DNA from: Ascidiella aspersa
Taxonomy: Eukaryota
Length of the DNA stretch: 64,000 nt
NCBI GenBank assembly: GCA_963924565.1
Contig: OZ004615.1
Location: forward strand, 22,382,001 to 22,446,000
Direction of reading: 5' to 3'
In this document: positions 1 to 64,000 of the stretch, piece after piece
Layout: the number at the start of each line of letters is the position of its first letter
Position numbering within the stretch: the stretch's first letter is position 1
Made by a program: the position numbers and the translations under genes
The notes under the pieces: generated by a model
Told to the model about the DNA's origin: nothing
Databases searched by the model: none
The model's input: the letters and a program-made list of their open reading frames with translations, nothing else

Positions 1-469
1 TAAATATGTTTCGCCGGCAAAGACATCGTCAGTATCGGTCATGTTCAAATGGTGGATCGCGACCCGTTCCGGATCTTTTCAGCGTTTTGTGCCGATTTTC
101 TAACTAGTCTTAAAAAACAAACTTTCTACAGTGTTTTCATGTGAATACCAATTGTCAGTGTTAATGAATTTTGAAAAAATCAAGAATAAAACGAGGCTCC
201 CAAATGGTAATTTTTGTAAGCGTTTGAGGATATCAGTCAGCGACAGAAAGCCCCAATTCGATGCTATTGTAAGACCTAAAGTCAAAAATCAGCCCTTCGT
301 TACCGTTAATGGAAAACTTACTCAAAAATAGTGGACATATATTTTTTAACATTTTGTATTTTCGGCAATATAATAAAAACTTGCAAGAAATTTAACAGAA
401 ATGCCGGTATACCTAAAAAAATTGCCACTCGCTTCGCTCGCCACGTGCGCCCTGACTTAGAAAGGTTAA
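1..469. mobile_element. End of a non-autonomous DNA transposon with a TTAA terminus (piggyBac-like)
   Basis: Ends ...gaaaggTTAA with subterminal ctcgcttcgctcgc; the other end is outside the window. Confidence 0.3.
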
Positions 470-959
470 CAAACACTAAACAAGATCAAGTATTAAAGTT
501 GTCGCGTTTACATAAATAAAGCACCATAAAAATTAAAGCGTGTCCAATATGTTTACTATTCGTATTTGGTGGATCATCATGTTGTCAGGTTCGGCTGTGG
601 TGGATCATGGCAGAAATCATTTAAACACCTCTGGTATATATCATTAAACAACGAAACAGTATTAGTATTTTCTGACTTTACTGATCAGGATTTGAATCGT
701 TCAGACTTTGACTCATTTGCAGACTCTTAAAAATTAGTTTTCTTATTTTGGTTTAAAGCGAATTTGCTTTGGCGTCTCAAACGTATAATTTGACAAAAAA
801 ACATTGCGTTTTTAAACCGTTTTTAAGCGACTCGGTGTTATTCACTTTACAAAATACTTAACCATAATAATTAGTATTGTATTTGGCGTACATAGCGAGT
901 TTAATACTGCAATTTATTTTGAACACGATTCGGTAACGTAACACAAAATGGCGCAAATT

Positions 960-2325
960 CAGAGGTTCTTAAACTGGGGTCCGTGAAACCCTTTGGGGGT
1001 ACGTGTACTAGTTTTGGAGGGTCCATGAATAAATAAACGCTTTGACGCCTTCTCCTTAAATTTATTTTGACTTAATTTTAGATTTTTCACTTTTGTTGGA
1101 ACGAAAACAGCAGGTTTCTTTAGTCGGCTTGTTTTTTAACGTCATCCCTAAAAATTCTATACCGACCCTGGTCAACGCGAAACAAAAAAGTGGCTGTTTC
1201 AAAACAAAGTTTACCAACCCTAGGTCTAATTATTCGTGCTATAGCCTTTTCGTGCAATTGGACACGTTTATCAAAAAGTTGTCCCAAACTTGCATTTGAC
1301 AAAGTTAGCCGAAAATGAAAACCAACAACTATTGGGTTAAAAACCAAAGCAGAGGTTTAGTTAAATGCAGTGATGGGATATTAGGGTTCTCGAAACATTG
1401 CATTTTAACAACAACACGCCTGGCGCCAGGGAGCCCACACCCAATGTCACCCGGAACAGCAATAAATTGTCTACCAACTTGTCCGGTCCAAATAAGGATA
1501 GGAAGAGTCTGAAATTCGAATCGTCTGAATCCCCAAGCTGGATAAAACGCCGGGTAAACATTGAGTCACTGAAAATCTAGTTGCCTGTTTGCTGGGCCTT
1601 TTGCGCTAAAAATACGCTCAGCCGTTCGAGGTTCCAGGCTGTTAAACTTGAGATATTCCCACAACTAACGAACGGGGGATCCCCTTTGAGCGTGCAGGAT
1701 GCCATTGGAACTTAGGTTGTTTTTGCTAATAAGTTAGTTCTTGCCTGGTAATACCAGCACGAATAGGTTCGGCTGTTCGTGATGATTTTACGTGACTAAA
1801 ATACTTATAACGATGGTACTTGAATCCTGGCTTATTTTATTAATTGTGACAAATTTCCTCAGTGAAAAGATTTAAATTGCAAAACCAAGATTATAACCGG
1901 CGGCTATTAATTATTGCCAAAACATTTTTTGTCAGGATTATATCAACACTTGTTACATAAATTGTTGTGGTTCTTTTAAACTTTTGCCTAAGGGATTCTT
2001 AAACTGTTTTTAACGCGGACACCTAAGAAAATATTTTGGTTCGCGTTTTAAGCACAGTCAGCAAAAATCCTTTTACGTTGTTAAGCAAGAAAACTTAAAG
2101 AAACCTACTGTTTTCGGCCAGACAAATGTAAAAACTGAAATGGATTCTAAATACTTTCAAGAAGAAGGTGCCAAGCGTTATTTTTTTATTAGTATATCTT
2201 TTTGTGAAAAAATGATTTTATCTTACACATATTACACCAATAATTTATTTAGACTTACATGGACCCCCTATAACTAGTCCACGTAGCCCAGGAGGGGACC
2301 ACGGACCCCAGTTTCGGAATCCGTG
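960..2325. mobile_element. Inverted pair of hAT-like MITE ends (960-1027 and 2258-2325), with a further TIR-like start near 1990
   Basis: cagaggttcttaaactggggtccgtg...actag...gggtccatg is the diverged reverse complement of catggacccc...ctagt...cacggaccccagtttcggaatccgtg. No TSD found. Confidence 0.6.
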
Positions 2326-3497
2326 ACCTATAGAAATCTGAGTTACAACCCTTAGGTCTATCTATAGAAATAAAAATACGAGATTTCTGTTATATATATA
2401 GAGATGAAAATACGAGATTCCCCAATTATGAATGCAATAAACAAGAAACTTCAAAAATGTTGTCTTTGTAAATCGCCGTAGGTTTGTCTAATTCTCAATC
2501 GGGTCAAGACCTAATAAAGCTTGTGCAAAAGCTTGTCAAGATTATTCAAAAAACGTTGTGGTTTATGACTTTTTTACCGTTACTGTTTTAGATACACGCC
2601 GTTAACTTCCCACGGTCTCAATGGCGGGAAGGTCTGGCGATTGGTTGTAAGAATAACCTTGACCGGTCGGCGGTGGTAAAGAAGGGCTTTCCGATGAAAA
2701 ATTCCGATGTAATTAGTCGGTAATTGCTCAGCGGAGCGTGACTTTCTGGACTTGAGTCATGCGAAGCCGCGGACCATCGATAAACCGAAGTCTGGATTAT
2801 TTGATCAGCTACAGCGCAGATGTAAACTGTTTATGCCAGTGGAGGTAAATTTTAAACTACAGCCATTGCTGTTGAAAGTCGAAATAGTAATGGCTTTTTC
2901 GTTAAGCATAGATTTTAAGTTAAAAATGTTGGAGTAAACTTTTATTTCTATAGATGCGATATAGAAGGGTATTGTTTAAAAAGGAAGACTTTTGTTGAAA
3001 TGGTACGCCGATAATGGTTTGGCACAGAATTGGATTCGTTGTTGTACCTGTTTTTTATTATGCTCTGCAGACGCAGTTAACCTTGTTTCATGTTTCAAAA
3101 TGTACCACAATGACGGTAGAGTTTGCGTTGGCAGTATGTTATTCCATTTTTAACACTTTCTTTATTTCAAAAAGTTTTTTCTGAAACTGGTAAAATTTGC
3201 CGATGTTTTAAAAATGCGATCAAAACCACCGAAAATGGAACAAGAAAGTTTAACTTTTTTGAAATATTTGCTGCTTATAATCAAAGTGTTGATCGATAGC
3301 TTTATTCGTTCAGCCTACAGTTTTCGTAAGAACTTGAGATAAATCTTTAATTTAGGTAGAATATGCTTTATACATGTTTTTGTTTTTGACTCTGCGAACT
3401 CTATTTTACATTAGCATATTGTTATGTTCGGCTGCGTAAGAAATTGATTGCGTATTCGATTCTCCAATGTATACTTGTTGCCCTGGGAATTTCAGTA

Positions 3498-3965
3498 TTA
3501 GCTTCGTGAGTTAAACTGCATTGGCGTCGAAATTACTATTGACGTTTTATAAGTATTGACCTTTTTCAGGAAGTTAGAAAAAGCGTATACCTTGGCTTAC
3601 AGCGAACGTGATGTGCATCGCAATTAACGGGAGAGTTAGTTAGCTTTCTTGCAAAGGATTAGCTTCGTGAATTAAACTACATTGACGTCGAAATTGACAT
3701 TGACCTTTTTCAGGAAGTTAAAACAAGCGTGGTATTACCTTACCACAAACGCGGTGCACTTTATGTGTTACAGTTAACGTAATTGGGAGAGTAAGTTAAC
3801 TCTCTTATTGCAAAAGAATTAGCTTCGTGAGTTGAACTACATTGGCGTCGAAATTATTATTGACATTTTATAAGTATTGACCTTTTTTCACGAACATAAA
3901 ATAAGCGTGATATTACCTTACTGCAAACGCAGCCCGCTTTACGCGTTACAGTTAGCGTAATTAGA
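3498..3965. repeat. Tandem repeat, ~160-bp unit x3
   Basis: ttagcttcgtga.tt.aact.cattg.cgtcgaaatt recurs at 3498, 3659 and 3819. Confidence 0.9.
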
Positions 3966-4361
3966 AGCGTAAAGCCTTCAGTAATTTGCGCAAACAGACT
4001 GCAAAACTGCGTCTGGCAGAAAAGCGACGCGAAATAGCTTTTCTCACAGCAAATATCGCCTGGTCGGTTTCCCACCAGTCTGCCTTCGAAAGTTGAAAAA
4101 CATCGCAGGTGGTTGGAATCACAGAACCGCTGAATCGAGGTATATAAACAGATTTAGACAACTCTACACAATTCTATAGGATTATACTTCATCATTTTCA
4201 TCGCCTTTTACACGCGTTGGTGCTTAATTGCTTCTATTTGTACTTTGACCTGATGAAGCACGGTTGTGCGAAAGCTTGTCAAAATTTCAATACAATTGGT
4301 ATATAAACATGGTGCCATAGTATTACCCAAATTAGAACTGAAATAGGCCATTTATATATAC

Positions 4362-4869
4362 ATAATTCTAGTAAATGTAACGAATTAGAATAAAATGCGG
4401 CTAATTCTAATTGTAATCTAATTTGTGAATGCCTTGGGTGATTTAATTCTAGTTCGAATCCAATTTGGATTTTAATAAAAATTCTACTTTGTCCAACAGT
4501 ATTTTTAGTTTCCAACTCGAAACAAAAATGTGAATTAATATACTCTTTGGTGGGAACGACGTGACAGGTGATTTTCACATTCTGAAAAGCATAGGCTATG
4601 CTAAAACGTATGATAATTAGCACAGGGATACTTGCCATTGACATTCTTATAAGAATAAATCGAGATTTAACCTAAATTAGTTGTAAATCGTTAAGTGTAA
4701 TTTAGCTCATATATTCTGGTTTTCAAAAACTCAGTAATTCGAATTTCATCTAAATTTGAGCGAACGAATATGATCTGATTTTAATCTAGGTGGAACAACT
4801 GAAATGCTCTAATTTTAATTTTAATCCAATTTTAATAACGTAAAATAAATCTATACTTGTCCAAGAATG
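4362..4869 (-). mobile_element. Diverged inverted copy of the 5348-5876 MITE
   Basis: Reverse-complement matches throughout (for example ctactttgtccaacagtatttttagt) and a terminal ttgtccaag. Confidence 0.75.
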
Positions 4870-5347
4870 TATTAAAGTCCGCATTTAAACGTCACGTTTG
4901 TTGCAGCATATAACATACGTACAAAAAAAAAAGTACAAAAAATAAACGTTGCTTGGGCACTTTTCTTTTACCAACGATGACAGACGTATAGTGCAATGAG
5001 TAACAAGTTATACTTAGCTGCAAATATGTGAAACGAAGCGAACGAATTAGGTCTTTGTTTTGCTGAAAATGACCATAGTGCAACTATAACCATACTTGTT
5101 AAGAGTGAGATAACCAGTTTTGACTTAATCAATAGATCTATGTGTTTCTCGCTGCAGACAGCAATTTTCAATTCAGAAAAAAACATTTACACGTAGCCTA
5201 TATTGTTATTTATTTCTTCTTAAATTTAATAAAATATGTCTAACCTACCGATCGCTTCATATCTTTTGGTCAAATAAAATGTATTTTACTCGAGCAACTG
5301 TTTTACTCGACTATAAGATGAGTCACAAAAATAGCGATAATAGAAGG

Positions 5348-5876
5348 CAGACTTGGACAACTAGATTTATTTTATCTTTTTTGAAAATGAATTTAGAATT
5401 AAAATTAGAGCATTTTAGTTTTTCTTAATTAGATTAGAATTAAAATTAGATCGTTTTGAGTTTTCTCAAATTAGATTAGAATTACCGGATTCCTAAAATA
5501 TGAAGTTTTAACTAGAATTTGAACTAGAATCACATTTAATTATTTACAAACAATTTAATTTAACCGCAATTTATTCTTATAAGACCGTGAATGGTAGTTA
5601 TGTGTGTGTTATTTTTTATGCCTTTCAATGTTTTTTAGACTGTAAAAATACATACAAGACGTTCCAACCAAAAAATTATAATTGAAATTCTGTGTTTAAA
5701 CTGAGAGACTAAAAATGCCGTTGGACAAAGTAGCATTTTTGGTAAAATTCGAATTAGATTAGAATTAGAATTAGACCATTTAAGCAGTTCACAAATTAGA
5801 TTAGAACTAGAATTAGCCACATTTTGCTCTAATTTAATGAATTAGAAAACTAGAATTATCTAGTTGTCCAAGTTTG
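5348..5876 (+). mobile_element. hAT-type MITE with AGAATT/AGATT subterminal repeats
   Basis: 18-bp TIRs cagacttggacaactaga / tctagttgtccaagtttg; 8-bp TSD atagaagg / atagaggg. Confidence 0.85.
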
Positions 5877-6727
5877 ATAGAGGGTTCGAGCACCCGCATT
5901 GGACTCATCTCTACAGTAAAAGTAAGCAATGGTGAACAAATCAGTTTGGTCCCATTTAAGCAGTAAATTAATGAAATGATTTCATTCAAACAAAAAATAT
6001 TTTTTGTTTTTTGTAATAATATTATAAATATATTATATTTTTTGTTTAAGATCTGCATTAGTCGAACCACAACGACAAATACCTTTTGCCGCTTTTGTCA
6101 AAGTTTCCACTTAAACTTTTTATATTAACAACATTTCATACGGGTAGTGAAGTTATCAAACTGTTTTTTTCTAACTGTTAATTAACAAAGGTTTTCTAAT
6201 AATGATAATAATAAATATAGCAATAGCCAGCATGTTGTTGTTTTAATATATTCTCTTTTATAAACATTTTCTTTATCATAAAAATTGTTCTCGGCCTTAC
6301 GTTAAATCCCACTACTGTGTTTCCTGAAGCAAACATGTTATTGTCTCACAATCTGTATCGAGTTCAAACTGCATCTTTTTGGGCCGATTAGGAAACCTAA
6401 CGCAGGTTTAGTCAAGATAGATTGGTTAAACAATCGTGCTTTGTCCGAGACGCCACACGTAACAATGGGCCGCGCGCGGAAGCGCTTTGTTTCTGGCGAT
6501 GTAAGTGTGGGATGTAATCCCCGATGACAAAATTCTCGAAGTTGAAAATCCGTCGGTGTCATTCATTCCTCAATGAAAGTTGTTCTTAACCTTTGTAGTT
6601 TGGTTGGGAACACATATCAGGCCTACAAAGCAACAGTATCTAAATGGGAACTATAATATTAAGATTAACGACATGACAAAGTCGAATACATAGTAATATC
6701 CATGAGAAAATCACACCTAAATTGTCT

Positions 6728-6818
6728 GAATAAGCACTAAACCTGTGGGAATAAGTCTTAAATTCACCAGAATAAGTCCTAAATTCACCAGAATAAGTCC
6801 TAAATTCATCGGAATAAG
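6728..6818. repeat. 21-bp minisatellite (gaataagtcctaaattcacca), five GAATAAG anchors
   Basis: GAATAAG at 6728, 6749, 6770, 6791 and 6812. Confidence 0.9.
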
Positions 6819-7284
6819 GGGGGTGATTAGGGGACAACTTTTGTCCGTTTTAGTATCGACGTTTGGGTGCCTTAGTTTAAACGTTGCCGTTGGTGTGTAG
6901 CTGTTTTCGCACCCGGATTTTTTAATTATTTAGGTATTATAGTCCTATTTTGTCTTATTCAGAACTGTGTCTTATTCCGACGCTGTTGTTGTTGTTCTGG
7001 TTTCGCTATTTTAGCTTAGAAAATAGCAATAAAGGTAATAATCTTTCCCCGCCGGGCTAAAGTATTTTTTAGCCTAACAAACTTTTACTATAAAAAATGT
7101 TTTAATTTGATTAACTATGCTTATTTGACCATATAAATGACGTAGTTTTGCCTAAAATATCGGCTATCGGTTTCCGGAAATCCTACGAACAAAATTGTGG
7201 GAAATATTTAACGCTAAACACACACTTGAATTACATCTGTGTAATAATTCATTTTACAAACATGAAAACCATAACTTGGTGAAT

Positions 7285-7495
7285 GTCAAAGAAAAATAGG
7301 TCGGGTATATCGACATCATCTGAAAAAAGCCATTTCAATACGCACTTGTATTACCACCAGTTAATGTGACTGATTTTTTCCCAGCACCCTTTATAAAAGA
7401 ATAGATATAAGTGGGTATTAAAACATCGGTTTTAAGATGATGTCGATTTGCTCTACATTCAATTTCAAGCTGCAATACAGATCCGTGCACAGCGT
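7285..7495. repeat. Dispersed repeat family (tcgacatcatct); further copies at ~32455-32540 and ~38208-38340
   Basis: gtcgagtagatcgacatcatcttgatta is identical in the 32k and 38k copies; tacagatccgtgca is shared by 7477 and 38321. Confidence 0.75.
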
Positions 7496-7851
7496 TGGCT
7501 ACACATAAGTAAACGGTTGGTTCCGTATAGCGTTCCAGTGGAAGATTTTCGGTAGATCGGTTACCAGGAATTATCCGGCGAGTTAGTAGTACCGCGCAAT
7601 TACTCGACGGTTAACCCGTATGACGTCATACATCAGCTGATTGCGATCGAACGTGCCTCCCCTTGCAGATTGTAAATTTTACGGTGGTGAAAAATAGGTG
7701 CCGCCGCCTATGGCTGATACAGATTTAAAAATAATCCTGTTTTGTTGTATATTATAGTGAATGCTATACCTACAGAATACAACTCAAGGTTTATTTCGGT
7801 AGGCTTTGATATTCATTTACGTCTATATCTTATTAGTGTTTTGCAGTTTGT

Positions 7852-8418
7852 ATATTTTGTTTGTTTTACAGTTAAAAATTAAAATATATTGGCTTAAGTG
7901 ATGACTTGTCCTAAAAATCTAATCTTGAAGCTTTACATATATTGTTTTTTCTGAATTAGCTTTTTTATTTTTGAAATTTAATTGAACTCTTATTTTGTAT
8001 CCCACATTTTTCATAAATTTCCGGCTACTTCTTGCGTTCCAGACAGAATTCAACGGTAATATACCAAATATACAATACCGAAGAGTAACACTTACACATT
8101 AATTTAACGAGTCCGAACATAAAATTAAGGGGATTTAACTATTTGGTTCGCCTCGTAAAAACGATTTCCCAGAATATTTTGTTTGTTTTACAGTAAAAAA
8201 TCAAATATAAGTGATGACTTGGCCTAAAAACTTATTTTATTGAAGTTTTACATATATCAATTTTCTGAATTAGCTTTTTTTGTTTTGTAAATTTAGTTTT
8301 TATAAAATGACCCAAATTACATCTTTTTTGGTTGCTTTTTACTTTTCAAACAAAAAACATTTTCAACGGTAATATAGGCTATACTTAACTACTTTGTTGG
8401 CCTCGTAAAAACGATTTC
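7852..8418. repeat. Direct tandem duplication (7852-8168 / 8174-8418)
   Basis: Shared atattttgtttgttttacagt, aagtgatgactt, ttttctgaattagcttttt and gcctcgtaaaaacgatttc. Confidence 0.88.
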
Positions 8419-8429
8419 AAGCGGGAAAT

Positions 8430-8880
8430 TCAAATCACGTAGCAGTTAACAAATCCCAGCGAAAATCAAAATCGAATGTTCCCCACGGCTTTCAATTCAA
8501 GGCAGCTAAACGTTCTGGCCGCATTCTGGTTGTCACCTGTCGCCAAATTGCCCTTGAACGCGCCTCAAAAACAAAAAAGAGTCGCGACCGGCCTCGAACG
8601 CACCCGAGTCGCCAGCGCGCGCCGCGATAAGGCAATAAAATTGGCAATTTCAAGCTCGCTCGTAAAGTACGTGGCCGCGTGGACCGTGACGTCATCGACC
8701 GACGACCTGCCTTTTTTTCGAGGCGAGCTTTTTAAGGCGGGAGCAAGGCGATTTGGGCTCTTATTCGATAAAGGATTGAGGCGACGCAAAAAGCAAGGTG
8801 TCTCTAAGGTGCGTGGCTCACATCGCCTCTTATTTCTGCTTGAGCTTCCAAGGTTGTTTGGCTTTTCTTTGCGTAAGGTT
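8430..8880 (+). promoter_or_regulatory. CpG-rich candidate promoter or non-coding first exon of the cyclase gene
   Basis: CpG-dense block about 0.6-1 kb upstream of the ATG, perfect CRE TGACGTCA at 8687-8694, possible donor GTAAGG at 8873. Confidence 0.45.
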
Positions 8881-9352
8881 AAGAGATTTTATTTTAATAA
8901 GGAACTGACGATGCCAGTGGACAAACTAATTTTGTGCTATATGGCTTGTGGCGAGATTTGCGAGCTCTGTGATATTACTGGTATTTAGTCAGAAAACAGG
9001 CTTGTTTTAACTTGCTTCTTGATCCATTTATGCATGAAGACAGCACTGTAATTGATACTTAAGCAAAAGCAGATAATTATTTCATAATATAATATGTATT
9101 AGTATCTTAGTTAAGAGTTCAAACACACAACAGACTAAGCCTCTATAGTCTCACCTTTCTGTATTTACATCCTAAAAGCCGGTAGATTATTGTTTTTTTT
9201 TCCAAGGCTGGCAGTATATAGCGTATGCTACAAAATCTTACAGACTATTGAGAGATTGGAACGTCGTACAAGATTATTTGCTGTTTATATTGTTTTTGTT
9301 AAGGATGTTCATTTGCTGAAACCCAACCGCACTTTTGTCGTCGAATTTACAG

Positions 9353-9465
9353 GGCAACAATAGGGTAAACGCACAAGCACCTATACAAGGTTATACGATC
9401 TGCAACGGGAACCGCTTATTTTGAATAAAGTTCGCCCGAAAAAAGCAGCTCTGAAATTAAATAAA
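9353..9465 (+). other. 5' UTR portion of the first coding exon, after a splice acceptor at 9352
   Basis: tttacag ends at 9352; no ATG between 9353 and 9465. Confidence 0.55.
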
Positions 9466-10001
9466 ATGAGCCCTCTGTTCGTCTTATTCCTAACGGTGAT
9501 AGCAACTTGCGCGATCCGCGTCAGAAGCGTCGCTCCGGGCCGACAGATAAACATCACGGTCATGGTTCCGGGGATAGAGGCCCTGAGGTACCTGGCGCTG
9601 GACTCGGAACCGCTTCCTGGCCAGCCGGAACCAAATGGTGCCGAGTACGCGGCGTCGTACGACTCGGAACCGGACTACGGCGATAGTTACAGAGACGAGG
9701 ATCCAGCACAAGAAGACAACTCTTCAACCGGAGGCGATTTCCAGTCAAAAATCGACGAGAGCCAAGTGGAATACGACGGAGAGTATTTGCACAACTACTG
9801 TATCGACGAAGATACGGGTTTGCCGGACATAGCCTGCCTGACCCGGGATTATAACGTCTACCCCTGGTCGTACGTGTTCGCCAAGCCGGCGCTCGAAGTG
9901 GCCCTGGACACAATACACAACACCCCGGGACTGTTGGACGACTTTCGCATCCAGCTGCGTTACTTCGACTCGAGCAACGCCAACGGATTCGCCTCGTCCA
10001 G
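9466..10001 (+). CDS. Coding exon 1: signal peptide, ectodomain start, acidic insert (MSPLFVLF...NANGFASS)
   Basis: ATG in A-rich context (ataaaATG), hydrophobic signal peptide, YPWSY..PALEVAL motif, donor AG|GTGAGT, phase 2. Confidence 0.93.
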
Positions 10002-13000
10002 GTGAGTTGACGGCGATCATGCAAATTGGCCGAACTACCTTATTCTTGGGAAGCGAGTTAGCGACAAAAAAGTCGGTCATTTTAATTGAAAGGACTCTTT
10101 AATCAATCTTTGGAGCATAATGGTTGGAGGTTGTTGTAAGAATATCAAAGCTTATACCGAAGTAGATATCATTTTGATCGTTTCGAATAACTTTTTATTT
10201 ATTTTCAACATCAATTCGAAACGTTCAAAATGATACCTTCGTAAGGTCTTTATTCTTACTATGTTAAATCAATCTCTTTTGGGAATTTTATTTCTTTTTA
10301 CCTCTTCCCTTTATGAGAATCGATCTTTAAATTAAAACGACCCAATAATTTCGTTTTCAAATCATTAGTTTTCGGATAGAGTGAGTGACCGAAAGCTTAA
10401 AAACCGATCTCTCATGTAGGTTACACCACACGTGCTGTCGCATTTAAATAAGCTCACTTAATTCGATTCCATCTTGATTGTTTTTTACGACAAAAATATG
10501 TTACAATTTGCGAAAATTGAATACCTTTTTTTTAAAAATCCATAAGTAAGACTCTTCTGAGTACAGTTTAAAGAAAGCACAAGCGAACGTTCGTGAAATA
10601 AGTGTCTAACTTAAATACCGCATTAGATTAAATATTTGACGAGAAAAACCCTGAAAATGTGTTTTGTGCATGCGCATAATTTAGTACAATGGCAATGTAT
10701 AGAAACGTCCTTTCGTGAAAGTCAAATATACTTATTTAGTCAAGGGTAAGTTAGAGGACGTAAAGTTTGACTCGTTTGCGAACAAGTTTCGGCGTGATTT
10801 ATTTACTGTGAAAGACCAGCACGACGAATCACCAGCGGAGTCAGATTAATGACACTTTTATCTAATCTCGACTCGATCGGAGTTTTTCGACAGAGGCGAC
10901 TTTGAATTTAGCATCGAATTATTAGTCATTGTGTATTTTTGGTGCAACTTTAACCTTCTGTCCAGACGATATCCAAAGTGGAAGTAGCTTTCTAGCACTT
11001 GTAGTCAAAAGTAGCTCTGACATTTACACTGAGATAAACCTGAAGCAATTCTGACTTACATAAGGGCGGAGAAAATTTTCAGCTCTCTGAAGTCTATCGC
11101 TGATAAGTATTGTAAGGGTCACGATGTAACACAAGAGTTACATATAAATATGCTGTGGTCGCAAGGCTTGGTATACTATAAAGAGATGCTCTTCTGAAAA
11201 CTTTTTATTTATTTACCCGACGTTACATAATATACAGTTTACATAGGACAAAAGCTATAATTTTTTTTTTTTCTTTTGTGATAACTAAACATACCGCTTT
11301 ATTATATTTATTATAATCGACAAAAAAACATTTGTTTCCTACCATTATCAAAATGGCGTCTTTTTAATCGCAATGTTTTAAATTCCAATATTCTACTAAT
11401 ATTTTTTTAGGAATTCTATATAAATATGTTGACAATTGTTCTGTTATTTCTCCGCTAAGCCCAAAAAACACGACATCTGTTTAACCTCAAGGTGCTTATT
11501 GTCTTCGAATTCTTCTTTCCGAAACCCGTCTGTGACGTCATATCTAACCCGACTGACGTCAGAGGCATTTTATTGCCGGTTCTGTAATCTACAGTGACAG
11601 CGGACTAAATTACTTGAACCTATTTTGAAAGGATAGTGCAATTTAGACCACCCGCTTGCCCGCGCCTTACTGCTTAACAGTTTTTGACACAAATAATAAA
11701 ACACGCAATCAATGCATATTTATTCTGTTAATATAGGTAAACGAATTTTGAACTAATTTGTCTTTGTGATCGAATGGGTCACTTTTTCGTTTCTATTATT
11801 ACTTTCGTTGTTTTAATTGTATTAATGGTCAAAGGATACACTTATATCTAAACAAAATTCAATCTAAACAAGATTTATAAAACTTTTTTAACTTTCGCAC
11901 AACATGTGTCGGTCCAGTGAGGTTAGAAAAATAAAATCGCATAGATTTTAATCTGAGATTCGCGTTTACGTGCGTATTTCCTTTGAGATAACAGCTAAAA
12001 TAGATTTCGCAAACCCCCAATCCCACTTTGATGTGATAGTGGTAAAAGCTTGAAAATACCAGTTTAAAAACGCGTCAAAATTATAAGTCAAAGGCCACGG
12101 GTAGATGCATTTCAGGACTTTATGGCCAACATTTGGTAAAGTCTATTTGCTTTGGGTAAAAATTCAGACTTTAATACATCACCTGAGGTTTCAATTTTGG
12201 ATTTGTTGGTTTATTTTGCGATTTGTTGGTTTATTTTGTGGGCTTTTAAATTTATACGTAAGTCAAGATTTTCAAAACCGTCAAACAATCCAGCAGGACA
12301 TGCGAAATTCCATTTAGAAAAATATGTGCAAAAAGATAAACGAATCTTCCCTGGGCTCTATAGGTCAGTTGTGCTGATCGTAGATTAGATTTACAATTAT
12401 CCAAACGCGAAGAAAAACGAATTAACACATCCGCATTTAAACTCGCCATTTCCCCGAAAGCCATGCAGTTTCCAAATAAACAAAAGATGACCCAAGGATT
12501 GCGTCTTATCGCCGTCCGCAATCGACCTTCCTCGAAAACAAAATTTTCAGCAATTACTTTTGTCGCCAAATGGCTGCCAGCGATTCCGGCCCGATAGCGA
12601 TTCGCAGTTTCCGGCCCGGAATGACAAAGCAGAGATAAGGGTAATGGAGCCGGCGGCCCACGGCGTGAAGTTCGTCTGTTTTCCGAAGTCCTCCTGTGAG
12701 TCGCGAAATTGCAGTCGCTTGAAAATCGCCGCTCGAAATTCCGCGGGTCATTTCGGAAGAATTTTCGAATTGCGAAGAGCGTCGTGCGTCGCTTTGTTGT
12801 GGGCGCAGAAAAACAATGGTAATTTCGTTGACGATTGTCCCGGGATTTTTTGCTTGTGTCGTTAAGGACGCGAAAGCTATGTTTGCAGTGAGACGGCTCT
12901 GGCTTGCACGACGAGGCAGTTTTAGACACTTATGTTAAACGGCCTTTCATATTTCATTGTTGCTAAAAATAACTTTTTGTGAACTGAAATGAAGATTGTG

Positions 13001-16000
13001 GCTATGTAAGCCAGAAGAAATCACTGACAATCAAAATGGTGAAAAACGCTTTATTTTTCAAGATTTTTTTTTATTCATCTTGCTATTCCCTGTCATTTAT
13101 AAGCTAGATGTTTAACATTAATGTTTGGATCTTTAAGTAGAACTTTAAGTTCAGCTTAAAACTCCATGCCTCTGTAAAAACTTCTCTAATTATTTTGTTT
13201 TAAAATATACTGTTTAGCAAAAGTGTGTATAGCTATTCGCATGTAAAAGACATGTCAGAAAGATACATTGACAATCAAACATACTATTTAGCAAAAGGGT
13301 GCATCGTTTTTCGCATGTAAAAGACGTAAAACATCCATTTGCATACAGTCGTTGTAATAATTAGTTTCGTTTCTCAGGATTTCACAGATCGCTTCGGTAG
13401 ACGCAATGATGCATGACCACATGACCGCTATGATTGGTCCGATGGACGCCTACTCCATGTCACGTGTCGCATCCTTCACTTCTCATTGGAATCTGCTCAA
13501 CTTCACGCCTGGCTGCATTTCAAGGGGACTCAGGGTGAGTGATAATAAGCATGTGGGAAAATGGAGTCTGCGTTTTGTTTCTTATAGACACGATTGAGTT
13601 GAGAAAGACTCATAGACAAAATTGAAAGTGCTCTTCATAGATTTCTGGTTGCCTAAATGAAATAGCAAGTCAAATTAGGGTTGTATTTCTGCAGGATTTT
13701 ATCCAAAAAATTGAGCTTTGGAGCTTAACTGTAAAAGTGTTGTGAAACATAAACTCTATAAAAGTGTTAGGAATACAGGATTTTTGTGTCCGTCGGACAT
13801 ATGCCTCTTTTAGCCTGTCAAAATTTTTTTTTTATTAGAATGGCGACCTAAAACTAAACGTTTTTTTACGCGGTTACGAAATGAACGTTTTGTTTTCAGT
13901 AATGACTGATTGTAATTGGAACAGAGACTTACATTTTTGTTCAGATTGGTTTTGTTTAACATCCCATGCTTAGCAATAGTTTGGGTTGACAAAATTTTTT
14001 TAACTTTAAAAAATTGTGTCGCCGCAGAAAGGCCGAGAAACTCAAAGCAACGATGACCTCGTTGTTTCTGATGCTTGTTCCGAAGCTTAAGCTAATGTTG
14101 AGTCGAGGTTCGTTAAACTCACGGCCGAACGCGCCTATATTAATTTATTTTGGTCGTTGCATCGGATTAGACTTTGAGCTTGACACGGGCCGCAAGATGT
14201 TTGCTGTGATTGACGTCTGTTTACGCCGCCATTAAACGGTTTACGTTTAAAGTTCGACTTTTGTTGTTGGGGAAGGGAATTCGCCGAAAATCGCGCTCGA
14301 GACTGTATGGGCGAAAACAATTAAAAGTCAGACGTTAGTTAAATGTTTCAATGCGATATCTGGAGGTAAAAAAGAGCTGAATTCGCATTTTGTTTGCTTA
14401 AACCACATGCGATTGTGTTGGGACTTGTGATCAATTACCTCAAGTGCGTTGCCGTTGCACGCTAACACCGTATGAGATTGTTGCAAAAGGTGGCGAAGAA
14501 AAGAAAAAGTTAAGCCGCTTTTATCTCGTTCGGAAATCGCCCGGCACACTTGTGTGCTTGAGATCGGAGCGACCTGTAAATGACTCCTACAATTTGCGAG
14601 CAAAATAGTCGCAAACCGCGCCTCTGTGGTGAGTGCTTGGGTAAAACCCGCGTGTTAGTTCCTATTTCAAGCTACAGCGTATAATGAACACTTTGTACTT
14701 AATCTGGTTGCGACCTAAAGGCCAGCTTGACCACACCCGAAAAAAACGAACTTTTTAGGAAATTCGACATACTAGATCTGCCGTATTAGAATTCTAATCA
14801 AGGCCTGGCCTTAATCTGTCGCAGCTGCAGCCCGTAATTAGCCAAGTGTTTTCAACCGACAATTTACTGGAGATGCTTCAGGTTTTACGTAGTAACCGCC
14901 GGAAAAACGGTGGTCTTACAAAGTGGCTATTTCGCGTACCACCACACATACCGTTGAGGCTTTTCGTGGAATTACGAAAGGCCGCCATTAGGTGCAAGGG
15001 AAACACACAATAAGACCTACAAGGCAGCACAATATCTAAAGCAGAAAAATCTCTAGTACTATAACATTCAGACCAACGACATAATAAAGCTAAATAATAC
15101 ACAGTAATATCCACTACAGGATAAGATCTATGACTGGAATCCGGTACAGAGTTGCTAGGCAATATAGCGCTGGGCGGTAAAATTAGTATCAATTAAATCA
15201 AACCATTCCTGCTGAGGTTTACTTTGGAAAGATTCGTTTTCGTTTTAATATTTACCGTAAATTCCTAAAAAAGGCCAATGCACGATTCTGCACATCATAT
15301 CAGTTTGTGGGTTTCATTTAATCTCGACCAAATAACAAACAGTACAAGAACAAACTTTGTCGAAAAACAATTTTTTCTTCGTTTAGAATCATTCAAGCTT
15401 CGTACCTACGAACAGTTCTCCTTGTAGCGTGTCAAGTGTTATTTCTTAGAAATGGTTTTTCAAAGTGTTATAAGCGGAAACATCAAGACCAGGCAAAACT
15501 TGAAACGGATGGCAATTGTCCACCTTCACACAAATAAATCAACGCAGGTTAATTGTACATCCGCTGGCTAATCTTGCCAGATTCACTGAGTGCTGGTTAA
15601 AGCCGAATCACCACTAATATCATGGTATTACCAGTAATGCCTATACATCATCAAGTTGATCTTCAAAAGATCATTACAAGCGCGGGTTATTTTGAAAGTA
15701 GGTCAAAATCAAACAGTCACAACTCATCAGCTTTGTTAAACCAACGTTTCGGCTTACTATTCGGAAAGTTTTCATCGGGGAATGACACACATAGCCAACA
15801 AGACGGACGCGTTGGTTTAACAAATATATAACAGAAGAACTTATTTTTATTATACTAAGCCTGGTAGCAACATCATATTTAACTCATCAGGTTGTTTGTT
15901 AACTGTCGAGTCGTTAAACTTGTTTGTTTTAACTTAAGTTCATTTCGCCAACTGGTTCTTCCACGGTTGTCCAAAGTGAATGCTGTTTTTGACCTATCAC

Positions 16001-19000
16001 AGAGCATGACTCCTCCAGTCTTGTAATTCAGGTTGCGCAGAACTCTAAAAAAGCTCAATATGGCAATCTTAGCGTGGCGTAAACACGGAAGTGTTTTGCA
16101 AAGGCTTGATCATATCTCAAAAGTTGCCATGGCTAAACTTCTTGTACTAACGCAACGCCAACCAAAACAGTTTCGCGATGATGGTATATACTTGTGGTGG
16201 TAGTTCAAGCGACCATAAATATTTTAAGGAAGAGATCGTAGAACTATATGCTCTAGAAGGCTATAGATTTAAAGCCTGTAACTGTGTTTCTCAACCTATG
16301 GGTCGCGATCCAAAATTCGGTCGCCTATACTGCATTTAGTATTATTTGGTTAGATTTATTGAGATTGGTTCTGCACAAGATTGCTTGAACATTTGGGCAA
16401 ATTAAAGAACCAATAGAAATACAGCATATCAATTAAATTTGAACTTAATAATGCTATGATCCTATGTTTTGTTCGCTTACAAAAAGTTAAGTGAATATAA
16501 TAGGATCGCAAAAGTTTTATTGTTGTACCTATACGCTTATAATTTGGACGCTGCGAAAAAAAGTTGAGAAACACTGGCCTCAGAAATACATAGCTACATT
16601 TCAAGCCGCCGCTACGATAATTATTTTTTTCTTTTCCCAAACACATAAACGCGTCCAATACTGGATCATCATAACAGATGCAACACGCCATATCCAAAAG
16701 TCAACGTCGTGTTGTTAAATCCACGTAAACCACCATTACGTCTCGAACAGTAGAGCGATTTCGCTGTGACATTATTACAAATTGGGGTGAGGCACGTTTT
16801 ATATTAAGGGCACGTTTTGAAATTCTAAAGTCCACCTTTATAAGCAGCATTCAGGTTTTGCAAAGGGCAAGGCTGTAACGTTTTGCAAAAACAAGTCTTT
16901 CGCATAAACAAGTTTTCGTCTTCGAGCGGGCTTTGTTCATTTCCAGCTTGTTGGTGCCATGAATATTTCAACGACTTCAGCGCGACTTTTACTTGCGAAG
17001 AAAAACGTCAGGACAGTTTTAAAAAGCCACGAAAATATATATTTTGTTACAGTATAATTTAGAGTTGTCATAATTAAAAAGGGATAATCATATAAAGTTA
17101 CCAAACGTTTACACTGTTAATGTGACCATCATCTATGATCGTTTTACTTAAGTACTATAGTTAATTCTCACACTTCATTCCAAAAAAGGCGGCCTAGCTA
17201 TATACATTGGTCAAGTTTAACTATATATTATTTCAGCTATCACACAGGTTGTCATTGGATATTTATCTATTTTTTATGCCGTATACATAAATTTAAGAAG
17301 ACTATATAATGAAAAAAAAAACAGTATTTCTAAAAAAACAAATTTATTTAATTTGGTTTTAAAGACTATTTATAATACAATCTTTAAATAATAATTCGTT
17401 TTAAACTGATTATTATTCGTCACGAAGAAGAAAAATGAGTTCTAACCTTCTTATATTGAGCAACTGAAACGCATATACAACATGTGTATTCTGCGATCAA
17501 GCAGAATGCATTAATACTCACAACATGTTGTTTGTCAAGTCGTTGAATCACCCAACAGTTGTGTTCAAACCTCACAACGTTTTTAGCAAATTTTAGCAAA
17601 CGGCCCGGCTTGACCGTCATTAAAAAAACAACATAGCGTGCGATGCGGTGCGGTGCGGTGCGGTGCGGTGCGGTGCGTCTGGACGCCAAACTTGGGTGGT
17701 TTGTGGGAAAAACAAGTGCTCGGAGCGCAGCGGTGGCGTACGACTCGCGTTGTGGTCGAATTCCCGCCCGTCCTTTCCTGCCGTCGGGCCAACGCCGTTA
17801 GATTGCAATCGACCGATCGCCGGCAGATTTACAGGGCCGACAGGGTCGCGCGCTAATAGAGTGCCCGACATGAAATGGGACACCTGCTTATGCCGGGTGT
17901 CACAAAAAAACCTTGAATGCTAAAAGCCGACATTCGACGCAGTTTGGGAAAAATGGAATCTAGGATTTTCGTGTAAACGTTTGATTTTAAAGCGTATCTA
18001 TCCCATCGTATTTTATATCTGAAAAAATGTGTAGTGCATTCTACAACCTGGAAAAAAAATCTAATGCATTCTGTAAGCCTGGAGAGAACATCAATCAGTA
18101 AAATGAAAATATGTATGCTTTAATTACACATTAAGAAAGATTCTAAAAAGCTTTTTCAGCTTAATTCGCAAAGTAAATAGGTTGACGCCTATTTTCAAAC
18201 ATTTACAATAATAATAAAGTGCCTATATCTGTTTTATTACTTAGATTAAATTTATTTAAAGAACACCCAATTGTCCGTAGTATGCGTGTAGAATCGCTAA
18301 TAGACAACACTTGAATACGCCTTAAAGCCCATTCAACACCTCAATTTCAGTCAATAACAGCAAGCAAAGCTTCAGGTATCATACTTGACATGCCCATGCC
18401 CAACCATCTCGGAATGTGGCTTTAAACAACAGATTCCAATAAAAAGGCCAATTTAAACGGCCAGTTTACAAGGAATTTTTTCAATCACGCTCTCGTGCCT
18501 TTTTTCTTGTGTGTCAGTATAAATGGCCACTTTCTTAGAAAGCCGGCTCAAAATTTAGAACTACACGTTCAGTCGCAATTGGTACAGGCCGAAAAAAACG
18601 GAGCCGGCCGCAATTCAATGGCCTTTTGCGGCCCGAAAAATGCGACACCCGAGTCTGTTTGTCACTTTTGGCACTGAGGAGAAAATGGCGGCGAAACGAT
18701 GATGGGTCAATAGGATAAGATCTCGAAATCGTTCATCGTCGAATTCGTCACTCTCTTGCACTGCCTGTAGCCGCGTTTGTTGCGTAACAAAGGCCATTCA
18801 CCGTTTTGCTTGTTTGACCAAATTTGAAGCTAAACAAAACGCTATTTTATGCTTTTTGCACGCTGTTACTTCCCAATTCGCAAGATTTTGTCAAAAATTC
18901 GCTTTGGTTCTGGGAATATTTGGCACAGGGAAACAGGAAACAAGCAAATTTTTATCTTGTTTATCAATCTTGAATCTGATATCCTATTGCAATATCAGAC

Positions 19001-22000
19001 GGGTGCAAAAACGAACGAATCCCGTTATTTTTGAGAGCATTTCAGTACGTTTTCAAATTGGCTGTCACATGTTGTGACTCACTGCTCCTATGGTTTGTGG
19101 AGAAACTTGATAAAAACTAAGCGTCAAAACACATTTTCAAAGACGTAAAGTGCTGCTTTGGGTTCCAGAAAAAAGAGTGTCTTGTTTTGTTTGTAAATAT
19201 TTATTTGAAAAATTTGCGTACAGTTCATCTAAATAGCAAACCATTGCCAGTTCTTTATTAGTTTTTGTGAAAAAGTGTTGTTCTCCATTGCGTTTCCCGA
19301 AATTAAATGATGATTTGCACAAAATATTTAGTTAAATTAGTACCATCATTGCGTGTTTTAGTCATAACGCAGAAAATAAGAGTTATTTCACCCGCAAAAT
19401 TAGCTACTTTAAAGGCAGTGTTATACCTTCTTCCCTTTTTAGCATTTCTCTACCCACACATCTTTCAATTTCTCAAAGTATCTTGCATTTGGCATGTTTT
19501 TCAAACCCCATTTCGCGCCATTTATTTTCCTGGAAGTGGCAAACTTGCCGAGGTAGAAAAAGGGTCGCATATGTTTGTTTCTAGACCGGCGCCCACATTT
19601 GGACAATCATAAATTAATGCAGACATGGTGACATTCTACGTTCAATTGCTTTATAATTCCGATCAAAAACTCTTTTTTATTATCAGAGACTTTGCGTGGA
19701 ATAAAGCATTGCAACAAAACCGGGTTTTTAACAAAACAGCTTTTTAAACTGCCTTCCAGTGGCCAAACAATCTGCATCGTTTATATCTCGAGCGTTTTTA
19801 CGGTGGAGATTGGTGCGAGGCGCCTCGTGTTTACAGCTTGGTGCAACTGTACACACAACAGGCTCGGTTAGATCGAGTTGCCCGATAGAACTCGCCCAAT
19901 GTCGATGCTGATGCTGCTGCTGCGTCGATGCCATAAGCTTGCCTGTATGCCTGGAGACATATAACGGCAAAAGCGTTGTGTAAAAGCATCTGTATAGGCA
20001 GCAACAATAGCGCACGGCAATAATCACTGTTGCGAGATTTGTAACAGCAATAAAAACTTCGCGATTCTTACACTAAGCGTCTTATTGACTCGTAAACTAA
20101 ACTGTTAGCTACGACTTGTTTTGAAAATTATCGTTTACAGCGTTCGGTTTTGTAGAACGTGCTTGTAAGGTTTTAAGCTTGGCAATTTTTTCACCAGAAT
20201 ACAATAGCGTTATTATCTTGAAACACTGCTCCAGTTATTACGCGTATAGTGCTACTGGATGTCGTGCAATGTTTGGGAAATTTTGTAGGAACACAACACT
20301 TAAATTGTAGGGTTATATTGGCCGTTTGGTACGGCTGAGCATATTCGTTCCAACATTGTTAAATCATTAACTATTTCCTTCTTAATTTGTTGTTCCAAGT
20401 CGTTTTTTTTTATGAAAGCACATATTGGCACAATGTAAGTTAGCATAGAACAAAAAGTTAAATGAAGGGTTGAAATAATACCAACATCACTTTTACTTTG
20501 TTACCTTCTGTTTTACTTATTTAATTCAACAACGTTCATCATATAACCATCGTACAAAGTTTTAAAATTTAAAGGCACACGGCCTTTTCAAGTATATTTG
20601 AAAGTCGTGCAATCATTCGAAAAAAAGTTGAAACAATAAGAAGAGCTGAAACAAAGTGGTACACAGTCTTTTATCAAATTACCGAAAGTGTTTTAAAATT
20701 TTACGTCAACACGAAGGCTAAATGTGCCTTAACAGCGCATTTTAGTAAATAGTGAAAGACTCTCATACAACGTAAAATGAGACGAGAGTAATTTGATTTG
20801 AAACTGTGCATGTGGTGAAGCCACTTCCGTGTCCATCGACCTCAAGAGATTAATCCCATTGCTCTTGCAGCAAGCGCGGTCGACGCCCTTCGCTAATCCA
20901 AGGCCGAGATAAACCGAACCGGGTCATTAGTAAGCCGAAAATATTGCAACCGCTCTCTCTCTGTCTTGCTTGGCAGCGCTCGCCGCCTGGGTCGCCTAAT
21001 CCTTGGACCTACGTCATTCGGTGACGTCACTTGGACCTCTGTCGCGACCTCTCTGGTTTTTCGGCGTTCGATTTCGAGACATGAGTCTCCGACATTCTGC
21101 GAAGCAGGGTCTCGAGATTTTTTTTCGACTTATGTAAGGATAGGTGTCGTTGTTTTTACTGGAAATTTTAGTTATAAAACCGATAAACAACTGAAATATT
21201 CGTATGCAGGTGTCTACCACTGCGATCTATAGTCTTCAAGAAGTCTATATGATCAATGACGCAGTACACATGTCATAATACTTGATGAAACGATTTCGGT
21301 TGGCCCTCCTGAAGTTTACGATGTAACTAATAAACAAACTAAACAGCTTACTTTACAATTTGGTTCTTTTTAGTGCTCGCGAAACAGCAGTAAACAATTC
21401 TTAACTGGCACCTACAATCGCCTCATTACAGTTTCTCTATAGAATGTTTAAAAATTGGTTCTTATAAGGTATGTCCAACTGTTTTCCGTATGGTTTATTC
21501 GCGAAAGAGGTTTCATAAGCTTGACACTTGGTTTCCTGCCATACAAAATTCGCACGGGTTTCTCCAATCGGCATACTCTTACACGCCGGAAGTTTGTCCA
21601 AAATCAAAACAGAAATCCTATGAACCGAAACACTCATATAAACAATGTGTATAATCTGTGATCAAGCCCTTGCCTTGCTTGCACGAAAATCCTGATTAGG
21701 CCGACCGATTTTTTTTTTGAGCCTTTCTGAAAGTTAAGTTTGCAGTCCGACTGTATCGGTCACACTTTTCGAAAGCATCATGTGTAGAAGTCATAAGTAT
21801 TCGATACATTTCTAATTTTTATATGAACCGAAACATTCATATACACAATGTGTATAATGTGAGTTCAAACCCTGACCTTGCTTGCACGAAAAATCCTTTT
21901 GGCCGGCTGTCCTTTCCGGAGGCATCATTCGCAGAAGTCATTTGTTTACGATAAGCTTTTTATTTGCAGAGCCCGTACAAAGGCGATGAAGCAGCTACGA

Positions 22001-25000
22001 CCTTGGTGAGAACTGGACCGGTTGAAACACAGGTTGGAAACTGCGTCGCATCGATCCTCGGTTACTACAACTGGTCGACCACAGCCACCGAAGTATTTGA
22101 CGACAACCTTCATGAAAGGTGGGTACGAAACAATTGAACGATCGTAATCACCTTACATGAGATTTATAAGCGATTGGCAGTTAAGAAATGGCTAAAGCAA
22201 TTTTCAAGCCCCGGTTAAGTGAACACCTTTTTTCCAAGGCCCGAAAGAGTTGAATAGTCTTTCCAAGGCCCGAAAGACTCTAAAGTAATGTCGTGTATGG
22301 TAGAGCCTAGAATCAAGTGTTTTAAAGCTAAAAATCGCAGTTACGACGAACCTTATTCTTGATTGGTGAAATATTAATTTGTCAAATTTTAAATGCTGTT
22401 AATAGCTTTAATCATATTTTGGGGAAGTTTCTGTAAATAATTTAAAATTTTAAAAGAAATGAGATAAACTAATATTGTACGCCAGCGAAAAGAAAAATGT
22501 CACTGAAAACATCACATCAACATTAGCAGTATAAGTAATCCGTAGCATTAAGCCATACTTCAAGGAGACAAATTCGAATTCGTAAAAAAACAAGCATCTT
22601 AAAGGTAAAATCCTGACAAAACTAAATGAATGTGGGAAATCCTTTATTCTCAGCATCACCAAAAATCTGATTTCCTTTTACACAGCAGTGTTCGGTAACA
22701 TACACTCACAGTGTGGCTCCATTATGGAAAGTGTAGCATTGCGCTAAGCCAGTAAACGCATTAATCCTCCACACATATTAGCAGAAAGCCGCAAGCATGC
22801 GCGTCACACGGGGCCATGTGTCCAGGCAAAATGTTGTGTGTGGTGACCATACACCCGCTCGACCTTTCGGCGCACGCAACGTTGTAGAATTCGTCAATAT
22901 CTTATATAAGCGCGAGGGCTTCCCAGAAGAGAGATCAACGTTCCTGGAAGAGACTGGAACCAGTCCTATAGCCGCATTTTTCGTCGACTTACGAAAAACC
23001 GACGCCATTTTGCGAGCTCGGTCTGTAATTAATTGTTTTACTGGCCAACATATTTATTTTCTGGCAACATCTTGTTATTTGTTAACGTTTATCTTTAACA
23101 ATTAACATTGAGTTGTTATAAAAGACGTCTTATGAATATCCAGTGGGTAACGTTGTTAATATGTGTTTGCGGAGATTTCAAGCAACCATCATTGTAAACA
23201 TATAGCATCGGAATTCATCTTGTTATTATAAAATAAATTAGCAACATGATTAGGAAAATTCTGAAATCAGATATTAAAAAACATTTCGGTTTCAGCCCCA
23301 ACTTTTTGAAGTGCTTGACCGATGATGTTATATTACCATTGGTTTGACTCTGCGGTCTTTACAATGTTTACAAATGAAAAAAGTTGTGATATGCGAGCTG
23401 TTCGTGGTTCAGTATTCAAACCGCTCTAATCCGTTTATGATCAAGGTTATAATTTCTCACATTTAGATTGCCAGCTTAAATCATCTTCAGTGTACAGACA
23501 TTATTTATTAGCATCACCAACAAGCCGATTCCATCTAAATATAAGCGCCTTGCACGCATTCCTTCATTTTCAGATTTAACTATACTCAATTTGTTTTTAT
23601 GACCAGATTTCATTACTTTATGGCCGAAGGGATATACGAGCAAGTGATAAAGACAGACCCTAATTACAAGATGGAGCAAATTCGCCTGTCAGAATACTTG
23701 CAGGCCGACGGAACTTACAGCTACGACACGGCCATGAAGGCTCTCAACAACTTTGCCAGAGGTGAGAAAACAGTTGCCTACAAACTTGCTTGTATAATGG
23801 GCATTTGTTCCTTTCGGTTGCTTTACTAAGAAATCATTGACTTTGTCGCCGATTTATAAAATATGTGGTTCAGTTATATCGTAGTAAAACAGCCAGATAA
23901 CGTGCACATTGAATGTTAGCTTAATGAGGCAAGCATTATTTTTTTCCTTTCTTGAATTTATTTGTTAAGGGTTATATAATGTCAAATAATAGATTATTTT
24001 TATAGTTTTATTGGCCTTTAACAATAGAATACTCTAGCAAAGCGAGCAATTCATGTCAGACACCATTAAAAGATCGTAATTGCCAGCAAAGGCATCGTCA
24101 GTATATCTTATTTCGGATGAATCAATCTGAATTGTTGTTTTTCTCGAGTATTCAGCTGTTACTGATCAGGTCGACATTTAACTTGCAAAGGTCAAGGTGA
24201 TTTCCAATATCACATATTCAGTGCAACATTGGTCTCTAAAACGACCTTGTATTGCCAGAACACATGCGATGACAAAAATTGTAAGAAAATCAGTAATCAA
24301 AATCAGGAAAGATAAATTATGTTTCACAAATTTGGTGTCAAATGTAGGCTACAGAAAACCGAAACATTGAGTTCAAGCGGTTTAGAAGAGTTCGTCGAAC
24401 GAACCTATGCTCCAAACTGAAAATGAATCATTCTGAGAATCGAAAGATTCGGTCCCATCACCAATTCGGCAACGCCTTTCATCCTCTAGCGATAAATAAC
24501 CTCAACTTGTGACCGGGCCGTTGGTTTGTGATCTGCCAATGTTTTCAAAATCCGTTTGAGATTGGCGGTAATCTGACAACTGTTTGATTTGTGTTGTTTC
24601 TTGATCAAAGTGTGAGACCTGCACAGATATGTGGAAACTTGTTTCTTGATTTGTGCCACCAGCCTTTAACATTATTATACCGTATAAGGTAAGGGAATAC
24701 ATTCTTTAGTATAAAGCTTGTTTATCAAAATGGTCGCGAAAGGTTGGGTTTTATAAAGATTTCTAGAGCTATTTACAATGAAGAGTCAATATTGTTTCAG
24801 TGGTTTGTTACAAAATTAAATTGACAATTAACATCATTTTCTATTAGCATTTGCTCAATTTTATCATTGTAGTCAAAAGAAACACAGGTTTCTCAAAAGG
24901 ATCTTTGTTTAACTTTACGAAATGGCATTGTGGAGTATTGTTTAGGTGCAATGTATTTTTCCTGAGCAAAATTAACTCAGCAGGTTTGAGAGAAATATAC

Positions 25001-28000
25001 CCTAGCTTAACTTTTGTGGTTTAAGAATAGTTAACAAGTTATTCAAATAAATACACAGGCTTCATCTTCTAAAAAAGAACGGCTATGACAGAATGATTAA
25101 TGCTTAAAGCCTTCTAAAGGAAGTCAGCCAAAATTATACTGGAACCAAGAAGTAAAAACAGAACCATGCAGATTCATGCCACAACACTAGAAAGAAAGCT
25201 TGGCTTGCTGCATTCCCGTCAAACAGCAGATTGGGCGTTTTCGCAAGGCTATGGGACCAAAGATGGGCGATCTCTTCAGTTCAGATTTGTTTTGGTGTTT
25301 ACTCCTCGGACGTTAGCTTCTGCTAGCTCCCGTTACCTTTCCGCCACTATTTTGACAATCCTGACTTAAACCTGCGCCCGACAACCGACCAGTATTTTTT
25401 TCTTCCGACACGCATTAAAGCATCCGCCCAACTTGATCGTGTTAATTTTAACGTTGGCAATAGCAAGTCTTTGCATAGAATAATGCAAAGTCTTGGCATC
25501 ATAAAGGATATAAGTTGCAGTAAATTTATTGGAAAAAGGTACACAAGGGAGTCATCTTAGGTTAACGTTCGGAACAAATCTATCGGAATAAACAAAAAAA
25601 AACATCGGAAATGAATCACAAAAATTATTCGAAATTATCACACAATGTTACCTTCTTCTGTATGGGATTTTACATTCCCAAGAGTCGCCTGTTCGCATTT
25701 GATGTGTGATTATAGAAGCGTCTTTAATTACATTTTAAAAGAAGGAGATTGATAATTGGAATGATAAGTAAAGATTGGGAATATCGATTAAACTTGTACT
25801 TATTGTACTTCATTTGAGCGAGATTTTGCCTTCTCTAAATCCAAACTAACAAATCGTAGATCCACTTTAAAACGAGTGAAACTTCGGGAAAAAACTCTTT
25901 CAAAGCCCACAGAACAGTACTGTCGACTTTAAGGAGTTAAACTCGCGACACGAAGATTTACACGCAAATGCAAGGCGTCCATATTCCCAGAACAAACGGC
26001 CGATAAGCCCTGGGCAATGTTTTTAATGTCAGCATTTCGGCAGCAGCTTTTTGCATCGAAGAATGTCAAGGCTTAACTGACGACGGCCGCTAACGCTTAA
26101 CTAGAGAGCAAATCTCATCGATTTTAGTCAAAGCTTGAGCGAAGAAGGTATAAGGACATGCAAAGGAAACATGAAACAAGTATTAAGTAGAGATGGCCGT
26201 TTTCTATACGAAATACCTTAGGGAAATTCTATACGAAATACCTTAGGGAAATTCTATACGAAATACCTTAAAGATCACATTTCCGCACTTTCGTCGATTA
26301 CAAACTCCCATTCTTACAAATATTTTGCTTATCAACTGTTTGGCCTAAAAATATTTTTCCTTTTTTATGTGGTTCACTAAAGTCCTTAAGGTTCGCCATT
26401 TTAATACACTTTTAGCATAACTTCTCAGTTTATTAATAGAACTTCGACAAAGTTTTGCGTGATACTTTCAAATTAGGCCGGTATTAAAGTTCAATAAGCC
26501 ACAGGCGGGTATGAAGCGACAGCTATTACCCTTGTTTATTAGAATAAGATCGACTATTTTGTCGCACGCCCGACCCAAATCACGTCACATCGATAAGAAG
26601 TTCTCCAAATGACTAATTTTTCCGAGAAGTGTTTTTATTTTCATAAATGCGGGGGCGTCAAATAAACGGTGGATTTTTTCGAACTCGCAAAAATGTCTCA
26701 CGTTGCTAAAATAATTTATCCGTAATGGAGTAATTATGCGTGTAGGATCATTGTGTCAAAAATTCTGTATACTTTTTATTTGATAGATAATTTCCTAAAT
26801 GGTTTTACGATATATTCTGAAACAAGTCGTGTTATTAAAGGGCCTCTCTGTTGTATTCGTATAACTTTAATTTGGTACAAGTAACGCATAATTTTAATAG
26901 TTGTCAAACCTCGTGGTATGCCTAAAAAGGTTACAGTATTGCGAATGGCTAATATAAGGTGACTTGTCTTTTGGGGGGGGGGGCTGTTTTGTTTGAATGT
27001 TACAAGCGAGTAAGTATTCCGTGAAAACGCGTGTAGCACAGCATAACAGACTTTAGTGGGATAGCAACGGTAAAAACTTCCCTTAATCGTCAATCGTGTT
27101 CGCTTTGAGTGGCATTTGATTATTTTTAGTTGCAGCTAATAGCTTGTGTTATATGACTTGAAAGTAGGTCACTCGGACAATGCTAGATCGCAAAACATTC
27201 TCTCCAATGTTAATTTCAATTAGTTTTGCCATTTTGTTTTACAAAAGTCGTACATATATGGACTAAAATGAGTAAATTGGCGCGCCGTTGGAGCTAATCG
27301 TTAGAGGTTTTTATAAAAAATCCGGCAAAATATTGTTTTTCCAATGTCACAAAATCACATTTACTTAGAAAAACTATTTTTAAAATAAGGACATTTTAGA
27401 TGAAATGAAGTAACAGTAATGCTAGCTCCTCAAGCTTCGGTTTGTGTAGTTGACGCCGCCCTAGATTTATTCAAATGCGTAAACCACGTCTCGCGTAGGC
27501 CTCTGTGACATCATAATCGTAAAGACGCCCTTACTGTCACGTACGCAAGAGACTACACATTTTGCCCGGGAAGTATAGGCACGTCATTAGGAATTGCGAG
27601 CTTTTTAGATTTCCATCTAAAGGGTCTTCTAGCTCGGTGTCCTATGGGTCATTGCCCGTATATATTTGGTAATTGCGATTCGTTTTGGTTGTTTAGGGCG
27701 GTCGCAGGCTATTTTGGGGCCAATAATAACATCATCAAGGTGTTTTTCTTGCTCGCAATGCACCGAAATCAGTTTAAACCTAACAAAGCCATTCTCGTAT
27801 ACCGAAATTTATGATTATGTGTGTCAAGATCAATATTTAATATAAATAAAGTTTGTCTGTCAACGGTTTTATTAAAAACCAAAAGCGCGAGATTCTGCGT
27901 CTGACATGTAGATTGCCCATCCTTGAATACTTTTCCCTACCACCCAAAAGTAATCCCTGTAATCCCAGTAAAATAAACTGCTTCAAAGGGCAAGAATAAT

Positions 28001-31000
28001 CTGTTTTGCTGCGAAAAATGTCGGTTTCTTCATTTCAAGGCTATAACACCTCTTTTTGCGCCAAAATCTACATTAAATGTGGTGCAAAATCTCGATTAAG
28101 CTAATCTCGCGTACTTTGTCTTGTTGTTCTTGGACCCTTCAGATTTTCGGTCTTCAGGATCACTTACGCAATGCCGTGACCAATCGTTGTTTTGGAAACC
28201 GGGCGACCGCCGAAGTCATTAGCCTCTGCCCAGTTCAGCTCGGGCGAAATTAGGCGGCGGTTTTTTTCTTCGCGATAAAATCATACATTTCTAGCCGTCC
28301 GCGCAAAAACGGAATCTAATGCAAGTAGAGCGCTTGATTCAAGATATCGTAGCCGCATCTTTAAATCGGGCGGTCAAAATGCACTCTGTTTTTCTCGCTT
28401 TGCGGCGCAACTAAAATAATTGGCAATCATTTTCGAGGTTTTCGGTCTGGTTTACGTAGGCAAAAGTTGACTCTGTTAGATTCCTTCGAAGTGTTTTATC
28501 GTTTAAGGTAGAGTAATTGCCGATTTGCTGACGACAGACTGCCGTTTGTTTGTTGTCGGATTTCTGTTGAAGTAACAAACCAGGCATTGACGCACATTCG
28601 TTCAAAAAGTGCATCGTTTTATCTTCAGCCTGCAAATTATGGACATAAACAATATGAAACAAAATCGATTAATTTGTCTTTTAGGCCTTTAAGTTAAATG
28701 TCACACAATCTTACCCACTGTTTCACATTTTGATGTTTCAAAGTGTTTAAAAAGATCTTAAATATTTGTTGCAATGCCACATCGGGAAAGAATGAAACAA
28801 TCGCATTTTTTAGGTTTCTAGCTATAAATACTCGGTTAGTATACTAAAATAAATGGCTGTTGTAGTTTACATACACGGTGTATCCCTTAAGTATCTCTGG
28901 GTAAGAGAAAGCTGATTGTTATACAGCCGCATTGTAAAGAAGGCTACAAAATAATAAAACGTGCCAGTTATTTATAGGCAAGACCACCCAAAGGATTTGA
29001 CTCAAGCCTCTATACTATTTCTGTTATATTTCTGTTGTTGCACAATGTTTTGCACTCGTTTAAAGTTTTATTGTGTCCTGAAGTAAAGGTTCAAAAGAAT
29101 ATTTTTGTGTGTACTGCGACCACAAAGAAGAAAATGGCGAAATTAAGCCGAAATCCTGTGTTTGTAACGACAAAGTTATATAGTACTGCCAATGCTGCCA
29201 GTAAAACTGGTCACAAATAGGGAAGGCATCTTTAGTTGTCGACAAATGTAAAGATATTTTACTTTGAAGAAATCTACTTACCTGTAGCAAATGATATAAA
29301 AAAGCCTTACATTGCGACGAGCGTGCGAGTTCGCATTGACTATTCAAATAACTCTACGTCGTGAAAACAAGTTACGCAAACTGTTGCAATTTTATACTCA
29401 GCACAAGATTGCGACGTTGTAGGTCGACGCCCCACACTAGGAAATTCCTTCAACTGACAGGCTTTATGGCTTGTGCCTTCGTGAGTAGTGCTTTGCCACT
29501 TCTTTCCTTCAGAGCTGGAGACAGCTGAAAGTCCACCGAAAACGGCTTTTACAGGAATCGCAACGAATCAAAATATTTTGCAGGTTTTTCTGATAGGATA
29601 TTGGTGTTTCGCCGGCGACTGGGTTCGAAGCGTCCAAGCTGCTCGCCATATTAGGAGCTTCGGTTGTTATATGCCTTTTAACTATCCTTCAAAACTATAC
29701 TCAGCTTAAAGTATACCTAAAACGGCTATTTCAGGAATGGATATATTTTGCAGTTGTTTGATAGGACATGTGTTTTTCACCGTCAACTGGATTTGTAACG
29801 TTCAAGCTGCTGGCCGTATTAGGAGCTTAGAAAGTTCTTTTTCCCCTAACTGTCCTTGAGAGTTATAGACAGTTGTCCGCCGAAAACGACTTTTCCGGGA
29901 ATTGCACCGAACGAAATATATTGCAGGCTTTTTGATAGAACGTGTGTTTTTCGCCGTCAACTGGGTTCGAAGCTTCCAAGCTGCTGGCCATATTAGGAAC
30001 TTTGGACGTTCTTTGCAGCTGTGAGCGTGGGTTAAAGCCGTAAAACAAGCTTGCCTGATGATAGCTCGCGTGTGGACTATTCCGCGCCGGGGTCGGCAAT
30101 CTTGCGTCGGGCGATGTGCCCATTGCGGCAATCGAAGGGATTTAGATCACTATCAGACATTGTCGGAAAACCCGTGAAATTCGCGCCAGTTTTAAAACAA
30201 CCGCACGACGGCCATGACCCATAGGATGGAGAGTTTATTTTGTCAAGTTGCTTTAAGCAGCGCCTGGAATGCAAGGTTTTCTCGCAAAATATTAGATTGA
30301 TTTCTTGCATAAGCGGCAACACGTAGCTCGCCTTTACACGCGACGGCTCGTGTCCTTGTGAGTTCGCGGTCGCACTGGGCTAATCTTGACACGTATACTG
30401 ACAAGTTTATTGCTCGATCATAGCCCCGCACGCAACACGGGCTTAAATGCCATGGCATTTGCAGCGAACAGAAACCGAAAAGTATATAGCTCATTTAACC
30501 GACAGGTGCACATCAGGGCAACATCACGTATAGTCGAGGTCTAATGGGTTGCCCGAAGGGTGGCCATCAGTTGTTAACTTCAGCTTTTAGAACCCCGTTT
30601 GTTTAAGGTCTAACATCATTTATATCAATATGTTTAAACAAAAAAAAACCTATCGAAAGATGATGTGTTTTCTTTCGAAAATTAATGTGAGCGTTTGGGG
30701 TAGCAGCAACCATCTATTGTCATGTTTTAGTTAAAAAATAACTTTTTGCTTGAATATTCGAACAATTAAGAGAAAAAAATTAATAAAATAGTTAACATTG
30801 AAGAAGGAAATATTTGGGAGGATGTGGAACAATTAAGAGCCGTCACTTAATGTATTCTTTCAACTTAGTAGACTGACTATATACAGCGATTTTTAGCGTA
30901 CATATTTTATCGAGTTTTATTCTTCGATTCTCATCTCAATGCAGTTTACAGCGAGCGTTATATAACGTTAGTTCGTTTTACATGAAGCTGGCAACGTATG

Positions 31001-34000
31001 AGATGACTTTTAGATTACACTGGATTTAGACGTTTAACGCCAAAGTATCTTCAAAAGCTGTTACTTGGAACGCTTAAGACGAAGATTGTAATCATGGAAA
31101 AGCGAAAATGCATGTATACAATTAAATATTGTGGGAATTTGTTTGAAAGGTTAAGCACCATGCCTAAACAAAAGGGCTGCAGCGAGCCTTTTTAGCAGAA
31201 ATCGAACAGGACGGATGCGCACTTAAGAAGATTGGCAGTTTTAAACTGATCACCGCAATATTTTGAAGATAAATCTCACAAAATACCATCTGCATTGGAT
31301 CGCCCGACAATCCTCCGTTGAAAAACATCGAAACAAACAAAGCCTTGCCCATTTTGTAAACTTGCTCCTAATGCGTCCGGAACACTGGAGGTTTTTGTGC
31401 TCGCAAAATTTCCCAGAAACTTTAATCAACTCTCAAGCAGGTACGCTATGCGAAACGTGACCGGTCGGGTTTAAGTAGTTTACCACAAAGCTTACGCTAT
31501 GTATAGAAGGACCGTAAGATCAGCAACAAGCAGTGAAATATCTTTGCAAGTGTGCATATCGAAATGTTGGATTTGAGTAAAATAGATATGTTTATTTTGG
31601 GGGAAATGGATTCCCAGGAAGCAGCGAAATACCGTTAGGTGATCACAGATGCTTCCTGATCGCAAACTCGTATAATTAGAGTAAGTGCACACAAAGCGTC
31701 AACACTCTGACAACGGTTTAAAACTGATATTTTTATAAAATAAACAATTCTGCACCGAAAAGTTAGGCAAAATACTTGGGAATTGCCGAAGAGCTCTTTT
31801 TGGTAAAAAAAGCCTTCTCAATTTTTTTGTAAACGTATTTTCGTCGCTTGCAGCAAATCTTTGATCCGCTGATCAAGTATGAATAATGAAGTTGTCTGTC
31901 CTCCAGTTAGCAATTTCTGTACACTTTTAATCAGTAGCAACATAGAAAATTATTATCAAGCTACAACAAAGAAATTCCTTTGGAAATTCCTTTCTAGATT
32001 TTGAACACCGGAAAAATGTTTTTTACAATCCAAATATTTTATAACTCTTTTAGGCTCTAAACATTGGATCAGGTACGACCATTTCTTCTCATCGCTTTCC
32101 CGCTTTTCTCACAGCAAGTGAAGACGCAACGCGATTACGTCACGGTTTCCGCCTTCAAAGAAGAGGCGAGATTACACTTTGGCGGCGAACCACAATGTCA
32201 CAGTCGGCCCAAGTGTAAGCGGACATTTCGTCCAATAAACAGGAGGATTAGTGTGGGCCACCGCGTCTATTAGCCTGTCACAAATCGTGTATCCACTTGG
32301 TAACCGCTTCTTTATCGTGAACTCTTCAGTTGTTGTTCTCTGTACGGCTGCTGCCTTCAGTTTCTTAGCGTTGAACTTTGCAGTTCATAGCGGGAGGCGT
32401 TTTACACAACCAATGAATTGTTTGAGGATCAAAAGGAAGTGGCTTGATAATGAAATGCAAAGCAAAAAAGGTCGAGTAGATCGACATCATCTTGATTAGG
32501 ACCTTTCGATACGAGCTTGCATCATTCTTCAGTTAATGTGGAGTAATGTGGATTTTAGCACAAATATAGCCGTACGATACCAACGAGAGTATGAATGTGT
32601 ATTTGTTTACAATTTTTATCAAAATGTCCACAAACGATGTGTTACATAATCATACGTTACAATGCCTTACATCATCGCTTTAAAAAGTAATAATCTTATC
32701 ACAACTTCAGTAGGTCTTCCATAATCCGTGTGCACCACCCCAACGCAGAGGATTGAAATCTCACAAAGCAAAAAAAATGAGCGCTAAACATCGCTCAGCT
32801 TCGATTCGAGTTTGCTGCGCTATCAAGGCCCGGTGTTTATCAAACGGTGATCTCACCAACAAAGAACGCCTCGGCATTACCTCGGGCTGCCAACCGATTC
32901 GAATCTCCTTCCAAAGTTCCAACTGGTTCGTCTGCTGTTGTCGTCGGCAACAAACATTCGCATTTTCGCTCTAGCACCTGAAGTACAACGCGGGCTGCGA
33001 GTTCAAACAACTAAACCGGAACTCGGGGTTGCGGCTGAAGGGTGGATCGACTCGCGATATTTGCAAGGGTGTGAATTTGGACTAGGGGTGTCCGATAAAA
33101 GAGGATGGGAGTCGATACCCGATCCCAAGTGGTATAGTATCGGTACTTGTACGATACTACGGTAGTATTAATGCCGATCCTAAACCTAATTAACATAGGA
33201 GTTTGAGCCTGGATTTGCGATCGAAACAGCGATTTTTATCTTGAAACACGAATGATAACGATAAAGAAAACTTTCACATATTAACCTGGAAAACATTACC
33301 TTTAATCGATTTAATTTCATAATTCTGCTTTTTTTCGCATTTGTGTGATAAACGGTGAACATTTCGAGAAGTGTTTACTGTCATAGTTTATATAAAGTTA
33401 AAAACGCGCTGGCCAAGCCAAAAGATCGAGAATGAGACGATGTCGTAATCAAGCCTTTTTGGATACCGCTTGACATTTCGCTGCACAGCAATCTTCGTAA
33501 CCGCGCGATTAGCATGCAAACTTGCGGCAACAACCGACGTCGGGCCATCAGGAAGACTTGAGATATATTAATCAACAGGGCGGCGTGCTTGTTTTCCGTG
33601 TTTTTAGCCTAGAAAGCAGCTCATCTTCGCGGCGTAAACTTTTCTAGAAACTGCAAACCTTCAAAAACGCTTCCACAATCCCTCTAAGCGCTCTTGTATC
33701 ACTCACGCCTGTTTGTAAAGCGAGCTTCGTCAAAATATTGGGTCACCGTATTTGCGTGTTGTGTTTTCTTCCAGCCTCCTGGGTAAATTAACCTAATCCG
33801 ACATGTGCTTCGACTATATCGCAGCAGCAGAGCACAAGCGAATTAAGAGAGCGATTATAAACGGATTGTGCAAACGTTCGCCATTTCGTTGAAGGAAAGA
33901 GCAGCGTTCCTCGTCAAATTGACTTGGTTTTATTGCCCGCCTATAATAATTCGTAGAGTCAATAGCAGCAATAGCCTCCCTCGCCATTTTGTTCGATGCT

Positions 34001-37000
34001 GGCGCTAAATCTGTAGTGAGAGTTCAAATCTCTTGATGAGATTAGCTTTGAATGCTTCGATGCCACACCTTTACACTCGAGCAGTGCGCTGCAGTTTGGT
34101 CGTGCCTTCATACTGTTGCTAGTACTTAAAAAAAGTTAAATTTGAACTTTAGAAAAGTTAACTGTCAAGGATTTTTGAAGTTAACTATGAAGAATTCAGC
34201 TGAAATCCGACCGAGCAAAAATAGTGTTATAAACATGGTAGGCAACATACCTTTAAACGAACTTAATTGCATTCGACTGTTAAGACTCTTATTATATTGA
34301 ACAAATGTGTGGCACAATTACCGAAGTTTTCGCCATTAACTCTTTTGTACTTTCCCTGTGCTGTTAGCCAATCGTTGCAAGTTCGATTTTGATTAGTTTT
34401 TAATGTAAGAGAAAACGAAAGAATCGATGGGCCAAGCGCCGGGCGAGATTGGCGAAACGCACCCTTAACGATCCACAAACCGTGAAATTGCCTATCATGT
34501 GTTTCTACCGAGATAAATTGCTATCTGTGCGAAGTCAGCAAACTTTACGAGTTGTGGTCGCAGCCGTTTGCATAGAACTTGACTGTTCTGACAGCTTTCT
34601 TAAACAGAAGTTATTTATTTCGACAGTAGTTGAGCATAAAGACTAAAAAAACTCCAAAAACCGGGTCAAGCCTCTTTTAATGTCATGTCTGGTGCGATAA
34701 ACTTCCGGGAAACGATATTTTGGGTGGGAGGGTTAGATTAAACACTAAGATTTTCGGGAGAAACCCTATAGATAACAAGGCTATTTGACCCTGCCTAATT
34801 TGGATTTCTTTTTCAACTGAAAGATTGTCGCACCCTCATATTTTAACAAGAACACATCAACCAACACGCTCTTCCGAGAAGCGGAACATCTTCCCTTTCC
34901 ATTAGAACAAGTATAAAGGGCTGGCTCACATTGGTAAACATGTAAAAAATACCGAATATGGATTTCGTGTCAAAACGCTCTAAAATTACGCAGCAAATCA
35001 ACTTTCTCCTTTCGATTTTTACAAGCCTATCCCATTGTAAGAAGTATAAACGTTAGAATGCCATGTTGTGTGGAGAAGGTTATATAACTTAGGGCAAAGA
35101 ATAATATGATATTATCTACAAAATGAATCTCATATATTTAAAGCATCACATGGATCTTGCTTAAAAAGGTTGTGAATACCTCAACTTCATACAAAGTAAA
35201 TGGTATTTCCAGCTACCAACTATTTGGCGCACATAATAAAAGTTGGCATAAATTGTCTAATAGTAACAATAGAAAAACCACGCTTATCGAGAAACTCATA
35301 ACAAACTACTATATATATAAGGAGCCGCTAACCCATAACAGGACCATTGAGCATTAATTAGGAATAGTTGAATCGACTAAAAACACGGTCCTCCTCACAC
35401 AAGAGACGAAAAAAATTCGCTAAATCTATTCGTTTTTCGTGCAAAACTTGAGATAAATAACTCGAATTTATATTGAAATGTTAAACTAAAAAAAAGCCAT
35501 TTTGAAAACAGTGACTTAAGTCCAAGTCAAACCATTTGTCCCGAAGCCTTAATTCCAGTGAAGTTTGAAAATAGTGAGTTAGGTCATTACAACACCGCAT
35601 AACTGCGCCGCTCGACTTCTAATTGACAGTGCAATCTCGCTTCTCCGTCGAGATTAGCGTGTGGATACATGGGACAGTTGTGGTGCCTCTAATGCAGGAT
35701 CAGCGCCCTGCTTCGGCGTCGCTTGCCACGCCTTCTACGTAGGTTGCCTGTTTCCAATCAAAACACGATCACACCACCATCTCGACTGCTACCGGCTTGC
35801 TAGGTTTGCGGGTGAACGGATTCAACGAAATTCGCACTAATCTTGGGTCTTGGGTTTGTATTTTTTTCCCGAGCGCCTTACCCTTCGAAACGCGCCGCGG
35901 TTAGGATCGTGATAAGCTAATGCTCGCTGTTTAGTTGTCGGAAAAACAAGTGTCGACCATTGTTTTATTTTTGCAACATTGTTAAGGTATGGAAAATGTT
36001 TTTTTTGGATACATTTCGTACGATTCTAGCAGATATCGTAATTTTAAAACCTTTTGCTAATTTTGCTACGCGTTGTCATTCAACGGTAGGTGTTAATTGC
36101 TGTGTTTGATGAGTTTAAAAGTAACTTACATTCAAGTCTTATTATCGTTTTTTATTCAAGCGCTGGAAACGCGTTAAATGTGAGTTCGAATAGTTGGGTT
36201 CTATGACGATTTTGCTAATAAAACACGTTAGATTTTAGAACGGCCCCCCCAAACATTGTATCTTTAGTCATTAGGCCTACATGCCATAAATGAATTAGAA
36301 AAGAGAAATATTGCGAAAAAACCTTAAATTTCTTCTGTTGTACATTTCAAAAAAGAATTTGTTTTCGGTTGAATCTTAATCCACCAATTAAGATGTTAAC
36401 CAGAGGCACAAATATCGCGCTTCATGCAACTGCCTCGAGGGTTAATACTGGGATCAAAAAATCAGATTGCCGTTCCGTGGTAAAATCCCAAAATAAGTCC
36501 CGCTTAGATTGACAGCGCACCAAAAGCGATTGCAGGGCTATTTCGAAATTTGACACGTACTCAATTTTGCTCGCGGCCCTAAACGGCTGAGAAATTTACG
36601 TGGAATAAACCCGCGCTTTGTTATTTAGGATAGATCTTAGCACCTGTGATATCAGATTACATTGAGGCATTTTAACATAATTTAATTTGATTTAAACGAA
36701 AATTAATCTCTGTATTTGAATTTAACTTGTGTAATGGATGTACATTACTGCCTAATTAAATATATTTCATTCTACAGTTTTATAAAAGGGGGTATCTGCT
36801 GGTCGATACGGCTAAAACTCAAAATCTAAAAACTGGAGTAAATTGCAGGATATGATTGATTTCGCTTTTAAACTTTTAGTTTCAGTTGTTTATCCAAGGA
36901 ATTCGGTTCACTGCACTGCCCAAAAAGTATATATTTGGCATTTTTCGCGACACATCAAGGTTTTAAGCATGATTCACTGCACACCGTGGCGCTTACACTC

Positions 37001-40000
37001 CACGAAGGCGCGAAATAACAACTTCTCGCATGCCGGATCAAACATGGCGCCCGTTTTGCGCGCAGCAGGCGTAAACAAGTGGGACAAATTGTCGCAATTT
37101 GGCCTCGGCAACGAGCCCCGGCGTCTCTTTGAAACGTAATTGCTGGTCTATTTAGCGCGATCCGACCGAAATTCACACCCTTGGCCCGAACCCAATCCTC
37201 TCCAGATGTTCGGAGTGCCCGGAATGCCTTTCAAGGTCACGCCAATGTCACACCGCCCGCGCACGTGTTTACACAAGGAGTTAAAGCGTCTGTAAAAACA
37301 CATTTGCCAAGTTGAATTGCAGCCTTTCTAGCGTTTTCAGGCCCCAAAATTATCCATCACACGAGTCAGACAGCAGGTTTTGCAACATAATGGGAATTTC
37401 AATGTTATACAAGCAGTTTTTTTCTAGAAGTTGCTTTTTATAATCACCAGTAAAACGTTGTTTAGGAAAGAACACGTTACTTAGTTACTGAAGAACCCTC
37501 TAAAAAACATTTTGCTATTTAATATCCTTGATTTTGTCCTAACTTTTCAACCTAGTGTATATAACACCCATTTTCCCAATTTGATTTATCTAGAATAGCC
37601 TTGATTCACTTCACAAACCACTCGTTTGTTGAACCACAATGCTGTTTGTGACGCACAAGCCCTGTTTGCGTTTTTTCAACGTCATAAAAGGCGTGTTGTA
37701 CGTAACGTAGGCGGAGTAAGAACGGTAATGAACGTCAAAAGTTTGATGTCGCGTGCAGCATTGTGATGCGACAATAGTGGTGTCGAGTGCATACACATAA
37801 ACAAGGTCAACTAGGTTTATTGCCCAGTACTTTCATTTTCGTGGAACGCAGTGCTTTCTGAGAAATGACTGTTTCCAACTTAGATCAGTGGTTCTTAACC
37901 TTTTACGGCCTGTGGCCCCCAGTTTAGGTTCCACAAAAATACATTACGATACATCACATTGCGGTTTCTGGGGTCTTACAGCTTTTTTTTACAGCTTTAA
38001 AAAATATAATTAATCTGGATCTGAGATGAGTTGCTTTTGTCCTAAATATTGTTTTTGATAAACTGTACGAGATGTCTAAAAAATGCAAACACTGTTTCCC
38101 ATATCTCATGTATTCTACTGTAATACTATATAGTTTGGGTTTAAACACCTGTAAAGTATCTTACATAAAGAAAAGTACTTCATACCAAGGAAAATTCCTG
38201 ATATTGAATTGCGAAGCCAAAAAAGTCGAGTAGATCGACATCATCTTGATTAAGACGTTTCGATACGAACTTGTATCATCTTCAGTAAATTGGCTTCGTA
38301 ATTTATTATCAAGCTACATTACAGATCCGTGCATAGTGTAAGTAAAATTATTTATTCTTAAAATTGAACTTACTTAGTATACTAATAACCTTTAGGGCCC
38401 ATACAAAGTAGTGCAACTAAGAAAGTATCACGAAATATTTTTTTGCGCTTCACACATTTAACAGAATCATAAAATCCTCATCTTTCTGCAGTGCTCATTA
38501 TCAGTGCGGAGGACTTTGTGGTCCGTGACTTCCTCAAATCCGCAAACCTCAACAAACACGAGAGTGGGGAGTACGCCTACGTCATAGTTGACCTTAGCAA
38601 CAAGCTTGGATCGAGACCCTGGGAGTCAATACTGCCCAACGGAACCCTTGTCAGTGTAAGTCTAGTAGTCAAAATCAGCCCAACGATTAAAAACATTACA
38701 ACATAGCACTTGATAAGAATGTCAAAGCCTATACAGAAGTAGGTGTCAGTTTGAACGTTTGGAATAACTCTTTATTCATTTTCTATATAGTCCTATGTTG
38801 ACTATTTTAAAAATGAATAAAGAGTTATTCGAAACGACACTGGTAATGAATACTGTCCAACGGAACGCTTGTCAGTGTAAGCATGTACAAATTCAGCTCA
38901 AAAATTAAAACATTATAACAGTGATTTTCAACCTTTCATGGCTAACGGCACCCCTTAAAAATATTAAATAGATTTTCGACACCCCGACTGAAATTTTTGT
39001 GTAGTATTTTACTGTAACGTCATAATAAATAGAACTGGAACAACACAATTACCTCAAAACATGTAAGAAAATGTCATTTAATATAATCTCTAATCCTACA
39101 CAAAAAGTTGTATCAAGAAGCTTACGAACTGAGTAAAAACAGATTCTTAAAAATTCTTTAATACCTATTGGCACCCTTGAGCATTAGAAAAGGCAAACCA
39201 GGGCGCCGCAGAACCCCGGTTGAGAACCACTGCATTACAACATATCACTTGTTTTTCAACACATGGGGCGCCGTTTGATTTGGTTGGGTCGCCCACTGCA
39301 GTTTTTCACATTGTTAGATGTGTTTCTTAAATTACTCTGAGCGATATTTCTGGAAAGTTTGTGAAATTTGAAAATACTAAGACATGCCTGAAGCAATGCG
39401 AAGACATGTCTCATATTAATTTATTTCGGACTTCTTTATGCTATTGCTTTATGAGTGTTTTGTTTACTTTAAGATCACAAAAATTTCAGTTAAGAAAATT
39501 GGATCGACAAAGCTTTTTGCTGTAATTCTTATGCTAAGTATTTAGGTCGACACGCAAAAAGGTAGCGAAGCATTTGTTACAGACAAGTAAATCAATCTGA
39601 TACTTTCCAAAATAAAGTTGTCATTGTAGGTGTTTTTAGACTCCATTTCGTAACTTTTAATAAAATATTGTATCAGTCGAAAAATACTAAATTTCGATAC
39701 TGCCTAATGGTGACTTTTCCTAAATGGTGACTTTTTTTTTTCGAACATCCTGAAATTGACGGAATCCAAAGAGTTTTATGACATCATAGTTGCGAGGTCA
39801 CCAACACGTGTTTTCGTACATCCCTCAAAATTCAGGCAATAATTCACCCTTTGTCCACCGCATAAACATGCACTTAAGTTCACATCCAGGCACCAATTGC
39901 CTTTTGCCGCCAAAAGGTTAACGATCTTGCAACGACCTTCACGTGTCAAATAAACGACCTTGAAGGCGTCGATCGGAAAGTCCTGTCCTGCAATCCATCT

Positions 40001-43000
40001 TTCGACTTTGTGACAGTTTTTACATTGCGCAATACCGACGGAAGTTTTGAATTCCGCAACAAACGAAGCATTGTCTCGAGTTTCATGACGTAACAAAGCA
40101 CCTGTTCGCCGTGCAAGATTTGAACGTAAATAAATTGACTTCACGGTCATCAGCTGCACGCTGTGACGTAATCCTCGCCCATAACGCAGCGTAATTTCAG
40201 CTTTGAAGGAAACTGCATGAATGTTAGCGTTAGGACTCGATTTAGCACCTGTGTGTCGTTAGGACACACATAAAACGACCTGTAACTGGAAGTTTCTGGC
40301 TATTTTTATTTATTTAACGACATTATCAGTTTGATTTATAACAGTAAACTCAGGCTCTGTTGCGCTGTATTTGCAAAGCTAACTGGGACAGTACTAGAGT
40401 TGGATGCAAATATGTGATAAAACTTTGTTTGCAACTTGAACTTCAAACACCAAAAGTAACGTTGTAAGAAAGTGGGATTGCATCAGAAAATGGGTTTAGG
40501 CGGTTTTCTATCATCCGAATCTGCACTTCCCAATACCCTATCTCATTTGCAATATAGATAAAAAGCCGCAAACAAGACATTTGCAACGCTGACAGCGAAT
40601 TCTTGCAACGTCAACATGTCAAATGGGTTTGCGTAAAATGGGAAATTTGCGCAATCTTATCGAGATGGTAAATATTGTATATAACTAAAACGCTGTGGTT
40701 TTACACAAAACTTTAACGCCACATTTTTCGACCCTCGCTCGTTAATTATTAGTGACATTTTTCTTATGGATAAATGGTTTGGCTAAAATTCGTTCCGACA
40801 AAAGTTGAAATGTTTGAAACTGTTAAAAGCAAATTATTTCGAGGATCCCTAAATGTTTTTCTAATTATAACTGCTGTCTGGTTTAACTAAAAACGATAGG
40901 TTTATTTTTATGTTTTTAGTTCTACAATTGTTTAATGACAGTTCTTTGCGTGGAAGACAAATACAGGTTTCGTAGAAATTACGTCAAAAAATTCCCGCAC
41001 TATTTTCTCCGAAATATTAGGTAACCTGCCCTTCATTAAATTTTCTTTTTTGTAACTGCAATTTTCTGTTTATAAACCCAACCTAACAGTCAGCAACTTA
41101 ACGTAGCCAGCCCGTCGGTCCATATGTAATATAAACAGTAACCACGAATACCAACAGGGTGCTTCATAGTGCTGAAATATCTTTGAATAGTCACTATACC
41201 TGGAAAGACTCTCCCAGAATAGCAAGCGAACTTGACCACGACGGAATTTGCGCCACTTTAAACCTTTGCCAGACTCAGACGAATCTTTAACCTAGTTCTG
41301 TCGGCAGCTTTGCCATTATCGTTTCTTTATTTTATTGCTAATTTGTTTGTTAATCGCATGCGACCTCTAGCGAGTTATATTTACTTTTTCATTTCTAGCA
41401 AAAAGTTTATAAGTTCTTTCGACCCGACGCATAATTTATTCCGACCTGTCAGTTTTCCAGGAACAATTTTTGGAAGAATTTAAACTATTTTACGTCGCCC
41501 GTAATATAATAAACTACAGGATGAAACTTGTTTAGAGTATTTATATGATTTTAAACGAGCACCTGATGTCCATTGTGTACAAATGGCAATTTCGTTTGCC
41601 TTTACAGATTAAAGGTTATTGACATCAACGCTTTAGAAAATGAAAGTATACAGTAAACCGACAACGATGAGAAATTTACTTAATCTGTTGTCGTTCGCAA
41701 CTGCGCGCGAAAAGTAATCGCTATATCCCGTTAATATGACGTCACAATGCGAGCGTTCGACTATTTGTTTCTCGCCGAAAACCGTGTCAAAAAAACACGA
41801 CAATCAAAAAATAACAAAGAAGGGCGGGCGACTGCAAAAAAAGAGGTTGTTTTTCGCCCAGAACTAGACAGCAACGTCCCGATTCGATTGGGCGATAAAC
41901 TGCCCGTCTGTTTGTTGGCATACGTCACTAAATATGTTGCTTATGCGCACACGGTCCGGTCCAGCTTTGTGTTGTGGTGTTTACAGGCGGTTGCGAGCGA
42001 CACTAAAGTGTAGTCCACTGCGAGCAAGGCCGTGGCCGGAGAATGTATGTACCCCGAAAAGGCCTTAGGTACAGAAGCTCTTGTTTGTTTCGCAAATCGA
42101 CTGGTACCTGGACGTACTTCGTCGTTCGCCCATTTTTTCGCTTTTTTGTCACTAAAAAACGGCTGAAATGCGAGAGTTGAAAACTGGAGAAGAGACTTCT
42201 TCTGCATGACAAGTTTGGTTACGAAAAAATATACCAAGACCCATATCTAGTTCTGTTAATAAACTTTACAAATTAATGTGGCAAAAAATACGACGGTCCT
42301 TGTAATAAAAAATGCCGCAGCTCCTTTAAAAAAGCTACCACCATAGCTTTGTTACAAGATTATTTTGCTATCAATGAAAAAACAAAAAAAAAACTTAGAT
42401 AAAGGTTAAGGTCGAATCCGCAAATTCTAGACTGCGTGATATAAAAAATATGACAAACTTTTTAACGTCTAAAAAATGGTTATAAAGTGCGCTGTTTTCA
42501 GGTAGACGTTGAAATCCACTTTAGCGACCTACGAACCTCCCGTTGAACTTTTAAACATAAAAACCCACTTTAAAATAAAGCGCCAATATTCTGAGAAAAG
42601 TTGCGCGTTGCATTTTAGGCCGGCGAAATTTGTTTTTTGAGCCGCAATTGAGAAATCCCTCTCCTGGTGCGAACTTAAACTTCTCGCGTGCCACCTTCGC
42701 GCTTTAATCCGGACCCCGTGCGTCACTGAGGGCGAAAAACGAAAGAGGCTGGTCGAAAATTGCCCCACGCCCGGCAAAACATGCTAATAACGCCGACCCG
42801 AACGGTATGGAGACATTTGTTGTTTTAAACCAATACCACGCCACGCAAAAATCACAAATTTTCTAATACATACGCGCGTGGAAGACGTTAGACGGTGATT
42901 TGACTGTTTTTTGCTATAAATATGCGCTGCTTATTGTTCTTGTGCCCTCAAAACGTGGCCTACGCAGCCACGCAGACCGCAAGACGTACGTCCGAGCAGC

Positions 43001-46000
43001 GAAAATTGCGTCTTAAACTTTACGCAGTTCGCAACGGAGAATCTATTGTGTTTTAGCGTCGCTTTTGCGTCGGTTTGTCTATAGATAGACGCAATTTTGC
43101 GTGACTTTGGCAAATGACTGTTTTTAGAAAACGTGAACGTTGACCGGTAATAATAAAAGCGACCGAAATAGAAACAGTTGCGTTTTGAGTTGCGCAAGTG
43201 GATCAGACATTGTTTAATTTAGTTTGTAACCCACAAAAAAAGTGTTACTAGACAGGTTGAGCAAGACGCCTAAGTCCAAACATGTCCAACTCTGGCAATC
43301 AAATATCTTTTTCTTAACATTCGGGAATAAAAAGATCTTCGTACTATGTTATACGTCTCTAAATGTGTCACACAAACGTATAAGTTTGATGATAAACCAT
43401 TACCGGAAAAACATCATGTGTGATGTGAGATTCGAACCGAAGACCAGTATGTCTATAATGCCAATTTGGTAAGGCGTTATCGTTAGTAAAAGTGTCTGTT
43501 GATAAACTATAAATTAATTAGATACACATCTTAATGTAGATAACTTACTTGTCAGTGTTGTAATGCCTTAAGTGTTTGACTTGCATTAGGTGCACTTAAG
43601 TCACTGTTTTTTCAAATGACTTGATTCTTAAGTGTAGCATAATATGCAGTGCGTAAAACAAAACTTGTTTTCTCAAAAAATGTGAAACTGCATACCACGA
43701 AAAATTAGCAATTGGTAAAATTTTAAAAACTTTAAAGCTGTCTGAAACAGTGTCAAAGTTGTCAGCCTTATGTCATTTTCTTAAATGCTGGTTAGAAAAA
43801 CTTTCAAGGAAAGTTATTGTCCAAAAATGCGCTCGTTTTTCTGAACTATATATTTCTTCGAATCTTTTTCACCCAAATCTCTAAAAACAACAGCAAACCG
43901 TCGCAGCAGGCCAGTCAATCTTTTCGCGCAAACGGCGCATTCCAGTCAGCGAGCGTTTTGCCGGACAGGCAACTAATTAAAAGCAGCTAAGTCCGCGCCC
44001 GGTCCACCTCTGTTTGTTTACCGTTTCGCCGCGCGCCAAAGGTTATCCAAGCGCCGGCGGCCTTTAGGTCGGTCGAGCGCCCGCGGGCGGCGGCGCGCTG
44101 AGCGCTGGCCAGCAATTAGCGGCATTTTGAGCCCGAAATCGCCGTGACTTGCACTTCTTTCGCCCGGGCCTTTTTTTGCGCCTCGCGGCTCCCGGGGGAC
44201 AATAAACAGATCCGCCCTTCCGCGCCACATTTTTTCGACCCTCTTAAGCCTTGATTGACGCGGTCGATAAATGCGAGTGAGAGAGCGGCCAGTAGCGATT
44301 TTGTGATTTCTATCCGCGCTTGTGCAAATAATCGCGCGCGCCCCCGTCGTGCAGGCCACTGTTACGTCATAACAGGGTTTGCTGTTCACGGTTTCAGTAT
44401 CGTGCCAGGCGTGGGGTTACGCAAAGGTCACGGCCCAAAGTCGCAAAAACCAGAAGCATATTTTCTCGTAAACGGTGAACAAAATTTTAGAGTGACGTTT
44501 AAAATCTTGTTTAGACGTGTATTACGCCTGCCTTGCCTAAACATATATTGTTTTCGTTTTGTAACGGCGCAAATTCGTCGTCATTTATGTCAAGGGGAAG
44601 CGGCAGCAATCTATGACCTCATGTGTGCTTTTTGCCTCATCTCTCTAAAAACACTCGTCCAAAATTGAGATGTCATTTATAAAAAACAGCGTGAACTATT
44701 TTACTTAGCGGTGTTTAAAAATAAATGGGATTATCCCGTTGTTCATTGTCCCTCATAAAGCTTGCTTCTCAAATCAAACCATTGTGTTTTAACACAAGCG
44801 TTAAGTTTGCAAGGCGAACTGCTCCTATTAGCCAGGCCTTTGTGTTATAGCCCGTGGTCACCTGGCTGAATACGATCTTATCATTTGTCTCATCTTATCG
44901 CCTTTCTACAGCAAGCCGCCAATTGCATCCATTTCACTTTGCAGGAGCACCGAATCAAGGAAGCCCTACAGAGCGCTCTAATCATCACCCTTAAACAGCC
45001 CAATTCGGAGCTTTACGAAGAGTTTGTGGAACAGTTTAAGACAAAGCTCGGAAGGTATAGCCTAAACTTAACCATAGCTCTAACACATAATTGTGTAGAA
45101 GTAATATGCCTAACTCATATTAATTAAATTATTTGTAATTGTTAGAAAACTGTAAAACGTAAACCAAAGCTATTTAAACAAATCAAACCAGGAAAACCTG
45201 ATTCCTTTTTCGCCATATTTAATTTTGTAATTAACGCCGCCCAACTAAATATCCTTTTGACCGAATGATCAATTTTCAAAACCTTCTTTTCAAAAACTCT
45301 TTATATCAGTTGTTCACAACTTTATTGTCCTGTGCTTCCCTTTTAGTGGATTTTCAAATCTCCCTACAAATTTAGATTGCTAAAATATCGTTTACATTAT
45401 TGTTTTAATGTAATTCTTAAAACAGAAATTAAACTCTCGATAATAAGCTAGAAAGCATCTATACAAGAACTTTCGTTTTCTCAGCTCATATGGCAAATTC
45501 AGCAATAACACATAGCACAGACCACCAGTAAGGGATTAATATTGTGACACCCCCCTCAAGTGGGGAATTTTCCCCTTGTTGGAAACCACTGCTTTATATC
45601 ATTGACTGAAAATTCAATATGACAAAACTTGCCACTGATTGTAATTGGCCTATAATAACGTTATCGTTTTATCAAAATTTATATCTTGTAAGCTAAAAAG
45701 AGACTTCGCGTAAAGTTTTTGTACAAAACATAATTTAAGGCTTAGGAGTTCGTGACTAAGATACAGCGAAGACTTTGCTGAGTTTATTTGTTGTCCCCCA
45801 AAATCCCTCGATGAGAAGAGCTTTACAATCGGTGCGTTGTTGTTCACGCGGGTTATTGCCCAATTACAACGTCCGATATATTCCAAACACACCCGAAAAC
45901 GTGTATAGGCAATATGCTGCCGGGGCGTGTTAAAATTGCTGTTTTTTTTTCATTTACAATTTACCGGGAAACCAAGCTTAAAAGCGTTTCCTGTGAAGCG

Positions 46001-49000
46001 ATATCTGTTGCATAAATGGGAGACTAGATTTATTTTCATGTTTGCCGATTGTGTATACTTTACTATGGGAAACCGGTGACGAAATCGACTTGAAATAGAA
46101 AGCATCGTGACCCATTTAACAAGGCCCGCGACCGGAATGGACTTTGGTTCCACGAGATTACAACCAACTCCCTACAGGCCCAACCCATATCGGGCTGGCA
46201 CCGAACGAATCACACCTTATTGCATCAACAAAGAATCCTGGCCTCGTTAAAACTGGGCCGCTCTATCAACAATATCGTCTCCCGAGAAATGGATTTGCGA
46301 TTATCAACCATTTAAGCCTCAAATGCCGGCGAATCCTTACTTTGAGTTTGTCGCGATCACTCACCCTTGTCAGATGCTGGCATCGTTTTTTCCCCACATA
46401 TAAATGATATATTTTGGAGCATAATGATTGGAGGTTGTAGCAAGACGTATTAAGAATATCAAGGCCCATACAAAAGCATTTGAGTACTTTTGTATGGGCT
46501 TTGGCAGTCTTACTACTTCAATTATATCTATTTTTCAAAGTTCTTTTTCACACGTGTGTGGGCTAAAATCAAGGCCCAGTAATTTTCAATTACAGGACAG
46601 GTTTTCGGTATTGCCGTCAGCTCGTAAATACCCCACGTTGCTTTTTGTTTGAAAATTCAGGGATGAAACGAATGTTTTTTTAGCGTGGAAAACGTTACTT
46701 TGGGCACAAATTAACCTCTAAATGTCCAAATCATTTTTGGAATCAACATAAATAAAGATCATCAATGTTAGGGCAAGAGTTCAATAAATAAATTTTCCGT
46801 TCTGTGGGTGCAAGATACTTTAACAGTATGTCTGTTACATTTGGCGAAGGAAAATCAGTTGAGATCAGGCTTCTGCGTATGTCGTGCTCAGGTTGCCAAA
46901 ATAAAAGTTACTGAGTACAAACGTTTAACCCTATATTGCCTACAGCAACATGGACGACAGCATCGATGCCAATCTAACCAAGAGAGTGGTGGACAAGGTC
47001 ACTGAGCTTGAGAGTTGGAGATATGGAACGCTGAAACCAGACGAATATTTCAAGGTAGAACTGAAACCTTGGCACGGACATTTTTTGTTGGTTTCAACAA
47101 AAAAATGAAATATTGTTTTTTTTATCAATTTTGTTTCCTAAAATTTTGAGTTACAAAAACATTATTTCCACTCGACTGGTATAGCAGTCGATTTTATTGC
47201 ATTTTTGTTTTTCAAGTTTTAATAAATGCACGCACACAAGTAAATTTGACATTGCTGTAGTTTTTTTGCCATTATTTTATACACGAGTAAAATAAGACTG
47301 CCGTTTAACAATTTTGTAAACTTTGAAATTGTTGTAATTCCGTAAAAACGATCTTCAGCTTCAATGTTTCTTCCTATAAACAGATAGTGTAGGTACAAAA
47401 GTAAAAATTCATTACTAGGATAATTGTTTGAATTGTGAATGCATTTACGTATAGTCGTATACAGACGTGTGTATGAAGTGTATACAAACGTGCTTATATC
47501 TGACCATTATCATCGGTGAATTAAACTTTATAGAAATATTAAAAATATCCTTTTTTCACCAATCGCACAGAAAAACCAGTACCCGGCTTTTTTCCACGAC
47601 TCCCTGGTCATGCTGGCGCACATCCTTAACGACAGCCTCTCCGAGAATGTCTCCGCCAGCAATACGCAGGCGGAAAAGAGCACGCGTCCATGCGGAACGG
47701 CCAGCGTTGATCCGATATTCCCCAACGGAACCCACCTCATGAACCACTACGTCATTGGAAAGACGTTTGAAGGTAATTGCACTAAACTCATCGTTTTGTT
47801 TGTATTAAAAAGTAGCTCGTTCGCAATACATAGGGCGTTTGCAGGTTAGGCTACATCGCTTTTGAGGTTTAACGAAACGGAATCCATACAAACACATTAA
47901 CAGTTTTTAATTGCAGGACAAATATAATCAGCTTGATATAAAAACCTTTTACGGTGTAGCTCACATCGCTTATGAGGTTACAATATACGAAAATCAATAC
48001 AAACATATTAACCTAAGTCAATACAACACACATTAATTGTTTTAAACGGCAGGATAAATATAATCAGGTTGATACACAAACATGTTTGAGTAGCTCATAT
48101 ACGCTTATGAGGTTTTAAGACACGAAAGTCAATACAAACTTATATATATTAGTTTTACAGTTTAGGTCAAAGTAATGAGCTAGTCATTAAGAAAAAGTTA
48201 AGTAGCGCAATCTACCACCAACTTGCATAACAACCATAAGGCTAGACTTTTTAGAACGTCAATATTAGCATAGGGTCGCTTCGAATTTAAAGTTCTCGGA
48301 ATATCAAAGTTAATCTTGTTTGTAAGGACAATAGTTCGTGTTTACATTTCATTGCATAACACTAATCCAGATGCAGAAAAAACAAACCCTGTTATTGGAC
48401 CAAGTGTAGCCCTCAAAACAGCAGCTTTGAAATCTACTTATTCTTTGCACATTGACAAGTTATGTTGTATTTTCCTTACTCGGCTTCACTGATCTATATT
48501 GTGAAGTAGAATAACAGTGGGTCAATCTGCAAGGCGCAAGTCAACAAATTTGTTGCTGACTTATACAGTATGTCAAATCAACGCCAACTAGCTAAGAAAT
48601 GTGGGGAAAATGTATAATGAGGCTAGCATACAAGAAAAGTTCTTCGAGTATTAAAATGTTCCCGAAACTTAAAATATGATATTTCGCTAAACTAAACTTT
48701 TTCTTGTTAGAATAAACCCTAACATGATAATCATGAAGGAAAATGACGAATTTAACCATGACTGCGTGACAAAATGAGCGTTATTTAAACATTTCCTTAT
48801 TTTCTAATAATAGATCAAACATGCAACATCATTATGACTCTTACTTCGCAATTTACATTCGTGTTTTATTCCTACAGCCAACTCTCGTTTTTTTAATTTT
48901 TTAAATAGATTATGCTTTTGAAATATAATTTAGCACAAATTATCCTTTGGTATCTAATTGTTGTACATTATATATTTATTACAGGTGTAACCGGTAAAAT

Positions 49001-52000
49001 TGCAATCAACAACGTGGGCGACCGACTGTTCGACTTTGCTATCATGGGATTTGATCCGCTTACCGGTAGGTGGCAACATTAATTCTGAAAAAATCAATAC
49101 CAAAATTACTGAATGTATATACATCTTTGAGAAATCATTATAATTTTTGTGAGTAGGAACGAATCACGTCCAAACTTTATCAACATATGTATGGAAAAAA
49201 GCACGAACCAGTGGTAAAAGAGCATAAAATAATATTGAAATAGCAAAAAGTATACTATGTGAATAAACAAAACTATAAATTTATATGTTGGTCCCAATAT
49301 TTTTGTCAAACTTCTAACGCATTGGCTCCAAACTAATTACCATGTTTTTTTAATATTTTACGTACAATACCGACAAAACCGTTTAAATGCATTTCAGATA
49401 TTTTTTATTTTAATAAACTCCAATATGAGTGTTTAATCCGACAATGACGCACCAAGCTTGAGCTTAACTAACACTTAAATACGACGTGGTCTCACGCCGG
49501 AGGTTTTGCCCGACCACCATTTTCCCTCTGTCTGCGATTTCGCATTAACAATAATGACATCGATTACTGCCACACACGCGGCCATTTTTGTTTCAACTTC
49601 AAGCCCAAAACTCAACGTATCTCGTGTTTCTCTCGCAGGCGTGTTCAAACAGATAGGCGCGTATGATGCTGGCGACGGTCAGTATTACGAGGTCGACGGT
49701 GAAACTGCCCAGTGGCCGTCGGGGGCTGTCCCTAGGGACGTCCCCAAGTGTGGGTTCAACGGAAAGAAATGCATCAAAGACAGTGAGTCTCTCGAATGGG
49801 TTGATTTTAATTTCTGCTTTTAATGCTAGCACTTCTCACCGACGAAAGAGCATAATGTTTGACGTAGTAAAAGTTTGACGTAGTAAGAATTTCAAAGCTC
49901 ATACAGAAGTAGGTAGTATTTTGCTTTTTCAACATGTAATTAATAACGTTCAAATTGTATACCCACTTCTGTATGGAATTTAAAATTCTTACTACATTCT
50001 TGTTAAATTTTATACTTAACACTAAATTTGCCTCAACTATTTTCTTTTCATAATCACAGGACTCACAGTGATTGAAGCGATCGTTATTTCGGTGGTTTCC
50101 CTCGCTACGGTTGCTGTGATCGTTTCGGTCAACACATACAGGTAAAAAAACTGCGGGTATCAGCACGTGAGCTTACTAACGTATCAAGTCATCGTTACTC
50201 GGCATTTTCACTTTCTAATTTTAGCATTTGGGTAAAACGCACTTTTACTGAAGATTCTAGAAAAGCAATACTCAAAAGCCTGAAGTATAGCTTGCTTTGT
50301 AACGTTTTAATTTATTTTTTGCTACATTGTGGCCAGATTATTCACAGTAAACGTGATAAGCCTACATAATATTATATATTAGCCTACCTAATGTTATTCA
50401 TTGTAAAAAAGGAGAACATCAATAAATTTTGAAAATGCTGCAATTTGATTTTTCTAAAGTTAAAAAAACAGACTTTTGGGCAAAACTATAGAACCATCTC
50501 CGGTTTGACAAATCCCCTATTCGTGACGTCACAGACGACTGACAAACACACAGGTGGACGTCACACGCAGTGGACAACCTTCTCATGCATGACGTCACAA
50601 ACAACTAACAAACGCGCTTTTATGACCCGACAGGCGCCACACGCTACAGAAAGAACTCGAAAGTCAACTGTGGCGTGTGTACTGGTGCGACATCTCGTGG
50701 CCGAACGGCATCGTGGCCGGACAGATGGAGGGGGACCCGGGGGTATTCGGGGATGTCCCCACCGACAGTGACCCCTCGCTGGGTGAGGTCATATCCTACT
50801 ACGTACCATCCCTTTCACCAGCCATCGCGGCAAAGCGAGCTCATAAGAGGAAGAGAAAGTGGTCTTCTAACTCGAAGAGAAACGAAAGAGTAGAAAATGA
50901 GGTATATTTGTTACTTTTTTTGCAAGGCATACTACAGGTTTATTTTTCAAACTTCAGGTATTTATTAAAGAGGAATGTTTGTGTCTTATAAGTTCTTGTG
51001 ACACACCCTACCTTTCAAACTTTATTTGGTTTAGATTGGTATATGCAAAAGGGTATTGTGTTGCTACCAGGCATACTATTAATCAAAACAGCTTCTCTGG
51101 TGGCCTAATTCCAATGTTTTGGCAACCTATTCAAATCTCCTTCTTCAGGGTGAATGACTGGGTAATGTTTTGTGCATGCCCGAATTGTCTGTATATAACC
51201 ATTCGTTATCCCGTATATGAGTTGGAAAAGTACTCTACAATAACGCCTTCCGAAAATCCCCTTTTTAAAAGTTTAACTCGCCCATTTGAATACCTCCTAA
51301 AAAAAACTGAATTCATTCTAAAAACATTCGAGTAACACATCAACGACAAAACTGTAGCTCAATATTTTGTGTATACATTGAACTGTTTGTGTAAATAAAC
51401 TGCTGATCTAGTAAACCAGCAGAATACTCACTAAGACCTTAAAAGATCTTTTAATAGAGTCTGACCTGAATTGCTAGCTTTGCTGGAGTATTCCGCTGTA
51501 ACTGATCAGAAATTAACTTTCATCTTGCAAAGGGTCAAGGGTATTTCCAATTTCACATATTCAGTGCAAAATTTATTTACCCACAGAGAAAGACCAGCGC
51601 CGGATCCCTGATAAGTGACAAGTTCTGGGGCGGAGTGACCACTTCGGCTGTTTACAAGGTAATCGCTTAGAAATTGTAAACAAGCTGTCGAAATTGATTC
51701 AAAAGTTAAACAAGCATTCAAGTAACAATTCACATTAGTCGAGACGCTTCTTTGTATTGATGATCGTTGTAATCTTTAACTTCTTTTCTTTATTTTTCTA
51801 GGACAAGGTTGTCGTTGTTAAGTTATCGAACCGACGGAAAGTCGAACTGAACAAGACCCTGTTGATGGAACTCAAACATGTAAGTTCCTTGGTGTATGCT
51901 GTATATGAAACTGTAAACCAGCAAAGGTTTTACGGTAGCAATATCGACACATCTTTTTGTAAATGGCCGTATTTGTCTAATAAGAAAAATCTTGTCAAGA

Positions 52001-55000
52001 TTTCAATGCAATTTGTCTTTATATAGCCCCAACTGATTACCCAATATGGATATATTCGAGTTGAAGGGTCAGCATTGTTACACTGATTTATCATTAGTAT
52101 TAACAGAAATGTTTTAAATATAATCACAACTTAAACTTTGATATTTGCTTCGAGAGTGTATTTCAATTCTGTGCATTCAAATCTGAAAATAACGTGTAGG
52201 TCTGCACACTTCAATATGTGTTTTTTAAGTTCTACCAAATCTTAAGTCATCCATTTTTTTGCTGACCCAGTTGCTTTCGCAAAGTAGGTGAATCGCTTTT
52301 ACAGTGACAAGGTTGTTTTATGATGGATATCAAACTACGATTACGTTATTTGTCGAGTTTATCGTATCTTTCGCATCGCGATCTCATAAAAAAGCGACGC
52401 CCTGTGTGTTGCGTAACACCGTCGTTTCGTAACGCTGTGGTCGCCTGTATTTACGTTGGAAATCCTGAAGAGAGGACATGACACCTGTCAGCTGGAAGAA
52501 ATAACGGTAGCCGACTATAGCCGTGCAATATTCGAAACCTTAATACCGAGAAACATAGCTTCGGGGGGATTTTTGGCACACGCTGTGGCTTCTAGGCGCC
52601 CTTCCGTGAATCAAATTAGAGTTTGCAGCGGAACAAAGCGACTTGTTGAAGGTTAAAGTACGCCTAAACCCTATATTACAGAAATATATTTACCCTCACA
52701 ACTTATAGATATGTAAACTGTAGAGCAATCTTTAGCATCCTGTGATGTCGAATTGTATTAAAAGGCATCAAACCACCATCGATGTTGTCGTAATACCAAC
52801 GACTTTACGGGTGCCTTTTTCTGCATTTTATTTTCGCCCGTTGCGGACCACAGATTGTTGTCTTGTTTAAATCTTGTATGAAAAACGTTTAAAGTATACA
52901 AAGGAACAAATTTTGTAAAAAATGTTGACAATTTATCAAACTACCATGAATTTAATTTCCAGACAGCTTAGAGATATACAAACCTTAAACTACATTTAGG
53001 GTTTGTGATTACTGATTACCTTTATTGAAAAGTTTACCCTTAAGAATGTTAAAAACGTAAATAATAATTCATTTAAACGCTGCGGTCGACAATTTATCCA
53101 TTTGATCAGTTGTTACAAAACTACCATGAGTTTCAATACTTGCGTATAGAGGGTAAAATTCACAGCAAAACATACAAAAAATCTTTACCGCGATTTTCAC
53201 GAGTCAAATTTTCCCAAATCGCGCAAATTTTTTTCTAAATTATCCCGCTTTGCGATAACGCAAAGTGCAATCAGGCCACAACACGATAACGGCCCGCAAA
53301 AACCGCAAACGGCCTACTTAGCGTTTCAAAATGTTGTTTTTGAACAGCGTCCGAGGCGCTCCGGTTGTTTTCAGTGCGTCACCCGACAACAAATAACCAC
53401 GGAATCGTGATAGATCAACGCTCGCTTATTTACCAACACCGCAGCTACGACTGCGAACCGCCACCGTGCTCCTGCAAATAAATTACTGGCTAATTTACCC
53501 CCCAAAAGTGTGGGGGGGGTACTTCCCCTATGAGACTTTTTTTTAAAAAAACAACTCTAATAGCTTTGATTTGTGTCGGGATGAATTTTCCAAGTGGATT
53601 CCTCCTTTTTAAGGTTCACTAAACAATTCTTCGAATATATATCAATATATGCCTATTTCTTGAAGGTGGGCAATTACAGATTTGTAGTTTTTTGTCTGCT
53701 AAACCTTATGGGTAAAGAGGGTTTCTTTACAGAAAACAAAACGCTATTTTCAATAATAAAACAAAAAATGTTTTACAACTATTCATCTTCCAGAGTAAAA
53801 AAGCATTTTTTTGTTCGACAATTGCGATTTGAAGAAAATGCGTAAAGTTTCGGAAAATCCTTATCACGAGTTAAAACCACTGCAAGCTTTTTTTAACGAA
53901 TCAAGACTCAATGCAATAGCAAACGCATTTTTGTCTAAAAAAAGTGGGTCAATTTGTCTAAAAAAAGTGACAGCACAAAAACCATCCTTAACATAGTAAC
54001 ATAGTAAAAAACCTAAAAAAGTATTCTTTTTCGGGAATTTTCACAACAAACTCGAAGCGTCTTGATTTACAAGATGCACATGTGTGGAAGTCGGGAGAAA
54101 GTCCCTCGCGGCGGTAAATAAACACCCAGGCAATCCGAACACGGCTCTGCGAAGACCTTAAAATAGCGGAAGCGCTCGTCCACGAGGCCCGCTTAACGTG
54201 TTTATGTGCAAGTGACTCGTTTGGAACTTACAATAATGATTGGCGAGCTGTTTAAGCAGGCAAATATGTAAATAAACTTGATTTTAGAAACGGGGTGCAT
54301 TTCGCGCGCTGTTTGCTATGTCGGGAGTTCATTGCACATTAAAGCCGCGTATTATAGATGTTATCCTGTCTTCTGCAACGGGCTCCCGCATACTTCCTGT
54401 CAACTTTTGTTTGTTTATTTGCAAATGATTAGGATGAAATGTTGACTATCCTCCAGGCGCACGAATCCATCATAACAGAGCGCTGTGAGCACAAAGACCT
54501 GTTGTTGTTATGATTCCAGACAAATAAACCACATACCATAATTCATGCCGCCCATTACAAAACGTCCACCTTATTTCTCAATACCTCAATGTTGACCTAG
54601 TTCAACCACAAATTGACCAAAATTACGATGGCCATCGCCGTCAAACGATGTTCGCTTGTTTTGAGAAATGTGTATTTTCGTTCGAAATCGCCGAACCTTT
54701 TCTCGAAGAAAAAATAAGCGAACGCTGCCAGAAACATGTTAACGTTTTGTACGATGAAGGCAATTTGCATTGGTGACCCATGTTATCAGATATAGATTTG
54801 TAGAAATTCGCATTGCATTTAAATTATCCAAACTAAGATCGAATTTGATGGGGTGTGTGATTATTTTGAGAGTTGTATCTTCAGGCAATTGACCATCGCA
54901 ACGGAAATAGAACGAATATAAACTTATACACTGTGGGCCTAATGGGGCTATGTTTCGATATCTCAAAGACAACTATATCGCAATTACAATTTCAACCCTT

Positions 55001-58000
55001 ACAAAATTTTCTCAACTTTAAGTTCCGTTTGTTGTTTTCGCTAGTGTTGAGAATTTAAACACACTGAAAAGACAAAAAACGTATCTTGTTATAACGATTT
55101 TGAGCAGAATTTATTGAGGAAGAATGAGGTTAAGGTATTTTTTCCAAAATATTTTCCTTTACAAATATAAAGCTCAAAATGAAGGCAATTTAATAAAACT
55201 TTGGAGCATAATGGTCGGGGGTTTTAGTTAGACATAGATGTAAGGATTGTAAGCCCATATCGAGTAGGTTAAAAACGAGTAAAAGTTATTCAAAACGTGC
55301 AAAAAAAAAATATCTATTTAAGGCTAATTTTCTCACTGTACCTTCAGACTTTAAAACGTAACAAAAGTTTTTTAATAAGTTTCAAGTTGCCTTTCTTTCG
55401 TATTCAATTTTAGACCTTTTTCAATTTTGTAGCATAATGGTTGAAAGTTGTAGTAAGACGTAATAAAAATATTAAAGCCATTTCAAACTAAGTCAACTAA
55501 GTCAGAAGATACTACGTTTTTTAATTTTATTTCTCTATGTTTTATTTCAGATGCGTGACATCACCCACGACCATCTGACTCGTTTCGAAGGCGCATGCGT
55601 GGAGTGGCCTCACATCTGCGTGCTAACTGAGTACTGCAGTAAGGGAAGCCTGCGAGACATTCTGCTCAACGACGAGATTCACCTGGACTGGATGTTCAGG
55701 GTCTCACTCACCATGGATCTTGTGAAAGGTGGGTGAGAGACCGAAAATGTTTTTTAAATACCGAAACGTTTTTTTATAGTCTTCATACAGCGCAGAATTA
55801 GAGAAGTCATAGTCTTTGTTGACAAATCGTTGCGGTATCTTGAAATTTCTTAATGGTCACCAAGTCCAAGTCTTACCAAAAACTGGGCGGCACTATTCTG
55901 CTGTTATTGTTAGGTGGTCAGGTCGTAAATAAAAACGTAATAAATGAAACTATAACTATTACAAATTGAAGTCAGTTGACACAATCAAAATTTTGTCAAA
56001 AGTAAAATGTAAACCTTGTTTATATTTATCACCTGGTAATTTTTCAACTTATTTTCTCGAAATGCCCTGAAGTTGCCTAAAGCAGTGTCTAATAAAACAG
56101 AAAATAATCCTGCTTTCATAAAAGTCTAAGAGCAATAGAGAAGTCGGTTAAATTTTCTCTTCATTTTTGCCTATATCCAATGGTTATTTAGTGCATGGTT
56201 ATGCTTACTCGTATGCGCAAAAGTCGTATATCTGCTTAGGTCTAGGTCAATTAAGATTCAGTATCATGGGTCGGCGTTTACTTCAATGTTACAGTCGCAT
56301 TTGCTTTCTTCGTGGTGAAGAGCTTTGATGCAAATTTACCACAATGAAGCGTGACCAATCAAAAACCATAACCTCACCGGCTTTGCAGCTGCGACGAATG
56401 GTCGCGTCTATTTCAGGCGCTTTGACAACGACATATAAACTATTCGTGCAGAATTAAGAGGCGCCTTGGCGTAGCACCGCGGAGTTTTCAAATCGCAATT
56501 CAATAGTTTACCACTTTTTAAAACCGCGCGCCGGCAAAACTACAGGAAAAGGTGCGGGCCTGTCACGACTTGAGGTTTCCGTGCAACTTTCGAGCTGTCC
56601 TGCAACGAAAACGTGATAAATTGGCGAAGCCGAATGCAAATCCCACTGTTCCCGTGACATTTGCGGAAATCGAAAACCTGAAGGAATGCCGAGCGACCCG
56701 TGAACCGTCGCATAGAAATCTTATGGCCTTCGAAATTTGAACAACTGGTTCTCAACCTGCTAATGCTACCCGAGCGCTTAGGCGAAGTTTAAGAAAGTTA
56801 ACGTGTAATATTATTGGGACCTCCTTAAAATTATATTCAATCGATCTATAATCTAAAACCTGTGGCCAGTGTTGTGAGCGAGATGTTATAATAACTTTAT
56901 TAAACATACATTTTTTGTGAAATTGTTTTTTATACCAGGTGGTACAACAGCAAAAAGCCACTCTAAATGGGGTACGCGGTTAGAAGCGACTAAGACATGC
57001 TGTTTAAAACTAAAGGATAAAACTGAAAATAATACAAGTTGTACCGTTAAATAACGTATTACATTCGATGAGTATTTCGCGCGATTTGTTCCATAAGTCC
57101 ACATATTGTAAAAATAAATTTTATTATGTCATCGCAAACCGGCATTATACAATTGGTCGATTGTTAGACGACGTTTCCATTGATGTATACGAAATCGCGA
57201 AAGTCGTCGACAGATAAAAGCTGACTGACGGTTACCACATCACTCAGCTAACCTCGTATACCTCCAACTGTGTATTGACAGTTACGGCTACCGTTTGACA
57301 ATCGATCATAGTTTAAAAGAGGGAAGGTTGAAATATAATCTCCCTGTTACATGTGGATTTGACTTCGGGTTTTGTAAGTCTTACTCCTCCTTTGAAAATT
57401 CGCCTTAGTAACCAAAAAGGAAGCTTTACAAAGCAATGAATCATGGCACGTTTTCTTAACGCAACTCTGAAATTGACATAAATACAAAACCTAAACCTTC
57501 ACTTGGCGGCCTGTACTGACATCTCTCTTCTAAATTCGTAAAAAAAATTAAAATAATTTTTTTTGATAAAAAGTCCGGCCAAAGAGTTTCCAAATAAACC
57601 AACTACTTGTTTTGAATCTTCTATGCAATAAACAGAAATAAGGTTTAAGTATTAAATGTTAAGTTATCGTCGGTTAGTGTCACTTTAGGAACATTACAGA
57701 CATACGCATTCGTGTCATCGTTACTAGACATGAAAAATAAGAACAAAATTAAACGTACTCATGTTATCACGCTTAGGAGGCAAAAAATAAACCTTAACAC
57801 AGCTATATTGATTTACTTCTTCAAAAAGAAATCAACCTTTTCAGTTAGAAAGCGTCGTTCGATCGGAAACCATATCTGAAATACCTATGTCGGTTTGATA
57901 TCATACGAGTTATGTCGGACTAGTACATTTGGCATCGGTATTCAATCCGAATCGAAAATATCGGATATCGCCAACCTGCTATAAACGATATTAAACAACA

Positions 58001-61000
58001 TCACCACACTATTTTTACAGGGATGAGTTTTCTGCACGGCAGCGCCATCCACTCACACGGCAACCTCAAGTCCACAAATTGTGTGGTCGACTCCAGGTTC
58101 GTCCTAAAGATCACAGACTACGGACTCGCATCCTTCCGCAATATTCCCTCATATGAAGAAATGGAGAAACACGCTGAAAGTAAGTGGCCTCACCTTTTTT
58201 AGAGAATGTTTAAGAGTATTTTGCTGCCTTAAGGTTATCATAGAGAACTGATAAACCCAATAGATGTTACATACCTTCTAATTTTTTATTTTTTTTTTGG
58301 AACTACTGTTTTGCGCTAACTATAGATTTGAGGTTCTCAAACACTTTAGATCGTTATCCCTTGGTAGAACCTTATGGATTTCTGTATTTAGGCGCGCATA
58401 AAATATTGATGACACGACAGAACGTTGCATCTTTGCTATAATCGCACAACTATTAGAATCAATGGTTTACTCTCTTGGTCATTGATACTCTATTTTTGAA
58501 AACTTGATGTGCTTCATAACTTAAACTATGACCCACAATCTGAACTATGTTCCGATATCAGTTATTAACATTTCGTTTCGGTATTATATATATACTATTT
58601 ACAAGCAACACAATAAAGTCAGAGTGTATCGTATAACGTTTAAACCACGATTTTCAAGCTGTCAAAAATAGACTTTACTGTTTCAGAAATACATTCCTTT
58701 AAAACAACATAGCCCAAAGCCACGATTTGTCAAACATAGTTTGTATTGAAGTGCCTTTCGGCTAAAACAGCTGTTGGTACAAGATAGCATCGCCTAAATC
58801 ATTATCAAAATTACATCCTTGAACATGCCAGGCTGAAAACTACGATATCTGGAACTAAATAAAGTGTGTGTTAATATAGTAAAACCAACAACGTCGGTAT
58901 AGTAAAACCAACAACGTCGGCCAACAGCGAAGCCATACCGTGCTAAGAGAAAGAGTAAAGACAGCGGTTTTTTGAATCGCTTACACTAGCCTTGTAACCC
59001 TTGAAAAACATTGACAAAAAATCGACGATCTGCCGTTTTAACGTCGTCTAACTCCCGCAGAAAAACTGTGGACGGCTCCCGAGCTTCTTCGCTGCAGCAA
59101 CCGGCATGCGGCAGGAACGCAGAAGGCAGACGTGTACAGTTTCGGAGTCATTCTGCAGGAAATCGCACTCAGAAAGGGCACGTTTTACGTCGGCGGGATT
59201 CCCCTTTCTTGCAAAGGTTCGTGGAAAGTTTTCGGATTTTTAAAGATTTTTAAAATCTCAAATTGGCGGAATGAATGTCGTTAGTTTACTGTTAAGTTTG
59301 AGTTTGTGTTTTGTGACTGAGAAAAGCATATCGTTTTGGCTTTTTCATCATAAGTTTTGTGAAATAAGTACTAAAACCTAAGAAAAAACTAAACAAATTA
59401 CTAGACATAAAGGATTTCCAATTAACAATATTGGATCCCTTTCCTAACTTAAACGGTCGCAAAAGCTCACAACTGTTGTAGACATAGATTCGACAAACTA
59501 GTACCACTGAAACCCATGGTTCAACTTTAAAACATTGCAAAATGGTATTAAAAATATCGCGCCAACAGTATCAAATTAAAGGGTCAGTTTTGACCCTTGT
59601 TGAACATTCCTTGTCAGGTTTATCAAACAACTGCTAGAAAAAAAGATTTTCTACCTTGACCTGCTGATAAGCACGGTTGTGCGAAAGCTTGTCGAGAACT
59701 CAATACAAATTGTCTTTGTATAGTGCCACCTATTAACCCTATTTAGAATTAGACAAATGCGGCCATTTACGAATATATATTGTACCAGAAATCCTGATGA
59801 AGCTGCGCAACGGATTCCGACCCTATTTCCGACCCTTGATCGACTACAGCTCTCTGAGCGAGGACGTTTGCAGCTTGATGCAAAGATGTTGGAACGAAGA
59901 TCCTAACGAGAGGCCCGACTTCGGTCAAATCAAGAAGATAGTCGAGAAATTCAACAAGTGAGCCTTTTCTTCCGTCAACTTTACACAAACGAGTCTGGGC
60001 CGGCGTTATAAATAGCCATGACTTACGTCAGTTTCAAATCGGTTTAAGGTTAAGTTAACGCGGAGCTAGAACGTTGCAATGCGCTGAACTCAATATAGAG
60101 TTCGTTAATGCGACGAAACCGGATTTTCGGGGAATTTTACCCAAATTGAACTTATTTTTATTTAATAAACAAGCTCATAGGAGGTGTGACGATTAACGCT
60201 GGCAATTCGTGCTATGCAAAATTTATATAATTGATTATTAATAGAAGATTGACACTGGACTCAAATCAACTCGTAGCTCGTCTAAAAGTCTATGCGTTAT
60301 TGTTATCACCTGAAAAACGAAACAATGTTTCGGGTTTAAATCAAAAAATAATTTTACGTATTTTTCACTTCCTTTTGTTAATCAGAACTTAACGTTTTTC
60401 TAAATAGTTTCAAAAGCCGTATATATGATATTGGTGTCATGCTGTTTTTCATGGATTTAAGAGCCCTCTTTACAAACCAAAGTTAGCCAAAAGATTCACA
60501 TTATTCGATTTTAGGGATCTGTTTACCCTGTTCGACTTTATTTTTTTTGTTATTTAAACCCACATTTATCTGACTTGCATACTGCTGTCTGCAACATTGA
60601 CTTTAAACGTTCATATAAGCGATTTTTACAAAATTAAAACTATTTGGGTGAAAAAAATTGTACTGTAGCTCAGCCAAAGCTATACTGCACAGAAAGGGTG
60701 TTAAAGACCACTGTTTATGTACAGAGACAACCCTGGCAATCTGGTTGAGAACCTTCTCCATCGTATGGAACAGTACGCTATCAACCTGGAAGGTTTGGTT
60801 GAAGAAAGAACGGCAGCTTACTTGGAAGAAAAGCAGAAGGCTGACGATCTACTCTACCAAATGCTGCCCGTGTGAGTTTACGAGGGACATTACACAAACG
60901 TTTATTTTTACCATTTAATCGGGCGCAGCATTGTATTGTCAAAAACAGCCTTAACCGAGCAATTGTGGGCCTATTTGTCAACAATACACTTACGGTAATA

Positions 61001-62984
61001 ACCTCAACAAGAAAATACCCAAACATTCATTTGGTTCATAACCTACAAATTACACTATGCTTTTTTCTACCTGAAATACACCCCTTGAAATAACGTTAAT
61101 TATTGTTACGTATAAGTGAGAATTTTAAAGTCCATACAGAGGTAGGTATTATTTGAAACGTTTCGAATAACTCTATATTCATTTTCAAAATATAAAGAGT
61201 TATTCGAAACGTTCAAAGTGATACCTATACTTTTGTATGGGATTTGATATTCTTACTAGGTCTTACTACAACCTTCAACCATTATGCTCCAAAGTTTTTG
61301 TAACGTTTGCTGCCTAAAGCCCAAACCACATTGGCCATGTATTGCACGGATAACAAAAATATTTTCCAATTTGGTTACAGTCCGGTGGTCGACCGACTGA
61401 AGCGTGGCGACTCGGTGCCCGCCGAAGCGTTCGAAAGCGTCACAATCTGTTTCTCGGACATCGTCGGTTTTACGTCCCTCTCGGCTGCCTCCAACCCAAT
61501 GGACATCGTCAGTTTGCTGAATGATCTCTACACATGCTTCGACGCCATCATCGACAACTTCGACGTTTATAAGGTGCGAGATTGTGACTTTTTACGGCGG
61601 TTGTTTCTTTAAATGGACTGGTTTGTTGGACCGTTCGAAGAAGTTAATTTAAAGTTTTACGAGTGATTGTTTTACGAATGACTTGATGTTCTATATTTCT
61701 GTTACGGTAGTTGTTCTCAAACGGTGATTTATTACAACCTGAATGGGGCATAGTTTAAAGCTTTTAGATGTTGGTTTTGGCAATGAATTGACATGCTATG
61801 CTCTTGTTACGGCATGGTTTTAAATTCTGGTTTAATACACCCTTGTTTCATTTTTATTTTTTTAAATAGGAAGTGTTTTTTAAGGGTGAAATTTGGGAAA
61901 TTATGTTATATGCTGCCCCTGAACACTTAATTGCTAAACATCACTTTAACGGCGGTTTTTAAAAAAAAAGTTTTACGAAAACATGGTTTTGTATTCACCT
62001 TCAACCACTCGGCGTACAAAAAAAGGTAAATTAAATATTCCCAACTTTACATAAAAAATACAAGCATAACATCCTGTTCAAGCCCAAATTAAATCCTTCT
62101 AAGCATGCGACTCAAAACGAACCGAGTGTAATAACTCTGTGTCGCTTACAGGTTGAGACGATAGGAGACGCCTACATGATGGTGTCGGGCCTGCCGGTGC
62201 ACAACGGAATAAGGCACGCAGCCGAGATCGCGCGAACAGCCCTCGCTCTGCTCAAGGCGGTCAACAACTTCAAGATACGTCACCGACCCGCTGATCAGCT
62301 CAAACTCAGGATCGGCATTCACACCGGTTCGTGTGTGGATTGTGTTTTTTTGCGAGTTGGGAGTGTGTCGGCGTTTATGAAAACCGGGATTTTTAAATCG
62401 CCAAGTTAACTTAATGCTGTAAACCAGTGGAAAAGCATTTTTCAACGAACTGGCCTTAATGTAAATTGTTTGATATGAAAAGTCCCAATTATGCATACCT
62501 TATTATTTTAGTTTAACAGTGTGTTTAAGTCGAGTTTTTCTGCTATTTTTTACCTAACTTATTGCTTTATTAAACGCTATCCAGTTACATACAGTATTTA
62601 TTGTCAAACCCCGCTAAAATCAGTGGTACCCACGGGTTATCACCCTCAAAGGGATAATTTAACAATTACATAAGATTTTACCTTGAAACGCTGAAAAGCA
62701 AAAGTATAGCATCTATACTTTTCGTTTGTTTTATTTTTGTGTTCTGTTAAGTGCAAATTAATACAAAACTTCTGTTGTTTATCCAATAATAAAATATAGA
62801 TCATACCTTATAATTTAAACAAAAGGGGGTTTGTTATACTAGTAATGACTCTAACAAGGTGGCTTAAATGTATCCTTATGTACAGGACCTTGTTGTGCCG
62901 GTGTGGTCGGTTTGAAGATGCCAAGATATTGTTTGTTTGGTGATACGGTCAACACTGCTTCAAGGATGGAATCGAGCGGACTTC
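9466..62984 (+). CDS. NPR1/NPR2-like: Receptor guanylyl cyclase, natriuretic peptide receptor 1/2-like; 22 coding exons in window, 3' end beyond window
   Basis: Exons joined by hand with GT..AG boundaries and matching phases give one open frame of 3583 nt. Motifs: YPWS..PALEVA, IGP..Y, TLVRTGP, FHD, GVTG.I.....GDR, PKCGF...C, a TM helix, [82 protein letters not shown]. Confidence 0.97.
10109..10260. mobile_element. Palindromic (fold-back) MITE family A copy
   Basis: ttggagcataatggttggaggttg...tttcgaataact...ttcgaaacgttcaaa; related copies at ~25645, 38714, 46412, 49849, 55199/55430 and 61115. Confidence 0.8.
13207..13340. repeat. 74-bp tandem duplication before exon 2
   Basis: atact.tttagcaaaag.gtg.at...ttcgcatgtaaaagac at 13207 and 13281. 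Confidence 0.85.
13378..13534 (+). CDS. Coding exon 2 ([12 protein letters not shown]...IGPMDAY...[17 protein letters not shown])
   Basis: Acceptor tttctcag, donor GTGAGT, 157 nt, phase 2 to 0; aligns with NPR GP..Y...HW segment. Confidence 0.92.
16282..16576. mobile_element. hAT-type MITE
   Basis: TIRs ctgtgtttctcaac / gttgagaaacactg; degenerate TSD gcctgtaa / gcctcaga. Confidence 0.75.
17639..17677. repeat. (TGCGG)n microsatellite
   Basis: Six perfect TGCGG units plus partial flanking units. Confidence 0.95.
21620..21969. repeat. Tandem duplication whose second copy ends in the exon 3 acceptor
   Basis: atgaaccgaaaca.tcatata.acaatgtgtataat and ccttgcttgcacgaaaa, starting at 21620 and 21823. 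Confidence 0.88.
21970..22118 (+). CDS. Coding exon 3 ([17 protein letters not shown]...YYNW...DDNLHE)
   Basis: Acceptor tttatttgcag, donor AG|GTGGGT, 149 nt, phase 0 to 2; LVRTGP motif. Confidence 0.92.
23607..23761 (+). CDS. Coding exon 4 ([10 protein letters not shown]...ALNNFAR)
   Basis: Acceptor gaccag, donor G|GTGAGA, 155 nt, phase 2 to 1. Confidence 0.9.
24120..24230. repeat. Dispersed repeat; second copy at ~51460-51572
   Basis: gagtatt..gctgt.actgatcag...cttgcaaag.gtcaagg..atttccaat.tcacatattcagtgcaa is shared. Confidence 0.75.
26202..26270. repeat. Perfect 25-bp tandem repeat x2.8
   Basis: ttctatacgaaataccttagggaaa at 26202, 26227 and (partial) 26252. Confidence 0.95.
29515..30005. 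repeat. Tandem repeat, ~170-bp unit x3
   Basis: aaaacg.ct...ggaat...ttgcag...tgatag...actgg...caagctgct.gcc.tattagga occurs three times. Confidence 0.9.
38492..38655 (+). CDS. Coding exon 5 ([15 protein letters not shown]...[10 protein letters not shown]...RPWE...LVS)
   Basis: Acceptor tctttctgcag, donor GTAAGT, 164 nt, phase 1 to 0; GEY....D and RPW motifs. Confidence 0.92.
38919..39232. mobile_element. hAT-type MITE inserted in a duplicated exon-5 flank
   Basis: TIRs cagtgattttcaacc / ggttgagaaccactg; TSD cattataa (38911-38918) / cattacaa (39233-39240). Confidence 0.88.
44945..45054 (+). CDS. Coding exon 6 ([27 protein letters not shown]...)
   Basis: Acceptor tttgcag, donor AG|GTATAG, 110 nt, phase 0 to 2; EA.Q...IIT...P....Y..F motif. 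An in-frame upstream acceptor exists at 44911. Confidence 0.9.
45307..45591. mobile_element. hAT-type MITE
   Basis: TIRs cagttgttcacaac / gttggaaaccactg; perfect 8-bp TSD ctttatat. Confidence 0.88.
46412..46525. mobile_element. Family A palindromic MITE, internally deleted
   Basis: ttggagcataatgattggaggttgtag start; perfect inverted arms gcccatacaaaag / cttttgtatgggc. Confidence 0.8.
46946..47054 (+). CDS. Coding exon 7 ([13 protein letters not shown]...PDEYFK)
   Basis: Acceptor cctacag, donor AAG|GTAGAA, 109 nt, phase 2 to 0; required to bridge the phases of exons 6 and 8. An in-frame donor after 46997 is also possible. Confidence 0.8.
47571..47772 (+). CDS. Coding exon 8 ([15 protein letters not shown]...GKTFE)
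   Basis: Acceptor gcacag, donor G|GTAATT, 202 nt, phase 0 to 1; PA.FHD motif. Confidence 0.93.
47847..48145. repeat. Tandem repeat, ~110-130-bp unit x3, after exon 8
   Basis: cgctt.tgaggtt...atacaaac occurs three times and gcagga.aaatataatcag.ttgata twice. Confidence 0.85.
48985..49065 (+). CDS. Coding exon 9 ([27 protein letters not shown])
   Basis: Acceptor ttattacag, donor G|GTAGGT, 81 nt, phase 1 to 1; GVTG...GDR..DF motif. Confidence 0.93.
49639..49782 (+). CDS. Coding exon 10 ([10 protein letters not shown]...[23 protein letters not shown])
   Basis: Acceptor tctctcgcag, donor GTGAGT, 144 nt, phase 1 to 1; WP.G.P.D.PKCGF...C motif. Confidence 0.94.
49849..49995. mobile_element. Family A palindromic MITE filling the intron before the TM exon
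   Basis: gtagtaagaattt.aa...catacagaagt.ggta / tacccacttctgtatgg..tttaaaattcttactac inverted arms. Confidence 0.78.
50060..50141 (+). CDS. Coding exon 11: transmembrane helix ([28 protein letters not shown])
   Basis: Acceptor tcacag, donor AG|GTAAAA, 82 nt, phase 1 to 2; hydrophobic stretch of about 22 aa. Confidence 0.9.
50634..50901 (+). CDS. Coding exon 12: juxtamembrane region with insert ([17 protein letters not shown]...KRAHKRKRK...VENE)
   Basis: Branch point ctaac at 50605, acceptor gacag, donor GAG|GTATAT, 268 nt, phase 2 to 0; KEL.S.LWRV.W motif. Confidence 0.87.
51587..51658 (+). CDS. Coding exon 13: phospho-regulatory segment ([24 protein letters not shown])
   Basis: Acceptor cccacag, donor AAG|GTAATC, 72 nt, phase 0 to 0. 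Confidence 0.88.
51802..51879 (+). CDS. Coding exon 14 ([26 protein letters not shown])
   Basis: Acceptor tttttctag, donor GTAAGT, 78 nt, phase 0 to 0; ELKH motif. Confidence 0.94.
55199..55490. mobile_element. Two family A MITE fragments before exon 15
   Basis: ttggagcataatggtcggggg at 55201 and agcataatggttgaaagttgtagtaagacgt at 55431. Confidence 0.7.
55551..55728 (+). CDS. Coding exon 15: kinase-homology domain ([16 protein letters not shown]...DLVK)
   Basis: Acceptor tatttcag, donor G|GTGGGT, 178 nt, phase 0 to 1. Confidence 0.95.
58021..58179 (+). CDS. Coding exon 16 ([40 protein letters not shown]...)
   Basis: Acceptor tttttacag, donor GTAAGT, 159 nt, phase 1 to 1; pseudokinase HGN in place of HRD. 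Confidence 0.96.
58875..58920. repeat. Perfect 23-bp tandem duplication
   Basis: tatagtaaaaccaacaacgtcgg twice. Confidence 0.95.
59061..59216 (+). CDS. Coding exon 17 ([11 protein letters not shown]...[15 protein letters not shown]...)
   Basis: Acceptor cccgcag, donor G|GTTCGT, 156 nt, phase 1 to 1. Confidence 0.95.
59657..59775. repeat. Dispersed repeat abutting the exon 18 acceptor; copies at ~4247-4355 and ~2507-2550
   Basis: aagcacggttgtgcgaaagcttgtc is identical at ~4257 and ~59669. Confidence 0.78.
59789..59957 (+). CDS. Coding exon 18 ([16 protein letters not shown]...[12 protein letters not shown]...FNK)
   Basis: Acceptor gtaccag, donor GTGAGC, 169 nt, phase 1 to 2. Confidence 0.95.
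60725..60871 (+). CDS. Coding exon 19: dimerisation helix ([21 protein letters not shown]...LLYQMLP)
   Basis: Acceptor gtacag, donor GTGAGT, 147 nt, phase 2 to 2. Confidence 0.96.
61115..61295. mobile_element. Family A palindromic MITE (best-preserved copy)
   Basis: aacgtttcgaataactct / agagttattcgaaacgtt perfect arms; ends caaccattatgctccaaa, the reverse complement of the family start. Confidence 0.85.
61381..61573 (+). CDS. Coding exon 20: cyclase domain ([19 protein letters not shown]...FDVYK)
   Basis: Acceptor gttacag, donor AAG|GTGCGA, 193 nt, phase 2 to 0. Confidence 0.96.
62152..62326 (+). CDS. Coding exon 21: cyclase domain ([15 protein letters not shown]...LRIGIHT)
   Basis: Acceptor cttacag, donor G|GTTCGT, 175 nt, phase 0 to 1. 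Confidence 0.96.
62886..62984 (+). CDS. Coding exon 22: cyclase domain ([33 protein letters not shown])
   Basis: Acceptor gtacag, donor GTAAGT, 99 nt, phase 1 to 1; next exon not found in window. Confidence 0.96.
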
Positions 62985-63036
62985 GTAAGTAAAGCATTTT
63001 AAACTTTAAAAGTTTCATTTACACGATCGCCTAGAA

Positions 63037-63540
63037 CAGGACTTTTTTTTCCAAACTTTTTTCTGAAGAGCCGGATTGTCTCTAAAGATTGCGGGCCGGA
63101 TATTACCATTTTGTGTTGAATTTTATTACCTTAATTTTTATCATTACAAGAAGGAAGTCTAAAGTACTTGATGGGACAAAACAGTAGTAACCTTGATAAA
63201 CGCGGTTCAATTTACAACTTCACCAAAATTTAGTTAGAAATTGCGTCGACAACTTTTGAAATACATTTTTTTCTCGCGGGCTTGTAGAATTGACATTTTC
63301 GAATGAATAACATTTTGATTTTGAAACAAATCCACCTTAAGAAAATCTAGACTGCATTTGTAGTATATAAACTTGTCACGGTTTTAAATTAGACTATTTG
63401 CACATTTATGTTCTTGTAAAAAAAAACAACATGTTTTTCACCGTTCATTAACCGCAAATGTGGAGAAAAGCTTTTAAAATGCGATGTTTTAAACCGATCC
63501 GACCAGTCAATTTCGCCCGCAGCCTGTTTTTGACATTCTG
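63037..63540. mobile_element. hAT/Charlie-like non-autonomous element
   Basis: CAG...CTG ends, internal gcgggccgga / gcccgc motifs, TSD gcctagaa / gcgtagaa. Confidence 0.65.
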
Positions 63541-64000
63541 GCGTAGAAATAATAGACAGAAAACACCGATAGGCCTAAATTGGTGATTAGATCTCATAAA
63601 AACAAGTCATTGGTCGGTTGAAAGAGGTTTTCGAAGAATTTAATGTTTGGTTTGGCCGCTGTGGCACTGATAAAAGTCCAATTCATCGTCGTGCAACTTA
63701 ATGCAGGCATTTCTCTTTTCAGTAGTTAGAAACTTATTCTTTCAAGTAAAATCAGACAATACCATGAAGTGACACGAATTTTAAAATGTGATTATATCTC
63801 GTGTATCCCATTCCGTTGCTCAATATTGCATTAGGCTACATCCCTAACTGACCCTTTTGTGAACTTAATTAAACTGCCTAGACAGCAACAATCTAAATTG
63901 AGGAGAAATTCAAATTTACGTAACACATCTAATCTTAAACTTTAAAAGTTGCCCATTGAGGAATTTGCTTTGAGAAAGCATCCTCGGATTACTCGTTAAG

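What the first reader, a model, noticed from the sequence alone, without database searches (positions are those of the whole stretch)
9571..9858. ~90-aa acidic, tyrosine-rich insert with a new Cys loop at the start of the receptor ectodomain
Seen: 96 residues lie between the first strand (INITVMVP) and the conserved YPWS motif, containing 25 D/E, 4 K/R, 9 Tyr ([17 protein letters not shown]) and a C-x11-C pair ([13 protein letters not shown]). Known: vertebrate NPR1/2/3 have only about 5-6 residues here, Tyr in acidic context is the substrate of tyrosylprotein sulfotransferases, and natriuretic peptides are not established in tunicates. Inference: an orphan receptor with a sulfotyrosine/polyanionic module that captures a basic ligand or cations, or acts as a tethered regulator. 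This is the best candidate for an undescribed signalling system in the window.
Basis: partly seen in the sequence, partly recalled or inferred. Interest (0 to 1): 0.78.

Follow-up and report, generated by a model that had tools for sequence, protein, structure and literature searches.

The report
Tunicate guanylyl cyclase receptor acidic insert
The first exon of a sea-squirt relative of the vertebrate natriuretic-peptide receptors really carries an extra 96-residue acidic, tyrosine-rich loop that all sampled sea squirts share, but what the loop does is still untested.

Summary
Window 9571-9858 encodes 96 aa (25 D/E, 4 K/R, 9 Tyr, C-x11-C) between strand INITVMVP and YPWS, in exon 1 (9466-10001) of a complete receptor guanylyl cyclase gene.

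It is not an intron. One run holds both a GT..AG exon1-exon2 junction and an unbroken contig across the insert. 25 homologues keep the frame open.

It is not unique. The Ciona intestinalis, Styela clava and Clavelina lepadiformis proteins named 'atrial natriuretic peptide receptor 1-like' or 'guanylate cyclase' carry 99-, 67- and 64-aa inserts at the same place. 77 of 80 scorable other receptor cyclases have 4-5 residues there.

The insert has three parts:
- a conserved helix ([10 protein letters not shown]);
- a hypervariable acidic, Tyr-rich stretch that AlphaFold2 leaves disordered;
- a Cys loop, present in 18 of 26 homologues.

The four full-length tunicate proteins lack the two vertebrate disulfides Cys60-Cys86 and Cys164-Cys213.

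Tyrosine sulfation is plausible. The segment is extracellular, Tyr clusters with acids beyond shuffles, a TPST orthologue is in the genome, and sulfated cionin is reported from Ciona. It was not shown, and the ligand is unknown.

Verdict: a real, conserved, undescribed variant of a known receptor family.

The parts
9347..9465 (+). minimum 5' untranslated part of exon 1
   Evidence: A contig of run X2 spans 9347-9902 at depth 9.8. The piece upstream of it has depth 2.7.
9466..10001 (+). coding part of exon 1 of a receptor guanylyl cyclase gene (aa 1-178 plus two bases of codon 179)
   Evidence: ORF. The spliced joint 10001|13378 with GT..AG ends is in run X2. GC is 0.55-0.60, against 0.33-0.35 in the flanks.
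9466..9540 (+). signal-peptide-like hydrophobic N-terminus (aa 1-25; cleavage site not determined)
   Evidence: Read from the sequence. AlphaFold2 gives a helix at 3-20. No signal-peptide predictor was available.
9547..9570 (+). strand beta1, INITVMVP, with a conserved N-x-T sequon
   Evidence: Invariant in the three closest homologues. AlphaFold2 gives a strand at 26-34. It aligns with LTVAVVLP of rat NPR1.
9571..9858 (+). the 96-aa insert (aa 36-131)
9571..9618 (+). insert part 1: conserved amphipathic helix and PLP turn ([16 protein letters not shown])
   Evidence: 12 of 16 and 8 of 16 residues identical to P0001 and P0002. The P-G-I-x-A-F-x-x-L pattern recurs in the family. Helix 37-46 has block pLDDT 89 and 81. 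In the full-length model of P0018 it is helix 37-52 with pLDDT 94-82.
9619..9795 (+). insert part 2: hypervariable acidic, Tyr-rich, predicted disordered stretch (Tyr at aa 61, 65, 71, 75, 103, 107)
   Evidence: pLDDT is below 50 for aa 60-105. Only 17 of 61 and 14 of 67 aligned positions are identical to the two closest homologues. Two non-synonymous variants, A59S and T88I, lie here.
9799..9837 (+). insert part 3: Cys loop C112-x11-C124
   Evidence: Both Cys are invariant in A1. 18 of 26 homologues have C-x9-14-C ending 7-12 residues before YPWS. The 10-residue block pLDDT over aa 111-140 is 87, 89 and 83.
9859..9918 (+). YPWSY motif and helix alpha1 of the ANF-receptor fold
   Evidence: Aligns with rat NPR-A 1dp4 residues 14-61. 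Helix 133-151.
10002..13377 (+). intron 1 (GT..AG), with a very high-copy repeat at about 10106-10256
   Evidence: Joint and depth tables.
13378..13546 (+). exon 2 (ANF_receptor domain)
   Evidence: Joint. tblastn with P0018 gives 68% identity. Pfam PF01094 scores 20.1 bits, below its 25.4 cut-off, for this 57-aa piece alone.
21955..62983 (+). remaining exons: ectodomain, transmembrane, kinase-homology and cyclase domains. The last roughly 59 aa lie beyond 62983 and were not found in the window.
   Evidence: tblastn hits of P0018, Ciona, Phallusia and others. Pfam PK_Tyr_Ser-Thr 31.9 bits, and Guanylate_cyc 58 and 58.2 bits, on single exons.

Best explanation
The stretch is genuine coding sequence of exon 1 of the ascidian counterpart of vertebrate NPR1/NPR2 (GC-A/GC-B) receptor guanylyl cyclases. 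It is a tunicate-wide insertion in the loop between strand beta1 and helix alpha1 of the membrane-distal lobe of the ANF-receptor (periplasmic-binding-protein type I) ectodomain.

It has three parts:
1. A conserved amphipathic helix.
2. An acidic, tyrosine-rich, intrinsically disordered stretch of about 50-60 aa. Its sequence and length change fast, but its composition is kept.
3. A short Cys loop that leads back into YPWSY.

Shown here: the anatomy, its presence in transcript-derived contigs, its conservation pattern, and the absence of the two vertebrate membrane-distal disulfides in the four full-length tunicate proteins.

Inferred:
- The helix and the Cys loop are structural. They probably pack on a lobe that has lost Cys60-Cys86, the disulfide at the chloride site near the dimer interface.
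- The disordered stretch passes through the Golgi and is sulfated on several Tyr by TPST.
- This would give each receptor chain a flexible polyanionic arm. The arm would attract a cationic ligand or partner electrostatically, or tune its access to the binding site.

The ligand is unknown. The confidence given (0.4) is for the inferred mechanism; for the anatomy alone it is about 0.9.
For: Anatomy and reality of the insert:
- Exact residue counts.
- GC 0.556 in the insert, against 0.55-0.60 in the rest of the exon and 0.33-0.35 in the flanks.
- Run X2 holds a GT..AG exon1-exon2 junction and an unbroken 556-nt contig over 9347-9902. Its depth is 9.8. The spliced exon 2 contig has 9.2 and the intron pieces 2.7-6.0.
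- All 23 rows of alignment A2 keep the stretch before YPWS in frame, and 21 of them span the whole insert from strand beta1. 16 of 22 short ORFs stop right at the shared exon end.

Family:
- Named orthologues with 99-, 67- and 64-aa inserts in Ciona, Styela and Clavelina.
- 77 of 80 scorable other receptor cyclases have 4-5 residues at this place.
- Pfam finds ANF_receptor, kinase and cyclase domains.
- The modelled ectodomain matches rat NPR-A (1dp4/1t34), E 1e-36, TM 0.87-0.91.

Three-part structure:
- pLDDT is below 50 for aa 60-105. The flanking blocks score 81-89.
- The same pattern appears in the full-length homologue P0018: helix 37-52, disordered 53-84.

Disulfides:
- The four full-length tunicate proteins lack the positions of rat Cys60-Cys86 and Cys164-Cys213 and keep Cys423-Cys432.
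- The disulfide map and the chloride-site location come from passages of PMC4049422.

Sulfation conditions:
- In 25 homologue inserts pooled, Tyr is 8.1% and D+E 19.1%. 24 of 25 are net negative.
- 74 Tyr have at least 3 acids within +-5 and at most 1 K/R. Shuffles give 45.5 +- 5.5, and 0 of 2000 reach 74.
- A TPST orthologue is in this genome, E 1.2e-19 to human TPST2.
- Sulfated tyrosines are reported in Ciona cionin (passages of PMC8149874).
Against: - No direct evidence of sulfation, ligand binding or any functional effect.
- Individual Tyr positions are mostly not conserved. Only one Tyr of the insert is invariant among the three closest homologues.
- Two homologues have 1-2 Tyr, and one insert (P0019) is net +2.
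- The 25 sequences are related, so the shuffle test overstates independence.
- Six of 26 homologues lack the Cys loop. The Cys loop and the disulfide losses are therefore not strictly coupled: P0018 lacks both.
- The disulfide state of the Cys pair is assumed.
- The only run on record as RNA (X4, about 6% read) gave zero depth on exon 1 and two reads on exon 2. Transcript evidence therefore rests on X2, whose library type is not on record and which also holds unspliced pieces.
- The position of the loop relative to the chloride site and the dimer interface is inferred from fold topology. It was not measured, because the tools return no coordinates.
[quoted passage not shown] From memory, Asn13 in this very loop is one of those sites. 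If so, this loop may not be near the ligand.
Confidence: 0.4

Rival explanations
1. It is a tolerated, expandable surface loop with no ligand-related role. Only the helix and the Cys loop matter, for folding and stability of a lobe that lost its disulfides. The acidic, Tyr-rich middle is a solubility-constrained spacer that drifts freely.
For: The middle is hypervariable in sequence: 17 of 61, 14 of 67 and 8 of 67 aligned positions are identical in pairwise comparisons. Insert length ranges from 40 to 112 aa. It is predicted disordered. Both non-synonymous variants seen in exon 1 lie in it. A paralogue in the same genome has only 28 aa there.
Against: Tyr at 8.1% in a disordered stretch is about four times what the window insert's own base composition predicts. 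From general knowledge, Tyr is usually depleted in disordered regions. Tyr clusters with acids beyond shuffles, 0 of 2000. A long loop is kept in every ascidian order sampled.
Confidence: 0.3
2. It is a fast-evolving species-specific recognition surface. For example, the receptor might act on gametes, as sea-urchin sperm receptor cyclases do, with the loop co-evolving with a partner from the other sex or from the environment.
For: Rapid sequence and length turnover with the frame maintained. Receptor cyclases serve as sperm chemoreceptors in echinoderms (titles and abstracts in the listings: PMC4137060, PMC4557273).
Against: No expression data place this gene in gametes. The ascidian sperm attractant pathway in the listed paper PMC6226504 uses a Ca2+-ATPase (title and abstract start only). 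dN/dS could not be computed because no orthologue DNA was available.
Confidence: 0.1
3. It is a low-affinity cation-binding (Ca2+/Mg2+) or salinity-sensing element, or a tethered acidic pseudo-ligand that occupies a basic site of its own ectodomain.
For: Net charge is -21 over 96 aa. From fold topology (inference), the loop sits next to the region that holds the allosteric chloride site in NPR-A. The Cys60-Cys86 staple of that site is missing in the tunicate proteins.
Against: There is no recognisable Ca-binding motif, and Pfam finds nothing in exon 1. The acidity varies widely between homologues, with net charge from +2 to -23. Nothing explains the Tyr enrichment.
Confidence: 0.12
4. It is an artefact: an unrecognised in-frame intron or a mis-assembled stretch.
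For: 27 in-frame GT..AG pairs of at least 45 nt exist within 9560-9870. The RNA run X4 gave no reads on exon 1.
Against: The X2 contig crosses the insert unbroken while the same run splices intron 1. Three runs of one study show the same DNA with no insertions or deletions in exon 1. GC and GC3 are like the rest of the exon. The frame is open in 25 homologues, and public protein models of Ciona, Styela and Clavelina include it. An open frame by composition alone has probability 0.02 for this one sequence.
Confidence: 0.02

Closest known systems
Vertebrate natriuretic peptide receptors NPR1/GC-A and NPR2/GC-B
   Same: The domain order is the same: ANF_receptor ectodomain, one transmembrane helix, kinase-homology domain, cyclase domain. 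P0018 is 66-68% identical to them over the intracellular part. The modelled ectodomain of homologue P0018 superposes on rat NPR-A with TM 0.87-0.91. The YPWS-type motif and the juxtamembrane Cys pair are kept.
   Different: 96 aa (40-112 in relatives) instead of 4-5 between beta1 and alpha1. The four full-length tunicate proteins lack the Cys60-Cys86 and Cys164-Cys213 positions. Most tunicate orthologues carry an extra conserved intracellular juxtamembrane insert of about 50 aa. No natriuretic peptide is known outside vertebrates (abstract of PMC6878697), so the ligand is unknown.
Ciona intestinalis 'atrial natriuretic peptide receptor 1-like' (P0027), with the Styela clava (P0033) and Clavelina lepadiformis (P0036) proteins
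   Same: This is the same gene family and most likely the same gene. Identity to the window's exons is 65%, 56% and 58%. The inserts are at the same place (99, 67 and 64 aa), are acidic and Tyr-rich, and carry C-x10-11-C.
   Different: The sequence of the middle part is barely alignable. These are automatic database entries. Six searches found no paper that describes the insert.
Acidic sulfotyrosine segments of other surface receptors (chemokine-receptor N-termini, the hinge of glycoprotein-hormone receptors, PSGL-1, GPIb-alpha). Named from memory, not from any call.
   Same: An extracellular, disordered, acidic stretch with several Tyr next to D/E. In the glycoprotein-hormone receptor hinge there are also nearby disulfides.
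   Different: There is no sequence relationship. Sulfation is not shown here. No receptor guanylyl cyclase is known to me to depend on receptor sulfotyrosine: the one paper holding all the search terms was about plant peptides.

Membership tests
Receptor (membrane) guanylyl cyclase of the NPR1/NPR2 type | ANF_receptor ectodomain of the periplasmic-binding-protein type I fold | tested here: met
   Exon 1 aligns with rat NPR-A 1dp4 residues 14-61, E 0.04. Exon 2 scores 20.1 bits on PF01094, below the cut-off for this single exon. The orthologue P0027 scores 88.9 bits on PF01094. The P0018 model matches 1dp4 at E 2.6e-36.
Receptor (membrane) guanylyl cyclase of the NPR1/NPR2 type | Kinase-homology domain followed by a class III cyclase catalytic domain in the same gene | tested here: met
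   Window exon 55497-55730 scores 31.9 bits on PF07714. Exons 61361-61576 and 62149-62334 score 58 and 58.2 bits on PF00211. The exons are collinear with P0018 and Ciona.
Receptor (membrane) guanylyl cyclase of the NPR1/NPR2 type | Complete gene with the C-terminal end of the cyclase domain | tested here: inconclusive
   The last hit ends at 62983, which is Ciona residue 1195 of 1254. The final exon was not found in the window and I did not fetch the DNA beyond it.
Natriuretic peptide receptor in the functional sense (binds ANP/BNP/CNP-type peptides) | Conserved disulfides Cys60-Cys86 (chloride site) and Cys423-Cys432 shared by A- and B-type receptors | tested here: not met
   Cys60-Cys86 and Cys164-Cys213 are absent in four of four full-length tunicate proteins. 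Only Cys423-Cys432 is kept. Window exons 1 and 2 likewise show no Cys at the Cys60 and Cys86 places. The definition comes from passages of PMC4049422.
Natriuretic peptide receptor in the functional sense (binds ANP/BNP/CNP-type peptides) | A natriuretic peptide ligand in the same organism, and binding to it | not testable with these tools
   [quoted passage not shown] Its Table 2 gives the Ciona receptor 5 binding-pocket residues shared with human NPR1, which has 15. Its additional files could not be opened.
Tyrosine-sulfated extracellular receptor segment | The segment enters the secretory pathway and is extracellular | tested here: met
   It has a hydrophobic N-terminal signal-like sequence and lies inside the ectodomain. 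No dedicated signal-peptide predictor was run.
Tyrosine-sulfated extracellular receptor segment | Tyr flanked by acidic residues with few basic ones, in an accessible or disordered stretch (a rule recalled from the literature) | tested here: met
   In the window, 6 of 9 Tyr have at least 3 D/E within +-5 and at most 1 K/R, and 5 of 9 have D/E at position -1. Across the family the count is 74 against 45.5 +- 5.5 in shuffles. pLDDT is below 50 for aa 60-105. Sulfinator or an equivalent was not available.
Tyrosine-sulfated extracellular receptor segment | Tyrosylprotein sulfotransferase present in the organism | tested here: met
   12 PF13469 matches on contig C6. An exon of locus L004 matches human TPST2 at E 1.2e-19. 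Sulfated cionin is reported in Ciona (passages of PMC8149874).
Tyrosine-sulfated extracellular receptor segment | Sulfate actually present on the tyrosines | not testable with these tools
   This needs mass spectrometry or 35S labelling.

The most novel reading that the evidence does not exclude
The disordered arm is multiply tyrosine-sulfated and is required to capture a cationic peptide ligand. That would make this the first receptor guanylyl cyclase whose ligand recognition depends on sulfotyrosine on the receptor. The arm could then serve as affinity bait to find the unknown tunicate ligand of the NPR1/2-type receptor, and so show what these receptors bound before natriuretic peptides appeared.
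Probability: 0.2. Interest if true: 0.75.

Novelty: new variant of a known kind. Interest (0 to 1): 0.45.

Why it matters
Tunicates are the sister group of vertebrates. This gene is their closest counterpart of NPR1/NPR2, and its ligand is unknown. The work here shows a conserved, lineage-specific three-part module in the ectodomain, together with loss of the two vertebrate membrane-distal disulfides. That tells anyone modelling or de-orphanising the receptor that the vertebrate ectodomain is not a safe template for this part. It also gives a concrete, cheap hypothesis to test in Ciona, a tractable model: sulfotyrosine-assisted capture of a basic ligand. If the loop proves to be a passive spacer, it remains an example of compositional rather than positional constraint in an extracellular disordered region.

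Tried and rejected
In-frame intron. Rejected for four reasons:
- The X2 contig crosses the insert unbroken while the same run splices intron 1.
- GC and GC3 match the rest of the exon.
- The frame is open in 25 homologues.
- Public protein models include the stretch.

Internal tandem duplication as the origin. Tandem Repeats Finder found nothing in 9400-10050, even at score 30.

Pfam on exon 1 alone: 0 families.

Foldseek on the exon-1 model: nothing significant. The best hit was NPR1 at E 2.2 over 48 columns.

RNA run X4: zero depth on exon 1 and two reads on exon 2 in the ~6% of the run that was read. It gives no information on splicing of the insert.

Paralogues with the same insert in this genome: none. 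One paralogue on contig C1 has a 28-aa linker.

Earlier notes of this scan: nothing near the place. By words, there was only an unrelated hammerhead note.

dN/dS between species: not possible, because orthologue DNA could not be fetched.

Position of the loop relative to the ANP site, chloride site and dimer interface: not measurable, because the structure tools return no coordinates. What I say about it is topology-based inference plus recalled knowledge.

Literature. Six searches found no paper describing this insert or sulfation of a receptor cyclase. The library holds only CC-licensed PMC papers and bioRxiv, so this is not proof of absence.

Outgroups. Amphioxus, echinoderm and hemichordate orthologues were not among the proteins retrieved. 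'Tunicate-specific' therefore means only that, within the 119 + 25 proteins examined, tunicate-like sequences alone have a long linker. The unnamed exon-1 ORFs (P0001-P0023) carry no organism names. I take them for tunicate by similarity only.
Full report
**1. The observation**

Window 9466-10002 (+) reads as one open frame. It starts with a hydrophobic signal-like N-terminus and ends at a GT donor.
- Between INITVMVP (aa 28-35) and YPWS (aa 132-135) lie exactly 96 residues, window 9571-9858.
- They hold 25 D/E, 4 K/R, 9 Tyr and two Cys spaced C-x11-C. Calculated pI is 4.05.
- From the base composition of these 288 bases, Tyr is expected at 2.1% and D+E at 8.4%. The observed 9.4% and 26% give P = 2e-4 and P = 3e-7.
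- No tandem repeat underlies the stretch.

**2. The gene**

Open segments further along the + strand carry unmistakable ANF-receptor, kinase-homology and cyclase motifs.
- A full-length homologue found later (P0018, 1163 aa) matches 18 stretches in order from 9496 to 62983.
- Single window exons reach Pfam PK_Tyr_Ser-Thr (31.9 bits) and Guanylate_cyc (58 and 58.2 bits). Exon 2 scores 20.1 bits on ANF_receptor.
- Exon 1 alone gives no Pfam hit. It aligns with rat NPR-A (1dp4) residues 14-61 from YPWS onward, E 0.04.
- The last roughly 59 residues of the protein lie beyond 62983 and were not found in the window.
- I built no joined protein of the window's exons. Exons were searched singly, and natural database proteins stood in for the whole.

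**3. Is the insert coding and expressed?**

- GC is 0.556 in the insert, 0.55-0.60 in the rest of exon 1, and 0.33-0.35 upstream and in intron 1. GC3 is 0.65.
- Four runs were laid on 9200-13700.
- X1 and X3 cover exon and intron evenly, so they look like DNA.
- X4, the only run on record as RNA (about 6% read), gave zero depth on exon 1 and two reads on exon 2. It says nothing about the insert.
- X2 has no library type on record. It holds a contig that joins 10001 to 13378 with GT..AG ends, so it contains spliced RNA.
- In X2 a 556-nt contig runs unbroken from 9347 to 9902, across the whole insert, at depth 9.8. The spliced exon 2 contig has depth 9.2. Intron and upstream pieces have 2.7-6.0.
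- No joint or depth drop occurs inside exon 1. No insertions or deletions were seen in exon 1 in any run.
- X2 also holds an unspliced exon-intron piece, so some of its depth may be pre-mRNA or DNA. This is good evidence but not final.
- Of the six exon-1 variants listed, four are synonymous. The two non-synonymous ones (A59S, T88I) lie in the middle of the insert. Twenty further variant rows over the whole laid stretch (9200-13700) were not shown by the tool.

**4. Relatives**

- A word search with exon 1 found two ORFs, 54% and 43% identical, with inserts of 89 and 96 aa and both Cys.
- A profile of the three sequences, run against 1.84 billion representatives, found 25 proteins at E <= 0.001 and 21 at E <= 1e-10.
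- Most hits are 109-215-aa ORFs that start like exon 1. 16 of 22 stop right after the shared ...S.R exon end, as genomic exon-1 ORFs do.
- One hit is a full-length receptor cyclase (P0018).
- Searching with P0018 returned named tunicate proteins:
  - Ciona intestinalis 'atrial natriuretic peptide receptor 1-like' (P0027);
  - Styela clava, same name (P0033);
  - Clavelina lepadiformis guanylate cyclase (P0036);
  - an N-terminally truncated Phallusia mammillata model (P0034).
- Their inserts are 99, 67 and 64 aa, with C-x10-C or C-x11-C.
- The window's exons are 75% identical to Phallusia, 65% to Ciona, 58% to Clavelina and 56% to Styela. The organism is an ascidian closest to Phallusia among those seen.
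- Of the 119 proteins P0027-P0145, 80 could be scored for the linker. 77 have 4-5 residues, and the three named tunicates have 64-99.
- The 39 unscored proteins are N-truncated isoforms, fish forms with a 4-residue linker that my pattern missed, or invertebrate models whose start I could not place. None showed a long linker.
- Rat NPR1 has LTNTS at this place.
- The genome itself (308.6 Mb) holds one copy with this insert. It also holds one paralogue, on another contig, with a 28-aa linker that opens with the same GIEAW.

**5. Anatomy of the insert**

- *Opening helix.* Across the family the insert opens with P-G-I/V-x-A/G/S-F/L-x-x-L.
  - AlphaFold2 on the exon-1 alignment, window sequence first, gives a helix at aa 37-46 with block pLDDT 89 and 81.
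  - In the full-length model of P0018 the matching helix 37-52 has pLDDT 94-82.
- *Disordered middle.* A stretch follows with pLDDT below 50: aa 60-105 in the window protein and 53-84 in P0018.
  - Its sequence is barely alignable: 17 of 61, 14 of 67 and 8 of 67 aligned positions are identical.
  - Whole inserts range from 40 to 112 aa.
- *Cys loop.* 18 of 26 homologues have C-x9-14-C ending 7-12 residues before YPWS.
  - Two more have four Cys arranged differently. Six have none.
  - In the window model the 10-residue block pLDDT over aa 111-140, which covers the loop, is 87, 89 and 83.
- *Composition is conserved where sequence is not.* In 25 inserts (2050 residues) Tyr is 8.1%, D+E 19.1% and K+R 6.5%.
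  - 24 of 25 are net negative. 23 of 25 have three or more Tyr.
  - In the four full-length proteins, insert Tyr is 7-15%, against 4-6% in the rest of the ectodomain.
  - 74 of 167 Tyr have at least three acids within +-5 and at most one K/R. Shuffling within each insert gives 45.5 +- 5.5, and 0 of 2000 shuffles reach 74.
  - An acid at position -1 occurs 45 times, against 32.5 +- 4.8 in shuffles, and 14 of 2000 shuffles reach 45.
  - The sequences are related, so these are not clean probabilities.

**6. Disulfides**

Rat NPR-A has Cys60-Cys86, Cys164-Cys213 and Cys423-Cys432. The first lies in the chloride-binding site near the dimer interface and is conserved in A- and B-type receptors (passages of PMC4049422).
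- I aligned rat, lamprey and axolotl receptors with Ciona, Styela, Clavelina and P0018.
- All four tunicate proteins lack both Cys of the first pair and both Cys of the second. They keep the juxtamembrane pair.
- The window's exons 1 and 2 likewise have no Cys at the Cys60 and Cys86 places.
- The Cys loop is therefore a new pair in an ectodomain that has lost the old membrane-distal pairs. P0018 and five others lack it too, so the exchange is not obligatory.

**7. Fold**

The P0018 model's ectodomain (pLDDT about 90) matches rat NPR-A 1dp4/1t34 at E 1e-36 to 1e-35 with target TM 0.87-0.91. NPR-C comes next, then GABA-B and mGlu ectodomains. The intracellular part was poorly modelled.

**8. Mechanism**

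Shown: a three-part, extracellular, conserved insertion at the beta1-alpha1 loop.

Inferred from the topology of this fold class: beta1 is the central strand of the membrane-distal lobe. Its C-terminal loop neighbours the loops after beta2 and beta3, which in NPR-A form the chloride site and carry Cys60-Cys86. The helix and Cys loop may therefore buttress that region. I could not measure this.

For the disordered middle I favour tyrosine sulfation, which would give a polyanionic arm that attracts a cationic ligand or partner.
- The necessary conditions are met: secretory route, acidic Tyr context, and disorder.
- A TPST orthologue is in the genome. There are 12 PF13469 matches on contig C6, and an exon of L004 matches human TPST2 at E 1.2e-19.
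- Sulfated tyrosines are documented in the Ciona peptide cionin (passages of PMC8149874).
- Nothing shows that sulfation occurs here.

I put about 0.4 on this mechanism and about 0.9 on the anatomy. The rivals are a passive spacer (0.3), a cation-binding or tethered regulator (0.12), a species-specific recognition surface (0.1) and an artefact (0.02).

**9. Known or new**

The gene belongs to a well-known family. Its Ciona, Styela and Clavelina counterparts, inserts included, are already in public protein sets under automatic names.
- PMC6878697 (abstract and passages) treats a Ciona receptor. [quoted passage not shown] It does not use the word 'insertion'.
- Six full-text searches found no description of this module, nor of sulfotyrosine on a receptor cyclase.

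I class it as a new variant of a known kind. It is of moderate interest: a clear, testable structural peculiarity of the tunicate NPR1/2-type receptor, not a new signalling system.

Noticed in passing
window about 50680-50900 (+), inside ORF 50626-50988: The tunicate orthologues (this window, Ciona, Clavelina, Phallusia, and less closely Styela) carry an extra intracellular juxtamembrane stretch of about 50-65 aa between the transmembrane helix and the kinase-homology domain. It is very highly conserved (...[33 protein letters not shown]...). It is absent from rat NPR1, axolotl NPR2 and P0018. It is far better conserved than the ectodomain insert, and its basic run looks like a regulatory or trafficking element.
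   Followed up: partly
G000:C6:4139296-4177518 and G000:C6:22505247-22507518 (loci L003-L006): There are six tyrosylprotein-sulfotransferase-like loci: five in tandem within about 40 kb, and one elsewhere on the same contig. The single one (L004) matches human TPST2 at E 1.2e-19. All five N-terminal matches in the cluster contain 1-2 stop codons, which may be exon edges or pseudogenes.
   Followed up: partly
window 10106-10256 (intron 1): A very high-copy interspersed repeat. Summed contig depth is about 77,000 in X1 and 122,000 in X3, against 50-130 beside it. Many loose ends and an opposite-strand joint 10141/10238 suggest an inverted-repeat (MITE-like) element. It also collects RNA reads in X4.
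   Followed up: no
L002 = G000:C1:19155690-19158869, ORF 1495-1812 (-): A paralogous receptor-cyclase first exon in the same genome. It has only 28 residues between beta1 and Y-R-W-S, opens with the same GIEAW and has a single Cys. Exon 2 follows about 100 bases downstream, so its intron 1 is tiny compared with 3.4 kb here.
   Followed up: partly
window 21955-22134 (+) and alignment column 304: All four full-length tunicate proteins and the window share a Cys in V-G-N/D/E-C-V where vertebrates have F or Y. It is an unpaired, lineage-specific Cys in the ectodomain.
   Followed up: no
proteins P0012, P0014, P0015, P0017, P0018, P0019: A subgroup of homologues lacks the Cys loop. Five of the six instead share a His-rich motif just before Y-P/S-W-S (for example F-D-I-E-R-F-L-K-E-H-H-H). 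P0018 also lacks the intracellular juxtamembrane insert. They may be a second paralogue class or a different tunicate lineage.
   Followed up: no
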